Shown here: positions 1 through 64,000 of the stretch, in pieces
Position numbering within the stretch: the first letter of the stretch is position 1
Layout of the letters: each line of letters starts with the position of its first letter
Assembly (NCBI GenBank): GCA_964422925.1
Contig: CAYRDC010000006.1
Coordinates: forward strand, 8,854 to 72,853
From: an uncultured Chitinophagales bacterium
Lineage (GTDB): Bacteria; Bacteroidota; Bacteroidia; Chitinophagales; S012-47
Direction of reading: 5' to 3'
DNA: 64,000 bases
The notes under the pieces: generated by a model
Databases searched by the model: none
Told to the model about the DNA's origin: nothing
What the model saw: only the letters and a program-made list of their open reading frames with translations
Program-made: the position numbers and the translations under genes

Positions 1-263
1 ATCCGTTCGCGCTGCATCCGGTTTTGCTGATCCAAACGGTTAAAGTCAGATTGCAAGGTTTTGTACATAGCCTGGAGCTTTTCGATTGGCACAGGCTCGA
101 ACGAACCCGTATTTTCAGGCTTTTTGTTTAATTCTAAGACCGGGGCGTCAAGCCCGGACAAGGAATCATTGGCTGAGAGCGGCCGGCTTGGTGAGAATAG
201 TATAATGAGAAGAACCCCTATTATGAAATTTATGGTACCATTTTTCCGTATTTGTGCAAACAT
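1..263 (-). CDS. hypothetical membrane-anchored protein, N-terminal part (gene continues past the left edge)
   Basis: My own minus-strand translation from CAT at 261-263 gives MFAQIRKNGTINFIIGVLLIILFSPSRPLSANDS..., and the frame stays open to position 1. The N-terminus is hydrophobic. The gene is missing from the ORF track because it is truncated. It competes with + ORF 61-279, which looks like a shadow. Confidence 0.35.
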   Translation of the reverse strand, partial: MFAQIRKNGTINFIIGVLLIILFSPSRPLSANDSLSGLDAPVLELNKKPENTGSFEPVPIEKLQAMYKTLQSDFNRLDQQNRMQRER

Positions 264-411
264 ATTTTCAAAGGGTTGACTACGAACATTAAAATACGAT
301 TAAAAGACGTTGAATCCAACGGAATTCCATAAAAATCATCAAGCTTCAGGAACAATTTCTTGAAACGGTAAGTATAAGTTTACATTCGTTTAGAAAAAGC
401 CGTAACATTAC

Positions 412-801
412 ATGAAAAGATTACTTTATTTACTCCTTATTGCCCCTATGCTTTTACCATCCTGCCGTAAAGCGCCCGGACCGGGAGGGACCTCCTCTAT
501 TACAGGAAAAGTGTATGTTAAAGATTACAACGCAAACGGTACGGTATTGCTGGGCGAGTATTACGGTCCGGAAATCAAAGTTTATATTATTTACGGTGAC
601 CATCAGGTATATGATGACTGGATGCGGACCAATTATGACGGGGCATACTTGTTCGATTACCTGAACCCGGGTTCTTACACGGTTTTCACTTATTCCAGGT
701 GTGATTCCTGCCCCAGCGGTGTGGAACCAGTAAAAACAACGGTTCAGATCACAGGTGCTCACCAAGTGGTTGAAGTACCGGACCTTGTAATAAAAAACTG
801 A
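412..801 (+). CDS. small lipoprotein with CarboxypepD_reg-like beta-sandwich pattern
   Basis: Signal peptide ending in a lipobox-like LLPSC. The GKVY...DGAYLFDYLNPGSYTV pattern is typical of carboxypeptidase-regulatory-like folds. The stop lies 3 nt before the next start. Confidence 0.6.
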   Translation: MKRLLYLLLIAPMLLPSCRKAPGPGGTSSITGKVYVKDYNANGTVLLGEYYGPEIKVYIIYGDHQVYDDWMRTNYDGAYLFDYLNPGSYTVFTYSRCDSCPSGVEPVKTTVQITGAHQVVEVPDLVIKN

Positions 802-804
802 TTC

Positions 805-1578
805 TTGAAAGACCTTGGACATATATTGCAACAGTTTGACCCTATCACCCTGAAGGAGATGGATGCGGTTTCATTGATGAACCGCCATGATTCCAAGTTT
901 GTCTTTCACAGGAATTTACTGTTGTCTGTACTGGAAGAACTGCAATCTGATTACAGAATCCTCGAAGTAAAAGGAAACCGGTTAAGCCGGTACGAAACCA
1001 TTTACTTTGACACGGAAGATTTCCTGTTTTACCACTTGCATCATAACGGGAAGCGCAACCGGCTCAAAGTCCGGATAAGGCAATATGTAGATATCGGACT
1101 GACCTTTATGGAAATCAAGAAGAAGAATAACAAATCAAGAACGGTTAAAAAAAGGATAAAAGTCGGCAAGCTTAGTCAGCAGTTTGACCAGCAAGGGCTG
1201 GCTTTGCTTAAGGCCTATACCGACCTCGACCCTAAATCCATCCGTCCAACCCTTCACGTAAATTTCAAACGGATTACCTTGGTTTGCAGGGATATGAGCG
1301 AAAGGTTGACCATTGACATAGACTTGGTTACTTCCAATTCTACCCGGCAAAAAGATTTCCGCAATATTGTGATTGCAGAGGTAAAACAGGATGGCAAGAA
1401 TTTACATTCGCCTTTTTTCAAGGTAATGCGCAAGTACCGGATTCATGAAAACCGGTTCAGCAAGTATTGCATGGGCATTATCTATACCCATCCGGGAATA
1501 AAGATCAACCGGTTTAAACCAAGGATTCTAAAATTAAACAAGATCACGAATGGAACATTTGGCTTACGAAGTGCTTAA
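805..1578 (+). CDS. VTC domain-containing protein (triphosphate-tunnel, polyphosphate-polymerase-like)
   Basis: TTG start directly after the upstream stop. Alternating charged beta-strand motifs of a tunnel fold are present: RYETIYFDT, RLKVRIRQY, FMEIKKK, RLTIDIDL, VIAEVKQ. Confidence 0.75.
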   Translation: MKDLGHILQQFDPITLKEMDAVSLMNRHDSKFVFHRNLLLSVLEELQSDYRILEVKGNRLSRYETIYFDTEDFLFYHLHHNGKRNRLKVRIRQYVDIGLTFMEIKKKNNKSRTVKKRIKVGKLSQQFDQQGLALLKAYTDLDPKSIRPTLHVNFKRITLVCRDMSERLTIDIDLVTSNSTRQKDFRNIVIAEVKQDGKNLHSPFFKVMRKYRIHENRFSKYCMGIIYTHPGIKINRFKPRILKLNKITNGTFGLRSA

Positions 1579-2260
1579 CCTGCCTGTTCTGGCGGTAAAA
1601 TTTCTGGGTATAAAGCTATATGATAAAGATTTGTGGGAGTTGATTCTCAGATTTTCCTTCAACCTGTTGGTCACTGCTATCATCATCCGGGGGATTTACT
1701 TTCGCTATCGTAAAGACAGCGAATACTATTTCGCATATTTCATGTTCAGCATTATTATTTTCTTTGTTATTTTTCTTTTAAATAATGTAAAACTAAGTAT
1801 TGGCTTTGCCTTTGGCTTGTTTGCTGTTTTTGCCATTCTTCGTTACCGCACCGCCACCATTCCAATCCGTGAAATGACTTACCTGTTTGTGGTAATTACA
1901 GTGGCCTTGCTTAATGCATTGGCCAATAAAAAAGTAACCTACGCGGAATTGTTGTTCACTAACCTGGCTATCGTGTCGGCTATCTACCTAATGGAAAAGG
2001 CCAATTTCCGCAAGCAAATGATGTCGATGTACGTCAATTATGAAAAAATCGAAAACATTAAACCCCAACGGCATCAGGAATTGCTCAAAGACCTGAAAGA
2101 AAGGACCGGGCTTGACATTGTACGATTAGATATTCTCAGAGTGAATTTTATGACGGATACCGCCCGCATTAAAATATTCTATAAATCGGGCAGTAGTTCT
2201 ACGTTCCTCACCGATAATGAAGTACAGGACCTGAATTATGATTCGGAAGATAACGGCTAG
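1550..2260 (+). CDS. DUF4956-like multi-pass membrane protein
   Basis: Overlaps the VTC gene by 29 nt. It has several hydrophobic helices followed by a soluble tail (IENIKPQRHQELLKDLKERTGLDIVRLDI). It matches my recollection of DUF4956, the usual partner of bacterial VTC genes. Confidence 0.65.
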   Translation: MEHLAYEVLNLPVLAVKFLGIKLYDKDLWELILRFSFNLLVTAIIIRGIYFRYRKDSEYYFAYFMFSIIIFFVIFLLNNVKLSIGFAFGLFAVFAILRYRTATIPIREMTYLFVVITVALLNALANKKVTYAELLFTNLAIVSAIYLMEKANFRKQMMSMYVNYEKIENIKPQRHQELLKDLKERTGLDIVRLDILRVNFMTDTARIKIFYKSGSSSTFLTDNEVQDLNYDSEDNG

Positions 2261-2885
2261 CCTTTGGGTTTTGGTGGTATGGCTTTTATTCCCTTCCCTG
2301 GTCCGCGCCCAAACGAGTGATGTGGAAACATGGGCAGGGACTGTAGTAATATTTGATTTGCCAAAGGGCTTTGATATATCCATGGAAGAGCAACTGAGGC
2401 TAAATCAGAATGCTTCCAGTCTGAAATCTTTACTGACTGAAGTGGAAGCGGGATGGAAAATGAACAAGTATCTGAGTTTCGGAGCCTCCTACCGATTTGT
2501 TTACCGCCCGACCTTTAACAGGAACCGCTACAGCCTGATTACGAAGCAGCGCTACCGTTCCAAACCTTTTACTTTCAAAAACCGGATCAAATACGAATAT
2601 GAAACCGAAGTGGCCCATACACCCGGCAGCCGGATCAGGGACCGGATAGCTATTGACTGGAAAACAAGCAAATTACTGACGCTGAGCATTAATAATGAAT
2701 GGTTTTACCCGCTCGGGGCCAAAGGCGGTTTTTTCGACCAGTACCGTATCGGGGCCAGGGTTGATTTCAAGCTTAACAAGAGAAACCATATCCGGGCAGG
2801 CTATATCTATGAGCAGCAGATTCAGCAGCCCAATCCCGCCACTTCCCATATTTTCCGGGTACGGTACCTGGTGACCCTGTTTTAA
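2238..2885 (+). CDS. DUF2490-like predicted outer-membrane beta-barrel protein
   Basis: Overlaps the upstream gene by 23 nt. It has a signal peptide (LFPSLVRAQ), alternating amphipathic strands and a terminal aromatic residue (VTLF). Confidence 0.5.
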   Translation: MIRKITASLWVLVVWLLFPSLVRAQTSDVETWAGTVVIFDLPKGFDISMEEQLRLNQNASSLKSLLTEVEAGWKMNKYLSFGASYRFVYRPTFNRNRYSLITKQRYRSKPFTFKNRIKYEYETEVAHTPGSRIRDRIAIDWKTSKLLTLSINNEWFYPLGAKGGFFDQYRIGARVDFKLNKRNHIRAGYIYEQQIQQPNPATSHIFRVRYLVTLF

Positions 2886-2886
2886 C

Positions 2887-4305
2887 TTACCGGACGATCA
2901 GGGGCCGGATGCTGGTCCTGTCAGCACTTTGAAACCGGACCAGGTAGTATCCTGAGGCAAATCCATCGAGCGGAAAGAGGAATTGTTGTTCTCCCCCAGA
3001 CAAACGGCCCGTGGCGATTGTATTCCCCTCCAAATCAGTAAGTGTAAGAAAAACAGGAGCGGTTGCGGGATGGTCCAGGACAATCCTGGCAGATGCTGAA
3101 GCCGGATTCGGGTAAATTCGCCAATCCGGATTTTCTGAAATATCCGTTATACCAACCAATGGATTAATGGTAAAATGCCGGGTATAGGTCTTCCCGTTAT
3201 AATCCGCCTCAAAGGTCCACTGCCCAGTGGGTTCTCCCGTTCCGGCTACCATCCACCAATAAGCATAAGCGGCCACATAAAACGGCCAGGGTGAATTCCA
3301 TGACCAGGTGTTCCATACCGAATTGTTCGGCCTCCGGATGGTAATATTGACCAGGTCATTGGTATTCAAATTCCGGAAATGGATATCGAGGTAAATGGTA
3401 TCCAGGGGTGAAAACGCGCCTTTTTCGTGAGGGATCTCCTGGGCCGGGCAAGCCGGAATTTCAGGGGGCGCGTAACCGGTAGCCAGGCGATTGATGCCTT
3501 TTTCCAGGTAAGGGAGCTGGTTGTTCCACCAGCTTGAATTGTTGAATATGTTGCATGAGCCGTAAAACGGATCAATCAATCGCTGGGAAGCATCGTACAC
3601 TTCAAAATGCAAGTGAGGACCCGTGCTGTTGCCGGAGGAGCCGGCAATACCCAAGTATTCCCCGGCATTTACCGACTGTCCCACCCCTTTGGAAGTCAGA
3701 CTACCGTTTTTCATATGGCCGTACCAGGCTATGGAACCATCACTGTGTTGAATATAGACAGCATTCCACAGGTTGTTGTTAGTGGTACAGCTGTGGTCAT
3801 ATTCTCCATCATTTTTGTACAGGACCACCCCGGGAGCAGCTGCTACCACCTCCACATAGCCGGAATCCATTTTCAACCACGGATAAGGCCAAAGGTAAAA
3901 ATCCGTACCCCGGTGATTATAGCCATTCTGTGTATCGTAGGTAAGCTGTCCGCAATGGTAATCCAACAGATGATTCGGGTAGGTGGTGTCATTATCGACA
4001 TATCCTGTAATGGTGAAAAAACCGGGATCAGACAATCCGCTTTTTAACCGGAGCGGTAAATTGAACAAAACCTGCAGCGTTCCATCCGCGGCAGGCAGGA
4101 GCCCTTCCGATTGTAACATCTCCCGGTTTCGGTTAATCTGCTCCCAAATCATGACCCGCTGTTCGGGTGTCGGGCCGTCCGGCCCCGGAACAGGAGCCGG
4201 CCGGAACACAGGTTCCGGGCCGGAAAAATCCGGTGAAACATTTTGTCCGTTAACAACAAAACCGGCTGCCAATAAGCAGGTGATAGTTATTAAAATCTGT
4301 TTCAT
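2887..4305 (-). CDS. M23/LytM family metallopeptidase with T9SS type A C-terminal sorting domain
   Basis: Signal peptide. M23 signature region NHRGTDF ... GNSTGPHLHFEVY. The last ~80 aa (IYPNPASASARIVL...GYYLVRFQSADRTSIRPLIVR) look like a Por/T9SS type A CTD. Confidence 0.85.
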   Translation of the reverse strand: MKQILITITCLLAAGFVVNGQNVSPDFSGPEPVFRPAPVPGPDGPTPEQRVMIWEQINRNREMLQSEGLLPAADGTLQVLFNLPLRLKSGLSDPGFFTITGYVDNDTTYPNHLLDYHCGQLTYDTQNGYNHRGTDFYLWPYPWLKMDSGYVEVVAAAPGVVLYKNDGEYDHSCTTNNNLWNAVYIQHSDGSIAWYGHMKNGSLTSKGVGQSVNAGEYLGIAGSSGNSTGPHLHFEVYDASQRLIDPFYGSCNIFNNSSWWNNQLPYLEKGINRLATGYAPPEIPACPAQEIPHEKGAFSPLDTIYLDIHFRNLNTNDLVNITIRRPNNSVWNTWSWNSPWPFYVAAYAYWWMVAGTGEPTGQWTFEADYNGKTYTRHFTINPLVGITDISENPDWRIYPNPASASARIVLDHPATAPVFLTLTDLEGNTIATGRLSGGEQQFLFPLDGFASGYYLVRFQSADRTSIRPLIVR

Positions 4306-4349
4306 TTATTCAGCATTTTAAGTTTCCGTTTCATCAGGCGGCAAGCGGT

Positions 4350-6260
4350 TCAAACCGGATCGGTCATGGCCCCACCCGGGTAAATCTGTTGCCGGTACTT
4401 CCGGCTGGGGGATTCAATCAAAGGCCCCAGCCCCAGGGTGGGCCACTTGGCATCCACGCTGTCCATGGTTTCCATATCGGCACAAATAATATTGGGCCAG
4501 TCCCTGTCAAACCCATCGTCTTTCCGGGTTTTCCGGGTTCCGTCAATGCCCGCGTGCGAAGGCCCTGTGCCATCGGAAGGAACCAGGAAAACATCCCGGC
4601 CGGGATCCATGTTGTTGGTAACCCGCCAAATTATATCGTGCAGGCTGCCGATATCGGTGACCGGTTCGCAATATAAAATCCATTTGACCAGTCTGAGCCC
4701 GTCCAAGCGGAACAGCCGCTCGTTCAAATGGCGGATAAAGCCGGGGCCCGATTTTTCGACTGCCACGGCCACCACAGAAATGCCCCGGGCGAGCAGCGAG
4801 TCGTTATGGCCGGTAATAGCCGGAAAATCTTTCTTCACCTGGTCCCAGTCAATCCGGATTTCCCGTGGATCGGGATTCACTGCCCCGCCAGGCCGTATTT
4901 CTTCCGGGAGTTTTTTCGTGGCGTCAATAAACATTTTACCACCAAAGGCAAAGTGGCTGCAACTGTGATCCAGCACATCCATTGGGCCCTTGCCGAAAAT
5001 GATATCCGAGGCAGGGTTTACATTTTCAGATACATGCCGGGCCAGGGCCTCGTAATCATGAATATTCAACCCATCGTCCACCGCAACCAGTATCTTGTTA
5101 AACATCATCTGCCCGGCTCCCCACATGGCATTCTTTACCTTATAGGCATGTCCGGGATATTCTTTTTTCAGGCTGGTTATCGTAAGATTGTGGAACACTC
5201 CTTCCACGGGCATATCCATGTCGGATAATTCCGGGAGCAATGTCATGCGGATCGGTGCCAGGAAAATCCGTTCGGTGGCTTTCCCGATCCAGGCGTCTTC
5301 CTGGGGTGGTATGCCTACGATGGTGGAGGGATAGATCGCCTCTCTCCGGTGCGTGACGGCTGTGACATGAAACCGCGGGTAATAATCGGCCAGGCTGTAA
5401 TAGCCTGTATGGTCTCCGAACGGGCCTTCCAGGATCAGCTCTTCTTCCGGGTCAACATAACCTTCAATGATGATATCGGCTTCAGCCGGGACCCAGATAT
5501 CCTGGGTGAGGCATTTGACAAGCTCCACTCTTTTTTTCCGGATGAACCCGGCCAGGATGTATTCATCCACATTGGGCGGCAGGGGCGCGGTGGCGCTGTA
5601 TGCCAGTACCGGGTCTCCTCCCAGGGCAACGGCCACCGGCATTTTTTTGCCCAGTTGCTGAAATTTCCTGAAATGCCCGGCTGACACTTTGTGCTTATGC
5701 CAGTGCATTCCCGTCAGGTCCGGGCCAAAAACCTGCATCCGGTACATGCCCACGTTCCGGGTACCCGTTTCCGGGTCCTGCGTGTGAATGACCGGCAGGG
5801 TAATGAACGGCCCGCCATCTTGGGGCCAGCAGGTCATTACAGGAAAACGGGTGAGGTCTGGCGGGTCCATCACCACCTGCTGGCACGCGCCCCGTCCTTT
5901 GCGCTTCCTGGGCATCCAGGAGGCAATACGCCCAAGCCGGGGTAACATTCTTAACTGATCCATAATCTGGCTGCCCGGCTTCATAAACACCTGGAAAAGC
6001 GACTCCACCTCACGGGCAATATCATCCAGGTTTTCAACCCCGAGGGCCAGGCACATCCTACGGTAGGAACCCAACGCATTGATCAGGAGCGGGAATTCCG
6101 TACCGGTATTTTCGAACAGCAGGGCCGGGCCATTGCTCTTGGATACACGGTCTGTGATATCCGCAATTTCCAGGTGGGGATTAACGTATTCATGGATCCT
6201 TACCAATTCCCCCGCTTCTTCCAGGGCTTGTACAAATGCATGCAGGCTGCTGTAAGCCAT
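4350..6260 (-). CDS. UbiD family decarboxylase (menaquinone/ubiquinone-type prenylated-FMN decarboxylase)
   Basis: UbiD-like sequence throughout (VFGPDLTGMHWHKHK, GPFGDHTGYY). I prefer the ATG at 6260 (MAYSSLHAFVQALEEAGELVRI) over the track start at 6302, which abuts the upstream terminator. Confidence 0.85.
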   Translation of the reverse strand: MAYSSLHAFVQALEEAGELVRIHEYVNPHLEIADITDRVSKSNGPALLFENTGTEFPLLINALGSYRRMCLALGVENLDDIAREVESLFQVFMKPGSQIMDQLRMLPRLGRIASWMPRKRKGRGACQQVVMDPPDLTRFPVMTCWPQDGGPFITLPVIHTQDPETGTRNVGMYRMQVFGPDLTGMHWHKHKVSAGHFRKFQQLGKKMPVAVALGGDPVLAYSATAPLPPNVDEYILAGFIRKKRVELVKCLTQDIWVPAEADIIIEGYVDPEEELILEGPFGDHTGYYSLADYYPRFHVTAVTHRREAIYPSTIVGIPPQEDAWIGKATERIFLAPIRMTLLPELSDMDMPVEGVFHNLTITSLKKEYPGHAYKVKNAMWGAGQMMFNKILVAVDDGLNIHDYEALARHVSENVNPASDIIFGKGPMDVLDHSCSHFAFGGKMFIDATKKLPEEIRPGGAVNPDPREIRIDWDQVKKDFPAITGHNDSLLARGISVVAVAVEKSGPGFIRHLNERLFRLDGLRLVKWILYCEPVTDIGSLHDIIWRVTNNMDPGRDVFLVPSDGTGPSHAGIDGTRKTRKDDGFDRDWPNIICADMETMDSVDAKWPTLGLGPLIESPSRKYRQQIYPGGAMTDPV

Positions 6261-6304
6261 ATCGGAGCTTTGCCATAAAATTAAGAAAGCGTTTGCTTGC
6301 AAGC

Positions 6305-6336
6305 AGAAAAAAAGGGGGCTGCCATCGACAGCCCCG
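6305..6336 (-). terminator. rho-independent terminator after the barrel gene
   Basis: On the minus strand: GGGGCTG-TCGATGG-CAGCCCC, a perfect 7-bp stem (6315-6335), followed by CTTTTTTTCTG. Confidence 0.6.
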
Positions 6337-6358
6337 GGACACTGACATGATCCAATAA

Positions 6359-7858
6359 CTAAAACCGGAGACCAAAAGTGAACAAAATATTGGAGGAAGC
6401 ATTGGTTAAAACGGCTCCTCCGACTGTTTCATTTGGATCGCTTAGTGTGTAAGGCACATCCATTGAAGTGGAACTGGCGCTCACGTAGGTCAGGTCCATA
6501 AAATAGTTCTTGTCGTGTAAACCGCCTCCGAGTGAGAAAGCAGCCCGGCTCAGGTCAGCATCCTGAACCGCCACGCCCGGCTGGAACGGAGAACCGGAAT
6601 AATTTATTCCACCCCGGATGATGAAAACCCCGAACCGGTATTCTCCGCCAAGCCGGAGGGATCCCGAGGGGCCGTATTTGTCACGGATGGTTTGGTTCAG
6701 CTGGCTTTCAAAGGCCTGTTCTGAAGTGGCAAACCCGAAAAAGGTATTGCTGTAATCCAGCCATTCGTAATCGACCGAAATCAAGCCTCTGGTTTTAAAC
6801 AAAACGGCCCCGCTGATCACAGCTCGCCAGGGGGTAGTCAGGTTGTACTTGAAAGTGCCGTCCGGGCTGTCCCATTGGTAATTGCCCGTACTCTCCAAGT
6901 CAGAACTCATGGTAGAGGAATAATCGTCCCGCAGGGAAAGGAAGGAAGGACTGTGCAATGCACCGCCTACGCGGATATAGGGCGTAATGCGGTAAATCAG
7001 CCCAAGCCGGAAGTTAACCCCTGAGCCAGTTGTTTTCAGGTAGTCGGTTTTCGTAAAACTTTTGAATCCCGCAATGGTATCATTTACATCCTCTTCATGA
7101 TAAGAAGATTCTTCCGTATACCGAATCCGGGGCATCCCGATCGTAACACCGATTTGTATCTTGTTGTCATAATTACCAGCAATCGAAAAAAGATATTCAT
7201 CAAAACCGCCCCGGGTTGAAATTTTACGCGATTGCTCCACCCCGCCATACGGTACTTTGGATGCATAATGCATGGTATCGGTCAGGATGGGATCTATCAG
7301 GTAGGTTTGGTAAGCCAGCCCCGCGTCAAAGGGGTAGCGGTCGGTTATTTCCGATGGAGCCACCCCGCTGCCGCTGTTGGCAATTTCCAGAAACTTGTCG
7401 ATCATCGAATTATCCGGGTTGAAGCCGTTGTAATAAACATCCCGGTTGTAATTGGCCAGGCGGTTGATCCCAAAGGCATAGCTCACCGATTTCCAGCCCG
7501 GGACTTCCTCCCCGTTAACCCGTTTGCTGTAGGTATTGGTAATTACCATCCCCAGGTTGCTGATATTGAAATTGTATTTAAGGTCAGTTTGCGGATTATC
7601 CCAGAAGCTGGATTGTGTACTGGCCGTAAAGATTGAAGGGGTTATCATGATTTCCGATTTACGGTAGGTGGCCAAGCCGGCAGGATTGGTAATAATAGCC
7701 CCAAAATCGCCTCCCAGAGCTCCCATGGCGCCACCCAGCCCGGTAAACCGGGCTGTGCCCCAATAATCCTGCATCGAATATCTCAAGGCATCCACATCAC
7801 TTTGCCCATAGGACTGGAAGGACACAAAAAGGGCTGTGAGGAAGAAAATTTTCTTCAT
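6359..7858 (-). CDS. FadL/TodX/PorV-like outer-membrane beta-barrel protein
   Basis: Signal peptide (FQSYGQ). The N-terminal motif GTARFTGLGGAMGALGGDFGAIITNPAGLA is typical of this barrel family. The protein ends FGLRF. It starts 23 nt after the upstream gene. Confidence 0.65.
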   Translation of the reverse strand: MKKIFFLTALFVSFQSYGQSDVDALRYSMQDYWGTARFTGLGGAMGALGGDFGAIITNPAGLATYRKSEIMITPSIFTASTQSSFWDNPQTDLKYNFNISNLGMVITNTYSKRVNGEEVPGWKSVSYAFGINRLANYNRDVYYNGFNPDNSMIDKFLEIANSGSGVAPSEITDRYPFDAGLAYQTYLIDPILTDTMHYASKVPYGGVEQSRKISTRGGFDEYLFSIAGNYDNKIQIGVTIGMPRIRYTEESSYHEEDVNDTIAGFKSFTKTDYLKTTGSGVNFRLGLIYRITPYIRVGGALHSPSFLSLRDDYSSTMSSDLESTGNYQWDSPDGTFKYNLTTPWRAVISGAVLFKTRGLISVDYEWLDYSNTFFGFATSEQAFESQLNQTIRDKYGPSGSLRLGGEYRFGVFIIRGGINYSGSPFQPGVAVQDADLSRAAFSLGGGLHDKNYFMDLTYVSASSTSMDVPYTLSDPNETVGGAVLTNASSNILFTFGLRF

Positions 7859-7881
7859 GGTTCAATGAATTTATTATTGGT

Positions 7882-9444
7882 TTATCGCGGGGTTCTTCCG
7901 GAAGAGCCACTGCTTCGTCCGCTGCTCCTGGATCCTCCTGACCGGGAACCGGATGAATAGGATCCTGAATGCGATCCCCGGCTATACGATCCGGAACCGG
8001 AATGATAACTCCGGCCTCCTGAACTGCGGCTATATCCCTGGTTACCCGAAGAATGGTTGCCGCGTCCGCTGTAAGAGGATGAAGAACCGCGAGACCGGCT
8101 CCTTGACCCGGAATTCCGGGAATATGACCTGGAATTGCTGTTACCTTTCGAATAACTCCGGCTATTTTGATGTTTGTTGGACCCCCGGTAACCTGACGAC
8201 CGGTTCTCACTGGAATTATTTCTCACCCGCGGAGGTCGGGATTGATTCCGCGGAGTTTGGTTTTGTTGATTTGTCCTTGGACCCGGTTGGCTGCTCCGGG
8301 GCGGGTTATAATTATGCCGGTCATTACCCTGTGCGGGAGTGCTGTATGAATTCCGGCCCGGTTGGTTGATGCGGTTCCTGTCATCCGGAATTCGGTCAGC
8401 CGGTTTTTCATTGGTACGCACCGGTTGGGAAATATGGTGATCGTTGTCAGGTTCCCCGAGCGGTTTATTCATTTCCGAGGTGGAAAGATGCTCATTCCGG
8501 CCCTCGGTACGGTTATATTCTGTCTGATTCCTGAATTCCCGGTTGGTGGAAGACGGATCGGTACCTGTTCCATTCGTGTTTCCATTTACTACGCCTTCCC
8601 GCACATTGCCTGAAGCATTTTCAAACGGATCTGCACTTCCGCCCTTTTCCATAATCCCTGAACGGCCAGCCCCGATATCTGACTGGCTGCCACCGGAAGT
8701 TTTTCCATATTTAATCTGCGATTGCCCCGTAGTTCTTCCCCCTCCGGTATTGGATCCTAATGAATGACGTGGTCCGTAATAAGTATTTCCGGGTGTTGAA
8801 GTAGTGTTATAATAGCTCCAATTGTAGTTCCCATATCCTGAATTGTAATATCCGTCCCAGTAACCATTGTTATATCCATTCCAATATCCCCAGCCATAGG
8901 AATAATAGGGTGAATACCAAGGGTAATAATAGGAGCTGTACCATCCATAATCATACCATGGCGAGTACCAACCGCCATAATAAGGATAATACCAGCTATA
9001 ATAATATGGTCTGTAATACCACGGTGTGCCCCAGCCGATATAAATGTTCCATCCTGAATACCAGGGATCGTAAGTGTACCAGTAATAATCCGTATAGCAG
9101 CCGCTGTAAAAACTGAATCCTACATAAGGCCTGTGGAACCTGCGGATCCGGGAAGTGTAGTAGAAGTCATAATCATCAAACCAGTCGTCATCGTCATAAT
9201 CGTAATAATTCTCAATGTATGTGTCGCCACCGCCTTGATACGTGTCATCCGCGTCATAATAATCACCAGTCGCATCGGATTCCACAACATCCAGATCATC
9301 TGTAATCACTACATCATCTGCTATATTTTCGTCCGGCACATAATATACATCATCGTAATAAACAGTGCGCCCCTGGTAATAAGTGGTTGTACAGGCGCTG
9401 GTCAGCAGAAGTGCGAGGGCTGAAAGGTAATAAATGGTTTTCAT
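7882..9444 (-). CDS. low-complexity lipoprotein (acidic/Tyr block, Tyr/Trp block, polar linker, Ser/Arg/Gly tail)
   Basis: Uninterrupted 520-codon ORF. It has a signal peptide plus Cys (LLLTSAC). It is the first gene of a two-gene unit closed by a terminator. Competing plus-strand ORFs are short low-complexity mirrors. Confidence 0.7.
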   Translation of the reverse strand: MKTIYYLSALALLLTSACTTTYYQGRTVYYDDVYYVPDENIADDVVITDDLDVVESDATGDYYDADDTYQGGGDTYIENYYDYDDDDWFDDYDFYYTSRIRRFHRPYVGFSFYSGCYTDYYWYTYDPWYSGWNIYIGWGTPWYYRPYYYSWYYPYYGGWYSPWYDYGWYSSYYYPWYSPYYSYGWGYWNGYNNGYWDGYYNSGYGNYNWSYYNTTSTPGNTYYGPRHSLGSNTGGGRTTGQSQIKYGKTSGGSQSDIGAGRSGIMEKGGSADPFENASGNVREGVVNGNTNGTGTDPSSTNREFRNQTEYNRTEGRNEHLSTSEMNKPLGEPDNDHHISQPVRTNEKPADRIPDDRNRINQPGRNSYSTPAQGNDRHNYNPPRSSQPGPRTNQQNQTPRNQSRPPRVRNNSSENRSSGYRGSNKHQNSRSYSKGNSNSRSYSRNSGSRSRSRGSSSSYSGRGNHSSGNQGYSRSSGGRSYHSGSGSYSRGSHSGSYSSGSRSGGSRSSGRSSGSSGRTPR

Positions 9445-9550
9445 CTTACGACTCCTTTTTCTTATGTAATTTTGCCCGTTGGATTCAGGAACGGGGCAGT
9501 TGGTTTAACTGTCATGAATGATTTAGCAAGAACTATTCCAAATTTATAGC

Positions 9551-11026
9551 ATGGCCAAGGAAATCACAAGCAGAGCGGAAGACTATTCCCAGTGGTACAA
9601 TGATTTGGTTATAAAAAGCGGGTTGGCAGACTATTCGGCTGTAAGGGGTTGTATGGTGATAAAACCGCACGGATATGCGATCTGGGAAAAAATGACCCAA
9701 ATCCTGGACAAGAAATTTAAGGAAACAGGACATCAAAACGCGGCTTTCCCCCTGTTCATTCCCAAAAGTTTCCTAAGCAAGGAGGCAGAACACGTAGAAG
9801 GATTTGCCAAAGAATGTGCCGTAGTGACTCATTACCGTTTGAAATATGATGCAAAGAAAAAAGAATTGATCGTAGACCCGGAGGCAAAACTGGAAGAAGA
9901 GCTAATCGTTCGCCCAACATCCGAGACCATCATCTGGAACACTTATAAAAACTGGATCCAATCATACCGAGACCTGCCGTTGCTAATCAACCAGTGGGCC
10001 AATGTGGTTCGCTGGGAGATGCGTACCCGGTTATTCCTGAGAACTTCAGAATTTTTCTGGCAGGAAGGGCATACGGCTCATGCCACCCGGAAAGAAGCGG
10101 AAGAGGAAGCAAAACTTATCCTGAACATTTATTCCGATTTTATTGAAAATCACCTGGCCATTCCCGTGACCAAGGGAATAAAAACACCAAACGAGCGGTT
10201 TGCCGGGGCGGTAGACACCTATACCGTGGAGAGCCTGATGCAGGACGGCAAGGCCCTGCAAATGGGTACATCGCATTTCCTGGGACAGAATTTCGCCAAG
10301 GCTTTTGACGTACAGTTTTTAAGTAAGGAAGGTAAGCTGGAATATGTTTGGGCCACCTCATGGGGGGTATCCACACGGCTGATGGGCGCTTTGGTTATGG
10401 CCCATTCCGATGATGACGGATTGATACTGCCTCCAAAGCTTGCGCCTTACCAGGTAGTCATAGTCCCGATTTACAAGAAAGAAGAACAACTGGGTCAAAT
10501 CCGGGAAAAAGCCGCAGAAATCAGCACGGCCCTGGAAGATAAGGGAATCACGGTCCGGTTTGACGGGGATGACAGCAAAAAACCCGGATGGAAATTTGCC
10601 GAGCATGAATTAAAGGGCGTACCGGTACGCATTGCCATCGGACCCCGTGACCTGGAACAGGGCACCGTGGAAATAGCCCGTAGGGACACCCGTGAAAAAG
10701 CTGTTTACAACCTGGAAGGCCTGGCCGAAAGAATCGAACACTTGTTGAGCGATATACAGGATACCATGTTCCAGAAGGCAAAGGCGTATCGCGATCAGGC
10801 AACTTACCAGGCGGATGACTTTGATACCTTCCGGGAAATCCTGGAAGAAAAAGGCGGTTTTGTATACGCGCATTGGGATGGCAGTACCGAAACTGAACTG
10901 AAAATTAAGGAATTAACCAAGGCTACTATTCGTTGCATTCCCCTGGATGGCGAAGCGGAACCCGGACAATGCATTCTGACAGGCCGACCGTCTGCCAGGC
11001 GCGTGCTGTTTGCCAGGGCATACTAA
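9551..11026 (+). CDS. proS: proline--tRNA ligase (class II, archaeal/eukaryote-like type)
   Basis: Full-length match to my memory of ProRS: N-terminal [35 protein letters not shown], class II motifs, and a C-terminal zinc-type domain ending ARAY. Confidence 0.95.
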
Positions 11027-11044
11027 CCAATCAAACCTGCCAAT

Positions 11045-11746
11045 ATGAAAAAGCAAATAGTCGATTCAGGCTCCGAACTCATTACTGAAGCCCTGAAAGA
11101 AAAAGCCTGCCTCAAGCAATCGGTTTACAACAATACCCTTCAGATTTTCGGGGAATTCAAGAAGGCCATGCAGTTAATTGTCCAGGAGCAGCGTGAAAAA
11201 ATCAACCAAATCGACCAGCGGGTGGAAGTGTCTTACCAGGCCAGTGGAGATTTTGAAGCCCAGATTAAGATGGGCGGGGATGTTCTCATCTTCAGCATGC
11301 ACACCAACGTGTTCAATTTTGATGAAAATCATGCTGTCCACAACATGAAATATGTAAAAGACAACCCACTGAATGCCTATTGCGGGATGATCAATATTTA
11401 CAATTTCCTGGCTGACTCCTTTAAATACAACCGGCTGAATGACCTGGGTTATCTTATTGCCCGTATTTTTGTGAACCGGGAAAACCATTTTTTCGTGGAA
11501 GGGAAGCGGCAATTAGGATTCCTCTATAACGATTTTGCTAACGCGGTGATAAATTCCGTGTATGTAAAGGCCATTATCGAATCAGCTATTTTGTACGCCC
11601 TCGAATTTGATCTGCTGGTGCCGCCTTATGATGAGATCAAGGAGATTTCGCTGGGCAATAAACTGCAGCAAAGCGGTTCGGCTATATATAAAACCGGCAA
11701 ACGGCTGGGATTCCATTTCAAAAATGACAACCTCGATATAGGCTGA
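11045..11746 (+). CDS. hypothetical protein (follows proS)
   Basis: 233-aa ORF with ordinary amino-acid composition, starting 18 nt after proS. I recognise no family. Confidence 0.55.
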   Translation: MKKQIVDSGSELITEALKEKACLKQSVYNNTLQIFGEFKKAMQLIVQEQREKINQIDQRVEVSYQASGDFEAQIKMGGDVLIFSMHTNVFNFDENHAVHNMKYVKDNPLNAYCGMINIYNFLADSFKYNRLNDLGYLIARIFVNRENHFFVEGKRQLGFLYNDFANAVINSVYVKAIIESAILYALEFDLLVPPYDEIKEISLGNKLQQSGSAIYKTGKRLGFHFKNDNLDIG

Positions 11747-11747
11747 T

Positions 11748-12260
11748 TCAGAACTTCACCGGCCGGCTTTTCCGTTCGTAAGTCACAAAGGTTATGTCCC
11801 AGGCGTTTTTATCATCCACGGGGAAGAAGTTTTTTTCCCGTGCCAGCCAGTCTTTTTCATCCAGCTTCGGAAAAGTGACATTACCCCCTTTAAAACCGTG
11901 ATGAATATGGGTCAGATATACTTTATGGGCAAAAGGCAGGCCGAGGCGGTAAATCTGCCCGCCCCCGATGATGAAAGCCTCCTCTTCCCCATTCTTTTCG
12001 GCCAGCTTCAATGCTTCCCTCAGAGAGCTTATGACCGTGCATCCTTCCGCTTTGTAATCCGGGTTCCTCGTAATGATTACATTTTTCCGGCCGGGCAAAG
12101 GCTTGCCGAAAGCTTCAAAGGTCTTGCGCCCCTGGATCACATAGTGCCCCATAGTGGTTTTTTTAAAGAACTTCAGGTCGCGGGGCAAATGCCATAGCAT
12201 ATCATAATCCCTGCCCAGGGTGAGGTTTTCATCAACGGCTGCTATCATGCTGACGATCAT
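11748..12260 (-). CDS. folA: dihydrofolate reductase
   Basis: MIVSMIAAVDENLTLGRDYDMLWHLPRDLKFFKKTT ... IIGGGQIY is the classic DHFR pattern. It overlaps the upstream gene by 4 nt. Confidence 0.9.
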   Translation of the reverse strand: MIVSMIAAVDENLTLGRDYDMLWHLPRDLKFFKKTTMGHYVIQGRKTFEAFGKPLPGRKNVIITRNPDYKAEGCTVISSLREALKLAEKNGEEEAFIIGGGQIYRLGLPFAHKVYLTHIHHGFKGGNVTFPKLDEKDWLAREKNFFPVDDKNAWDITFVTYERKSRPVKF

Positions 12261-13639
12261 GGCAATTTCGATTTTGGGAACGGCACGACAAAAGCTTCGC
12301 TGACGCCCTGTGCCTGCAGGACCTTCCGGAACGCAGCGGCAATTTCACGGTTAAGATAAGGCCCAATGATGTAACGATACAGGCCATCATCTCCCCGCAC
12401 GATATTCAGCCGGTTGTTCCATTCGGGCAGGACGACATCCCCGCGGTCCGGTTGGGTGGAAGCAAAAACCTGCACCCCGTAAAGGGTTTTGGCTTTTTTC
12501 CGATCCGGCTTCTTTACCAGCCGGGAAACCGGCAAAACCTGCACCCCCCGGTTATATTTTCCGAGCAGCTGCCTGCTGTCGGTGAAAAATTCAAGGCTTT
12601 TTGCAGCGGCTTCCTCCGGCAGGGCCAGGCTATCGGCTACCACCGGGAAGCTGTCGCCAGGCATGATGTAATAATTCATCTTCCCGTCCCGGTTGTCAAC
12701 AAACACCCAGGTAAGCAGGTACCGGGCATCGGTAAGTTCTACCCGGTCACCGTTTTTCCGGAATTCCACCCAGGCCATTGCCCCTCCGTTGGTGTAGCGC
12801 CTCCGCTGGTTGCTGATGAAATTGCCCAGAGAATAATACACCGCTACTTCCTTTTCTTTCTCCCGGTACCGTACTGTTTTGCGTTCCATCGGCTGGATGA
12901 CATGCGGGTGAGAGCCGATCACCAGGTCCGCTCCGCAAGCAAAGCAAAAATCAGCCAGTTCTTTTTGCTCCGCTGACGGCAGGCGCTGGTACTCCACGCC
13001 CCAGTGCATGGTAACAATGATCAGGTCAGGATCCAGGGCCCTGGCTTTGGCGAGGTCAGCCGCTATTTGTGCCGTATCGATCAGGTTAACAATGGCCGGA
13101 GCCGGCACGGGGTTCCCGTTGATGCCATAGGTATAATTCAGTAAGGCCAACGAAAAGCCGTTTTTGTGCAGGAGCAACGGATAGGCCGTATCCCGTTCAG
13201 CCCGGCTATGGAAAGTGCCCGTATGCGCGATGCCCAGGTCGTCCAGCACATCAAGGGTGCGGATAATGCCTTTGAGCCCCTTGTCGCAGCTGTGGTTATT
13301 GGCAGTGATCAGCAGGTCAAAACCGGCCCGCAGGGCTTCCCGGGCGAATTCATCCGGGGCGCAAAAGTGGGGGTAACCGGTGTATGGCTTCCCAGCCAGG
13401 GTTACTTCCAGGTTGGCCACGGCAATATCGGCCTGTTCTATGAGTGGTTGTACGTATTGGTAATAAGTGGAGTAATCGTAGCTGCCCGTAGCCGGGTTAT
13501 AGGCGGCTTTCAGTTGGGTTTCGTGCTGCATCAGGTCACCTGCAAACAAAAGTCGGAGGGTTTGCACCGAATCCTGCGCCCCGAGCGGGAGGCAGTAAAT
13601 CAACACCCCCAGCAACCATATTTTTCTCACCGGTTTCAT
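12257..13639 (-). CDS. CapA/PGA_cap family metallophosphoesterase-like protein with C-terminal SPOR domain
   Basis: CapA-type motifs: FAGDLMQHE, TANNHSCDKG, VTMHWGVEYQ, IGSHPHVIQP. The last ~75 aa (YGVQVFAST...YRYIIGPYLNREIAAAFRKVLQAQGVSEAFVVPF) look like a SPOR peptidoglycan-binding domain. Confidence 0.8.
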   Translation of the reverse strand: MKPVRKIWLLGVLIYCLPLGAQDSVQTLRLLFAGDLMQHETQLKAAYNPATGSYDYSTYYQYVQPLIEQADIAVANLEVTLAGKPYTGYPHFCAPDEFAREALRAGFDLLITANNHSCDKGLKGIIRTLDVLDDLGIAHTGTFHSRAERDTAYPLLLHKNGFSLALLNYTYGINGNPVPAPAIVNLIDTAQIAADLAKARALDPDLIIVTMHWGVEYQRLPSAEQKELADFCFACGADLVIGSHPHVIQPMERKTVRYREKEKEVAVYYSLGNFISNQRRRYTNGGAMAWVEFRKNGDRVELTDARYLLTWVFVDNRDGKMNYYIMPGDSFPVVADSLALPEEAAAKSLEFFTDSRQLLGKYNRGVQVLPVSRLVKKPDRKKAKTLYGVQVFASTQPDRGDVVLPEWNNRLNIVRGDDGLYRYIIGPYLNREIAAAFRKVLQAQGVSEAFVVPFPKSKLP

Positions 13640-13683
13640 TCCAATGTTTCAAAAATAAGGAATAAGCAACGAGCTGTACGGCA

Positions 13684-14478
13684 TTAAACGGCTATCTGCG
13701 CTTTAATATGCGGCCAGGGATCATAATGCATCAGCTTGAAATCCTCGTACCGGAAACTGAACAATTCTTTTACCTTCGGGTTAATCCACATCGTGGGCAA
13801 TGGCCGGGGGGTGCGGGTAAGCTGCAGCCGGGCCTGCTCCAGGTGGTTCAGGTACAGATGTACATCCCCGAAGGTATGCACAAACTCACCGGGCTTCAGC
13901 CCGGTTACCTGGGCCACCATCATGGTTAGCAACGAATAGGAAGCGATGTTGAAAGGAACACCCAGGAAAGTGTCGGCACTGCGCTGGTACAACTGGCAAC
14001 TCAATTTCCCGTCATTCACATAAAACTGGAACAGGGTATGGCAAGGCGGCAGGGCCATTTTATCGATATCGGCCACATTCCATGCGCTGACGATCATTCT
14101 GCGTGAATGCGGTTTGTTCCGGATCAGGTCAAGCACCCGGCTGATCTGGTCTATGGTGCGCCCGTCCGGAGCCGGCCAGCTCCGCCACTGATGGCCGTAA
14201 ACCGGCCCGAGATTACCTTCTTCATCAGCCCATTCATCCCAGATACTGACGCCATGCTCGTTCAGGAATTTAACATTCGTATCCCCCCGGAGAAACCAAA
14301 GCAATTCGTAGATAATGGACCGGAGGTGAAGCTTTTTGGTAGTGAGGCAGGGAAAACCTTTTGAGAGATCGAACCGCATCTGGTAGCCGAAAAGGCTTAA
14401 CGTGCCGGTACCGGTACGATCTTCCTTGCGGGATCCTTTTTCCAGGATGGTTTCCAGTAACTCAAGATATTGCTGCAT
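13684..14478 (-). CDS. thyA: thymidylate synthase
   Basis: [38 protein letters not shown] ... [13 protein letters not shown] ... is canonical ThyA. Confidence 0.97.
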
Positions 14479-14574
14479 ACTTCAAAAGTATTGAATGATG
14501 CGGTTTACCATAAGGAAAGGCTCACGTGGAAATGTTCAAATTGGGATCCCTGCCGCTGAACCCTTTCAATTCGT

Positions 14575-14582
14575 TAGATTTG
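14575..14582 (+). promoter_or_regulatory. Bacteroidota -7 box match (TAGATTTG) upstream of the MMPL gene
   Basis: Exact TAnnTTTG match ending 5 nt before the ATG at 14587. I found no good -33 TTTG. Confidence 0.3.
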
Positions 14583-14586
14583 CCTT

Positions 14587-16854
14587 ATGGAGGTGAAGAG
14601 ACGAAGGCGCTGGGTGGCCGGCCTGTATGCAATGCTGATTGGATTGTCGCTGCTTTCGGTTCTGAATATTCGGTTTGACTTTGATTTTGAAGCATTCCTG
14701 GCTGCCAACGACCCGGACCGGGATTATTATGTAACCTTCAAAAACCAGTTTGAACCCGATGACAACCAAACCCTGGTAGCGCTTGAAAACCACTCCGGGA
14801 TTTTCGATACTGCTTTCCTGGAAAAAGTTGACCGTTTCACCAAGGATTGTCTGGACCTGCCTTATGTGGAAAAGAGTTTTTCGTTAACCAACCTGAAGCG
14901 CCCCCGGATGATAGGCGGGCTTATGGGCACAGTGCCCTATCTGCATATCCGGGGCAGCCGGGAACAAATCCAGCGCGACAGCGTCCGGATTATGTCTGAT
15001 CCCACCCTGCCGGGCCGGTTTGTCAGCTATGACGCCCGTTCTTTAACCGTAGTGTTCAAAACCAAAAACACCCTGAATGCCGGACAATCCGTGGAACTCG
15101 AAGACGCGCTGGCGGATTTATTGAACCGGTATTCATTTGACAACTACCATGTAGCTTCCCGGGCGCATTACCAGGTTTTATTTATCCGGAAAGAAACCCG
15201 CGACTTTTTTCTGTATTCCGGCCTGGCTACCCTGATCATTATCATCATTCTCAGCCTGTCATTCCGCAGGGTCATGGGCGTAGTGATTGCTGTCGGATCC
15301 GTCATTGTCGGAATGATCTTGTTTATGGGATTTTTGGGCGTGGCACAGCCTGTGCTGGACCCGATGAGCACGCTTTTCCCTATCCTGATGGTCATTGTGG
15401 GCATGAGCGATGTAGTGCACATTATGTCCAAATACGTGGAAGAGCTGGACCGCGGGCTGGAATCCCGGCAAGCTATGCGCGTCACCATACGGGAAATCGG
15501 AATGGCCACGCTGCTCACTTCCCTGACCACCGCAGTAGGGTTTACTTCCCTGCTTTCCTCGAACATCCTGCCTATCCGTAAATTCGGTTTGACGGCTGCC
15601 GCGGGAGTTATTATCGCTTTTATTACGGTTATCACGCTGACCACCACCCTGCTTACCTGGTTTAGCCGCGATCAACTCATAAGCCTGAAGCACAGCCAAA
15701 ATAATTGGAAAAAGCTTACCGGTTGGATCCACCGGTTTACCCTTACCAATGTCCGGGGCATCGGAATAGGAACGTTGCTTCTGCTGGTTCTTTGCATTGT
15801 CGGAGTCATGCGTATCAGCGGCAACATACACATGGAGAACAGTTTCCCGAAAATGGAAAAGGTTCACCGGGATTTCCGGTTTTTTGAACACCATATGGGC
15901 GGAATCAGGCCATTTGAAATGGCCGCTTTGGCCAAAGGCAGGTACAGTATGGACGATTATGAGCTGATGCGCGATATGGACCGGCTGCAAACTTTCCTGG
16001 AAAAAGAAACCGAATTGAATTCCGTTATTTCCCCGGCTGTGCTGTACCGTACCCTGAATTGCGGGCTCCATGGGGATAATCCGGAATATTACAAATTCCC
16101 GGAAAGCCAGGTCGAATTTGAAAAATACCGGAAACTGCTAAAGCGGGCGCCTTTTACGCAATTAAATGTTTTGCTAAACGAAAAACACACCATGGGGCGC
16201 ATTACCGCCCGTTACCTGGACCACGGATCGGATGCCGGCTTTGCCCTGCGCGACAGCATCAACCGATGGGTTCATAAAAACCTGGACACGCGGAAAGCAG
16301 AATACCGCCACACCGGCATTTCCCTGCTACTCGACAAAAACGGGGTGAATATCCGGTACAATATGTTCCGCGGCCTGGCCATTGCTTTCCTGGCTGTCAG
16401 CCTGATTATGGCCTTGCTGTTCCGTGACCTAAAAATGGTACTCATATCCCTGATTCCCAACATTATTCCCATACTTATTGGCGGAGCCGTAGTTGGGTTT
16501 TTCAATATCGAGATGGATGCCCCCGCTTCCATCAATTTTGCCGTGGCTTTTGGCATCGCAGTGGATGATACCATTCATTTCCTCACCAGGTACCGACTCG
16601 AAAAACGAAAGGGAAAATCAAATATCGAAGCTATAGAAATCACTTTCCGCGAAACAGGCAAAGCCATCATTTTAACTTCCATCATCCTGTTTTTCGGGTT
16701 TGGCATATTGATCACTTCCAATTACCCGCCCACCTACACCATCGGGCTACTGATAACCATTACCCTGTCGAGTGCTCTGGTGGCAGACCTGCTGCTGACC
16801 CCGGTTTTGATTTATGCCCTGAAAGGGAAAAACGGAAAGAAGAAAACGGCCTGA
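14587..16854 (+). CDS. MMPL/RND-superfamily transporter (two 6-TM bundles, SSD-like)
   Basis: 755 aa with two hydrophobic blocks separated by a soluble loop. FPILMVIVGMSDVVHI and AFGIAVDDTIHFLTRY are typical of MMPL/HpnN-like exporters. Confidence 0.85.
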   Translation: MEVKRRRRWVAGLYAMLIGLSLLSVLNIRFDFDFEAFLAANDPDRDYYVTFKNQFEPDDNQTLVALENHSGIFDTAFLEKVDRFTKDCLDLPYVEKSFSLTNLKRPRMIGGLMGTVPYLHIRGSREQIQRDSVRIMSDPTLPGRFVSYDARSLTVVFKTKNTLNAGQSVELEDALADLLNRYSFDNYHVASRAHYQVLFIRKETRDFFLYSGLATLIIIIILSLSFRRVMGVVIAVGSVIVGMILFMGFLGVAQPVLDPMSTLFPILMVIVGMSDVVHIMSKYVEELDRGLESRQAMRVTIREIGMATLLTSLTTAVGFTSLLSSNILPIRKFGLTAAAGVIIAFITVITLTTTLLTWFSRDQLISLKHSQNNWKKLTGWIHRFTLTNVRGIGIGTLLLLVLCIVGVMRISGNIHMENSFPKMEKVHRDFRFFEHHMGGIRPFEMAALAKGRYSMDDYELMRDMDRLQTFLEKETELNSVISPAVLYRTLNCGLHGDNPEYYKFPESQVEFEKYRKLLKRAPFTQLNVLLNEKHTMGRITARYLDHGSDAGFALRDSINRWVHKNLDTRKAEYRHTGISLLLDKNGVNIRYNMFRGLAIAFLAVSLIMALLFRDLKMVLISLIPNIIPILIGGAVVGFFNIEMDAPASINFAVAFGIAVDDTIHFLTRYRLEKRKGKSNIEAIEITFRETGKAIILTSIILFFGFGILITSNYPPTYTIGLLITITLSSALVADLLLTPVLIYALKGKNGKKKTA

Positions 16855-16859
16855 CGGTT

Positions 16860-18038
16860 TTATACCAGGCCCCTGCGTTTCAGTTCGGTGGAAACCAATT
16901 GCAGTTCCCGGCTCATCTGGCCGGCCACAGAAGTATTTTCCTTGGCCCGTCTGATCAGGTAAGGCAAGACTTCCTTAACCGGACCGTATGGCAAATATTT
17001 CCCCGCACGGAATCCGGCCCGGGCCAGGTTGTAAGTGATATGGTCGCTCATACCGTAAAGCTGGGCGAAGGTAACATGCGGGTGGTCGCGCGGGATGCCG
17101 CGCTCATGCAGGAGCCGGGCCTGCAAAGCCGAGCTTTTCTCGTTATGGGTGGCCGCGCAAACCGCCACCCGGTCGATGTGATCAATGCAAAATCGTATGG
17201 CCTCATTGAAATCCAGGTCGGTGTCTTCCTTGGTAGCATGAATCGGGTCGGGGTATCCGTTTTTGGCGGCCCGTTCTCTTTCCTTGTCCATGTAAGCGCC
17301 CCGCACAAGCTTGATGCCATAGAAATACCCCGCCTTCTCCGCTTCCTCCACCGACTGGCGCAAAAACTCCAGCCGGTCGGTGCGATACAGCTGCACCGTA
17401 TTGAAAATCAACGGCTTTTCACAGTTGAATTTGACCATCATTTCGTGCACAATGTCGTCAATCGGCTGTTGTATCCAGGTTTCCTCGGCATCGACAAACA
17501 AGGCTGTGTTCTCTTCAAAGGCCTTTTGGCAAATTTTTTCAAACCGGTCGTGAAACCGCTGCCATTCTTCCTGTTCTGCAGGAGTAAGTTCCAGGCCCGC
17601 ATGGATTTTTTCCAGCAATCCGAACCGGGCCAACCCGGTAAGCTTGCAACTGATAAAGGGGATGTAGGTATTGGATTTGGCAAATTCCAGGTTCCGGATC
17701 ATAACTTCCGCAGTATGTTCAAAATCTGACTCCCGGTCTTTGCCTTCCACTCCGTAATCCAGTGCGGTGAAAACCTTATGTTCTGCCATTTTCTGTATAA
17801 CAGGTATGCTTTCCTGCAGGGTTTCCCCTCCGCAAAACTGCCGGAAAATAAAGCGTTTGATAAGCCCTTCAACCGGCAGCCCGGCTTTCAGGGCCAGTTT
17901 GGTGAAAAATGCACCGATACTCTGCAGGGCAGGACGGTTGATCATCCGGTACATACGCTGGGCATGCAGCAAATCTTCATCTGACAGGTGGGAAAAAGCA
18001 ATCTCGGTATTGTCGAAAGACAGTTCAAACGGCTCCAT
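16860..18038 (-). CDS. proline dehydrogenase (monofunctional PutA-like)
   Basis: PRODH TIM-barrel sequence (VKLVRGAYMDKERERA, ATHNEKS, FAQLYGMSDHITYNLA). I prefer the ATG at 18038 because the track TTG at 18062 overlaps the -7 box. Confidence 0.85.
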   Translation of the reverse strand: MEPFELSFDNTEIAFSHLSDEDLLHAQRMYRMINRPALQSIGAFFTKLALKAGLPVEGLIKRFIFRQFCGGETLQESIPVIQKMAEHKVFTALDYGVEGKDRESDFEHTAEVMIRNLEFAKSNTYIPFISCKLTGLARFGLLEKIHAGLELTPAEQEEWQRFHDRFEKICQKAFEENTALFVDAEETWIQQPIDDIVHEMMVKFNCEKPLIFNTVQLYRTDRLEFLRQSVEEAEKAGYFYGIKLVRGAYMDKERERAAKNGYPDPIHATKEDTDLDFNEAIRFCIDHIDRVAVCAATHNEKSSALQARLLHERGIPRDHPHVTFAQLYGMSDHITYNLARAGFRAGKYLPYGPVKEVLPYLIRRAKENTSVAGQMSRELQLVSTELKRRGLV

Positions 18039-18059
18039 AGTGCTCCATACTGTTGGAAG

Positions 18060-18067
18060 CAAAGATA
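18060..18067 (-). promoter_or_regulatory. Bacteroidota -7 box match (TATCTTTG) upstream of proline dehydrogenase
   Basis: The minus strand reads aaTATCTTTGcttccaacagtatggagcactATG. The motif ends 21 nt before the ATG at 18038. Confidence 0.4.
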
Positions 18068-18158
18068 TTAAAGCAGCGTATGAAAAAGGAGGAGAAAAAA
18101 TATTTTTTCCGGCAGGAATTGTGGAAATTTATGATTCATTTACCAAAAATTTCAAACT

Positions 18159-19499
18159 ATGCTGGAATATCTCATTTTCCTTGCGGTGGGCCTGGCGGCC
18201 GGTTTCGCAGCCGGTTGGTTTGCCGCCCGGCAGAGCCGTAAAACGGCCCCGGCAGACCAATCCATGGCCCTCGACCTGCTGACTGCTGAAAAAGAAAATC
18301 TTGAAAAAAAACTGGAAGAAGCGAGGGTGCAAATCAACAGCCTTACCGCGGAATTGTCGGCTGCCCGCGAAAACAACCGCAACCTCAACGAGCGGCTCGA
18401 TCAGCAGCTGAAACAATATGAAGAACTGCAGAAACAACTGACCGCCCAGTTTGAAAACATTGCTTCGAAAATCCTCGACAGCAACACCCGGAAACTCACC
18501 GAACAAAACCGCGAAAAAGTGGAAGAACTGCTCAAACCGGTACAGGATAAGTTGCATGAATTCAACAAAACCGTCCAGGAAACCTATACCCAAAACACCC
18601 GGGAACGCTCTGCCCTGATGCAGCAGGTAAAATCCCTGATGGAAATGAGCCGGAAAATATCAGAAGATGCCGGCAACCTCGCCAAAGCGCTGAAAGGGGA
18701 AAGCAAAACGCAGGGAAACTTCGGGGAAATGCAGCTGGAACTGTTGCTGGAGCGCTCGGGGCTGCAGGAAGGCATCGAATATTCCAAACAGGAAAGCCTG
18801 ACTACCACAGACGGCCGCAGGTTGCAGCCAGACTTTATCGTCCACCTGCCGGATAAGAAAGACATAGTCATTGATGCCAAGGTTTCACTGACGGCTTATG
18901 AACGATTTGTCAATGAAGAAAACCCGGAAAAGAAGAAAGAGTATTTAAAAGAGCATATACGTTCGGTCAGGAACCACATCAAGGAGCTAAGTGAAAAAAA
19001 CTATCAGAACCTCTATCAACTGCAGAGCCTCGATTTCGTACTGCTTTACCTGCCGGTGGAAGGGGCTTTCGCGCTGGCAGTGACCAATGACAATGACCTG
19101 TTCAGTTTCGCCTATGACAGGAACATTGTGCTGGTATCGAGTTCCACCCTGCTGGCCACCCTGAAAACAATAGCTTCCATCTGGCGCACCGAAAAGCAGA
19201 ACCGCAATGCCGTGGAAATTGCCCGGAAGGCAGGCGCCCTGTACGACAAATTTGCCAATTTCGTCAAGGACATGTTGAGACTGGGCGCACAAATGGAAAC
19301 CGCCCGGAGCACGTATGACAGCGCGATGAAAAAGCTGAAAACCGGGACCGGGAACCTGGTAAGAAGAGCCGAAGAGCTTAAAAAGCTGGGGGCCAAAACC
19401 ACCAGGCAATTGCCGGAAAACTTTGAAGCGGAGGATGAAGCGGAAAACGGGCAAGAGGATGTGCCTGCCAAACCGGAGCTGCCTTTTCAGAAAGACTGA
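18159..19499 (+). CDS. rmuC: DNA recombination protein RmuC
   Basis: N-terminal TM helix, a long coiled coil, then the RmuC nuclease-like core (GNFGEMQLELLLERSGL, PDFIVHLPDKKDIVIDAKVSL). Confidence 0.9.
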   Translation: MLEYLIFLAVGLAAGFAAGWFAARQSRKTAPADQSMALDLLTAEKENLEKKLEEARVQINSLTAELSAARENNRNLNERLDQQLKQYEELQKQLTAQFENIASKILDSNTRKLTEQNREKVEELLKPVQDKLHEFNKTVQETYTQNTRERSALMQQVKSLMEMSRKISEDAGNLAKALKGESKTQGNFGEMQLELLLERSGLQEGIEYSKQESLTTTDGRRLQPDFIVHLPDKKDIVIDAKVSLTAYERFVNEENPEKKKEYLKEHIRSVRNHIKELSEKNYQNLYQLQSLDFVLLYLPVEGAFALAVTNDNDLFSFAYDRNIVLVSSSTLLATLKTIASIWRTEKQNRNAVEIARKAGALYDKFANFVKDMLRLGAQMETARSTYDSAMKKLKTGTGNLVRRAEELKKLGAKTTRQLPENFEAEDEAENGQEDVPAKPELPFQKD

Positions 19500-20215
19500 C
19501 CGGTCCAGATCAGCCAGCTCAATTCCGCCTGCGCGTACAGCATTTCCAGCCCGTTTTTGACAGTGGCCCCGCGGGCCAGCCCCCTGGCCAGGAAGACCGT
19601 GCGCTCCGGGTTATAAACCAGGTCGTACAAAAAGTGGTTATCCCCGATGGCTTCATAGGGCAGGTCCGGGAAAGTGTTCACGTCCGGGTACATACCCAGT
19701 GGCGTGGCATTAATGATCAGCATATGCTGCCGGATGATTTCCGGGGTTAAATCCCCGTAAGTCAGGTTTTCAGGCTCCGGGTTCCGGGAAACAAAGCGGA
19801 AGGGGATGCCCCTTTCCCGCAGAACCCAGGTAACGGCCCTGGCGGCCCCGCCAGTGCCGAGCACCAGGGCCGGGCCTTCCACGCTCTCCGGCAGGGTATT
19901 GTCAAAGGCCGGGGCATCGGTGTTGAACCCCGTGGTGTGGCTGTCCCGGATCAGAATGCAGTTCACAGCCCCGATTTCTGCGGCCCGCGGGTCCATGTGG
20001 TCGAGGAGCGGCCTAACGCTTTGCTTGTGCGGAATGGTCACATTCAGCCCGGCCAGGTCTGGATGTGCCTTGAGCAGCGCAGGCAATTCCTCAATACTTT
20101 TCATCGGGAACAGGTCATAGACCAGCCCATGAATTCCTTCCCGGTAAGCCTTTTCGGTAAACCAGGCCTGCGACCAGCTGTGCCCAAGCGGATAACCTAT
20201 CAGTCCAAGGTGCAT
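19487..20215 (-). CDS. aroE: shikimate dehydrogenase
   Basis: MHLGLIGYPLGHSWSQAWF ... NVTIPHKQ ... GTGGAARAV ... NATPLGM. The start is set at CAT 20213-20215, because the longer track ORF runs into tRNA-Ser. Confidence 0.85.
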   Translation of the reverse strand: MHLGLIGYPLGHSWSQAWFTEKAYREGIHGLVYDLFPMKSIEELPALLKAHPDLAGLNVTIPHKQSVRPLLDHMDPRAAEIGAVNCILIRDSHTTGFNTDAPAFDNTLPESVEGPALVLGTGGAARAVTWVLRERGIPFRFVSRNPEPENLTYGDLTPEIIRQHMLIINATPLGMYPDVNTFPDLPYEAIGDNHFLYDLVYNPERTVFLARGLARGATVKNGLEMLYAQAELSWLIWTGQSF

Positions 20216-20289
20216 AATGCAAAGTAAACGAAAAGGGATTTGAACAGCCGTAGCCTGCCGGCAGTACAGCACTAATTTACATCGGGGTG

Positions 20290-20339
20290 ATAAAAAAGAA
20301 ATGCCTGCCTTCGTCCCGCGAGGCGGGACTTCGGCAGGC
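20290..20339 (-). terminator. rho-independent terminator after tRNA-Ser
   Basis: On the minus strand: GCCTGCCGAAGTCCCGCCTCGCGGGACGAAGGCAGGC, a long hairpin (20303-20339), followed by ATTTCTTTTTTA. Confidence 0.6.
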
Positions 20340-20344
20340 GAAGG

Positions 20345-20432
20345 CGGAGAGAGAGGGATTCGAACCCTCGGTCCCGCGTAGCAGGACAACGGTTTTCGAG
20401 ACCGCCCCGTTCGACCGCTCCGGCATCTCTCC
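20345..20432 (-). tRNA. tRNA-Ser (anticodon CGA)
   Basis: Hand-folded: acceptor GGAGAGA/TCTCTCC, D arm GCCGGAGCGGTCGAACGG, anticodon stem-loop GCGGT-CTCGAAA-ACCGT, a long variable arm, and T arm CGAGGGTTCGAATCCCTC. No encoded CCA. Confidence 0.9.
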
Positions 20433-20444
20433 GGGTCAGCAAAT

Positions 20445-21380
20445 TTACAACGAATCCTTTGAACCGGCAGGTCCGCGTTTGCCCAGGCGTTCCAGCGCTA
20501 CGAGCAGTAACATGCCTGCCAGCACGAATCCAAAAGCCCAAAAGGTTTCGGAGGTGGCACCGGGCCAGTGGTAACTGTACCCGCTGATTATTTTTTCCCC
20601 TTTCCGAAGCACCGGTTCACCCTCCGGGCCCAGCAGGAAACGGGCTTCCTTCCAGGGCCAAAGCAAAGCCAGCGATCCGGCTACAAAGCCCGTCAACAGG
20701 GCCGTGGTCAGGTCGTGATAATGACGGAAAATCCAGCCCAGGAACCGTGCGAACGCCAGCAAGCCCACCACCACTCCGGCCAACACAGGCACTAACAGCG
20801 CCCATTTCAGGTTTGCCACTGCCTCGAGCAGCAAGACGTAATTGCCCATGATAATCAGCATAAAGGAACCTGAAAGGCCGGGCAGTATCATACTGCAAAT
20901 GGCCACCACCCCGCAAAGGAACAGGTAGGCCATCCCACTGTTCTCGGAGGCGGGGCTGAACAAAACCAGGCTGGCTGCCAGTGCCATTCCCACGATCAGC
21001 GCAAACACCGCTCCCGGGCTCCAGTACCTGATCTGGCGGCCTACATAAAACACCGAAGCGAGGATCAGCCCCAGGAAAAAGGACCAAAGCCAGACCGGGT
21101 AATGTTCAAACACCCAGGCCAGGGATTTGGCCAGGGTGAATACGCTGGCCAGGATACCCGCGGCCAGCAACAACAGAAATTGAAAATCGATATGGCGGGC
21201 CAGCTGACGGAGTTGACCCCGGAACAACAGTCGAAGCGCTTCCAGGTCAAAAGCGCGCAGGGCATTGATTAGCCGCTCGTAAATACCCGTAATGAAGGCA
21301 ATGGTTCCACCAGATACCCCGGGAATCACATTGGCCGCTCCCATGGCAAATCCTTTCAAAAACCAGTTGAGCACCTTCAT
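20445..21380 (-). CDS. DUF368 family membrane protein (PopT-like polyprenyl-phosphate transporter family)
   Basis: The N-terminus GFAMGAANVIPGVSGGTIAFITGIYERL and the internal repeat LPGLSGSFMLIIMG are the duplicated DUF368 signature. Confidence 0.85.
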   Translation of the reverse strand: MKVLNWFLKGFAMGAANVIPGVSGGTIAFITGIYERLINALRAFDLEALRLLFRGQLRQLARHIDFQFLLLLAAGILASVFTLAKSLAWVFEHYPVWLWSFFLGLILASVFYVGRQIRYWSPGAVFALIVGMALAASLVLFSPASENSGMAYLFLCGVVAICSMILPGLSGSFMLIIMGNYVLLLEAVANLKWALLVPVLAGVVVGLLAFARFLGWIFRHYHDLTTALLTGFVAGSLALLWPWKEARFLLGPEGEPVLRKGEKIISGYSYHWPGATSETFWAFGFVLAGMLLLVALERLGKRGPAGSKDSL

Positions 21381-21398
21381 AAAAAGACATTTGGTACG

Positions 21399-22172
21399 CT
21401 ACGCCCGGGTCCGGTTATCCAGGAATTCAAAAAAGGTATCGCCCCGCAGCCCGATACGAAGGGTTTCCAGCGGGAGTACTTCATTGGGCGCTATATTGCC
21501 CAAGTTTACATTCGGCCCCAGCAGTTTGATAAACCAAACCTGCTGCGCTTTCTTGGGCGCTTCCCAAATGATCATGTCTTCCGGGATCTGCGTCAGTATT
21601 TCATCCACCAGCCCCTGGCGCACTTCCCCGGTTCCGCGGTATATACCGACATTACCGCTTTCCCGGGCTTCGGCAATTACCTTAAACACCCCGGCTTCGA
21701 TCTCGGCTTTCATCAGTTCTATCCACTGGTAAGGCGCGAAAATCTTTTCCGCATCCTTGGAGCCGACTTCCGAAATCACCGTCACGTGCTCTGCCAGCCT
21801 ACGGATATACTCGCATTTCTGGCCATGCTCAATTTCCAAACTCCCGTCCGATACCTCGGCATATTGCATCTTGAATTTGTCCAATATTCGCAGGTAATCC
21901 TCGAACTGGTCGCGGGCAACAAATGCTTCGAACAAAGTGCCTCCGAAAAAAACCGGCATGTCGGCTTCATGATAAACTTTCAGTTTTTCTTCCAGCCGGG
22001 GAGTAACGTAGGAAGTGCCGAAACCAAGCTTAACCACGTCAGTGTAGGGTTCGGCAATGCTTAAAAAATCTTCCACCTGACGAATGCTCAACCCCTTGTC
22101 CATTACCATGGTCAGGCCTTTTTGGCGGGGTTTTGCCGTCCTTTCCGGAATTTGGGTTAATGTGTAGTTCAT
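21399..22172 (-). CDS. phosphosulfolactate synthase (ComA family)
   Basis: ERTAKPRQKGLTMVMDKGLSIRQVEDFLSIAEPYTDVVKLGFGTSYV ... YAEVSDGSLEI matches the ComA TIM-barrel family. Confidence 0.85.
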   Translation of the reverse strand: MNYTLTQIPERTAKPRQKGLTMVMDKGLSIRQVEDFLSIAEPYTDVVKLGFGTSYVTPRLEEKLKVYHEADMPVFFGGTLFEAFVARDQFEDYLRILDKFKMQYAEVSDGSLEIEHGQKCEYIRRLAEHVTVISEVGSKDAEKIFAPYQWIELMKAEIEAGVFKVIAEARESGNVGIYRGTGEVRQGLVDEILTQIPEDMIIWEAPKKAQQVWFIKLLGPNVNLGNIAPNEVLPLETLRIGLRGDTFFEFLDNRTRA

Positions 22173-23590
22173 AAATCAGGATTGTATTGTTCGATAAGGC
22201 GATCAATTTCCTGGCTGCCTTCCAGTCCGGGCAGGGCTCTGAACAGGCGCTGCCGGTTGGCATAGTCGGATTGCAGGGCCTTGGAAAGCCAATGCTGGCC
22301 GTCCCGGGTATGTCCGCTGCCCAGCAGATAGGCCGCGTAAGTGTACAATAAATCACTCTGGTAGCCACAATGTTTCAGCCCGTTTCGCAAGGTTTCCAGG
22401 GCCTGTTCCTGCTGCCCTTTTTGGTAATACACTTCAGCCAGTTCGACCCAGGTTTCCGCTACGGTGGGTTTCAGGCGCAGGGCTTCTTCATACTGGTGGA
22501 TAGCGCTCAACTGGTCGCCCGATTCCAGCAAGGCGCTGGCATAAGCTACCAGGTAATCAAAATTTTGGTCGTTCAGGCGCAAGGCTTTCCGGAAGGTATG
22601 CAGTGCGCGGTCCAGTTTCCCGGATTTCCGGTAGTTCAATCCCAGTTTGTAATAGGCTTCATGAAAATAGGGATCCAGCAAAATCGCTTTCCGGTAATAC
22701 TGCCTGGCCCGCCCCGGTTTATCCAGCTTTTCATAACAAAGGGCTATGGTAAAATACCATTCCTCATACGGCTCAAATAGGTCCAGCGCCTGCTCCAGCA
22801 CTTTTATGGCTTCCTCGCAGGAACCCAGGCGGTAGAGCGCCTCGGCCCGGTCGCGGTAAGCCATTTCAAACTCTTCATTGATCAGGATCACATACTCAAA
22901 CGCCTCGGCTGCCTCTTCGTACTGTTCCAGGCCGAAATAGGCATGCCCCAGGTTGTACCATGCCAGGAAATTGTACGGGTCCTTGTCAATGAGTTCCTTG
23001 TGCAGTTCCACACTTTCTTCATAGTGTTCACCCAAGTCCACCAGGAACCAGATTTTATACAGCACTTCCTCGTTGGAAGGATCCAGGTTTAGGGCCTGGC
23101 GCAGGCAAAACAAAGCTTTGTCAAACTGTTCCCAGGCATCGTACACCTCAGACATGGCATTGTAGAGCATCACCCGTTCTTCCTTATTAGCAAATTCCAT
23201 CCCTTTCAGCAGAGTAGCCACGGCCATGCGGTATTTTTCCAGCAGCGTGAGCACCTCGCCCCGCAACAGGTAAATTTCCACTTCCCCCGGGTCCAGGATT
23301 TCCGCCATCTCCAGCGTGTCCAGGGCCTGGGTATATTGTTTCAGGTCTGTCAGGTACTGGGCTTTCCGCACCAGGAACCAGGCATTGAACTGATAACGGG
23401 AAATGGCAAGTTCAGTAGCTTCCAGGGCTTTGGCGAGCTCATTGCGCCCTTCAAAGTAATCCAGGATGTCTTCAAATTCCTCTTCGTCAAAGAATTCGGC
23501 AGATTGGTGCCGTAACATCCGTTCGTAGCGTTCAACCAGTTGCCGTAAGTATTCGTCTTTCAGATTATCGTCAAAATCACGTTCAGCCAT
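22169..23590 (-). CDS. tetratricopeptide-repeat protein
   Basis: About a dozen 34-aa TPR-like units (W-x2-LG-x2-Y ... A-x3-F/Y ... P pattern). It overlaps the ComA gene start by 4 nt. Confidence 0.8.
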   Translation of the reverse strand: MAERDFDDNLKDEYLRQLVERYERMLRHQSAEFFDEEEFEDILDYFEGRNELAKALEATELAISRYQFNAWFLVRKAQYLTDLKQYTQALDTLEMAEILDPGEVEIYLLRGEVLTLLEKYRMAVATLLKGMEFANKEERVMLYNAMSEVYDAWEQFDKALFCLRQALNLDPSNEEVLYKIWFLVDLGEHYEESVELHKELIDKDPYNFLAWYNLGHAYFGLEQYEEAAEAFEYVILINEEFEMAYRDRAEALYRLGSCEEAIKVLEQALDLFEPYEEWYFTIALCYEKLDKPGRARQYYRKAILLDPYFHEAYYKLGLNYRKSGKLDRALHTFRKALRLNDQNFDYLVAYASALLESGDQLSAIHQYEEALRLKPTVAETWVELAEVYYQKGQQEQALETLRNGLKHCGYQSDLLYTYAAYLLGSGHTRDGQHWLSKALQSDYANRQRLFRALPGLEGSQEIDRLIEQYNPDL

Positions 23591-23718
23591 TCAGGCAATC
23601 CTCCATATTGCTTGCAAAGTTAGTGAAAGATACGCGATCGGTAAGCTCATTGTAAATATCATTTTGCACAAATCATAAATTAATTCCGGACAATAAATCC
23701 ATACTGGGACGTTTATAG

Positions 23719-26700
23719 ATGAAAAAGGTAATTTCGTCCGGCAGGAACCCTGATACTCCGGCCATGAGAAATTTTATCATCAGCTTATTGATTGCCGGCA
23801 CAGCCTGGCCGGCCTCCGCCCAGGATTACTGGCAGCAACGCGTTGATTACACCATCACCGTTACCCTCAACGACACCCTTCATGAGCTTACCGGGTACGT
23901 AAGCATGAAATATTTCAATCGCTCGCCTTACCCGCTCGATTCGGTGATGATGCATTTATGGCCCAATGCCTACCGCGATCATTCCACGGCTTTCGCCCGC
24001 CAGCAACTCGAAAACGGCAGCACGGATTTTTATTATTCCCGGAAGGAAGACCGCGGCTACATTAACGGCCTGGCCTTTACCGGCAACAACGAACCGCTCC
24101 GCTGGCAGGAATGGCACCACAACCCGGATATAGCCGTAGTTTACCTGAACCATACCCTGGCCCCGGGCGACAGCCTGATTATTGAAACCCCGTTTCATGT
24201 CAAGATTCCCAAGCTGTTCAGCCGCATGGGCCATGAAGGGCAGGCTTACATGATCAGCCAGTGGTACCCGAAACCGGCCGTATTCGACCGGGAAGGCTGG
24301 CATCCCATGCCTTATCTTGACCAGGGCGAATTTTACAGCGAATTCGGGAATTACGATGTGTACATCACCCTGCCGGCCAATTACGTGGTGGCCGCCTCGG
24401 GCGACCTGCTGACCCTGAAGGAAAAGAAATGGCTTGAAACCCTGGTTACCACCACGCGCAGCTACCTGCTGCTCGATTCCATCCCCAATGCCTCGGACAC
24501 CTTCCCGCCCTCGGCCCCGCAGGCCAAGACCCTGCATTACCGCCTGGAAAACGCCCACGATTTTGCCTGGTTTGCCGACAAGCGCTGGCTGGTGCTGCAC
24601 GACAAAGCCCACCTCCCCTCCGACCGCGAGGTGGATGTCTGGTCCATGTTCCTGCCATCGCATGATGAAACCTGGAAACGTTCGCTGAACCACATCATCA
24701 ACACCCTGCAGCTGTATTCGGGTTGGGTGGGCGAATATGCCTGGAACCAGGCCACCGCGGTGGACGGCAGCCTTGCCGCGGGTGGCGGCATGGAATATCC
24801 CACGGTGACCGTCATTGCCAGGGCCGAATCGAACGAATCGCTGCAGACCGTCATAGCCCACGAAGTGGGGCACAACTGGTTTTACGGCATGCTGGGCTTT
24901 AACGAACGCGACCACCCGTGGATGGACGAAGGCATCAACAGCTTCTACGAGCAGCGCTTCACCAACCTGATGAACCCCTACACCACCAAGACCGGCAAGA
25001 AAACGATTTCCGGCCTTTCGGCTTTCACGGAACTGCTGGGACCCCTGGCCATCCGCCAGCAGGACATTCTCGGCAACAGCCAGCCTGTGGGCAGCCCTTC
25101 AGAAGCTTTCACCAAAGGCAATTATTTCCTGATGGTGTATGCCAAAACCCCGCTGCTGCTGAAGTACCTTGAGGCATACCTCGGCCGGCCGGCTTTCGAT
25201 GAGGCCATGCAGGCTTTTTTCAGGGAATGGAGCGGCCGCCACCCAGGCCCTGATGACATGAAAAACACCTTTGAAGCCGTCACCGGGCAGGACCTCGGAT
25301 GGTTTTTTGACAGGCTCATCCAGCAGGGAGGCCGCCAGGATGTGGCCGTGCGCTCGCTCCGCCAGCCGGCAAAGGCCAAAGCCGCCCTCTTGGAACTGGA
25401 AAACAAAGGCCCGCACGCCCTGGCCGTGCCGGTGCAGGTGATGCAGGGCGATAGCGTGCTGCAAACCGAATGGGTGCCTCCTTTCCGCGGCAGGACTACC
25501 GTGGAACTCACCCTCCCTGCAGGAGCCGACCGCATCTGGGTGGACCGCGACCGCATGATTACGGATGTCCGCAGCAACAACCAGATCATCCGACTAAAGG
25601 GGATGTTTCCCAAATGGGAAAAACCCCAGCTGAAATCCCTCTTTGGCCTCGACCGGGCCGACCGTTCGCAGCTGTATTTCGCCCCGCTGGTGGCCTGGAA
25701 CACCTACGACCGGTTTATGGCCGGGCTGGCATTGTACAACAGCATCTACCCTTCCAAAAACCTGGAATTCGTGCTGGCCCCCATGATAAGCACCCGCTTC
25801 ATTGCCCCGGCCGGGGTGGCGCGGGTAAAATACTACTGGTACCCTGAAAACGGGTTCCTGAAACAATTGGACGCGGGCATCGAAGGCATGCTCTTCCAGT
25901 ACGATAACTACGAACTCACCAACGACTGGTACGGGAAACTGTCGCTGCGGCTCCACGCCCGCCTGCGGCCAGGGGAATACCGCTCACCCAACCGGGATGA
26001 CTTCGAATACCGGTTTATCGCCACCGAGGAACGCGACCTGATTTATATCCAGGACAACCAAATCATTGCCCCGCCCCGGACGAATTACCACGAATTCATC
26101 TACCGGCACGCCCGCAGCACGGTCATTAACCCGTGGGACATGACCGCCAAAATGCTGTTTGGCGACCAGTTCGGGCGCTTGTCGCTCGAAACCAATTACG
26201 GCTTCAGCGTGAACGGCCTTCGGCACCCCATCGAAATGCGCTTATTCGGGGGCTGGATGATGTATAATAACAACTTGTTCGGCCGGCAATTCGGATTTAA
26301 CCTTTCGGGCATGAACGGGGCCCACGATTTCCTGATGGACCATTTCTGGTTCGGACGCTATGCGTATTCTGGTTGGGCTTACCAACAAACCTACATTACG
26401 GAAGGCGGCTTTAAGGTCAGAACCGATAAATTCCCGTTTGGCACTTCGGAACAATGGCTGGCATCCCTGAACCTGAACATTCCGCTCCCGCTGCCGGTAC
26501 CGGTCAGCATTTTTGCCGATGCGGCCACCTATGCCGGGGCCGGGGAAGGCCTGAGCGAAACGGTAATCGCGGAAGCCGGCTTCACCCTGGCTCCCCTGCG
26601 GGGCATCCTGGAAATTTACTTCCCGGTCATTATGAGCCGCGATATACGCCAGGCCTTCGTGGAATCGGGCGACAATTATTTCCAGAGGATCACCTTTATG

Positions 26701-26754
26701 ATCAACTTCAACAAGCTCGATCCGTTCCGGGCCATCCGCGAAATCCATATTTAA
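23719..26754 (+). CDS. M1 family metallopeptidase with long C-terminal extension
   Basis: GGMEYP exopeptidase-type motif and HEVGHNWFYG-x18-WMDEGINSFYE zinc site. A signal-like segment follows the internal Met at 23764 (MRNFIISLLIAGTAWPASAQ), which may be the true start. Confidence 0.85.
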   Translation: MKKVISSGRNPDTPAMRNFIISLLIAGTAWPASAQDYWQQRVDYTITVTLNDTLHELTGYVSMKYFNRSPYPLDSVMMHLWPNAYRDHSTAFARQQLENGSTDFYYSRKEDRGYINGLAFTGNNEPLRWQEWHHNPDIAVVYLNHTLAPGDSLIIETPFHVKIPKLFSRMGHEGQAYMISQWYPKPAVFDREGWHPMPYLDQGEFYSEFGNYDVYITLPANYVVAASGDLLTLKEKKWLETLVTTTRSYLLLDSIPNASDTFPPSAPQAKTLHYRLENAHDFAWFADKRWLVLHDKAHLPSDREVDVWSMFLPSHDETWKRSLNHIINTLQLYSGWVGEYAWNQATAVDGSLAAGGGMEYPTVTVIARAESNESLQTVIAHEVGHNWFYGMLGFNERDHPWMDEGINSFYEQRFTNLMNPYTTKTGKKTISGLSAFTELLGPLAIRQQDILGNSQPVGSPSEAFTKGNYFLMVYAKTPLLLKYLEAYLGRPAFDEAMQAFFREWSGRHPGPDDMKNTFEAVTGQDLGWFFDRLIQQGGRQDVAVRSLRQPAKAKAALLELENKGPHALAVPVQVMQGDSVLQTEWVPPFRGRTTVELTLPAGADRIWVDRDRMITDVRSNNQIIRLKGMFPKWEKPQLKSLFGLDRADRSQLYFAPLVAWNTYDRFMAGLALYNSIYPSKNLEFVLAPMISTRFIAPAGVARVKYYWYPENGFLKQLDAGIEGMLFQYDNYELTNDWYGKLSLRLHARLRPGEYRSPNRDDFEYRFIATEERDLIYIQDNQIIAPPRTNYHEFIYRHARSTVINPWDMTAKMLFGDQFGRLSLETNYGFSVNGLRHPIEMRLFGGWMMYNNNLFGRQFGFNLSGMNGAHDFLMDHFWFGRYAYSGWAYQQTYITEGGFKVRTDKFPFGTSEQWLASLNLNIPLPLPVPVSIFADAATYAGAGEGLSETVIAEAGFTLAPLRGILEIYFPVIMSRDIRQAFVESGDNYFQRITFMINFNKLDPFRAIREIHI

Positions 26755-26766
26755 GCTAGGGAAAAA

Positions 26767-26797
26767 TTGCCCATTCCTGCGGTTCCCTGTAACTTTG
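26767..26797 (+). promoter_or_regulatory. Bacteroidota promoter match (-33 TTG, -7 TAACTTTG) for the ALDH gene
   Basis: TTG at 26767-26769, a 20-nt spacer, then TAACTTTG at 26790-26797. The ATG is at 26835. Confidence 0.4.
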
Positions 26798-26834
26798 AAC
26801 CCCAATTTATTTGAGTCACCAAAGCGCAAGCCTT

Positions 26835-28379
26835 ATGCAAGCTACAAACACCGATCTTTCTTTCCTGGAAACCCTGAATATTCAATCCATGAACCCGGGC
26901 GGTTCCACCGGCAGCACCTGGTATGACGGCTCAGGGGATGAAGTGGTATCCTATACCCCGATTGACGGCAGTGAAATAGGCCGTTTCCATATGGTGAGTC
27001 GGGAGGAATACGACCGCATTGTGGACCAGTCGGCCCGGGCTTTTAAGGAATGGCGAAAATGGCCGGCTCCCAAACGGGGCGAGGTCGTCCGGCAGATCGG
27101 AGAAGAATTGCGCAAGTATAAAAATGCCCTGGGCGCCCTGGTTTCCTATGAAATGGGCAAAAGCCTGCAGGAAGGCCTTGGCGAGGTGCAGGAAATGATC
27201 GATATCTGTGATTTTGCCGTGGGCCTCTCGCGGCAGCTGTACGGCCTGACCATCGCCAGCGAAAGACCTGACCACCGGATGTTCGAACAATGGCATCCGC
27301 TGGGGCCCGTGGGGATTATTTCTGCCTTCAACTTCCCGGTGGCCGTTTGGGCCTGGAACAGCATGATTGCCTGGGTGTGCGGTGACACCTGCGTGTGGAA
27401 ACCTTCCGAAAAATCCACGCTGAATGCCATAGCCGTACAGCAGATTGTAAACCGGGTGTTCGAACGCAACGGGGTGCCCGAAGGAGTTTCCTGCGTGATA
27501 GCCGGTGATTACCGGGTCGGGGAAATGATGACAGCCGATAAACGCCTGCCGCTGATCTCGGCCACGGGTTCGGTGCGCATGGGCCGCAAGGTAGGCGCTG
27601 CCGTGGCCGCCCGGCTGGGCAAAACCCTGCTCGAGCTGGGCGGAAACAACGCCATCATCATCACCGAGGATGCCGACCTCGACATGACCCTGCGGGCCGT
27701 GCTCTTCGGGGCGGTGGGCACCTGCGGACAGCGCTGCACCACCACGCGCAGGCTAATCATCCACGAAAGCATTTTCGATGACTTTACCGGACGGCTGGCA
27801 AAAGCCTATGGCCAGCTCCGCATAGGCAACCCGTTGGACGAATCGAACCACGTGGGCCCGCTGATCGACCGCGATGCCGTGAAAAAATACCTGGAAGCCA
27901 TTGAACGCGTCAAGGCCGAAGGCGGAAGGTTTATCGTGGAAGGCGGGGTGCTGGAAGACCCCGGCTACGAAAGCGGCTGCTATGTGAAACCCTGCATCGC
28001 TGAAGTGAAAAACGAATACAGCATAGTGCAGGAAGAAACCTTCGCTCCTATCCTGTACGTGATGAAATACAAAACCCTGGAGGAAGCCATTGCCTTGCAA
28101 AACGGGGTGGACCAGGGCCTGAGCAGCGCCATCATGACCACCAACATGCGCAGCATGGAGCGCTTCCTCTCATGCGAAGGCAGTGACTGCGGCATTGCCA
28201 ACGTGAACATAGGAACCTCAGGCGCGGAGATCGGGGGCGCCTTCGGAGGCGAAAAAGACACCGGTGGCGGCCGCGAGTCCGGCTCCGATGCCTGGAAAGC
28301 CTACATGCGCAGGCAAACCAATACCATAAATTACGGCACGAACCTCCCGCTGGCGCAAGGCATCAAGTTCGAGCTATAG
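26835..28379 (+). CDS. aldehyde dehydrogenase, ALDH7 (aminoadipate-semialdehyde dehydrogenase)-like
   Basis: EMGKSLQEGLGEVQEMIDICDFAVGLSRQLYG ... ISAFNFPVAVWAWN ... ELGGNNA ... GTCGQRCTT closely parallels ALDH7/antiquitin. I use the ATG at 26835 rather than the TTG at 26811. Confidence 0.9.
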   Translation: MQATNTDLSFLETLNIQSMNPGGSTGSTWYDGSGDEVVSYTPIDGSEIGRFHMVSREEYDRIVDQSARAFKEWRKWPAPKRGEVVRQIGEELRKYKNALGALVSYEMGKSLQEGLGEVQEMIDICDFAVGLSRQLYGLTIASERPDHRMFEQWHPLGPVGIISAFNFPVAVWAWNSMIAWVCGDTCVWKPSEKSTLNAIAVQQIVNRVFERNGVPEGVSCVIAGDYRVGEMMTADKRLPLISATGSVRMGRKVGAAVAARLGKTLLELGGNNAIIITEDADLDMTLRAVLFGAVGTCGQRCTTTRRLIIHESIFDDFTGRLAKAYGQLRIGNPLDESNHVGPLIDRDAVKKYLEAIERVKAEGGRFIVEGGVLEDPGYESGCYVKPCIAEVKNEYSIVQEETFAPILYVMKYKTLEEAIALQNGVDQGLSSAIMTTNMRSMERFLSCEGSDCGIANVNIGTSGAEIGGAFGGEKDTGGGRESGSDAWKAYMRRQTNTINYGTNLPLAQGIKFEL

Positions 28380-28395
28380 CAGAAACAACGCCTGT

Positions 28396-29397
28396 CTAAT
28401 ACAGCCGGGCGGGATAATACCGGAGGTAAAACCGGTACATCCGGTTGAACAGGTACCGGCTCATGTTTTCCCCGCGGGCTCGTTTCCATGAAGACCCCTT
28501 TGGCTCCATGACCGGGTAATCGAAATCCTGGAACACAAACGAAAAGGCTTTGTTCAGATAAGCAACCTCCATGGGGTGAATGGCTGATTTCCACCGGTCG
28601 AGGTTGGATGCGTCAATCCCCGAAAACCTTGTACCGAACACACTGTTGCCGCCCCAGGGCCGGCCCCCGATGCTTGGATTCAGCAGAACCGGGTCGAAAC
28701 CGATCCCAAGGAATTCGCAGGCTTTCCGCAGGGTGCTTTCCGGGTCGCGCACCAGGTCTTCATAACGCATGACAAAGTAGCCGGGAATCAGCGCCCGGTT
28801 ATAGTACAGGAAATAGTAGTTGTTGTAAAAAGTCCGGATCATCCGGTTTATCAAAGGGTACGGTCCGTTGACGCTCCGGAATTTGCGCAGGGACACAAAG
28901 TTGGCATATGGGTTCCGGATTACGTGGATGAATTTCGCCTCCGGGAACCAGCTTTTCAGCAGGGGGACGAATTCCGCGTTTTCGACCGATTTTTCGACAA
29001 AGCGGCTTCCCTTGCTGTCAAACTTTGCCGCGTGCCGGATGCAGTCAAAATACAGGCGCATCAATTCCGGCCCGGCCCGGAAATCAGCCAATGACTCAGG
29101 CCGGAATTTCTCCTGAAAGGCTTCAGGATCGACTAACCCCGAGGCAAAATTGTCGGCATAGGCGTTTTCCTCGGAGGCTGCTTTCCGGATGAATCGGGTA
29201 AACCGTCCGGCCAGGGTTTCCGGATCGTACTTTTGCGGAAGGGAAAACCGGTATTCGTTGTCCACCCAGAAACCGGCCAGTTGAAAGAAATGACTTTCGA
29301 AAGGGATAACAAACAACTCCGGATGCCCGTCCAGCAATGAGCGCATCAAGGTCGTGCCTGACTTATGAACACCTGTTATAAAAATCGGGGCCTGCAT
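28396..29397 (-). CDS. PAPS-dependent sulfotransferase family protein
   Basis: 5'-PSB-like loop GVHKSGTTLMRSLL and 3'-PB-like VIRNPYANFVSL. Size and layout match bacterial Sulfotransfer-type enzymes. Confidence 0.8.
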   Translation of the reverse strand: MQAPIFITGVHKSGTTLMRSLLDGHPELFVIPFESHFFQLAGFWVDNEYRFSLPQKYDPETLAGRFTRFIRKAASEENAYADNFASGLVDPEAFQEKFRPESLADFRAGPELMRLYFDCIRHAAKFDSKGSRFVEKSVENAEFVPLLKSWFPEAKFIHVIRNPYANFVSLRKFRSVNGPYPLINRMIRTFYNNYYFLYYNRALIPGYFVMRYEDLVRDPESTLRKACEFLGIGFDPVLLNPSIGGRPWGGNSVFGTRFSGIDASNLDRWKSAIHPMEVAYLNKAFSFVFQDFDYPVMEPKGSSWKRARGENMSRYLFNRMYRFYLRYYPARLY

Positions 29398-29411
29398 TGG
29401 AAGCCGGAAAT

Positions 29412-29419
29412 TAGTTTTG
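29412..29419 (+). promoter_or_regulatory. Bacteroidota -7 box match (TAGTTTTG) upstream of GT4 gene
   Basis: Exact TAnnTTTG match ending 20 nt before the TTG start at 29440. Confidence 0.35.
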
Positions 29420-29439
29420 AAGCAGTTAATTGATCGACT

Positions 29440-30615
29440 TTGACGCAGCGAAAATTACGCATTTTATTTGTCCCAAGCTGGTACCCGGAACCCGGTTATC
29501 CCATCCGGGGCATTTTTATTAAGAACCATGCCCAGTGCCTGAAAGAGGATGCCGACCTGCAGGTATTGTATGCCTGGGGCGGCCCGGGCTTGGACTTCCG
29601 GATTGAAACCAAAACGGATGACGGGATTCCCACTACTTATGTGACCTTTCCTTTCAACGGGAAAAGTAAAACCAGCATTGGCTATATCATTCGCTATCTG
29701 CGTGCCATTCGGAAAGGTTATAAAACCATTATCCAACAGGATTGGGAACCCGATCTGTTCCATGCCCATGTAGCCTACCCGGCCGCCCTGTTCTGCGCCT
29801 GGCAGGCCCGAAAGGAGAAAAAACCCTTCGGCATTACCGAACACCTCGACCTCTACCTCCGCGAAATGCATGGTCTGCAAAAACCGCCCGCATTGGGCAA
29901 ATGGGTGCGGAAAAAACTGGCCGAAAAAGCCGCTTTCATGACCGTGTGCTCCACTTCCATGAAGAAAGCCTATGAATGGATTGGCGTGAAACGCGAAGTC
30001 AGCGTGGTACCGAACAGCATCAATTTCGCAACACCCCCTTCCCCCGGTTTCAGTCAAAAAGAAAAAAAGCAGCTCCTGCACATCTCCACCCTGCGCGACC
30101 ACCAGAAAAATGTGAGCGGCCTGTTGCGCGGCATACACCGCCTGGTGCAGCAGGGCAGAACCGATTTTGAAATGCATATTCTCGGTTCCGGGGATGAGAT
30201 GGAACAGAGGAAACAGCTGGCCCGGGAACTCGGCCTGCTCGGCACTATCGTGTTTTTCCACGGTTTCGTGCCTGAAGAAGAAAAGCAGCGGTTCCTCCGC
30301 GACAGTCATGTGTACGTGATGTTCAGCAATTATGAGGGTTTTTCCGTGGTTACGGCCGAGGCTATCAGTAGCGGCTTACCGGTTATTACCACCCGCTGCG
30401 GAGGCCCGGATGATTTTGTTACGGAAGAAAACGGTTTGGTCATCTCCGTGGGCGATGAAGAAGCCCTGGCCCGGGCCATCAACTACATGCTGGACAACTA
30501 CGAAAAATACGCCCGGATCAAAATGCACGAAGACATGCAGCAACGGTTTGGATGCAAGGCTATAAGCAGGATGTTTATGGAGCTTTATAGGAAAGCTTTA
30601 CCGGAAATTACTTGA
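29440..30615 (+). CDS. glycosyltransferase family 4 (GT-B, group 1)
   Basis: N-terminus LRILFVPSWYPEP. C-terminal half has HGFVPEEE...YVMFSNYEGFSVVTAEAISSGLPVITTRCGGPDDFV (EX7E-type motif). Confidence 0.85.
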   Translation: MTQRKLRILFVPSWYPEPGYPIRGIFIKNHAQCLKEDADLQVLYAWGGPGLDFRIETKTDDGIPTTYVTFPFNGKSKTSIGYIIRYLRAIRKGYKTIIQQDWEPDLFHAHVAYPAALFCAWQARKEKKPFGITEHLDLYLREMHGLQKPPALGKWVRKKLAEKAAFMTVCSTSMKKAYEWIGVKREVSVVPNSINFATPPSPGFSQKEKKQLLHISTLRDHQKNVSGLLRGIHRLVQQGRTDFEMHILGSGDEMEQRKQLARELGLLGTIVFFHGFVPEEEKQRFLRDSHVYVMFSNYEGFSVVTAEAISSGLPVITTRCGGPDDFVTEENGLVISVGDEEALARAINYMLDNYEKYARIKMHEDMQQRFGCKAISRMFMELYRKALPEIT

Positions 30616-31537
30616 TGTAACCGTATTTTCTGAGATTCTTCTCCATGCCCCGCAGGATAACCTGCCGGTAGTATTGTGGCAGATCGGTTTCCCATTTACC
30701 GACAGAAGCCGTGGAAACCGGGTTTTTCAGGTTCTCAAAGGCCTTCATTTTCCCGCGGGAGCCCATTTTTTCAAGGTATTCTGCTTGTTTATCCAATACA
30801 GGTTCAGGGTTTACATCTAAAAAGCGGCAAATGATATCAAGGGTTTTCTCCGGTTCGCTTACAAGGTCCTCGTACTTAACGAGCAGAAAACTGTCTTCCG
30901 AAGTTTTTCTCCGGACCATTTCAATCATCTTCAGGCTGTAATTCCATTTCCTGAGCACATAACGGGTATCTGCCTGTTCATTTTTTTTGAATATGGAAGC
31001 GGCCACATCTCGCCCATCCCGGATCAGCGCGATAAACCGGGCATCCGGGAACACAGGAAATATATACTTGAAATAATCGGTGTTTTTAGGGCTTTTATCT
31101 CCCCATGTAGTGAAGGAAAAACCATGCTGCTTACCATAAGCGGTATAAATATGATCCAGGATGACCCGGAGACTCCGTTGGTTTTTTGGAAGACGGAAAA
31201 GCTCCTCTATTATTTCCCCGGCATTGAGATTCCATTCCATGGTAGCACTTGTCCGGCTAAATTCTCCCACAATAATACTGACCAGGTCTAACCATTCCAG
31301 GTAATTATACAACCGGTATTTGACAATGGTATTGGCCAAGACAAATTGTTCCGGAGGCACCAATAATTGACTGTGCTGGTCGAGCAAAGCTGCCAACAAG
31401 GTTGTACCACTGCGTCCTGAACTCAAAATAAAAAACGGACGGCACGATAATTCTTCATCACGGGCTTGCACAAGATGCCGTTTGGGTAACAAACGGCTAA
31501 TTTGAGTTATAACAGGCAGGAATTTCTCTAGTCTCAT
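30608..31537 (-). CDS. PAPS-dependent sulfotransferase family protein
   Basis: 5'-PSB-like FILSSGRSGTTLLAALL and 3'-PB-like LIRDGRDVAASI. Its 3' end overlaps the convergent GT4 gene by 8 nt. Confidence 0.8.
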   Translation of the reverse strand: MRLEKFLPVITQISRLLPKRHLVQARDEELSCRPFFILSSGRSGTTLLAALLDQHSQLLVPPEQFVLANTIVKYRLYNYLEWLDLVSIIVGEFSRTSATMEWNLNAGEIIEELFRLPKNQRSLRVILDHIYTAYGKQHGFSFTTWGDKSPKNTDYFKYIFPVFPDARFIALIRDGRDVAASIFKKNEQADTRYVLRKWNYSLKMIEMVRRKTSEDSFLLVKYEDLVSEPEKTLDIICRFLDVNPEPVLDKQAEYLEKMGSRGKMKAFENLKNPVSTASVGKWETDLPQYYRQVILRGMEKNLRKYGYIK

Positions 31538-31900
31538 GGAATTACTGATTGTAATGGGGGCGGTGGCAATTCAGTCCTCACCATTTCTAACAATATATTT
31601 TCTACATCACCTTCCGATACCATCAAAAATAAGATTCTCTGGCCTTCGCAAATAATTAGCGGATATTTTGCCGTCTGTCTATAAACAGATTTTTACCTCC
31701 TATTATATATTTAATTGGTTTTTACCTGTCGGACAGCCATCAGAATATCCACAGCAATGAAACACTTAATACACTTTCGGTTTTTTAGATCTGCTTCACC
31801 TTTTCTCGAAAAAGCAACACTGACTCAGTGTGCCATTAACAAAATCTTTATTATTTTTAATCATTAAGTTCCAACCCCTAACTAGCTGCACCTCATTAAT

Positions 31901-34900
31901 ATGAAAAAAATATTCCTGATCCTTCCGTTGCTGTTGCTTCCTCATTTTCTCCTTTCGCAAACTCCATTTATTCGAATTTTTGGTGGACCTGGAACCGATA
32001 TCGGCAATGGAGTGATTCAGGCCTATGATGGCGGATATTGGGTAGTTGGCAGAACTAATTCTTTTGGCGCTGGTGGAACGGATATCATTGTTCTGAAATT
32101 AAACACATCCGGGGTAATTGAATGGGAAAAAACCTATGGCGGTGTGAACAATGAAGGAGGAATCTATGGTGTTTTTGCCACGGAAACCCAAGACCACGGA
32201 CTGGCTGTTGCCTGTGAAACCAAGAGCTTCAATGCCACGCAAAATGATGCATATCTGATCAAAATTGACAGTGTTGGCAATGTACTTTGGGATGCAAGAT
32301 ACGATGCCGGACCCGGAACTTCAGGAGGTGATTACTTCCGGGGCATTAAAGAATTAAGCACAGGAGAACTGCTGTTGACTGGCTCAATCAACAGTGGAGT
32401 TCTTGGACTCTCAGATGCTTTAATCATGAAATTCACTGCATCAGGCAATCTGATATGGAAGAAAATTATTGGCGGTATTTACGTAGATCACATCTACGAT
32501 GTGATCGAATTACCCAATGGCGATTACGCCTTTTTCGGTAATACAGGCACATGGGGCAACGGCTCAAACAATGCCTGGGTTATTAGAACAGATACAAGTG
32601 CAAATCTGGGCTGGGCGAAAGTTTATGCAGGGTCAGGAATTGATAACTTTTCAGAAGGAATACTGACTTCTGACGGTGGATTATTGCTGGGAGGCATTAC
32701 TTCTTCCTACGGTTCCGGGAATTTCGACATTTATCTTGTCAAACTTAGCATTGACGGTACGCTTCAATGGGCAAAAACCTATGGTGGATCAAATCTCGAA
32801 TGGCTGAATGGATTGCAGGAGCTACCTTCGGGCGGGTACTTGTTGAGAGTATATTCAAAATCGTATGGGCCCGGTGAGGATATTTTGCTAATCAGCATCG
32901 ACACTACCGGCAATATTACCTGGAGCAAATCCTATAAAATAATTCAAAGTGGTAGTTCAGGATCCCTGGTAAAAATCAAAGGTGCAATCGATGTAACCAA
33001 TGATGGAGGGTTTATTTTCACCGGATGGGTTATTGACAGCAGTGGATTTGGCGGAAAGGATATCCTTGTATTCAAGTCAGATTCGAGTGCTTATGCTTTG
33101 TGCGACACAGTACTTGTCACAAGCACAACACCGACCGTGCAACCTATTAATGCAAGTCCTTCTTTTACCAATGTAGGGGCAATTCATGATCCATTGACAA
33201 TACATACTTCTCCGACAGTATCCGACACAGCCTCTTGTCCGTGTTTTCAGGTTTCCTCTGCTTTAATCTCCAACGACACCACCATTTGCCAGGGAGACAG
33301 CATTCCTTTGCAGGCTACCGGAGGAACAACTTACAATTGGTCGCCTGCATCGGGATTAAGTTGCAACACTTGCTCCAACCCGGTGGCCAGCCCAAATGTC
33401 ACCACCACCTACACAGTTACCTTTGACCAGGGGCAGGTTTGCGAATCCCAGGACAGCATCACAGTATTTGTACACGTGCCTCCTTCCATCAACTTGGGGG
33501 CTGACACCACCATTTGCTCTTACGACCAGCTCGTACTGGATGCCGGAACGGGTTTTTCCTCTTACCTCTGGGAAGACTCATCCACCACCCAGACGCATAC
33601 CGTGTCGTGGTCCGGTGATACTACAATGATGTTTTATGTAACTGCTACGGATTCCATCGGATGTGCTTCCGCTGATACCATACTGGTCACTTTTGACAAG
33701 CCACCGGTTATTGACCTCGGGCCTGATACCTTGCTGTGTGCGGGCACTCAGTATCTGCTGGATGCGGGACCGGGGTTTGCCAGCTATGTCTGGCAGGATA
33801 AATCAAGCGGGCAGACCTACATGGCTTCCGCGCTGAACGATACGACCATTTTATACACAGTTACCGGAAAGGATTATATAGGTTGTATTTCTTCCGATTC
33901 TGTTTGGATCACCTTTCACAAGCCACCTGTCATCCAACTCGGGCCCGACACGGTGATTTGTTCCGGTGCACAACTGTTGCTGGATGCCGGGCCGGGATTT
34001 GTTTCCTACCTGTGGGAAGACCAATCGACCGGGCAAATCCATATCGTTTCCGCATCCAACGATACTTCCCTGCTATATTACGTGACCGGTACTGATTCGC
34101 AGGGATGCGTTTCTTCGGATACCATCCAGGTTGGATTCCATGTTCCGCCAGCCATAGACCTGGGGCCTGATACTTTGCTTTGCCAGGCTGACACAATACT
34201 GCTGGATGCCGGGCCCGGGTTTACCACATACCTTTGGGAAGACCAGTCAACCGGGCAAACACACCTGGTGTCCAGCACAGCCGACACCGTGCTTCTGTAT
34301 CATGTGACTGCCACGGATAGCCTCGGCTGCACATCTGCAGATTCCATCAGCATTCACTTTCACAATACCCCGTCAATCGACCTCGGGCCCGACACCGTAT
34401 TGTGCGATGGTGGTCAAATCCTGCTGGATGCCGGGCCGGGGTTCAGCCAATACACCTGGCAGGATCAGTCCAGCGGGCAGTTTTTCACCGCTTCAGCCTC
34501 TGGTGACACTACCATCCTGTTTTATGTGACTGCCACGGATAGTCTCGGCTGTACTTCTGCCGACAGTATTGAAGTTTACTTCCATCTTCTTACAGCCATT
34601 CATCTCGGGAATGACACCCTGCTTTGTGCCGGTGAACAATTGCTGCTGGATGCCGGGCCGGGGTTCGCTTCATATGTTTGGGAAGACCAGTCCACCGGGC
34701 AAACCCATATCGCTTCCGCGTCAAACGATACCTCCCTGCTATATTACGTGACCGGTACTGATACGCAGGGATGCGTTTCTTCGGATACTATCCAGGTTGG
34801 ATTCCACGTTCCGCCCGCCATAAACCTGGGGCCTGATACTTTGCTTTGCCAGGCTGACACAATACTGCTGGATGCCGGGCCCGGGTTTACCACATACCTT

Positions 34901-36622
34901 TGGGAAGACCAGTCAACCGGGCAAACACACCTGGTGTCCAGCACAGCCGACACCGTGCTTCTGTATCATGTGACTGCCACGGATAGCCTCGGCTGCACAT
35001 CTGCAGATTCCATCAGCATTCACTTTCACAATACCCCGTCAATCGACCTCGGGCCCGACACCGTATTGTGCGATGGTGGTCAAATCCTGCTGGATGCCGG
35101 GCCGGGGTTCAGCCAATACACCTGGCAGGATCAGTCCAGCGGGCAGTTTTTCACAACTACGGCCACTGGCGACACTTCCATCCTGTATTTTGTTACCGCC
35201 ATGGACAGCCTCGGCTGTACCGCTGCCGACAGTATAGAAGTTCACTTCCATCTTCTTACTGCCATTCATCTCGGGAATGATACCCTGCTGTGTGCCGGTG
35301 AACAATTGCTGCTGGATGCCGGGTCGGGGTTTACTTCTTATGTCTGGGAAGACCAGGCCACCGGGCAAACCCATATTGCCTCGGTTACAGGCGATACCAC
35401 CATGGTTTATTTCGTGATAGCCACAGATTCCGTGGGATGCCAGTCATCAGACACCATCCAGGTCAGCTTCCACCAGGCGCCTGTAATTGACCTCGGGCCC
35501 GACACAACAGCCTGTGCATTGGGGCAGCTGGTATTGGACGCGGGGCCCGGGTTTGTATCTTACGTATGGGAGCACCAGTCCACCGGGCAAACGCATACCG
35601 TGTCAGGACAAAACGGCACCACCAGCACTTATTATGTAACCGCACTGGACTCTTTCGGATGCCTGTCCACAGACACCATTACTGTTTCTTACCTGACCGC
35701 TATCCCGATTAACCTGGGCCCGGACACAATCGTTTGCGGAAACGCTCAATTACTGCTCGATGCCGGACCTGGATTTGCTTCCTACATCTGGGAGGATCAA
35801 TCCACCGGGCAAACGCATCTCGCATACGGTCAGCCCGGAACCATTAACACATATTACGTGACCGCCACTACCCAGGACGGATGCGTGTCAACCGATACCA
35901 TTGTGGTGGAATTCATGGATTACTTATCCATTCACCTGGGACCGGACACCACCATTTGTGAGAACACCCACTTCTACCTGAACGCGGGACCCGGGTTTGT
36001 CTCCTATGTCTGGAATGACCAGACCACCGGGCAAAAGCATCTCGTTACAGGTCAGGGGGGAACTACCACTTTCTATTCTGTGCATGCCATCGATCCAAAT
36101 GGCTGCGAGGCATCAGACAGTATCCTGATTCATTTTCTGACAGTGAATGAAGTCGACCTCGGCCCCGATACCACGATTTGCAATAATGCCTCTTTGGTAC
36201 TGGATGCCGGGCCGGGTTACACGGCCTACCATTGGTCAAACGGAAGCCAGGCCCAGACCATCACCTTCCAGGACACGCTGGGCACCTACACCGTGTACGT
36301 GGATGTGATTGACTCCAACGGCTGCGCGTCTTCCGATACCATTGTGATTACGGTTGACCGTTGCATCGGCCTGGAAACCCCTGCCCTGAACCCGCTGCTT
36401 GACATTTATCCGAACCCGGCTGAAAACCTTCTGTACATCCGGACCGGACGGCCCTGCCGGCTGGAGGTCTGCAATGCCCTCGGGGAAACCGTCCTTCCGC
36501 CTGTTGAACTGGCCGCTGGAACCCGCCAGATGGATATTTCAATGCTGCCGGCCGGCATGTACCTGCTCCGGTTCTCCGGCAAACGGTTCAATGCCACGCA
36601 CAAGCTCATCAAGGAAAAATAA
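31901..36622 (+). CDS. 1573-aa secreted repeat protein (putative adhesin) with T9SS type A C-terminal sorting domain
   Basis: Signal peptide. About 7-8 propeller-like ~50-aa repeats (WEKTYGG, WAKTYGG, WSKSYK) lie in aa 20-440. One divergent unit plus 13 regular 74-aa Cys-pair repeats follow. The last ~75 aa (LDIYPNPAENLLYIRT...GMYLLRFSGKRFNATHKLIKEK) form a type A CTD. Confidence 0.9.
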   Translation: MKKIFLILPLLLLPHFLLSQTPFIRIFGGPGTDIGNGVIQAYDGGYWVVGRTNSFGAGGTDIIVLKLNTSGVIEWEKTYGGVNNEGGIYGVFATETQDHGLAVACETKSFNATQNDAYLIKIDSVGNVLWDARYDAGPGTSGGDYFRGIKELSTGELLLTGSINSGVLGLSDALIMKFTASGNLIWKKIIGGIYVDHIYDVIELPNGDYAFFGNTGTWGNGSNNAWVIRTDTSANLGWAKVYAGSGIDNFSEGILTSDGGLLLGGITSSYGSGNFDIYLVKLSIDGTLQWAKTYGGSNLEWLNGLQELPSGGYLLRVYSKSYGPGEDILLISIDTTGNITWSKSYKIIQSGSSGSLVKIKGAIDVTNDGGFIFTGWVIDSSGFGGKDILVFKSDSSAYALCDTVLVTSTTPTVQPINASPSFTNVGAIHDPLTIHTSPTVSDTASCPCFQVSSALISNDTTICQGDSIPLQATGGTTYNWSPASGLSCNTCSNPVASPNVTTTYTVTFDQGQVCESQDSITVFVHVPPSINLGADTTICSYDQLVLDAGTGFSSYLWEDSSTTQTHTVSWSGDTTMMFYVTATDSIGCASADTILVTFDKPPVIDLGPDTLLCAGTQYLLDAGPGFASYVWQDKSSGQTYMASALNDTTILYTVTGKDYIGCISSDSVWITFHKPPVIQLGPDTVICSGAQLLLDAGPGFVSYLWEDQSTGQIHIVSASNDTSLLYYVTGTDSQGCVSSDTIQVGFHVPPAIDLGPDTLLCQADTILLDAGPGFTTYLWEDQSTGQTHLVSSTADTVLLYHVTATDSLGCTSADSISIHFHNTPSIDLGPDTVLCDGGQILLDAGPGFSQYTWQDQSSGQFFTASASGDTTILFYVTATDSLGCTSADSIEVYFHLLTAIHLGNDTLLCAGEQLLLDAGPGFASYVWEDQSTGQTHIASASNDTSLLYYVTGTDTQGCVSSDTIQVGFHVPPAINLGPDTLLCQADTILLDAGPGFTTYLWEDQSTGQTHLVSSTADTVLLYHVTATDSLGCTSADSISIHFHNTPSIDLGPDTVLCDGGQILLDAGPGFSQYTWQDQSSGQFFTTTATGDTSILYFVTAMDSLGCTAADSIEVHFHLLTAIHLGNDTLLCAGEQLLLDAGSGFTSYVWEDQATGQTHIASVTGDTTMVYFVIATDSVGCQSSDTIQVSFHQAPVIDLGPDTTACALGQLVLDAGPGFVSYVWEHQSTGQTHTVSGQNGTTSTYYVTALDSFGCLSTDTITVSYLTAIPINLGPDTIVCGNAQLLLDAGPGFASYIWEDQSTGQTHLAYGQPGTINTYYVTATTQDGCVSTDTIVVEFMDYLSIHLGPDTTICENTHFYLNAGPGFVSYVWNDQTTGQKHLVTGQGGTTTFYSVHAIDPNGCEASDSILIHFLTVNEVDLGPDTTICNNASLVLDAGPGYTAYHWSNGSQAQTITFQDTLGTYTVYVDVIDSNGCASSDTIVITVDRCIGLETPALNPLLDIYPNPAENLLYIRTGRPCRLEVCNALGETVLPPVELAAGTRQMDISMLPAGMYLLRFSGKRFNATHKLIKEK
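33480..36360 (+). repeat. 13 tandem 222-bp (74-codon) coding repeats
   Basis: Each unit reads roughly I-D-L-G-P-D-T-x-x-C-x(4)-L-L-D-A-G-P-G-F-x-S-Y-x-W-E-D-Q-S-T-G-Q-T-H ... Y-Y-V-T-x-T-D-S-x-G-C-x-S-x-D-T-I-x-V-x-F. The period was counted from the translation. Confidence 0.85.
34070..35386 (+). repeat. higher-order 666-bp (three-unit) tandem duplication inside the repeat array
   Basis: 34158-34488 is base-for-base identical to 34824-35154 (331 bp, compared line by line). The flanks diverge gradually. Antisense shadow ORFs 34078-34287 and 34744-34953 are near-identical for the same reason. Confidence 0.9.
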
Positions 36623-36650
36623 GCCGGGCGGGAACCACCCCGTCTGATTC

Positions 36651-38144
36651 TTACTTGTTCAGGAACCGCAGCATTTTGCGGAAGGCTCCGTCCACCACCT
36701 GGTTCACATCTTCCGACACGTTCCAGAAATATATCCCCGGCACGTACAGCAAAAGGATGACCACCGACCGGATGAATATATCGAGAACTACCGGATGGAA
36801 ACGGGGCAAAACAGTGGCAGCTGCAAAAGCGGCCAGGGCCACCAGCAGGGCTTTCAGGGTTCCCGGGCTGAAGGGTTGTATCCGCCACCGGGTCAGGATA
36901 AAAAGAAATTTCACAAGATTAAAGAGGCTGATCGAAAGCGCGGAAGCCATGGCAGCCCCGGTAATGCCCCAGCGCGGGATGAAAAGGTAATTGGTCAGTA
37001 CGGTCACCCCGGCCAGCATCAGCACCGCGTAAAAGTTGAACCGGTAATGCCGGCTGTTCACGATAATTTCACTGTTGTTCCCTGCCATCATATTGACCAG
37101 TTTTCCCAGGGCAATGAATAACACCACGTATTTCCCGGCCATGTATACCGACCCATTGGGAATCAGCGAAAAGATAGCGTCTATATTGCACCAGATGCCC
37201 AGGAAAAACAGCAGCCCGGCCACGGTTTGGTTCAGGGATGCTTTTTGATAGATGGTTCGGATCGTGGCGAGGTCCTGTTTAGCCCAAGCCCGGGCAATCA
37301 GGGGTGTCGTGATCTGGCTGATGGACCTGCGGGGCAGCTCAATGGCCAGGCCCAGGAAAAAAGCCACGCTGTAAATACCGGTTTTAGCCAGTCCGGCCAG
37401 GGCGCTGAGCATTACCGTATCAATGGTGCCCACAATGAAATTGCCGGTGCTGGACAGCATGGAAAACAAACCGAACCACGTCATATCCCTTCGCATGGAC
37501 GGTTTAGCCAATCCACGCGGCCAGGCAAAACGCAAAGGCCGGGAAGCATGGGTATATGCCAGCAGTAATGCCGTAATCAGGCCATAGGCTCCGGCATACA
37601 GCAGCAGCAAGCGGTCAAAGCCGATCAACGAGAAATAGAACAACAGCAGCGCCAGCATGATGAACAGGCGGAGGAAAAACTCCCGGAGCAGGTTGGGCAC
37701 CACAATGCGCAGCAACGTACGGTCATAGGCGGCCAGCACCGCGTTGTACATCATAAAAAAAGTCAGCGGAACCAGCCAGTGATAATATTGCAGGATCAGT
37801 GGAGATTTTTCGCGGAACAGTTCCAGCAGTTCCCCCCGGAACAACCAGAGCAGCCCGAATAAAACGGCAAAGGAAACGAGTGGGACAAACAATACGGTAA
37901 AAAGGAATTTCCTGCCGGCTTCCTGCTCCTGGAAATAGGGATGGAACCGGATAATGATATTGGTCATGCCCATCTGTGCGAAGGGAACCAGGAGGGCGGC
38001 TGTGCTCAACAGGAAGCGCACGAGTCCGAATTGTTCGGGCTTCAGCGCCATGGGCATGAAGATTACCGCGTTCAGGTAACCGAGGGCAACCCCGAGGTAC
38101 AGGATGATGGTTGCAGGAATGGATTGCCGCTTTACAATGCCCAT
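36651..38144 (-). CDS. oligosaccharide flippase (Wzx/MOP-type polysaccharide biosynthesis protein)
   Basis: About 12-14 TM helices. MGIVKRQSIPATIILYLGVALGYLNAVIF is a typical N-terminus. I use the ATG at 38144 rather than the track start at 38207. Confidence 0.8.
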   Translation of the reverse strand: MGIVKRQSIPATIILYLGVALGYLNAVIFMPMALKPEQFGLVRFLLSTAALLVPFAQMGMTNIIIRFHPYFQEQEAGRKFLFTVLFVPLVSFAVLFGLLWLFRGELLELFREKSPLILQYYHWLVPLTFFMMYNAVLAAYDRTLLRIVVPNLLREFFLRLFIMLALLLFYFSLIGFDRLLLLYAGAYGLITALLLAYTHASRPLRFAWPRGLAKPSMRRDMTWFGLFSMLSSTGNFIVGTIDTVMLSALAGLAKTGIYSVAFFLGLAIELPRRSISQITTPLIARAWAKQDLATIRTIYQKASLNQTVAGLLFFLGIWCNIDAIFSLIPNGSVYMAGKYVVLFIALGKLVNMMAGNNSEIIVNSRHYRFNFYAVLMLAGVTVLTNYLFIPRWGITGAAMASALSISLFNLVKFLFILTRWRIQPFSPGTLKALLVALAAFAAATVLPRFHPVVLDIFIRSVVILLLYVPGIYFWNVSEDVNQVVDGAFRKMLRFLNK

Positions 38145-38261
38145 AAGCCAAGGGTATGGCGGCAAATTTACCACAAAAGTGCTGCGGCAGTGGAATGATT
38201 TAAGCACAGCTTTTCATAATCAGCCGGATTTGATTAACATTGTGCAAACACTTTAAGCGGT

Positions 38262-38900
38262 ATGCAACTGCCTGACCTGAACCATGTATTGCTGCTGGCC
38301 CCCCACCCGGATGACGGGGAATTCGGCTGCGGGGCTACCCTGAAAAAGCTTACTGACCAAGGTACAACCGTGCATTACGCAGCCTTTTCGCCCTGCATCA
38401 AATCCCTCCCGGAAGGGCTGCCGGAAGACACTTTGTTTACCGAGCTTAACAAAGCGACCCAATGGCTGGGTATCCCGGAAAAGCAAATCATAACCTATCG
38501 GTTCCCGGTCAGGGAATTCCCCGCCCACCGGCAGGAAATCCTCGAAACCCTGATTAACCTGCGCAAACAGATAAACCCCGGGCTGGTGTTGCTTCCGAAT
38601 ACGAAGGACATCCACCAGGACCACCAGGTGATCAGCCGGGAAGGTATCCGGGCTTTCAAGCAAACCCGGATACTCGGGTATGAATTGCCCTGGAACAGCT
38701 TTACATTTACCAATACCTGCCATTCCGTAGTGGAGCGAAGCCATATCGAAGCCAAAATGGCCGCTCTCAAGGAGTATCATTCCCAGGAGTTCCGGTCATA
38801 CCACGATGAAGAATTCTTTTTCGGCCTGGCCCGTACCCGCGGTACGCAGATCGGGGTGCGCTATGCCGAGGCCTTTGAAGTGATCCGCTGGATTCTTTAG
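38262..38900 (+). CDS. PIG-L/LmbE family deacetylase
   Basis: VLLLAPHPDDGEFGCGATL plus a downstream HQDH motif (DIHQDHQV) form the zinc-site signature of PIG-L deacetylases. Confidence 0.85.
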   Translation: MQLPDLNHVLLLAPHPDDGEFGCGATLKKLTDQGTTVHYAAFSPCIKSLPEGLPEDTLFTELNKATQWLGIPEKQIITYRFPVREFPAHRQEILETLINLRKQINPGLVLLPNTKDIHQDHQVISREGIRAFKQTRILGYELPWNSFTFTNTCHSVVERSHIEAKMAALKEYHSQEFRSYHDEEFFFGLARTRGTQIGVRYAEAFEVIRWIL

Positions 38901-40009
38901 CCCAAAGCGCGAAGCTGATCGCTCACTTCCTTTGTCAATGATCCATGTGCCATATCCTGAATAGCCCAGTTTTCCGGGAAGGAAATCGTATCGCGCAGGC
39001 CCTGTTTGGGATCGATAATGTGGAAGGCCGTACGATTGGTGTCGATGGCCAGAACCAGGGAGCCCAAGGGAATGGCATTCTGAAGCCATTCCATGTCTTG
39101 CAATGCCTCCGGTTTGCCGGGTAAGGCAGAAAAATCATACCGGGTTTCTTCCTGCAAACCCAGCACCATTATTTCTCCGGAAGCCGTGCTGGTGGCCATA
39201 TACCCGTCCAGGTAAACCCGGCCACCGTGGGGATTCTTCAGGCCGGTGATCAGCGGAGTGGCTACTCCGGCCACGGGATTGATACGGTAAACCGCCCCTT
39301 CATGAAAGAAAGTGGCCAGCCAGTAAGCCGGGTCATGCCCGTCATATACCACGGAATTGATAAAAGCCGCCCGCTGGGCCGTGGGAAGAACCTGTTTCTC
39401 CGGTTCCTGGATCAAGCGGCAGGCTATGCCGTCTTCCTCAAACTGTTTTGCCCGGAGCGGATTGCGTGTCAGCTTCAGCGGTTCTCCGGTCTCCGGGTCC
39501 ACAGCCGTGTCGAATCCGTAGTCCCAGGCAAACCATTCGTGCCGAACCGCGTGTTCCACCATCGACCAGTCAAAAATGGCATCAAAACCGGAAGAGGAAA
39601 TGAGAATATGGTGCCCGCCCCGGCTGATGGCCACGGTATGGATATAGCTGAACCAGGGATGTTCTATGGTCTCGGTTCGCTCCCCGTCCAGTACATACAC
39701 CTTGTTTTCCGCGGCCAGGGCCAGCCAGCCTCCCCTGATATCGATACCACGAGGCTCCTGCAGTTTGCAAAGCACTTCCTGCTCCGTGAGCCGGCCGTTT
39801 TCCAGCACCACCCGGGCAATGCCCCCCGTGGCAGTAGGCCTGCGTTCCACGCTCCCCGCCCGACCGGATTTATTGGCCCGGCTGGCCAGGTAACGCTCGC
39901 GGATAGCCTCCAAATCAAAACTCTTTATGGTCAGCATCAGCTCGATGCGGCCGTAAAAGCCGTGCGATTCAAGGAATGTGGCAATATCGATATGCTTGGT
40001 TGAATTCAT
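38897..40009 (-). CDS. hypothetical protein, last gene of the YfhO-GT4 operon
   Basis: 370-aa ORF with ordinary composition. It shares 4-nt start/stop overlaps with the GT4 gene upstream and with the convergent PIG-L gene. The competing + ORF 39227-40003 is R/G/P/H-rich, as shadow ORFs are. Confidence 0.6.
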   Translation of the reverse strand: MNSTKHIDIATFLESHGFYGRIELMLTIKSFDLEAIRERYLASRANKSGRAGSVERRPTATGGIARVVLENGRLTEQEVLCKLQEPRGIDIRGGWLALAAENKVYVLDGERTETIEHPWFSYIHTVAISRGGHHILISSSGFDAIFDWSMVEHAVRHEWFAWDYGFDTAVDPETGEPLKLTRNPLRAKQFEEDGIACRLIQEPEKQVLPTAQRAAFINSVVYDGHDPAYWLATFFHEGAVYRINPVAGVATPLITGLKNPHGGRVYLDGYMATSTASGEIMVLGLQEETRYDFSALPGKPEALQDMEWLQNAIPLGSLVLAIDTNRTAFHIIDPKQGLRDTISFPENWAIQDMAHGSLTKEVSDQLRALG

Positions 40010-41304
40010 CGGGACAGTTTATCCAGTATGCCCGCCAGCTTTCCGGTCATGGCTTTGCGGCTGAATTGCCGGTAGCCTTCCCCTTCATAAGCCGGGACCA
40101 GGCCCCCATTGGCTTTCCAGAGTTCAAAACTACGGAGTATAAATTCCCGGATGGCTTCCCGGCCAAAATAATCCATCATAGGGTCGCAGCCAGCCTGCTC
40201 AAGCAGCCTGGCAGCATCGCCACCCGAAGGGCCGAGGGCCAGTATCCGGCTCCCGGAAGCCATATACTCAAATATTTTTCCGGTCAGAATAAGGTGGTTG
40301 TTTTCCGCTTGCGGCACGATAAACAGCAAGAGATCTGCTGCCTGCATCCGGGCTACCGCTTCCTGGTGCGGCACGAAAGGTTCTGTGACAACATATTTTC
40401 CGAGCCCGGCTGAATTAATGGACTGTAAAATGCCCGGGTCTACGATGCCCGTAAACCGTAGTTCCAGCTTTCCGGCAAACTCCGGATCCTTCTTTGCCAC
40501 CCCGGCCAGGATTTCCCACAACACCGGCACGTCCTGATTCGGTTTGTAATTGCCAGTATAGGTGATCCGGAATTTTTCATGAGGTTTCTTTTCAGGCGGC
40601 TGAAAATCGGCTTCGTCATACCCGTTAAAAATGAGTTCGACCTGCCGGCTCCGCCCATGGAATTCTTCCAGCAGGCCGGGGCTGATGACAGTAACGGCAT
40701 CCGCACCGGCCAACACGCTGTTTTCCAGTCGCTGGTCTTTCGTCCGGGTTCGTTCAGACCGCGGGAAATAGGCATTGTAATACACGGTGGTCCAGGGATC
40801 GCGGAAATCGGCCACCCATGGCATGCCCAGCTTCTTCAGGCGCAGGCCCGCCAGATGGGTGCTGTGGGGCGGCCCGGTGGTGATGACAGCATCCGCCCCG
40901 TTTTCCCGGATAAATCGTTTGGCAGCCCGGTAAGCATAGGGCATCCAACCCTTCCGCGCGTCCGGCACAAAGAAATTCGCACGGATATACCGGGCAAGGT
41001 ATTGCACGGGCGAACGGCTGTCGCGGTAGCCTATCATACCTACCGAAACCGATTTCCCCTTCTTCCCGGTCAGGCGGTTATAGAGTGTGTAGGGTTCAAA
41101 GGTTTTGGTTTTGATCACATTCACCCCTTCGGGGATATCCTCCTCGAGCGTAGGGTCGAGGTAGGGATAAGAGCCCCTTGCCGGAGTGATTACCACGGGT
41201 TCCCAGCCAAACCCGCGCAGGTATTTGCAGAATTTCAGGAATCGCTGCACGCCCGGCCCTCCGGCAGGAGGCCAGTAATATGTCAGGATGAGCACTTTTT
41301 TCAT
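40006..41304 (-). CDS. glycosyltransferase (GT4-like, GT-B fold)
   Basis: MKKVLILTYYWPPAGGPGVQRFLKF is a typical N-terminus. The C-terminal half has LLFIVPQAENNHLILTGKIFEYMASGSRILALGP. It has 4-nt overlaps on both sides. Confidence 0.8.
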   Translation of the reverse strand: MKKVLILTYYWPPAGGPGVQRFLKFCKYLRGFGWEPVVITPARGSYPYLDPTLEEDIPEGVNVIKTKTFEPYTLYNRLTGKKGKSVSVGMIGYRDSRSPVQYLARYIRANFFVPDARKGWMPYAYRAAKRFIRENGADAVITTGPPHSTHLAGLRLKKLGMPWVADFRDPWTTVYYNAYFPRSERTRTKDQRLENSVLAGADAVTVISPGLLEEFHGRSRQVELIFNGYDEADFQPPEKKPHEKFRITYTGNYKPNQDVPVLWEILAGVAKKDPEFAGKLELRFTGIVDPGILQSINSAGLGKYVVTEPFVPHQEAVARMQAADLLLFIVPQAENNHLILTGKIFEYMASGSRILALGPSGGDAARLLEQAGCDPMMDYFGREAIREFILRSFELWKANGGLVPAYEGEGYRQFSRKAMTGKLAGILDKLSR

Positions 41305-43994
41305 TCCGCAGCTTCTTCAGGCTCCGTGGCCGGCCGCATTCGGCATTGCCTGATTTTCCAGCCGATAACCCCGAAAAACAGCAACAGGATCAAAACGGAA
41401 GCAGCCAGGGATATCTTCTCGCCCTTGTAGTATGAACCCGGCTCAAACCGGAACTCGATGGTATGTTCCCCGGCCGGGATACGCATGGCCCGCAGCACAT
41501 AATTCACCCGGATATGGGGTACAGGTTTCCCGTCTAAGTAAGCTTTCCAGCCTTTGTGGTCGTTGTAATAAATTTCAGAAAATACGGCAAACTGCTCGGT
41601 GGCAGCCCGGCTCTGGTAAATGAGCCGGTTGGGCGCATAATCGCTCAGGGTGATAGAGGCCGTGCTGTCGGGCTGATACGTCCAGCCCTGCAAGTAATCC
41701 GCAAACGGGGGTTCCACCACGGCCACCCGCTCCAGGGGAAGCGTACCCAGGGTGTCGAGCGCCTGGTCGGGGCCGTCAACCAGCAGCAATTCCCTGATAA
41801 ACCATGCATTGCCCAGGTGCCGGCTCATGGGCAGTACGCCCTGTTCCGATGCCTGGAATATGAGGTATTTGGTGTTGAGCATGCGCAGCACCGGTGAATT
41901 GAGCAGCATGTCTATCCCGGTTTCTGACCGGCTCGCCTGGTTCACCACCGGGATTACCCAGCGGTCGTACAGCTCCTGGTAACGCTGCATTTTGGCACCA
42001 TGGTAACCGCCTATGGATTTGTGGTAATAAGAGGTGGTCGCATCGTTAAACGGGCTAACCGACAGGTTATACACCCGGAAATCTGTGTGCATGTTCAGCA
42101 CTTTAAATTTCAGATCAGTAAGTTCCCGCGCGCTTAACCTGGGCGCCACGTGGCGGTAACGCCTCGGGTTTTCAGCTTTCAATTCTTCCTGCCGGGCTTT
42201 CACCGCTTCGTTAAAGGCGGGTTGCAGATCCGGATGCAGCGTGTACTCCGCGTTCAGGATGGTCATATCAGCCCCGGTAGGTGCGAGGGCTTTTTCCAGG
42301 AAATCCTTTTCATAACTGTCATTATTCAAAAACCGTTTGTCCACGCCCCACAGGTCGATAAGGATGAGGGCTCCGGCCAGGGCCAGGATGATTTTGCGCG
42401 AGATTTTCTGCTTCAAGTACAGGAACAATCCCCCCGCGCCCAGCAGTACAAACACCAGCGATCTTAACGCGTCTATACGGACAAGCCGCGCGCGGTCGGC
42501 ATGAATGGCATTGAGCAGGGTATCGGCCTGCTGCGGCAGGGCCGAATAAATGACATTATCCGCATCGGTTTTTATTCCCGCGATGCCGGGAAACAGTACG
42601 AGGAGCAGCAGGATGCCACCTGTCACCCCACCGGCTATTTTCAGGGCTTTCAGTGCTCGTTTCCGGTCGAGCCGGCCATGGATCAGTTCCGCCAGCCCCA
42701 GCGCGGCCAGCAGCGGGAACAGCAACTGGGCAATTACCAGGATCATAGACACCGTCCGGAATTTCTTGTACAGCGGGAAATAATCAAAAAACAAGTTCGT
42801 GAGGGGCTCAAAGTTTTTCCCCCAGGCCAGCATGATCGAAAGGATTACGGCAGCCAGAATGCCCCACCGCAGGGCATTGTCGCGCAGGACAAACAGGCTG
42901 AAAAGGAACAGGAAGCAGACAAGCGCCCCGAAATACACGGGCCCGCTGGTAAAGGGCTGGGGGCCCCAGTAACTTCCGAGGTTTTGCATAACCGCCTGGG
43001 CAGCCTGCGGGTTTTCTTTCTGTACCTTTCCGAAATTAATCTGCCGCAATGCCTGCAGGGTGCGGCTGCCTTCTTTATACAAGGCCTGCATGCTCGAGCC
43101 GCCTGCGAAATTCGGCACCAGGAGGGTCATGGTTTCGCCCTTGCCGTAGCTCCAGGCCAGGGCATAATCCTTGTCCAGTCCGCCTTTTTTCTCCTTATCC
43201 GGGTTTTTCAGTTCGGTGCCCCCACGGATGGACACTTTGCTGTATTCATAGGTAGTCCACAGCCGGGTTGTATTGGCCCCGGCTGCCAGCAATAGAGCCA
43301 GCGCGAACAAGCCGGCCCGGTAGGCAAAAGCGGGTAGCTGCCGTTGGTTCCAGGCTCTGACCAGTTCGGCAATGCCAAGCACCAGCAGCATGATCATGGT
43401 GTAATAGAATATTTGCGGGTGATTGGTATATAATTGAAGGCCCATAGCCAGCGCGGCCAGGGATGCCCCGATCCACCGGTTCCCCCGGAAGGTAAGCACA
43501 AAGCCCGCCAGCACCAGGGGCATATAAGCTATAGCGGCCGCCTTGGTGTTGTGCCCCGCTTCAATATTGATTATCTCGTAGGATGACAAGGCAAAGGCCA
43601 CTGCCCCCACCAGGCTTATCCAGGGATCTACCCGGAAGGCCAGCATCAGGATAAAAAAGGACACCATACCGATAAACAGCGTTCGTGCCGGCCCCGGCAG
43701 AAAACCGAGCGAAGCCAGCTTATGAACATTGCGCAGGAGATTGCCATGCGTGATCATGGAAATCTGGTAGGCCGGCATACCGGAAAAGGCCCGGTTGGTC
43801 CAGAGGGCTTCCTTGCCGGTGTCGTGGCGGTAGTCCACGATTTCCTTGGACATGCCGCGGCTCTGCTTCACGTCCTGCTGCTTCAGCGATTTTCCCTCAA
43901 ACAGCGGGCGGAACATAAAAAAGGTAATCAGCACAAAAACGGCCAGTGCCGCCACGTACGGCAGGGCCTTTTTCAGTCGGCTCACAGGATTCAT
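41301..43994 (-). CDS. YfhO family membrane protein (GT-C-type glycosyltransferase candidate)
   Basis: 897 aa. The N-terminal region QQDVKQSRGMSKEIVDYRHDTGKEALWTNRAFSGMPAYQI and the many TM helices match Bacteroidota YfhO proteins. It has a large C-terminal soluble domain and a final TM helix. Confidence 0.85.
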   Translation of the reverse strand: MNPVSRLKKALPYVAALAVFVLITFFMFRPLFEGKSLKQQDVKQSRGMSKEIVDYRHDTGKEALWTNRAFSGMPAYQISMITHGNLLRNVHKLASLGFLPGPARTLFIGMVSFFILMLAFRVDPWISLVGAVAFALSSYEIINIEAGHNTKAAAIAYMPLVLAGFVLTFRGNRWIGASLAALAMGLQLYTNHPQIFYYTMIMLLVLGIAELVRAWNQRQLPAFAYRAGLFALALLLAAGANTTRLWTTYEYSKVSIRGGTELKNPDKEKKGGLDKDYALAWSYGKGETMTLLVPNFAGGSSMQALYKEGSRTLQALRQINFGKVQKENPQAAQAVMQNLGSYWGPQPFTSGPVYFGALVCFLFLFSLFVLRDNALRWGILAAVILSIMLAWGKNFEPLTNLFFDYFPLYKKFRTVSMILVIAQLLFPLLAALGLAELIHGRLDRKRALKALKIAGGVTGGILLLLVLFPGIAGIKTDADNVIYSALPQQADTLLNAIHADRARLVRIDALRSLVFVLLGAGGLFLYLKQKISRKIILALAGALILIDLWGVDKRFLNNDSYEKDFLEKALAPTGADMTILNAEYTLHPDLQPAFNEAVKARQEELKAENPRRYRHVAPRLSARELTDLKFKVLNMHTDFRVYNLSVSPFNDATTSYYHKSIGGYHGAKMQRYQELYDRWVIPVVNQASRSETGIDMLLNSPVLRMLNTKYLIFQASEQGVLPMSRHLGNAWFIRELLLVDGPDQALDTLGTLPLERVAVVEPPFADYLQGWTYQPDSTASITLSDYAPNRLIYQSRAATEQFAVFSEIYYNDHKGWKAYLDGKPVPHIRVNYVLRAMRIPAGEHTIEFRFEPGSYYKGEKISLAASVLILLLFFGVIGWKIRQCRMRPATEPEEAAE

Positions 43995-44040
43995 CAGGTC
44001 AGGTTTTGATGAAGGTAAAAGTAAAAAGAAATTGGCACGG

Positions 44041-44865
44041 CTATGACCCCTTGTTCGGGGTTTCGGCCACCACGATCAAACCGGTTCCCGTGCGGTGGTT
44101 GCCCAGCACGTCAAACCGGTTGAGAACCCATGCCACCGGGTAGGTGAGCAGGTAGTACAGGGGCAGCACCACGAAGAAGGCTTTGGAGCGGTTGAGCATC
44201 AGCAAAGGATATTTCATGGACAGGCGCCAGCTTACCTGGCCCGGCCTGCCGTAGCTGTAACGCACCCTGACATCGGAAAAGCCGGCCCTGAGCAGCTTGT
44301 CGCGGATTTCTTCGCGCCCGTAGCCGTCACGCACATGCTCCCCGATGAAGGATTCTTCATGATCGTCATGCACATCGCTGCCGCCCTGGTCGGACGGTGT
44401 GCTGATAATAAGGCGGCCACCGGGTTTCAGCGAGGCGGCAAAATGGCGGAACACCCCGACATCGTCTTCGATGTGCTCCATGACATCCACCGAAAGGATG
44501 AGGTCGAAACTGCCGGGTTGCTCAAAGCGGGTGAGGTCTTCCACGCGGAATTCCACGTTACTGCGGCCGGTGCTGCGGAAAAACCGGTTGCAGTCTTCCA
44601 CCTGGTCTTCCTTCACATCCACGGCCAGGATTTCCCAGCGGGGGTTCATGCGGCTGAGGTACCAGGTGTACTGGCCGAAACCGCTGCCCGCGTCCAGGAT
44701 GCGGGCGGGCTGGTACCTGCGGCCCCTGGCCCACTGGCGCAGCTCGCGGTGCACGTGCCAGGCACGCAGCAGCAGCAGGTCCAGCAAACGGTAAAACAAT
44801 TTCCGCAAAAAAGGCGAGCGGTTGAACGCCCTGCCCAGCACTCTTTTAATCGGGTCGTATTGCAT
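44041..44865 (-). CDS. class I SAM-dependent methyltransferase
   Basis: Motif I ILDAGSGFGQYTWYL, plus post-I/II features (ILAVDV, DLILSVDVMEHI). I use the ATG at 44865 (MQYDPIKRVLG). Confidence 0.8.
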   Translation of the reverse strand: MQYDPIKRVLGRAFNRSPFLRKLFYRLLDLLLLRAWHVHRELRQWARGRRYQPARILDAGSGFGQYTWYLSRMNPRWEILAVDVKEDQVEDCNRFFRSTGRSNVEFRVEDLTRFEQPGSFDLILSVDVMEHIEDDVGVFRHFAASLKPGGRLIISTPSDQGGSDVHDDHEESFIGEHVRDGYGREEIRDKLLRAGFSDVRVRYSYGRPGQVSWRLSMKYPLLMLNRSKAFFVVLPLYYLLTYPVAWVLNRFDVLGNHRTGTGLIVVAETPNKGS

Positions 44866-44960
44866 AAACGCGCCTTTTCGGGCAAGCGGCACAAAAGTAA
44901 TGGATTTAGGGAAACCCGCCTGCCCGGCACGGGGTCATTTTCAAATGTCGGGGCAAGTCT

Positions 44961-44968
44961 TAATTTTG
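44961..44968 (+). promoter_or_regulatory. Bacteroidota -7 box match (TAATTTTG) upstream of the tdh-like gene
   Basis: Exact TAnnTTTG match ending 21 nt before the ATG at 44990. Confidence 0.4.
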
Positions 44969-44989
44969 GGCTTTTACAAGCGAAACGGT

Positions 44990-45946
44990 ATGAGCAAGGA
45001 TCCGCGCATTATGGTAATCGGAGCCAACGGCCAGATCGGAACTGAACTGGTGGCCGCCCTCCGGGAGCGGTACGGCAGCGATAAGGTGCTGGCCACCGAT
45101 ATCAAACCAGCCAATCCCCGCCTTGAAGGCACAGGCCCCTTCGAACAACTGGATGTGCTGGATGCGCAGAAACTGGAATCGCTGGTGCGCCATTACAATG
45201 TGGGGGTTATTTACCACCTGGCAGCCCTGCTTTCAGCCACAGCGGAACAAAAACCCATGGCCGGCTGGCGCCTGAACATGGACGGCCTGCATAATGTGCT
45301 GAACCTTGCCCGCGACCTGGAACTGGAAAAGGTATTCTGGCCCAGCTCCATAGCCGCCTTCGGGCCGCATTCCCCCAAAGACCACACTCCGCAATGGACG
45401 GTTATGGATCCCAACTCGGTGTACGGCATCAGCAAGCTGGCCGGGGAAGGATGGTGCCGCTATTATTTTGAAAAATACGGGCTGGACGTGCGCAGCGTGC
45501 GCTATCCCGGGCTCATCAGCTACAAAACCCCGCCCGGAGGGGGCACCACAGACTACGCGGTGGATATTTTTCACCAGGCCCTGAAAGAAGGGCAATACAC
45601 CTGTTTCCTGGCCGCAGACACGCGCCTGCCCATGATGTACATGCCCGATGCCATCCGCGGCACCATAGAACTGATGGAAGCCCCGGCCGACAGGATCACC
45701 GTGCGCACCAGCTACAATTTCTCCGCCCTGGATTTCACCCCGGAAGAGCTGGCCGCAGCCATCCGGCAGCATATTCCCTCCTTCCGGGTGGACTATGCCC
45801 CGGATTACCGCCAGCAACTGGCTGCCTCCTGGCCGGACAGCATTGACGACACTCCCGCCCGCCACGACTGGAACTGGCAGCACGAATACATCCTCGAAAA
45901 AATGACAGCCGATATGCTGGAACACCTGGCAGTGGCCAGAGATTAA
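44990..45946 (+). CDS. tdh: NAD-dependent epimerase/dehydratase-fold L-threonine 3-dehydrogenase-like protein
   Basis: IMVIGANGQIGTELVAALRERYGSDKVLATDIKP and YGISK closely resemble the short-chain TDH of Flavobacteria. The upstream track extension (44822) is antisense to the methyltransferase gene. Confidence 0.75.
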   Translation: MSKDPRIMVIGANGQIGTELVAALRERYGSDKVLATDIKPANPRLEGTGPFEQLDVLDAQKLESLVRHYNVGVIYHLAALLSATAEQKPMAGWRLNMDGLHNVLNLARDLELEKVFWPSSIAAFGPHSPKDHTPQWTVMDPNSVYGISKLAGEGWCRYYFEKYGLDVRSVRYPGLISYKTPPGGGTTDYAVDIFHQALKEGQYTCFLAADTRLPMMYMPDAIRGTIELMEAPADRITVRTSYNFSALDFTPEELAAAIRQHIPSFRVDYAPDYRQQLAASWPDSIDDTPARHDWNWQHEYILEKMTADMLEHLAVARD

Positions 45947-46200
45947 ACTGCAAGGCCTTTATATTCCCCGTAATCAATATTCAAATCAGCCGTATAGCCG
46001 CTGAAGGAAACCCTAAAATGCACAGGTTCCCCGCAATGCGGGCATTCCGGGCAATCCAATTCGCTCATCAGGGTATGCTGTGGTACCTTGATTCCCTTGT
46101 TAATCACATCCCAGTTTTCGACCAGTGAAAACAGGCGGGTAAACTCTTCACTGTCTTCCGGGTTATTCAGCAACTCCTGAATTTTTTGGTTCAGATCCAT
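45943..46200 (-). CDS. small hypothetical protein with CPECPHC motif
   Basis: 85-aa ORF with natural composition, downstream of rlmB on the same strand. Its stop region overlaps the convergent tdh stop by 4 nt. Confidence 0.45.
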   Translation of the reverse strand: MDLNQKIQELLNNPEDSEEFTRLFSLVENWDVINKGIKVPQHTLMSELDCPECPHCGEPVHFRVSFSGYTADLNIDYGEYKGLAV

Positions 46201-46269
46201 TAATATGGTTTTCAGGTCGGGAAATCAATCTAATATAAGGTAAAACCCGGAGCTCCCGGATGAAGGAGC

Positions 46270-47004
46270 CTACCCCCGCTGCCGCATGGCTTCATAGAGC
46301 AGCATGGCAGCAGCCACGGAAACGTTGTAAGATTCAATGCCGGGCCGCATGGGCAGCTTCACCAGCTCATCGGCCAGGCGGAGCAATGCGTCAGACACGC
46401 CCCGGTCCTCGGCACCCATAACAAGGGCCAACGGTACTGTCATGTCCGTGGCGGAGGGATATATGTTTCCCCTGCTGTCGGCTGCCAGAATGCGCAGGCC
46501 CGATTCCCTGAAGAATTTCACGGTGGCCGGCAGGTTCTGTGAGCGGCAGAGGGTGATTTTCCTCAGCGCTCCCGCTGAAGATTTTACGGCCGCTGGGGTA
46601 ACCTGGGCCGATTCGGCCGTGCCCCATACCAGGGCATGCACCCCGGTTCCGAGGGCTGTGCGGGCTATTGCCCCGAGGTTGCGCACATCGGTGATGCCGT
46701 CCAGCACCAGAATCAGGGGCACCTCGCCTTTTTCGAAAATGCCGGGCAATACGTCTTCCGGAAGGTAATAGCTGACCGCGGCTGTGATGGCCACCACGCC
46801 CTGGTGGTTGCCGCGGGTGAGGCGGTTGAGCCGCTGGATGGGCACCCTTGCCAGGGGCACCGACATGGCCCGGCAGGCCGATTCCACTTCCCGGGCCCAG
46901 TCAGCGCGCAGGTCGCGCTGCAGGTAAACCTTTTCAATGGAGGCCCCCGGACGGAGTGCTTCCGTTACCGGATGCCGGCCGTATATCAGCTCCGATTGTG
47001 CCAC
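46270..47004 (-). CDS. rlmB: 23S rRNA (guanosine-2'-O)-methyltransferase RlmB (SpoU/TrmH family)
   Basis: IYGRHPVTEAL substrate-binding N-domain plus SPOUT motifs (LDGITDVRNLGAIARTA, LVMGAEDRGVS, PMRPGIESYNVSVAAAMLLYE). Confidence 0.85.
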   Translation of the reverse strand: MAQSELIYGRHPVTEALRPGASIEKVYLQRDLRADWAREVESACRAMSVPLARVPIQRLNRLTRGNHQGVVAITAAVSYYLPEDVLPGIFEKGEVPLILVLDGITDVRNLGAIARTALGTGVHALVWGTAESAQVTPAAVKSSAGALRKITLCRSQNLPATVKFFRESGLRILAADSRGNIYPSATDMTVPLALVMGAEDRGVSDALLRLADELVKLPMRPGIESYNVSVAAAMLLYEAMRQRG

Positions 47005-47015
47005 GCACAGCGGGT

Positions 47016-50000
47016 TTAGTTCCCGAAGAAACTCATCGGGTCAGTTACATTGTTCTGCTGCTGGAACAGCTCCAGCCGCTGCTGTATGTCGGAGGCCATG
47101 GCCGTGTCACCGCCCTGCCCTGCCAGGCTCACCAGTGATCCGTACATGCTGAAATCCTGGAACAGGTTCCGGATGGCGTACGGCACCTGTTCCGGGTTTT
47201 TCGACAGGTATTCCCGCAGGAAATCCGGCCGGTTGCCGGAAGCCTTGCGCATCCGGTCGACCCGCTCGCTGGCCAGCCAGAATTCCATATCCTCTTCAAT
47301 CAGGTCAATCAGCTGCATCACAATGGGTGCGGCCTTGTCGGGCGCTTTGCACCGGTAATAGGTTCCCACCACCGGGTACAATTGCTGCGGATCATAGAAA
47401 GGCACATTCTCCTGTTTGAAAGCCTCAAAGCATTTTTCGAGCACCGCCACCGCTTTGTCGAATTCCCCATTGTTGGCCAGGGTCTGCGCCAGGAACAACA
47501 GGTTAGACCGCAGCATCTGGGCCGTGCGCATACCGGTTTCATTCAGGTAAATATGGTTGGTATCGGCCCCGCCCCAATGCCACTTATTCATGATGTTGTC
47601 ATACATGATATCCGTATTGGTCCATTCATTGGTAGGCAATTCCACCGGAACCAGGCGGTAGGCCAGCCCTTCGCGCTGCAGGTATTTATGCAGGCCGAGG
47701 TGTTTGTTTTCGGGCACCGTGATGGCAAAGTAAATCGGACGTTCCCAGTTATTGCTGGCAATGATATCCATAATGATCAGTTCATCCCGGATCAGGCTGC
47801 GCTTGCCCTTACCCAGTTTCATGGTTATGCGGGGCTTTATCATTTTGGCAAACCGCGGGTCCACCGTACCGTTGGCAATCACCTTGGCGGTATCCACCGG
47901 GATGGTTATAGTACGCGTGGGCAGGTAATCCGTGGCGTAACCCCGGATATTCAGCTTGGTGTTGGGATTGTCGCTTTTGATGAAATCCAGTACGGTATTG
48001 ATATCATTCCCGTACCTGGCAACAAATTTCTTGTCTTCCTTGATATCAATAACCTGCCGCTTGTCGCCCAGGTAATCCTTCAGCTTGAAGCGCAGCTTAA
48101 CGGGATCTGAGTTGTTGATTTTGTACGTAAGTTGATTGATATACCAATCCACCGCCAGCAGGCTGAGGTTGATGACGCGGACATCATTCCGGATGCCTTC
48201 CACTTCCTGGGCATACCAGAGGGGATAGGTATCGTTATCGCCCTGCGTAAACAGGATGGCATTCGGGGCGCAGGATTCCAGGTAATCGCGGGCTGAATCC
48301 AGGGCCATATAGCTGCCGGAACGGTCGTGATCGTCCCATTCCTGGGAAATCAGCAGCACGGGACTAACCAGTCCTGCCACCAGCGCCAGCGAAAGCGCAA
48401 GGCGCTTTTGCATTTTCCGCGACAACCATTGATATATGGCCAACACCGCAAATCCGATCCACATGGCATAGGAATAAAATGATATGGCCAGGGCATAATC
48501 CCGTTCGCGCGGTTCAAAAGGCGGTTCATTGGCATTAACAATATTCATGATCCCGGTCCAGAAGAAAAGCATAAAAATGATCCAGGCTCCCTTTTTGTCT
48601 TCTTTGTAATGATAAAACAAGCCGATCAGCCCGAGCAGGAAGGGGATCATGTACATTTGGTTCCTGGCTTTGTTGTAGCGGGATTCACTGCGGTTGTATT
48701 CCGGGCCTATGCGCGCTTCATCAATAGCAGGAATGCCGGTCAGCCAGTTTCCATTATTTCGCCCCCGTTGAATATGGCCCTGCATATCATCTTGTCTTCC
48801 GCTGAAATTCCAGAAGAAATAGCGCCAGTACATGTAGCCGATCTGGTATTTGAAGAAATAGCGCAGGTTATCTCCAAAATCAGGTACGGCATTCTGGCTC
48901 ATATTCAGCCAGGCCCGGTAGGCATCCGCATGTTCCGGGTTGCCAATGGAACCCATCCTTGGAAAGAGGGTCATTTTGTTTGTCCGGGCAATTTCGGCTT
49001 TAATTTGTTGAATTTGGGCTTCGGGATATCCCTGCTGGCGATACATATCTTCCAGCTTGCGGGAAAAAGTGAATACGTATTCGGTTTGCTTGCCCGCTTC
49101 GATATACTTCGGGTTTCCCTTGTCATCGGTTCCTTTCATATAGCGGGTCCGAATCACCTTAGTATCAATCGGCTGGGCGGTGAAATACGGGCCATACAGC
49201 AGGGGACGGTGGCCATACTGATCCCGCTTCAGATATGAGTGCAGGGTATAAATATCGGAGGGGTCGTTCATGTTGATGGGCGGATTGGCATTGGCCCGGA
49301 TAATTACCGTGACAAAAGAGGAAATCCCGATTACGATCATTACGAAGGACAGCACCGCGGTCCGGATCCACCATTTCCGGGTATTGCCGGCATAAAGCCA
49401 TGCCAGCACCAGAAGGCCCGACAGTAATATTCCGAAAAAGATCACCCCGCTCCAGAAAGGCAGGCCCATGCCGTTGACAAATTGCAGGTCAAACCAGGCG
49501 GCAATGCGGATCAGGTAATCCAGCACCCCAAACAATACAAAAGCCGTCAGGCCAAACCCAACGAAAAAAGTCACGATCATTCCCTTCCAGGTGACTTTTT
49601 CCCATTTCCGGAAATAGTAAATGTAGGCCATAGCCGGCAGGGCCAGTAAATGCAGCAGGTGCACCCCGGTCCCCAGGCCGACCAACAGGGCAATCAACAC
49701 GATCCAACGGTCACTGTGCAGGTCATCGGCCCTGCGGTCCCATTTCAGCATACACCAGAAAATCAGTATGGTAAAGAAACTGCTTGTGGCATACACTTCT
49801 CCTTCCACGGCCGAAAACCAAAAAGAATCCAGGAAAGCACCGCTCAGCGCTCCGACTATCCCGGCTCCTAAGAGGGCAATGATATTGCCCTGGTTCAGTT
49901 CAATCTGGCGCTTTTCGTACAGCTTCAATCCCAGCATGGTAATGCTCCAATACAGGAACAACATACTCAGCGCGCTGGTGAGCCCGGAAAGGAAGTTGAT

Positions 50001-50231
50001 CATCACCGCCTTGTGGGCAATATCTGCCGCAAAGAGACTGAAAATACGCCCCAGCAAAAGGAAAAGCGGAGCTCCTGGCGGGTGGACGACTTCCTGGTTC
50101 ACCGCAGCGGAAATAAATTCACCGCAATCCCAAAAACTCACCGTAGGTTCCAGCGTCAGGGTGTAAACGATGAGCGTGATGAGAAACACGCCCAGTCCGG
50201 CCAGGTTATTCAGCCTGTTAAATTGCTTCAT
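47016..50231 (-). CDS. DUF2723 domain-containing membrane protein (TMEM260-like GT-C candidate) with TPR-like C-terminus
   Basis: 1071 aa. The N-terminal signature TVSFWDCGEFISAAVNQEVVHPPGAPLFLLLGRIF, the many TM helices, and the large soluble C-terminal half all match the family. Confidence 0.85.
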   Translation of the reverse strand: MKQFNRLNNLAGLGVFLITLIVYTLTLEPTVSFWDCGEFISAAVNQEVVHPPGAPLFLLLGRIFSLFAADIAHKAVMINFLSGLTSALSMLFLYWSITMLGLKLYEKRQIELNQGNIIALLGAGIVGALSGAFLDSFWFSAVEGEVYATSSFFTILIFWCMLKWDRRADDLHSDRWIVLIALLVGLGTGVHLLHLLALPAMAYIYYFRKWEKVTWKGMIVTFFVGFGLTAFVLFGVLDYLIRIAAWFDLQFVNGMGLPFWSGVIFFGILLSGLLVLAWLYAGNTRKWWIRTAVLSFVMIVIGISSFVTVIIRANANPPINMNDPSDIYTLHSYLKRDQYGHRPLLYGPYFTAQPIDTKVIRTRYMKGTDDKGNPKYIEAGKQTEYVFTFSRKLEDMYRQQGYPEAQIQQIKAEIARTNKMTLFPRMGSIGNPEHADAYRAWLNMSQNAVPDFGDNLRYFFKYQIGYMYWRYFFWNFSGRQDDMQGHIQRGRNNGNWLTGIPAIDEARIGPEYNRSESRYNKARNQMYMIPFLLGLIGLFYHYKEDKKGAWIIFMLFFWTGIMNIVNANEPPFEPRERDYALAISFYSYAMWIGFAVLAIYQWLSRKMQKRLALSLALVAGLVSPVLLISQEWDDHDRSGSYMALDSARDYLESCAPNAILFTQGDNDTYPLWYAQEVEGIRNDVRVINLSLLAVDWYINQLTYKINNSDPVKLRFKLKDYLGDKRQVIDIKEDKKFVARYGNDINTVLDFIKSDNPNTKLNIRGYATDYLPTRTITIPVDTAKVIANGTVDPRFAKMIKPRITMKLGKGKRSLIRDELIIMDIIASNNWERPIYFAITVPENKHLGLHKYLQREGLAYRLVPVELPTNEWTNTDIMYDNIMNKWHWGGADTNHIYLNETGMRTAQMLRSNLLFLAQTLANNGEFDKAVAVLEKCFEAFKQENVPFYDPQQLYPVVGTYYRCKAPDKAAPIVMQLIDLIEEDMEFWLASERVDRMRKASGNRPDFLREYLSKNPEQVPYAIRNLFQDFSMYGSLVSLAGQGGDTAMASDIQQRLELFQQQNNVTDPMSFFGN

Positions 50232-50360
50232 GCAGACAATATTTTAGGTTTCCGGTATGAATGGTCAAAAATAAGAAAATCGGGACAGGGCACAGGCCTG
50301 AACCGATAATTCCCGCGGAGGAAACCAAAAACCCGGAATATGCATTCAGGCTATAGATGT

Positions 50361-50392
50361 TTTGGAATGAAAACAGGAAGTCGTTAACTTTG
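50361..50392 (+). promoter_or_regulatory. Bacteroidota promoter match (-33 TTTG, -7 TAACTTTG) for tRNA-Gln
   Basis: TTTG at 50361-50364, a 20-nt spacer, then TAACTTTG at 50385-50392. The mature tRNA 5' end is at 50406. Confidence 0.5.
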
Positions 50393-50405
50393 CATCCACT
50401 GTGAT

Positions 50406-50478
50406 TGGCCGGTGGTGTAACAGGCAACACATCTGATTTTGGTTCAGAAGAGTCCAGGTTCGAGCCCTGGCCGGCCAG
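50406..50478 (+). tRNA. tRNA-Gln (anticodon TTG)
   Basis: Hand-folded 73 nt: acceptor TGGCCGG/CCGGCCA, D stem GTGT/ACAC, anticodon stem-loop TCTGA-TTTTGGT-TCAGA, T arm CCAGG-TTCGAGC-CCTGG, discriminator G. Confidence 0.9.
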
Positions 50479-50484
50479 CTATTG

Positions 50485-50514
50485 AAGGCTTCCCGTTTCG
50501 GGAGGCCTTTTTTT
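50485..50514 (+). terminator. rho-independent terminator after tRNA-Gln
   Basis: GGCTTCCC-GTTTC-GGGAGGCC hairpin (one G-U pair) followed by TTTTTTT. Confidence 0.6.
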
Positions 50515-50560
50515 ATGTAGTGACTCAGGAAAAAAACCAAAATCACCAGGCCAGCTATTG

Positions 50561-50590
50561 AAAGGCTTCCCGTTCATGGAAGCCTTTTTT
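50561..50590 (+). terminator. second, paralogous terminator-like hairpin
   Basis: GGCTTCC-CGTTCAT-GGAAGCC followed by TTTTTT. It is preceded by a copy of the tRNA 3' end (GGCCAGCTATTGAA). Confidence 0.45.
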
Positions 50591-50728
50591 ATTTTATTGA
50601 TCCCCGGAGCTGTCCCGGTGCATTCGTAATGCACCATTCCCCCACAACCCATGGGCATCTCCCTGAAAAAGAATAAAAAACCTTTCATGAAGGTCTGTGG
50701 ATCATTCGGCAATGCGCATTTTATTTTC

Positions 50729-50736
50729 TAATTTTG
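50729..50736 (+). promoter_or_regulatory. Bacteroidota -7 box match (TAATTTTG) upstream of prs
   Basis: Exact TAnnTTTG match ending 19 nt before the GTG start at 50756. Confidence 0.35.
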
Positions 50737-50755
50737 TGCCTCCAAATCGGCAAAG

Positions 50756-51703
50756 GTGATTATCAACGAGGAAGTTTCCATTTTATCGGGCACCAATTCG
50801 CAATACCTGGCGGAAAAAATAGCCGACTTGTATGGCCAGCCCCTTGGGAAAGTAACCATCCAACGGTTTAGTGACGGGGAATATCAACCCAACATTCAGG
50901 AATCCGTTCGGGGAAAGTACGTATTCCTGATCCAGTCGACCAACGCACCGTTTGACAACATGATGGAACTACTGTTGCTGATCGATGCAGCCAGGCGGGC
51001 TTCGGCCGGGTACATTGCCGCGGTAATCCCATATTTCGGGGGCGCGCGTCAGGACCGGAAAGACAAACCCCGGGTATCGATCGGTGCCAAACTGTTTGCC
51101 AACCTGCTGACAGCCGCGGGCGCCAACCGGGTGGTTACCATGGATCTGCATGCTGACCAGATACAGGGATTTTTCGATATACCGGTCGACCACCTGACCA
51201 GTACCGCTATCTTTGCCCCGGAACTGCAGAAAACCGATACGTCCAACCTGGTTTTTGCCGCTCCGGATGTGGGAAGCACCAAAAGGGCCCGTGCCTATGC
51301 CCAGTATTTCAATACGGGGATGGTAGTCTGCGACAAGTACCGGAAAAAAGCCAATGAGGTGGCTGAAATGACAGTTATCGGCAACGTGGAAGATAAAGAT
51401 GTGATCCTTGTGGATGACATTATTGATACGGCAAACACCCTGTGCATGGCCGCGGATAAGATTATGGAAAAAGGGGCCCGCTCCGTAAAGAGCATGGTCA
51501 CCCATCCTGTCTTGTCCGGTAATGCCATCGAAAAAATAGAAGCATCCAAAATGGATGAAATCTGGGTATGCGATACCATACCGGTTAAAAGAAAATCCGA
51601 TAAAATCCGGGTATTCTCGGTAGCCGAATTGTTCGCCACGGCCATTCGCAACACCCATGAGCAAAAGTCCATTAGTTCACTGTTTATTGAAGGATTGATC
51701 TAA
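50756..51703 (+). CDS. prs: ribose-phosphate pyrophosphokinase
   Basis: SILSGTNSQYLAEKIA, RFSDGE, YFGGARQDRK, TMDLHADQIQGFF and VILVDDIIDTANT are canonical PRPP synthetase motifs. Confidence 0.92.
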   Translation: MIINEEVSILSGTNSQYLAEKIADLYGQPLGKVTIQRFSDGEYQPNIQESVRGKYVFLIQSTNAPFDNMMELLLLIDAARRASAGYIAAVIPYFGGARQDRKDKPRVSIGAKLFANLLTAAGANRVVTMDLHADQIQGFFDIPVDHLTSTAIFAPELQKTDTSNLVFAAPDVGSTKRARAYAQYFNTGMVVCDKYRKKANEVAEMTVIGNVEDKDVILVDDIIDTANTLCMAADKIMEKGARSVKSMVTHPVLSGNAIEKIEASKMDEIWVCDTIPVKRKSDKIRVFSVAELFATAIRNTHEQKSISSLFIEGLI

Positions 51704-51719
51704 AAAAAAAGAAAGAGAA

Positions 51720-52388
51720 ATGCAAACCGTAACATTGGAAGCCCGGGAAAAAAGCACGAACGGAACCGGTTCAGCAAGGCAATTAAGAAGGGAAGGGCTG
51801 GTACCCTGCATATTGTACGGAAGGGATATCAATATACCTTTCAGCGCCCCGATCAGCGCGTTTAACGATCTGATTTATAAGCCAGGTCTGCACAAAGCAG
51901 TTATAAAACTGGGTGACAAGCAATACGAAGCTGTTGTAAAGGAAATTCAGTTTCACCCGGTGAATGACCGACTGATGCATGTAGATTTCGAGGTGCTTGA
52001 ACCAGGCAAAAAAATAACCACTGAGATCCCCGTGACGCTTACCGGAAGGCCGGCAGGGATAGCCATGGGGGGCAAGCTGTTTACCAAAATGCGGAAAGTG
52101 ACCGTTAAGGCGACCCCTGAACATTTGATTGATTTCCTGGAAGTGGACGTAAGCCACCTGCAAATCAATATGAGCGTACGGGTCAGTGATCTCAAGGCTT
52201 TGTATCCTGAAATGGATTTTTTGCAAAAAGGCTCTACCCCGGTAGCCACGGTCGGCACCACGCGTGCGGCCAAAGCGCTGGAAGCCGCCCTCGAAGGCAC
52301 GGGTGAAGAAGAAGCTGGTGAAGCTCCGGCTGAAGAAGGCGGTGAAAGCAGTAAAGGTGGCGAAGCTGCACCGGAAGGCCAGGAATAA
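51720..52388 (+). CDS. rplY: 50S ribosomal protein L25/general stress protein Ctc
   Basis: GSARQLRREGLVPCILYG N-terminus, two-domain length, and an acidic/Ala-Glu-Gly-rich tail typical of the Ctc form. Confidence 0.9.
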   Translation: MQTVTLEAREKSTNGTGSARQLRREGLVPCILYGRDINIPFSAPISAFNDLIYKPGLHKAVIKLGDKQYEAVVKEIQFHPVNDRLMHVDFEVLEPGKKITTEIPVTLTGRPAGIAMGGKLFTKMRKVTVKATPEHLIDFLEVDVSHLQINMSVRVSDLKALYPEMDFLQKGSTPVATVGTTRAAKALEAALEGTGEEEAGEAPAEEGGESSKGGEAAPEGQE

Positions 52389-52405
52389 CCTAAAACCACA
52401 GGCTG

Positions 52406-52981
52406 TTGAAATACCTGATCGTAGGATTAGGCAACATTGGTCAGGAATACGAACATACCCGGCACAACATAGGATTTGAAGTTCTTGATCACCTTGCCAG
52501 CGAGAACGGGCTCCAGTTTTCGGCCGGGCGGCTGGCATATACCGCGCATTTCAGCAGCAAAGGAAGGCAGTTTTACCTGGTCAAACCTACAACTTACATG
52601 AACCTCAGCGGAAAGGCTACGCGTTACTGGCTGAACAAATTGAAACTTACCCCCGACCGGCTCCTGGTCATTGTGGATGATGTTAACCTTCCGCTCGGCC
52701 ACCTGCGCCTGAAACCGCGCGGCAGCGATGGGGGCCATAACGGTTTGAAAGATATCCAGGCCCTGCTGGGCACTATGGAATATCCAAGGCTGCGATTTGG
52801 TATTGGGAATGATTTTCCAAAGGGACAACAGGTTGATTATGTGTTGGGCAAATGGACTCCGGAAGAATGGGAACAAATTCAACCGGGAATTAAAACAGCC
52901 GCAAAAATTGTTTTAAATTTCGGATGGGTGGGCATTGAGCGCACCATGAATCAGTTCAACACAAAAACAAAAACCTCATGA
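52406..52981 (+). CDS. pth: peptidyl-tRNA hydrolase
   Basis: TTG start. KYLIVGLGNIGQEYEHTRHNIGF ... GHNGLKDI is canonical Pth. Confidence 0.9.
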   Translation: MKYLIVGLGNIGQEYEHTRHNIGFEVLDHLASENGLQFSAGRLAYTAHFSSKGRQFYLVKPTTYMNLSGKATRYWLNKLKLTPDRLLVIVDDVNLPLGHLRLKPRGSDGGHNGLKDIQALLGTMEYPRLRFGIGNDFPKGQQVDYVLGKWTPEEWEQIQPGIKTAAKIVLNFGWVGIERTMNQFNTKTKTS

Positions 52982-53658
52982 AGATCATTGCCATCGGAAG
53001 GAACTACAAAGCACACGCTGAAGAAATGGGCAACCAGGTTCCGGACGAACCATTGATTTTCTTTAAACCGCAAACTGCCCTGTTAAAAAATAAAATGCCG
53101 TTTATTCTGCCTAGCCATTCCCGACAGGTAGAATATGAAGTGGAGATTGTATTGCGGGTTTGCCGCAACGGCCGGCACATCCAAAAGGAAGATGCCCCGA
53201 AATATTACAATGAAATTGGCATTGGCATTGACTTTACGGCCCGCGACATCCAGCAGAAATGCAAGGAAAACGGATGGCCCTGGGAAATCGCCAAATCCTT
53301 TGACGGTTCGGCTCCCGTGAGCCCCATGTACCCGCTGGATGAATTTGATGATATTTTTAATCTTCCCTTCAGCCTGAAAAAAAACGGGGAAATTGTGCAG
53401 GAAGGAAATACGGCCGATATGCTTTACGATTTCAACGCGCTGATCAGCCATATTTCCAACTATTTTACCCTGAATATTGGCGACCTTATCTTTACCGGAA
53501 CCCCGGAGGGAGTTGGCCCGGTGAAAAGCGGAGACGTTTTGGAAGCCTTTATCGGAACCCGCAGCATGATGACTTGCCTGGTAAGAAGCCCGGATGAGCA
53601 GCAAAAAAGAAAATACCGAAACCGAGAAGCCCGGACAGGCCAGCATTCGTCTTCCTAA
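52978..53658 (+). CDS. fumarylacetoacetate hydrolase (FAH) family protein
   Basis: KIIAIGRNYKAHAEEMG ... EVEIVL ... DFTARDIQ ... GDLIFTGTPEGVG matches the FAH fold. The last ~20 aa are an unusual basic tail that overlaps the next gene. Confidence 0.8.
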   Translation: MKIIAIGRNYKAHAEEMGNQVPDEPLIFFKPQTALLKNKMPFILPSHSRQVEYEVEIVLRVCRNGRHIQKEDAPKYYNEIGIGIDFTARDIQQKCKENGWPWEIAKSFDGSAPVSPMYPLDEFDDIFNLPFSLKKNGEIVQEGNTADMLYDFNALISHISNYFTLNIGDLIFTGTPEGVGPVKSGDVLEAFIGTRSMMTCLVRSPDEQQKRKYRNREARTGQHSSS

Positions 53659-55699
53659 AAAAGACATATTGCTGAAGGCTTACCGGTTGATGGCATTAGC
53701 CAACCGGATGGCCAGTCTGTACGATGAAAACCGGGAGATCACCCGCTACGTGCACAGTACCAGTCGCGGGCATGAAGCCATACAACTGGCCGCGGCTTTC
53801 CAACTGAAACCCTGGGATTACGCTTCCCTGTATTACCGCGATGAATCCCTGCTGATCGGTCTGGGGTTCAGTCCTTATGAATTGATGCTGCAGCTGCTGG
53901 GCAAAGCGGAGGATCCCTTCAGCGGTGGCCGCCTGTATTACAGCCACCCGAGCGTACGCAGAGAGGACATGCCCCTGATCCCCCATCAGTCAAGCGCCAC
54001 GGGCATGCAGGCCATTTCCGCCACGGGTATGGCACAAGGGATCGCCTACCTGGAGAAACAAGGCCTGTTGCAGGCCAAGGAACCCCCGGTGGTTTTATGT
54101 TCGCTGGGAGACGGTTCGGTGACCGAAGGAGAAGTGGCTGAAGCCTGGCAATTTGCCGTTTTGCACCGCCTGCCTATCATTTACCTGGTGCAGGACAACG
54201 GCTGGGGCATATCGGTAACAGCCGGGGAAGCCCGCGCCATGGATGCCTATGAATACGCGGCTGGTTTCAAGGGGATGAAGCGCATGCGCGTGGACGGCAG
54301 CCTGTTCCCCGAATCCTGGAATACCATGCAGGAAGCTTTTGACTATGTCCGCACCAAACGCAAACCGGTGCTTGTGCATGCCCGGGTTCCCTTGCTGGGT
54401 CACCATACCTCCGGAGTGCGCAAGGAATGGTACCGGAGCCCTGAAGACCTGGAGCGCCACCAAAAGGATGACCCCTTACCGAAACTGTACCAGCTGTTGC
54501 GGTCAACGGGTGTGCCCGAATCTGAACTCCAGGCTTTGCAAACCCAGGCAAAAAACCAGGCGGAAGAAGATTTTCAACGGGCAGTGAAAGCACCCGATCC
54601 ACCTCCGGAAAGCCTTTATGATCATGAATTTGCCCCGACCCCCGTCACACACGAGGCAGGTCAGCGTAACGGTGGAGGCGAACCAGTGGTCATGGTGGAT
54701 GCCGCCTTACATGCCATGGACGAAATCCTGGCGGAATACCCGGAAGCAATTTTTTTCGGCCAGGATGTAGGCAAACGGCTGGGCGGGGTTTTCCGCGAAG
54801 CGGCTACCCTGGGTGATAAATATGGTGATGAACGGGTGTTCAATACAGCCATCCAGGAAGCCTACATCATTGGCAGCACGGCCGGATTGTCAGCCGTGGG
54901 CGTTAAGCCAATCGTAGAGCTTCAGTTCGCGGATTACATCTGGCCGGGCATTAACCAGCTGGTTACGGAACTGGCCAAATCCTGCTACCTGACAGCCGGC
55001 AAATTTCCGGTGCAGGCGCTGATCAGAATCCCGACCGGTGCTTATGGCGGGGGCGGGCCGTACCATTCAGCCAGTGTGGAATCTTCCCTGCTGCCCATCC
55101 GGGGTTTGAAAATCGTTTACCCCTCCAACGCTGCTGACATGAAAGGTCTGATGAAAGCGGCCTTCCTCGATCCCAACCCGGTCATCATGCTGGAGCATAA
55201 AGGCCTGTACTGGTCCAGGGTGCCGGGAACCCGGGAAGCCCGCATGCCGGACCCCGGCAGGGATTATATCATCCCGCTGGGAAAAGCCAATACTGTCCAG
55301 CAGGCGGATAAGGAAAAAACCGGGAACGGGGAAACCCTGTGCGTGATAACTTACGGGATGGGTGTGCACTGGACCCGGAATGCTTCCAAAGACTTCCCCG
55401 GACAGGTGGAAATCGTTGACCTCCGCACATTGAACCCGCTCGATGAAGAATTGGTTTATGAAAGCGTCAGGCGGCACGGCAAATGCCTGGTACTGACCGA
55501 AGACACCTGGCTTAACAGTTTTGCTGAAAGCCTGGCCGGCCGCATCAGCCGGGAATGTTTTACGGGCCTGGATGCCCCGGTCGAGGTGCTGGGCTCGGAA
55601 AATGTCCCGGCCGTACCGTTGAATATACAATTGGAAAACACCATGCTCCCGGGCGTGAAAAAAACCCGGGAAGCCATTCAAAAATTGCTGGAGTACTAA
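53594..55699 (+). CDS. 2-oxoacid dehydrogenase E1 component, fused alpha/beta subunits
   Basis: The alpha part has a ThDP motif region (LGDGSVTEGEVAEAWQFA, YLVQDNGWGIS). The beta part has FGQDVG...GGVFR, NTAIQEAYIIG and EHKGLY. An alternative non-overlapping start is the ATG at 53690. Confidence 0.85.
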   Translation: MSSKKENTETEKPGQASIRLPKKDILLKAYRLMALANRMASLYDENREITRYVHSTSRGHEAIQLAAAFQLKPWDYASLYYRDESLLIGLGFSPYELMLQLLGKAEDPFSGGRLYYSHPSVRREDMPLIPHQSSATGMQAISATGMAQGIAYLEKQGLLQAKEPPVVLCSLGDGSVTEGEVAEAWQFAVLHRLPIIYLVQDNGWGISVTAGEARAMDAYEYAAGFKGMKRMRVDGSLFPESWNTMQEAFDYVRTKRKPVLVHARVPLLGHHTSGVRKEWYRSPEDLERHQKDDPLPKLYQLLRSTGVPESELQALQTQAKNQAEEDFQRAVKAPDPPPESLYDHEFAPTPVTHEAGQRNGGGEPVVMVDAALHAMDEILAEYPEAIFFGQDVGKRLGGVFREAATLGDKYGDERVFNTAIQEAYIIGSTAGLSAVGVKPIVELQFADYIWPGINQLVTELAKSCYLTAGKFPVQALIRIPTGAYGGGGPYHSASVESSLLPIRGLKIVYPSNAADMKGLMKAAFLDPNPVIMLEHKGLYWSRVPGTREARMPDPGRDYIIPLGKANTVQQADKEKTGNGETLCVITYGMGVHWTRNASKDFPGQVEIVDLRTLNPLDEELVYESVRRHGKCLVLTEDTWLNSFAESLAGRISRECFTGLDAPVEVLGSENVPAVPLNIQLENTMLPGVKKTREAIQKLLEY

Positions 55700-55769
55700 A
55701 CCGTATTCTTCCGGCAATGATTAATTTAGCGGCAAAAATTTTTAACCCTTTATTTGATAAGAACACTTC

Positions 55770-57032
55770 ATGCCTCGAACATTCACATCCGAATCGGTTT
55801 CTGAAGGGCACCCGGACAAGGTGGCCGACCAGATATCCGATGCCATACTCGATCATTTCCTGGTGCAGGACCCCAACGCGAAAGTGGCCTGCGAAACCTT
55901 GGTTACCAAGGATTTTGTGGTGATCAGCGGTGAAACCAAAAGCACTGCCAACGTGGATATTCCGGCCATAGCCCGGGAAGTGATCCGGAAAATCGGCTAT
56001 ACCAACGGTACGAAAGATTTTGATGCCGATACCTGCAGCATTATGAACCTGCTGCATGAACAATCCAGTGATATCCGGCAGGGAGTGGAAAAAGGCACAG
56101 GCTTGCATAAGGAGCAGGGGGCCGGAGACCAGGGCATGATGTTCGGCTACGCCTGTAATGAAACGGAAAATTACATGCCCCTGACGCTCGATATGGCTCA
56201 CCTCATCCTCCTGGAACTGGCCCGGGTAAGGAAAGAAACTGATCTGATGCCATATCTTGGCCCGGATGCCAAGTCGCAGGTTACGGTTCGCTACAACGGA
56301 CAGGGACAAGCCGAAGGTATTGAAAACATCGTCATCTCCACCCAGCATGAAGAAATTTACAAGGGGGATGACGACCGGACACGGGAAAAAATCCGGGAAG
56401 ACATCGAGCAGATCATTTTCCCGCGCATCCTTAATCAGCTGCCGGAACGCCTGCAGCCTGTATTTGAGAATTACGGGAACCTGCTGGTCAACCCTACCGG
56501 TCGCTTTGTGGAAGGCGGACCGGGCGCTGACACCGGGCTAACAGGCCGGAAAATCATTGTAGACACCTACGGGGGCAAGGGCGCCCATGGCGGGGGAGCG
56601 TTTTCCGGTAAAGACCCCTCCAAAGTGGACCGCTCCGCTGCGTACGCGGCCCGGCACATCGCCAAAAACCTGGTGGCTTCAGGTGTAGCAGACGAGGCAC
56701 TTGTGCAGGTTGCTTACGCTATCGGTTATCCCGAACCCGTGGGATTTTATGTCAACACCTACGGCTCCTGCCACACAGGCCATAGCGATGAAGAAATCGA
56801 AAACATCCTCAAAGGGCTTTTCGATATGCGGCCCGCTGCCATTATTGAACGGCTTAAGCTCAAAGAACCCATTTATTTCCGGACCGCTTCCTACGGTCAC
56901 ATGGGGCGCCAGCCCCGCATGGCCGAAATGACCTTCCACGTAAACGGCCAGACCGTGCAGAAACAGGTTGAACTGTTTACCTGGGAAAAACTGGATATGG
57001 TGGATGAAATCCGGAAGGCTTTCGGACTGTAG
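55770..57032 (+). CDS. metK: S-adenosylmethionine synthetase
   Basis: FTSESVSEGHPDKVADQISDAILD, GAGDQGMMFGYA, DAKSQVT and GGGAFSGKDPSKVDRSAAY are canonical MetK motifs. Confidence 0.96.
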   Translation: MPRTFTSESVSEGHPDKVADQISDAILDHFLVQDPNAKVACETLVTKDFVVISGETKSTANVDIPAIAREVIRKIGYTNGTKDFDADTCSIMNLLHEQSSDIRQGVEKGTGLHKEQGAGDQGMMFGYACNETENYMPLTLDMAHLILLELARVRKETDLMPYLGPDAKSQVTVRYNGQGQAEGIENIVISTQHEEIYKGDDDRTREKIREDIEQIIFPRILNQLPERLQPVFENYGNLLVNPTGRFVEGGPGADTGLTGRKIIVDTYGGKGAHGGGAFSGKDPSKVDRSAAYAARHIAKNLVASGVADEALVQVAYAIGYPEPVGFYVNTYGSCHTGHSDEEIENILKGLFDMRPAAIIERLKLKEPIYFRTASYGHMGRQPRMAEMTFHVNGQTVQKQVELFTWEKLDMVDEIRKAFGL

Positions 57033-57043
57033 AACGCCCCGGT

Positions 57044-59713
57044 TCAGCGCAGCAGGGTTACATTGCCTTTCTTCTGAACTTCCTCGTTATTTAGTGGAAA
57101 CCGTATGGTCAGCGTAAAAGCGTAAGTGCCCACGGGCTGGGGTTTTCCGTTTAGGGTACCGTCCCAGGGACCGGTTCCGTCATACAACAACTCTCCCCAG
57201 CGGTTGAATATCTGCAGCCGTAATATTTCGTACGGGCCGGAGGGAACAAAAAACACATCATTTCTCCCGTCCCCATTGGGACTGAACGCGTTGGGCACCG
57301 GCAAATCCAGGTCAGGCAGCACGATGATGGTTACCGTATCGGTATCCGCGCAACCGGCATTTTTCGTGGACACCACAACCACCGTGTAGGTAGTGGTGGT
57401 ATCGGGCGTGGCCACGGGTGAGGGAGAATTCGGATTGTCCAACCCTGTTGGCGGTGACCAGGTGTAGGTATAGCTGCCCGGGGGCGAAACGTTGACATTC
57501 AGGTTCACCGAAGATCCGATGATAATGACCTGCTGCGTTCCGGCATCTATGACCACTGCGGGGTCTTCCGCCACGGTGACGGTCAGGGTATTCACGCAGC
57601 CCAGGTTATCGGTCACGGTTACCGTATAGGTTCCCGGACCGAGGTTCTGTGGATCTTCCACGGTGGCCCCGTTGGACCAATTGAAAGTATACGGAGGCTG
57701 TCCTGTATCCACGTTCAGGTCGATCCAGCCGTCCCCCGCCCCGGGGCAGGTGGCATTGTGAGGCGTGGCAGAAAGCGCCAGGACATTGTCCACCCCGACA
57801 AACACTGAATCCCTGCTGATGCAGCCGTTCGCATCCGTGACAATCACCTTGTACCAGCCGGACGACAGGTTGGTGGCAGTGGGGGTAAACTGCAGGGGGT
57901 TGGTATCCCACTCATAAGTATATGGGGGCAGCCCCCCGCTCACAGATACGGTGGCCGACCCATCGGAGCCTCCCGTACAGAAAGCATTCACCGCTGACAG
58001 GAACAACACCGGGAGCGGGTTTACGGTAATTGTCCCGGTTGACTGGGAAGATTCCCCGCAGGTGTCGGTTACGGTGCAAGTGTAGGTAGTGGTGGATGAC
58101 GGAGAAACGGTAATGGATTTCGTGGTCTGCCCTCCGGGCGCCCAGGAATAGGTATAGGGCGGTACGCCCCAGTAGCCGAAAGCCGTCAGCGTGGCACTGT
58201 CGCCCAGGCACACAGAGGTGGAACCCGTTACATTGCTTTCGATGGTGCGTGCCTCAATGGTAATCCGCCAGGTACCGATGCGCATCACATGGCAGGCCGT
58301 GTCGCAACCCGTCAGGTTGCAGGAGCAATGCGCGTTGCGCATCTCAAAACTGATGACATGGTCCGGGCAACTGGGCGGCAGGCAGTTGATGGTATTGAAC
58401 ATGGGAATGGTATCGCCATAGCAGGTGCCCGGCAGGTCGCTTTGCGGTGGCGTGGTGCACGACCAGTAACCCGTGGCGCTCGGACTGGTTCCGCAGGGGC
58501 CTACGATCCGGAACCAGGCTTCTTTCTTTATACAATTGGCATTAAACCCGCAGCCGTTGATCTTACTGACAAACCGGGCATCAAAATAAGCATTGGTCAG
58601 GGTCGATTTGCCCGGCACAGTAACCACCAGCGTGTACGGGCAATAATTGGTGAGATTATAGCATGTGGTATTGAATCTGAATCCCATGTTGCCGGATGAA
58701 AAAGTGTCCGTGCCGATCACCAGCGGATCTACCGTAACCGGGTACGCCCGGTCCGGTTCATTCATCCAGGCCGTATTCACTTTCAGCCGGAACCGGTAAT
58801 GCCGTGCATCTGCCCGGATAAGTTCGTATCCGATATGGTTCGGCCCGTGGTCGAAGAGGCTGTCGCGCAGGTCAGGCGCCTTAATGGTAAGCCAGGTCTT
58901 CCGGTGGCTGTCCCGGAGCAGCAGGTCCCCGTTCCAGGTGTCGTCCATCGTGTAAAACCCGTTGCTGCTATCCTTTTCCAGGGTGTAACCGGCCGGTACT
59001 TCAAGGGTTTCTTCCCAGACAAGCCACCCCTGCCCGGCAGGAAGTTTCAGCGGTTTGCTAATAATGTAATCGGTTTCCACCTCGCCCTGTTGCACCAGTT
59101 CCCTCCGGTAAATCCCGTCCCAGGCCGATACATTCACCAGCCCGTCCGTCCCCGCGTGGTAACTGGAAAGGTCGGCAGGACCGAAATCCTTCCGGCCGGT
59201 TTCCCATTCAAAATACAGTTGTGTATCCTGGTTAAACCGGAATTCATGCCCATCCTGCAACACCATAGCAGTGTATCCCCGGTTCAAATCGATTTTTACG
59301 GGAACCGGTTGATTGGGCGCGGCAAAAACACCCGACTGCCCGGGCACGGGCCGAAGGTGGGGATCAATGGTTATCCACTGCCCCGCATGGTTCAGGTAAT
59401 GCATGGGACCGTAGGACTTCTGCACATAAAAAACCTTTCCCCCCGTGCCGTTTTTAATAAAATACCGGCTGTCCGCGGTTCTTTTCTGGATCAGCTCGCT
59501 GCAATCGCTGCATTGGGCATTCCAGGGCTTTTTCCCGTATTCCGGGTGACTCTGAAAATCCCTGGGCGTCAGTTCATTTAATTCAGGCGTGATGCGGGCG
59601 GGTTCTTCCGGTTCAAAGTACCAGAAATTATAGTCGTAATCCGACAGGCTTTGCTGCGCAAAACCTGTCGCGGCCGGCAACAGGAAACATATGGAAAGGG
59701 CCAAAAATCTCAT
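57044..59713 (-). CDS. T9SS type B (gliding-motility-associated) C-terminal-domain cargo protein with SprB-type repeats
   Basis: Signal peptide. SprB-like repeats: FCTGGSDGSATVSVSGGLPPYTYEWD and TCPGAGDGWIDLNVDTGQPPYTFNWS. The C-terminus is PNAFSPNGDGRNDVFFV...LQIFNRWGELLY...WDGTLNGKPQPVGTYAF...KGNVTLLR. Confidence 0.85.
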   Translation of the reverse strand: MRFLALSICFLLPAATGFAQQSLSDYDYNFWYFEPEEPARITPELNELTPRDFQSHPEYGKKPWNAQCSDCSELIQKRTADSRYFIKNGTGGKVFYVQKSYGPMHYLNHAGQWITIDPHLRPVPGQSGVFAAPNQPVPVKIDLNRGYTAMVLQDGHEFRFNQDTQLYFEWETGRKDFGPADLSSYHAGTDGLVNVSAWDGIYRRELVQQGEVETDYIISKPLKLPAGQGWLVWEETLEVPAGYTLEKDSSNGFYTMDDTWNGDLLLRDSHRKTWLTIKAPDLRDSLFDHGPNHIGYELIRADARHYRFRLKVNTAWMNEPDRAYPVTVDPLVIGTDTFSSGNMGFRFNTTCYNLTNYCPYTLVVTVPGKSTLTNAYFDARFVSKINGCGFNANCIKKEAWFRIVGPCGTSPSATGYWSCTTPPQSDLPGTCYGDTIPMFNTINCLPPSCPDHVISFEMRNAHCSCNLTGCDTACHVMRIGTWRITIEARTIESNVTGSTSVCLGDSATLTAFGYWGVPPYTYSWAPGGQTTKSITVSPSSTTTYTCTVTDTCGESSQSTGTITVNPLPVLFLSAVNAFCTGGSDGSATVSVSGGLPPYTYEWDTNPLQFTPTATNLSSGWYKVIVTDANGCISRDSVFVGVDNVLALSATPHNATCPGAGDGWIDLNVDTGQPPYTFNWSNGATVEDPQNLGPGTYTVTVTDNLGCVNTLTVTVAEDPAVVIDAGTQQVIIIGSSVNLNVNVSPPGSYTYTWSPPTGLDNPNSPSPVATPDTTTTYTVVVVSTKNAGCADTDTVTIIVLPDLDLPVPNAFSPNGDGRNDVFFVPSGPYEILRLQIFNRWGELLYDGTGPWDGTLNGKPQPVGTYAFTLTIRFPLNNEEVQKKGNVTLLR

Positions 59714-59726
59714 CAGGGTGTCGTGC

Positions 59727-62639
59727 TTATCTGATCAGCGTAACATTGCCGTATTTCTGTACTACCTGCCCGTCCAGCGATGCCCCCCGGACATAAAAAG
59801 TGTAGCTGCCCATGACCTGGGGCTCGCCTTTGTAAGTGCCATCCCAACCCTGCTGCAGGTCGTTTAAGATGGACGGGTCATCAGAATAGTATATTTCTTC
59901 GCCCCAGCGGTTGTAGATATGCACTTCCAGGGTTACGATATTGCCGGAACCAAAAATGTTCAACACATCATTCAGGCCGTCCCCGTTGGGTGTGAAGGCA
60001 TTGGGCACCTCAACCCACACACCGCATTCCTTTCCATTGACATCGAAATGATGCTCATCATTGCAAATTTTAGACGGATCCAGGATAGTAACCGTGTAAA
60101 ACCCGGTGTCGCTGACGGTAATGATCCGTGTGGTTTCCCCGGTGCTCCATAAATAATCCAGGTTTTCCGGTCCGGCATCCAGCTGAACACTTTCCCCGGG
60201 GCAGATCTCCAGGGTATCCTCCAGGATTTGCGGGTACTCCACAAAAACGGTAACCGTGTCGCGGCTGCGGCAATTTCCCTGGTTGTTGACATTGATATGG
60301 TAAGTAGTCGTCTGGTCCGGATGCACCACGAGACTGTCCTTCAGCCCCAGTGTGAACCCACCGCTCGACCATTGGTAAAAGCCCTGTCCGGGAATGGTAT
60401 GCAGCGTAATTTCATCGCCCACGCAAATGGTGGTGTCATTGCCGGCATCCACCAGTGGAAAATCATACACGGTAATTTCCTTGTACCCGTTGTCCAACCC
60501 GCACTGGTTCAGGGCGGTAATGCTGATGATATAGGTTCCCGCGGTATCCCAAACCATGGAGGCCACATTGTTGGACGTATCGGCCAGGGTACCGCCACCG
60601 GCATCCCATTGATAATAGGTTTCATCCTGGAAGGGGACGTGGAAATTTATAGTATCCCCCACGCAAACCCGTATCGGACCGATGATATTCACATTGGGCG
60701 GGGTCAGGATATCGATGGTGACCGCATCGGACCACGGCCCGTAACAGCCGAAATTGATCTCCCGTACCTTGGCGGTAAACGGCCCGGCATACCCCGTGAA
60801 ATCTATGTATATCGGGTCAGACGGCCAGATGAACGGGTTATTGTTATTGAACTGCCATTCATACTGCGACTGGTTATTGTATGGCAGGAATAATATGTTT
60901 CCGATATCCCCGGAACACAGCGCTGAATCCGAAGGAATGAGTATTGGCGGGTTTTCGCTCGGGGCCCCTATGGTCAGGCGCACAAGGGACCCGAGCAGGT
61001 CGAAGGGCATGGAAGAACTGTCGGCTATGATACGGATATAATACATGCCCGGGACAATGCCCATAGCCAGCAATTGCGGCAGCGGAGGCGCGTAAACAGT
61101 GAAACTGGTGGAAGCCGTGTCGAACGTGGCGCCCAGACCGCCTGTATTCACCACTGCGAAGGTCTGGCTGTTATGCACTTCTACGCTGAACTGGTTGCCC
61201 TGGTAATACTGGGCGTTGTTATTCCAGGTGTTAATATCCACATCAATCGTAGCCGAGTCTCCGTTGGATTCATTGATACACAAGTGGATATCCTGCATTT
61301 TGTTGGTGGTGATATCACATTCCTTGATGCAGAACGGGCCCCAGACCGAACCAATGGCAGGCGGACTGGAAGAAACCACCCGGATATAATAATTGCAACC
61401 GGGCGGAACCACCGGAATCAGGCCGCTGACGCTTCCGGGCGGCATGCCAGGGTAAGCATTCGGATCCGGCACACTCCCGATAATGTATGGGTTCGCGAAA
61501 CTCCCTGAAGAGTCAGACAGTTCGGCTGTATAAACATTATTGGCATTGTACACACCCGTGGAATTAAACGGCACGTCAATCACACTGTGGATACAGACAG
61601 AATCCGTCCCGATCATGGTGACCACCGGCTGGTGGGTGGTGATGATATTCGGGCAATCAATAACTTCGAAACAGGCGCTCTCAATGCCGAAAATAGCCGG
61701 AGGCGGAGACACCCGGTTCATCCGGATTTTGTAGCAGGTATCGGCTACCACTGTGGAGGGGATGCCAACCAGCACAGCCCCGCTGGTCAGGTACGTGTTA
61801 AAAGTAATGACCCCGAGGTTGGTTGGGTTGCTGAAAGAGCCGCCCGGGCCGGATAATTCATATTCGTAGGTTCCGTAGCAAAGCGTGTCGGATATATTGA
61901 AAAACACAATCAGGTTGCTGCCGCGGCACACCGGGTTGGGCGACACGTTGGTAATGGTAATGTCCACCGGGTGGTTCACCGGGTCGTAGGAACCGACTAC
62001 AATGATATCGTCAATGGAAAAGGAAGTGCTGGCCTGCCCCCCCACACCGGTATTTACCCAGCGAAACCCGAAACGGAGGTCTTCCACATTGTCAAAAGCC
62101 GGGTTCTGGATCACTTCATACTTCCAGTGATCCTGGTTGAAATACTTGTTGGCCCCGGTTTTGGTCCAGGGACCTCCGTTAACGCTGTAATACACTTCCC
62201 CGTAGGCATTGGGATTTCCCTCGCACAGAAAGAAAAAAGTAAGTTTCACATCGTAAATGGCCTTGGTGCAAATACCGGAAGTTAGTTCCACAAACCGGTC
62301 GGAAGGGGAAGTTGGGTCATAATTGGCATTGGCGATGGAATTGTTCTGAGCCGCCACCACGTCATGGATGTGCAGATACTGGGAAAAAGGTGCGTTGGCA
62401 ATGGTGCCGCTTACCGTGCTGTCCTGGGAAATGGTATTGGAATACAGGGGGGCCCCGATATACTCGTTATTGATTACCCACTGATTATTGCCAATGGAAG
62501 TACCGACTGAACCGCTGTTCAGGGTGAATGTACTGCCGCCCTGGTCGAAGGTTTCCGCAAAGAGTTGGATATTCTGGCTGTAGCCGTTGTAGGTCATTCC
62601 AATAGCCAGCCACAGGGCGATTGCGTAAATAATCCTCAT
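59727..62639 (-). CDS. T9SS type B C-terminal-domain cargo protein (MAM/choice-of-anchor-like N-domain, Ig-like repeats)
   Basis: I use the ATG at 62639 (MRIIYAIALWLAIGMTYNGYSQ). The C-terminus is VPNAFTPNGDGLNDVLNIFG...VHIYNRWGEEIY...WDGTYKGEPQVMGSYTF...YGNVTLIR. It lies 13 nt upstream of the previous cargo gene. Confidence 0.85.
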   Translation of the reverse strand: MRIIYAIALWLAIGMTYNGYSQNIQLFAETFDQGGSTFTLNSGSVGTSIGNNQWVINNEYIGAPLYSNTISQDSTVSGTIANAPFSQYLHIHDVVAAQNNSIANANYDPTSPSDRFVELTSGICTKAIYDVKLTFFFLCEGNPNAYGEVYYSVNGGPWTKTGANKYFNQDHWKYEVIQNPAFDNVEDLRFGFRWVNTGVGGQASTSFSIDDIIVVGSYDPVNHPVDITITNVSPNPVCRGSNLIVFFNISDTLCYGTYEYELSGPGGSFSNPTNLGVITFNTYLTSGAVLVGIPSTVVADTCYKIRMNRVSPPPAIFGIESACFEVIDCPNIITTHQPVVTMIGTDSVCIHSVIDVPFNSTGVYNANNVYTAELSDSSGSFANPYIIGSVPDPNAYPGMPPGSVSGLIPVVPPGCNYYIRVVSSSPPAIGSVWGPFCIKECDITTNKMQDIHLCINESNGDSATIDVDINTWNNNAQYYQGNQFSVEVHNSQTFAVVNTGGLGATFDTASTSFTVYAPPLPQLLAMGIVPGMYYIRIIADSSSMPFDLLGSLVRLTIGAPSENPPILIPSDSALCSGDIGNILFLPYNNQSQYEWQFNNNNPFIWPSDPIYIDFTGYAGPFTAKVREINFGCYGPWSDAVTIDILTPPNVNIIGPIRVCVGDTINFHVPFQDETYYQWDAGGGTLADTSNNVASMVWDTAGTYIISITALNQCGLDNGYKEITVYDFPLVDAGNDTTICVGDEITLHTIPGQGFYQWSSGGFTLGLKDSLVVHPDQTTTYHINVNNQGNCRSRDTVTVFVEYPQILEDTLEICPGESVQLDAGPENLDYLWSTGETTRIITVSDTGFYTVTILDPSKICNDEHHFDVNGKECGVWVEVPNAFTPNGDGLNDVLNIFGSGNIVTLEVHIYNRWGEEIYYSDDPSILNDLQQGWDGTYKGEPQVMGSYTFYVRGASLDGQVVQKYGNVTLIR

Positions 62640-62762
62640 GTACCAAACTTTAAAAGAATCCCACACGGTATTTAACAGACAGGATTGTAATATTAGGGAA
62701 ATTCTCCCGTACATAAAAATGAATTTTGTTAAGAATGCAACCCCCGCTGAAGGTTAATCCGG

Positions 62763-63683
62763 TCAATCATGGTTTGAAACCGCTGCGAAATGTACATACG
62801 TAGCGAGGATTTCATCCGCGGGAATGCGCTGGAAAGAAGCGTGAACCGGTGTTTTTTCCAAAATTTCTTCAGGAGCCCTTTGTACGGCTTCGTCCAGGAT
62901 TTTAAACCCGCTGCCTCGGATCAGAGCGCGGTAATCCGGCAGGCGCCAGCGGTTCATGGGCTGAATGGAATTGTCGATCCAGCGCCAGGCTCGCGGGGAA
63001 TATTTCAGGAAATGCAATACGGTGATCCGGGGGTCCAGGTGCGCGTAATGGTCAGTCATGTCAATAAAATGGCTCATAATCCCCTGCGGAGAGATCAGCC
63101 GGCTGAATTCCCGGAATATGGCATACAGGTCATCCGGATAGATATGCTCCAGCGTGTTGTTAGAGGTGATCAAATGAACGCTGTTATCTTCCACGGGCAG
63201 CCGGCCGGAACTACCGGTCAGTTGGCGAATACAGGTTTCACGGTAGAACGCGGACAAACCGGAATCCGGCAGCGCCAGCCACTGTTTCAGGGTTTCCAGG
63301 CGTTCAGGTATTACTGGCAAAGGAAACCTATCCGTCCTGATGTATTGCACCAGTTTCAGTACGGTTTCCCGTATCCTGGACAGCTTGAAATGATTATGCA
63401 GGTCAGTGGTGATAATCTCCCCCGCACCGGCCAGGAATAAACTCAAAGGCACCACCGGATACCAGCCGCTGCCGAGTTCAAGCACCCGCTGCGGAGGACC
63501 TCCCGCACCGTACTTTTCCCAGGCGTGCCAGTGATTGGCGGCATGGCGCAGCCGGTCTTCAAAAAAAGCATCCGTCAACCGCAGGCCTTTGGTTACGTAC
63601 TTCTGAAAAAAGGCATTGATCCGGAATTTCCCCGGCAGAAAGGAAATGGTTTTCTGGGTAATTGCTTTGAGCCACCAGCGCAT
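62763..63683 (-). CDS. class I SAM-dependent methyltransferase
   Basis: Motif I RVLELGSGWYPVVPL and later TSNNTLEHIYPDDL. I use the ATG at 63683 (MRWWLKAITQK). Confidence 0.7.
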   Translation of the reverse strand: MRWWLKAITQKTISFLPGKFRINAFFQKYVTKGLRLTDAFFEDRLRHAANHWHAWEKYGAGGPPQRVLELGSGWYPVVPLSLFLAGAGEIITTDLHNHFKLSRIRETVLKLVQYIRTDRFPLPVIPERLETLKQWLALPDSGLSAFYRETCIRQLTGSSGRLPVEDNSVHLITSNNTLEHIYPDDLYAIFREFSRLISPQGIMSHFIDMTDHYAHLDPRITVLHFLKYSPRAWRWIDNSIQPMNRWRLPDYRALIRGSGFKILDEAVQRAPEEILEKTPVHASFQRIPADEILATYVHFAAVSNHD

Positions 63684-63689
63684 GGGGGG

Positions 63690-63697
63690 CAAAAATA
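63690..63697 (-). promoter_or_regulatory. Bacteroidota -7 box match (TATTTTTG) upstream of the methyltransferase
   Basis: The minus strand reads ggattcTTATTTTTGccccccATG. The motif ends 6 nt before the ATG at 63683. Confidence 0.3.
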
Positions 63698-63855
63698 AGA
63701 ATCCGGGAGGGAGTAATTTTTTATTGAAGTACCCAACGATGATAAGAACCACATTACCAGATAAAATGACAGAAAGTGAAGCCTTCAACTATCTGCAATA
63801 CAACCAAATATTATAGCGAACAATATAACTTCCCAATTCTTTTGCTTTTTTCCAC

Positions 63856-64000
63856 TCATTCATTATCATTTCCCTTTATTCGGTTCAATATATCTAAAGC
63901 AGCTATGTCTATTTTAGAAAAAGCGAACCATTTTTTGCCCAAATCCTTCAGCGAGGCGCCAAAATGGTAAACGTCTTTGTCGTCTATTATTAAAAAGCGG
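63856..64000 (-). CDS. C-terminal fragment of an unidentified protein (gene begins beyond the right edge)
   Basis: My own minus-strand translation gives ...RFLIIDDKDVYHFGASLKDLGKKWFAFSKIDIAALDILNRIKGNDNE*, with the stop TGA at 63856-63858. The composition is natural. The + ORF 63776-63970 is rejected. Confidence 0.4.
   Translation of the reverse strand, partial: RFLIIDDKDVYHFGASLKDLGKKWFAFSKIDIAALDILNRIKGNDNE

What the first reader, a model, noticed from the sequence alone, without database searches (positions are those of the whole stretch)
33480..36360. The repeat array is saturated with matches to the Bacteroidota O-glycosylation sequon D-(S/T)-(A/I/L/V/M/T)
Established: Bacteroides and relatives O-glycosylate exported proteins at D-(S/T)-(A/I/L/V/M/T). 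Seen: conserved positions of the repeat are themselves sequon matches (GPDTL, ADTIL, GDTTI, TDSLG, SADSI, SSDTI). My hand count over the 13 units is 41 matches, between 2 and 5 per 74-aa unit. Unit 4/7 has five: DTL, DTI, DTV, DSL and DSI. Either the fold happens to use D-T-hydrophobic strand starts, or the protein is a dense glycan carrier. The second reading would make the surrounding glycan-enzyme genes functionally meaningful.
Basis: partly seen in the sequence, partly recalled or inferred. Interest (0 to 1): 0.6.

Follow-up and report, generated by a model that had tools for sequence, protein, structure and literature searches.

The report
Sequon-rich Ig-like repeat surface protein
A secreted Bacteroidota surface protein made of 13 tandem 74-residue beta-sandwich repeats carries 41 matches to the phylum's O-glycosylation motif. 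The motif is built into the repeat's fold across the whole domain family, so the protein is probably sugar-coated by the ordinary general system rather than being a special glycan carrier served by its neighbouring genes.

Summary
ORF 31901-36622 (+, 1573 aa) holds 13 units of exactly 74 aa (DNA 33476-36361) with 41 D-(S/T)-(A/I/L/V/M/T) matches, 2-5 per unit. Composition predicts 8.5, and none of 5000 shuffles exceeded 20. Cytoplasmic proteins in the window have 40-fold lower density, so this is not a compositional artefact.

The 41 matches are not independent. They fall in two invariant columns (26 matches) and a few variable columns (15). In 285 homologous units from 79 Bacteroidota loci, both invariant Asp are 98% conserved, the next residue is Thr/Ser in 80-83%, and the third residue is a buried hydrophobic. 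The Asp persists when Ser/Thr is lost, so the motif is fold-embedded and family-wide (about 2.1 per unit).

Glycosylation is still likely but unproven. The protein is a Sec/T9SS cargo. Exported proteins in the window are 2-fold sequon-enriched and cytoplasmic ones 2-fold depleted. D-specific enrichment persists at variable positions, and conservation patterns place the Ser/Thr at exposed positions. Related T9SS proteins (GhpA, TfsB) are heavily O-glycosylated.

No evidence ties the adjacent glycan genes to this protein. Verdict: a new member of a known kind.

The parts
31901..36622 (+). Whole gene: 1573-aa secreted T9SS cargo protein (signal peptide, propeller-like head, 14 Ig_7/PKD-like domains, type A CTD)
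   Evidence: ORF. Pfam Ig_7 PF19081 E 8.4e-37 (125.8 bits, cut-off 27.3, 9 stretches) and Por_Secre_tail. TIGR04183.
31901..31957 (+). Sec signal peptide, aa 1-19 (MKKIFLILPLLLLPHFLLS|QTPF); Gln at +1 fits the Bacteroidota Q-rule
   Evidence: Read directly from the sequence. Q-rule as described in PMC10653852 (abstract). No signal-peptide predictor was available.
31961..33253 (+). N-terminal beta-propeller-like region (delta-60 / DUF5122-type repeats), aa 21-451; 4 sequon matches vs 1.9 expected
   Evidence: Weak DUF5122 and TIGR02608 hits. 2835 homologues at <=38% identity, many with T9SS CTDs and DUF5122. Counts.
33254..33475 (+). Divergent 14th Ig_7 unit, aa 452-525 (ISNDTTICQGDSIPL...ESQDSITVFVH) with 3 sequon matches
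   Evidence: Best Pfam Ig_7 stretch 457-528. Sequence. Counts.
33476..36361 (+). Array of 13 x 74-aa (222-nt) Ig_7/PKD-like units, aa 526-1487, carrying 41 D[ST][AILVMT] matches. Invariant site 1: Asp at aa 535+74k. Invariant site 5: Asp at aa 592+74k (1479 in unit 13). Facultative sites: Asp 573, 647, 795, 869, 1017, 1165 (col 48); 584, 806, 880, 1028, 1102, 1176 (col 59); 764, 986 (col 17); 1458
   Evidence: Single-unit AlphaFold model pLDDT 80.7 with six strands. Foldseek TM 0.58-0.69 to PKD domains.
36404..36619 (+). T9SS type A C-terminal sorting domain, aa 1502-1573; no sequon match
   Evidence: PF18962 36 bits (cut-off 27). TIGR04183 36.3 bits (cut-off 23). Count.

Best explanation
The gene encodes a Sec- and T9SS-exported cell-surface protein. 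It has a propeller-like head on a stalk of 14 small disulfide-containing beta-sandwich (Ig_7/PKD-like) domains and ends in a type A sorting domain.

The sequon saturation is inherited from the domain family. Each domain has two nearly invariant Asp residues. One sits just before the first modelled strand (LGxD-T-x-[IL]-C). The other lies in the last strand (S-D-[ST]-[IV]-x-[VI]). Each is followed by a polar, outward-facing Thr/Ser and then a buried aliphatic residue. That structural template happens to spell D-(S/T)-(A/I/L/V/M/T).

Because the protein passes through the periplasm of a Bacteroidota cell, the general O-glycosylation system most likely glycosylates many of these exposed Ser/Thr residues before T9SS export. 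This particular protein has also gained up to three facultative sites per unit. The result would be a glycan-coated, protease-resistant stalk.

Shown: the architecture, the motif statistics, family-wide conservation, and the predicted strand positions. Inferred: exposure of Ser/Thr, actual glycosylation, and the stalk function.
For: - Architecture.
- Enrichment over composition, specific to D.
- Family-wide conservation: D98/T80 at site 1 and D98/(T47+S36)/I-V-L 97% at site 5 in 285 units. This is unchanged when seed-matching units are excluded (D98/T73; D98/82)..
- The Asp persists without Ser/Thr in 50 and 48 units.
- Columns 69, 71 and 73 are about 100% hydrophobic. Column 68 is polar. Column 11 substitutes to Q/E/K/R.
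- AF2 strands start at T14, T21 and T52; D70-S71-I72 lies in the last strand. The fold is PKD-like.
- Sequons in the window are 2.0x expected in exported proteins (P 1e-5) and 0.53x in cytoplasmic ones.
- D-specific 2.4x enrichment at non-invariant positions across the family, and D/ST co-occurrence at column 17/18 (OR 2.9, p 1e-4).
- Closest solved homologue is GhpA (E 2e-28 with the family consensus), whose Ig-like domains all show putative O-glycan density.
- In T. forsythia, 18 T9SS cargo proteins carry 120 sites and TfsB has 19 of 20 occupied. Motif Ser/Thr is 'generally nearly fully substituted'.
Against: - No glycan was or can be observed here.
- Ser/Thr exposure is inferred from conservation patterns and DSSP strings, not from computed accessibility. 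The region around site 1 has the lowest model confidence (pLDDT about 56).
- In P. gingivalis, surface T9SS cargo is selected against O-glycosylation (PMC8729774), so lineage matters, and this lineage is an unnamed metagenomic bacterium.
- Thr-only usage at site 1 and Asp conservation independent of Ser/Thr show the motif does not need glycosylation to be explained.
- Units that lose a conserved sequon do not gain one elsewhere.
- The one GhpA glycan site named in the preprint (Thr-3075) maps outside the two conserved columns by rough register.
Confidence: 0.6

Rival explanations
1. Pure fold feature. The D-T/S-hydrophobic triplets are structural only (Asp as turn, cap or Ca2+ ligand; Thr as a beta-branched strand starter). 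The protein is not appreciably O-glycosylated, because the domains fold or form disulfides too fast, the sites are sterically occluded, or this lineage avoids glycosylating surface cargo.
For: The Asp is 98% conserved even where Ser/Thr is absent. Site 1 uses T 80% and S 1%. The third position is a buried aliphatic residue, as any strand would require. The nearest folds are PKD domains, some of which bind Ca2+ through Asp (4aqo title). P. gingivalis shows negative selection against O-glycosylation of abundant surface cargo. No compensatory gain of sequons was found.
Against: Ser/Thr at about 80% in exposed positions is far above what a polar strand position needs, and the substitutes (Q, E, K, R, A, N, D) show no strict structural requirement. 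D-specific (not N or E) enrichment persists at variable positions. Exported proteins in this window are sequon-enriched and cytoplasmic ones depleted. In studied species motif sites in exported proteins are nearly always occupied. The GhpA Ig-like domains appear glycosylated.
Confidence: 0.25
2. Dedicated glycan carrier. The array evolved as a scaffold for dense glycosylation, and the flanking glycan genes (sulfotransferases, GT4s, Wzx-like flippase, PIG-L, YfhO-like and TMEM260-like GT-C proteins) make or attach its specific glycan.
For: The gene is embedded among glycan genes. This protein has more sequons per unit (3.15) than the family mean (2.1) through three facultative columns. Two GT-C-type membrane proteins lie nearby. 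One is TMEM260-like with TPR, and the human homologue O-mannosylates Ig-like IPT domains. The YfhO-like protein has faint similarity to PgfM1/M2 of an adhesin glycosylation system.
Against: The gene is transcribed on the opposite strand to both immediate neighbours (divergent from the sulfotransferase, convergent with Wzx). All NCBIfam hits for the neighbours are far below cut-offs and generic. The cluster lacks LFG hallmarks: no metG in 64 kb and only two GT4 genes. Homologous repeat proteins are scattered across many genomes. No orthologue (<=38% identity for the head, about 50% for single units) or syntenic locus was found to show conserved linkage. Known Bacteroidota O-glycosylation is general, not substrate-linked.
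Confidence: 0.1
3. Compositional or chance artefact of a D/S/T-rich repeat.
For: The array is rich in T (13.5%), S (9.5%) and D (9.0%). The repeats inflate the count.
Against: 41 observed against 8.5 expected, with a maximum of 20 in 5000 shuffles. Only D shows enrichment and the reversed motif is not enriched. The same columns are conserved in 285 units from 79 loci. Cytoplasmic proteins have 0.11 per 100 aa.
Confidence: 0.02

Closest known systems
Tannerella forsythia S-layer glycoproteins TfsA/TfsB and other O-glycosylated T9SS cargo
   Same: Sec plus T9SS type A CTD cargo in Bacteroidota, rich in D(S/T)(A/I/L/V/M/T) sites. TfsB has 19 of 20 predicted sites occupied, and 18 cargo proteins carry 120 sites (PMC8550257).
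   Different: No sequence homology was tested or claimed. Those are S-layer proteins, whereas this is a propeller head with a 14-domain Ig_7 stalk. Sequon density here (41 in 962 aa) is higher and periodic. No glycoproteomic data exist.
GhpA grappling-hook protein of Aureispira sp. CCB-QB1 (PDB 9flp and related entries)
   Same: It is the closest solved relative of the repeat: E 2.5e-4 with the window profile, 2e-28 with the family consensus, and 1e-17 with the N-terminal half of the unit. It is a T9SS substrate made of tandem Ig-like repeats with disulfides. Cryo-EM shows putative branched O-glycans on all Ig-like domains.
   Different: GhpA is 5898 aa with 52 repeats of about 83 aa, an N-terminal hook, and adjacent PorP/PorE homologues. 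The C-terminal half of our unit (the TD..GC..SD[ST]I region) does not hit GhpA. The named glycan site Thr-3075 does not map to our conserved columns by rough register. The head domain and neighbours differ here.
Pfam PF19081 Ig_7 (Ig-like domain, CHU_C associated) in large Bacteroidota T9SS proteins
   Same: HMM match well above threshold. Conserved Cys pair, W and Y. Tandem arrays that end in T9SS CTDs. A sibling architecture (propeller, Ig_7 units, CHU_C) occurs in L032.
   Different: This is a sub-family with an LGxDT...SD[ST]I signature. The CTD here is type A rather than CHU_C type B.
PKD domains (e.g. V. cholerae PrtV PKD1 4l9d; C. histolyticum ColG/ColH PKD 2y72, 4aqo)
   Same: Best structural matches of the single-unit model (TM 0.58-0.69, prob 1.0). 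Small beta-sandwich spacer domains in secreted proteins.
   Different: Foldseek E-values are only 0.015-0.08 and identity 15-21%. The PKD WxFGDG signature is absent. Those hosts have no D-S/T glycosylation.
Bacteroides fragilis LFG (general O-glycosylation) locus
   Same: The neighbourhood has a Wzx-type flippase and GT genes.
   Different: There is no metG, only two GT4 genes, the strands are mixed, and there are two sulfotransferases, PIG-L and GT-C proteins (LFG definition from PMC12871550). It is not filed as LFG.
Human TMEM260 / IPT-domain O-mannosylation
   Same: A TMEM260-like GT-C with a TPR domain is encoded 10 kb away. TMEM260 modifies Ser/Thr on strands of Ig-like domains. Bacteroidota O-glycans start with mannose.
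   Different: This is purely an analogy. No link between this bacterial gene and the repeat protein was tested.

Membership tests
Pfam PF19081 Ig_7 / PKD-like beta-sandwich repeat | HMM match above the gathering threshold | tested here: met
   125.8 bits against a 27.3 cut-off, E 8.4e-37, 9 stretches.
Pfam PF19081 Ig_7 / PKD-like beta-sandwich repeat | All-beta sandwich fold of about 70-85 residues | tested here: met
   AF2 single unit: pLDDT 80.7, six strands. Foldseek TM 0.58-0.69 to PKD domains, though E is only about 0.02.
Pfam PF19081 Ig_7 / PKD-like beta-sandwich repeat | Conserved Cys pair forming an intradomain disulfide | tested here: inconclusive
   C14 and C63 are invariant in all 13 units and 91-93% conserved in 285 homologues. 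Bond formation is not testable.
T9SS type A cargo | C-terminal Por_Secre_tail / TIGR04183 domain above cut-off | tested here: met
   PF18962 36.0 bits (cut-off 27); TIGR04183 36.3 bits (cut-off 23), aa 1502-1572.
T9SS type A cargo | N-terminal Sec signal peptide | tested here: met
   MKKIFLILPLLLLPHFLLS|Q, by inspection. No predictor was run.
T9SS type A cargo | Host genome encodes T9SS machinery | not testable with these tools
   Only a 64-kb window of a 76.6-kb metagenomic contig is available. Three further CTD-bearing cargo genes lie in the window.
Substrate of the Bacteroidota general O-glycosylation system | Organism belongs to Bacteroidota | tested here: met
   Type A and type B T9SS CTDs and SprB repeats are present in the window. 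All best 80 repeat homologues are in Bacteroidota genomes; the one 'Rhizobium' label is a 32% GC contig with a CHU_C protein.
Substrate of the Bacteroidota general O-glycosylation system | Protein exported beyond the cytoplasm | tested here: met
   Signal peptide plus T9SS CTD.
Substrate of the Bacteroidota general O-glycosylation system | D-(S/T)-(A/I/L/V/M/T) motif present | tested here: met
   48 matches, 41 in the array; 46 in the array with the extended motif.
Substrate of the Bacteroidota general O-glycosylation system | Motif Ser/Thr solvent-accessible | tested here: inconclusive
   Column 68 lies between 98-100% hydrophobic columns 69, 71 and 73 and is itself polar. Column 11 is replaced by Q/E/K/R. 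Strand positions come from AF2. Model coordinates and accessibility values were not available.
Substrate of the Bacteroidota general O-glycosylation system | Glycan actually attached to the motif Ser/Thr | not testable with these tools
   This requires glycoproteomics. The only indirect support is the 2.0x vs 0.53x sequon asymmetry between exported and cytoplasmic proteins.
LFG-type O-glycosylation locus (for the neighbouring genes) | metG followed by wzx | tested here: not met
   No Met-tRNA synthetase is found among the 42 annotated ORFs, only ProRS at 9551-11026. A Wzx-like gene is present at 36651-38207.
LFG-type O-glycosylation locus (for the neighbouring genes) | Series of glycosyltransferases ending in two conserved GTs | tested here: inconclusive
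   Only two GT4 genes (29440-30615, 40006-41304), on opposite strands. NCBIfam hits are all far below cut-offs. No reference LFG sequences were available for comparison.
GhpA-type grappling hook | Homologous Ig-like repeats | tested here: met
   E 2.5e-4 (window profile) and 2e-28 (family consensus).
GhpA-type grappling hook | N-terminal hook domain, about 50 repeats, adjacent PorP/PorE homologues | tested here: not met
   The head is a delta-60/DUF5122-like propeller. There are 14 repeats. The neighbours are a sulfotransferase and Wzx.

The most novel reading that the evidence does not exclude
This Ig_7 sub-family could be an evolved 'glyco-module'. Its strand-start D-T/S triplets would have been fixed because they let a membrane GT-C enzyme glycosylate beta-sandwich domains. 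The TMEM260-like GT-C with TPR encoded 10 kb away would then be the still-unidentified initiating O-mannosyl/oligosaccharyl transferase of the Bacteroidota general O-glycosylation system. The human homologue of that enzyme O-mannosylates strands of Ig-like IPT domains.
Probability: 0.07. Interest if true: 0.85.

Novelty: new member of a known kind. Interest (0 to 1): 0.35.

Why it matters
If the array is glycosylated as predicted, it would carry about one glycan per 23 residues. At the 1.4-1.7 kDa per glycan seen in other species, that is roughly 55-70 kDa of sugar on a 106-kDa stalk. This would be among the densest bacterial O-glycoprotein designs.

It also shows that a widespread Bacteroidota T9SS stalk domain has two glycosylation-competent triplets wired into its fold. 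That makes the family a convenient natural test bed. It could show whether the Bacteroidota O-glycosylation motif recognises strand starts of beta-sandwich domains, and how glycans contribute to the stability of surface filaments.

The practical lesson for genome scans is this: sequon counts in repeat proteins must be judged per alignment column and against the domain family. Adjacency to glycan genes is not evidence for a dedicated pathway when the glycosylation system is general.

Tried and rejected
- Tandem Repeats Finder found nothing in 30000-40000, because most units are only 55-64% identical at the DNA level. The array was defined at the protein level instead.
- An exact-sequence look-up of the protein found no record. 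MetK placed the window on JGI metagenome 3300023444, contig Ga0256747_1000053, but gave no taxonomy.
- A profile search of the 5.8-billion-protein set returned only 15 short fragments.
- The N-terminal region search returned 2835 homologues, all <=38% identical, so there is no orthologue and no synteny test.
- A metagenome scan with the Wzx-like protein found only three relatives at 30-34% identity on short contigs. Conservation of the gene neighbourhood could therefore not be assessed.
- The two-domain AlphaFold model was mediocre (pLDDT 67), and its Foldseek hits were generic tandem adhesin domains. The single-domain model was better (80.7), but its PDB matches had E >= 0.015.
- Three attempts to read residue-level alignments to GhpA were cut off by the output limit. 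I could not check whether the GhpA glycan sites align with columns 11 and 68.
- A test for compensation (units lacking a conserved sequon gaining one elsewhere) was negative: weak positive correlation, within-locus permutation P 0.93.
- Rejected: compositional artefact; filing the neighbourhood as an LFG locus; GhpA orthology; the 'Rhizobium' homologue as evidence for the family outside Bacteroidota.
- The F. johnsoniae O-glycoproteome paper is not in the library.
Full report
WHAT IS THERE. The finding lies inside one long ORF, window 31901-36622 (+), 1573 aa. The protein starts with a typical signal peptide (MKKIFLILPLLLLPHFLLS|QTPF). The Gln after the likely cleavage site fits the Bacteroidota Q-rule (PMC10653852). 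Next comes about 430 aa of delta-60/DUF5122-like propeller repeats. Then follow one divergent and 13 regular Ig_7 units (Pfam PF19081, E 8.4e-37). The protein ends in a T9SS type A sorting domain (PF18962 and TIGR04183, both above cut-off). The window comes from a JGI metagenome contig. It also encodes three other T9SS cargo proteins, two of them with CHU_C domains and SprB/PKD/Ig_7 repeats. The organism is therefore a member of the Bacteroidota.

CHECK OF THE OBSERVATION. There are 41 D[ST][AILVMT] matches in aa 527-1487. They sit in 13 units spaced exactly 74 aa apart (DNA 33476-36361), 2-5 per unit, and units 4 and 7 each have five. Composition predicts 8.5, and 5000 shuffles gave a mean of 8.6 and a maximum of 20. 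Among all X[ST][AILVMT] triplets only X = D is enriched (4.8x; the next is 1.5x; N and E have 0 matches). The reversed motif is not enriched. Density is 4.26 per 100 aa, against 0.30 in the other ORFs and 0.11 in cytoplasmic proteins.

The 41 matches are not 41 independent events. They occupy two invariant columns (col 10, LGxD-T-x, 13/13; col 67, S-D-[ST]-I, 13/13), three facultative columns (col 48, 6; col 59, 6; col 17, 2), and one other position. Most units are old copies (55-64% nt identity). One 3-unit block was recently duplicated (unit 4 vs 7 99%, 5 vs 8 92%, 3 vs 6 83%).

THE MOTIF IS A FAMILY TRAIT. A scan of one genome per species found 511 relatives of the unit. The best 80 are all in Bacteroidota genomes (Bacteroidales and Bacteroidia MAGs, Chitinophaga, Flavobacteriales, Saprospiraceae, Cyclobacteriaceae, Kapaibacterium). 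The single 'Rhizobium' record is a 32% GC contig encoding a CHU_C T9SS protein with the same propeller plus Ig_7 architecture, so it is mislabelled.

From these loci I extracted 285 distinct near-full-length units with an HMM of the window's units.
- Column 10 is D in 98%, column 11 is T in 80% (S 1%), and column 12 is A/I/L/V/M/T in 85%.
- Column 67 is D in 98%, column 68 is T 47% / S 36%, and column 69 is I/V/L in 97% (100% sequon-compatible).
- Excluding every unit that matches the search seeds changes little (D98/T73; D98/82%).
- The family averages 2.1 sequons per unit, and the window protein has 3.15.

Two features show that the Asp residues serve the fold. They remain in the 50 and 48 units where Ser/Thr has been replaced (by Q/E/K/R, or by E/A/D/N). 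And site 1 is almost never Ser, although the glycosylation system accepts Ser at least as well as Thr (PMC12871550).

STRUCTURE. A single-unit AlphaFold model (19-row alignment) reached pLDDT 80.7 and pTM 0.67, with six strands. The two-unit model was weaker (pLDDT 67) but gave the same strand register. The best PDB matches are PKD domains (PrtV, ColG/ColH, KIAA1837; TM 0.58-0.69, E 0.015-0.08).
- The Thr of sites at columns 11, 18 and 49 is the first residue of a strand, with the Asp just outside it.
- The column 59-61 site sits in the F-G hairpin.
- D67-S/T68-I69 lies within the last strand.

Columns 69, 71 and 73 are 98-100% hydrophobic. Columns 68, 70 and 72 are polar and variable. Column 11 is only 6% hydrophobic and is replaced by long polar residues. 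The hydroxyl residues are therefore probably outward-facing and the +1 residues buried. This is an inference, and the site 1 region is the least confident part of the model.

IS IT GLYCOSYLATED? This cannot be shown here, but several lines make it likely.
1. The protein crosses the periplasm, where the general system acts, and T9SS cargo can be heavily modified. In T. forsythia 18 cargo proteins carry 120 sites, and TfsB has 19 of 20 predicted sites occupied (PMC8550257). The 2025 review states that motif Ser/Thr are generally nearly fully substituted.
2. In this window, exported and membrane proteins other than the target have 46 sequons against 22.7 expected (2.0x, P 1e-5). Cytoplasmic proteins have 10 against 18.8 (0.53x). 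This asymmetry is reported as characteristic of Bacteroidota.
3. Across the family, after masking the two invariant sites, D[ST][AILVMT] is still the most over-represented of the 20 X[ST][AILVMT] triplets (2.4x; N 1.03, E 0.76). D and S/T also co-occur at the facultative columns (OR 2.9, p 1e-4; OR 2.5; OR 1.8). These figures are not corrected for phylogeny.
4. The closest solved relative is GhpA, the T9SS grappling-hook protein of Aureispira (E 2e-28 with the family consensus). [quoted passage not shown]

Against this:
- P. gingivalis avoids sequons in abundant surface cargo.
- There is no compensatory gain of sequons in units that lack a conserved one.
- The only GhpA site named (Thr-3075) does not map to columns 11 or 68 by rough register.

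THE NEIGHBOURING GLYCAN GENES. The gene sits among several glycan-related genes: two sulfotransferases, two GT4 glycosyltransferases, a Wzx-like flippase, a PIG-L deacetylase, a YfhO-like GT-C protein, a methyltransferase, an epimerase and a TMEM260-like GT-C/TPR protein. Four points argue against a functional link.
- The gene is divergent from the upstream sulfotransferase and convergent with Wzx, so it is not co-transcribed with either.
- The NCBIfam hits are generic and far below cut-offs.
- The LFG signature (metG-wzx-GT series) is absent.
- No orthologue of the protein or close relative of the cluster could be found to test conserved linkage.

The Bacteroidota system is general, so dense sequons do not by themselves make adjacent glycan genes meaningful. 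I rate the 'dedicated carrier' reading at about 0.1.

MECHANISM PROPOSED.
- Shown: a Sec/T9SS cargo with a propeller head and a 14-domain PKD/Ig_7-like stalk. Each domain has an invariant Asp / exposed Thr-Ser / buried aliphatic triplet at the start of the first modelled strand and in the last strand. Both triplets are family-wide.
- Inferred: these triplets are read as sequons in the periplasm, and the extra facultative sites in this protein raise the load to 2-5 glycans per 74 residues. The resulting coat would stiffen the stalk and protect it, and the type A CTD would be replaced by a lipopolysaccharide anchor, as in other type A cargo.

VERDICT. This is a new member of a known kind: a sequon-rich, probably O-glycosylated T9SS repeat protein. 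The modestly new point is that two sequon-competent triplets are hard-wired into this Ig_7 sub-family across the phylum. Interest 0.35. The most novel reading still open links the strand-start motif to the nearby TMEM260-like GT-C as the missing transferase. I rate it about 0.07 probable, but it would be important if true.

Noticed in passing
window 47016-50231 (-): 1071-aa TMEM260-like/DUF2723 GT-C membrane protein (PF11028, E 2e-67) with a C-terminal TPR. The human homologue O-mannosylates strands of Ig-like IPT domains. Bacteroidota O-glycans begin with mannose, and their O-oligosaccharyltransferase is still unidentified. This makes it a candidate worth testing, but nothing here links it to the repeat protein.
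   Followed up: partly
window 41301-43994 (-): 897-aa YfhO-like GT-C membrane protein. Its C-terminus has faint similarity (E about 1e-4, far below cut-off) to PgfM1/PgfM2 of the Streptococcus mutans adhesin-glycosylation machinery.
   Followed up: no
window 28396-29397 (-) and 30608-31537 (-): Two sulfotransferase genes flank a GT4 gene immediately upstream of the repeat gene. This suggests that the local cluster makes a sulfated glycan.
   Followed up: no
window 38897-40009 (-): 370-aa ORF inside the glycan cluster with no Pfam or NCBIfam match.
   Followed up: no
window 57044-59713 (-) and 59727-62714 (-): Two adjacent type B (CHU_C) T9SS cargo genes with SprB, PKD and Ig_7 repeats. Their sequon counts are 7 vs 3.6 expected and 12 vs 3.6 expected. 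Sequon enrichment therefore extends to other surface proteins of this organism.
   Followed up: partly
L032 634-4113 (contig CALRLQ020000001.1, labelled Rhizobium sp. Q54 MAG): The contig segment is 32% GC. It encodes a 1159-aa protein with a propeller-like head, LGxDT...SD[ST]I units and a CHU_C T9SS signal. It is almost certainly a mislabelled or contaminant Bacteroidota contig.
   Followed up: yes
window 33476-36361; family column 9-11: The family consensus LGNDTT overlaps a eukaryote-type N-X-T sequon (column 9 is N in 53% of homologous units). The array has 8 N-X-S/T matches, 5 of them NDT. N-X-S/T N-glycosylation of T9SS substrates has been reported in Cytophaga hutchinsonii.
   Followed up: no
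window 33920-35251 (units 3-8): Recent three-unit (666-nt) duplication inside an otherwise old array: unit 4 vs 7 99%, 5 vs 8 92% and 3 vs 6 83% nt identity. Unit 9 also resembles unit 6 (82%).
   Followed up: yes
window 20445-22172 (-): ComA-type phosphosulfolactate synthase next to a VCA0040-like undecaprenyl-phosphate translocase-like gene. This may relate to sulfonolipid or sulfated-glycan metabolism.
   Followed up: no
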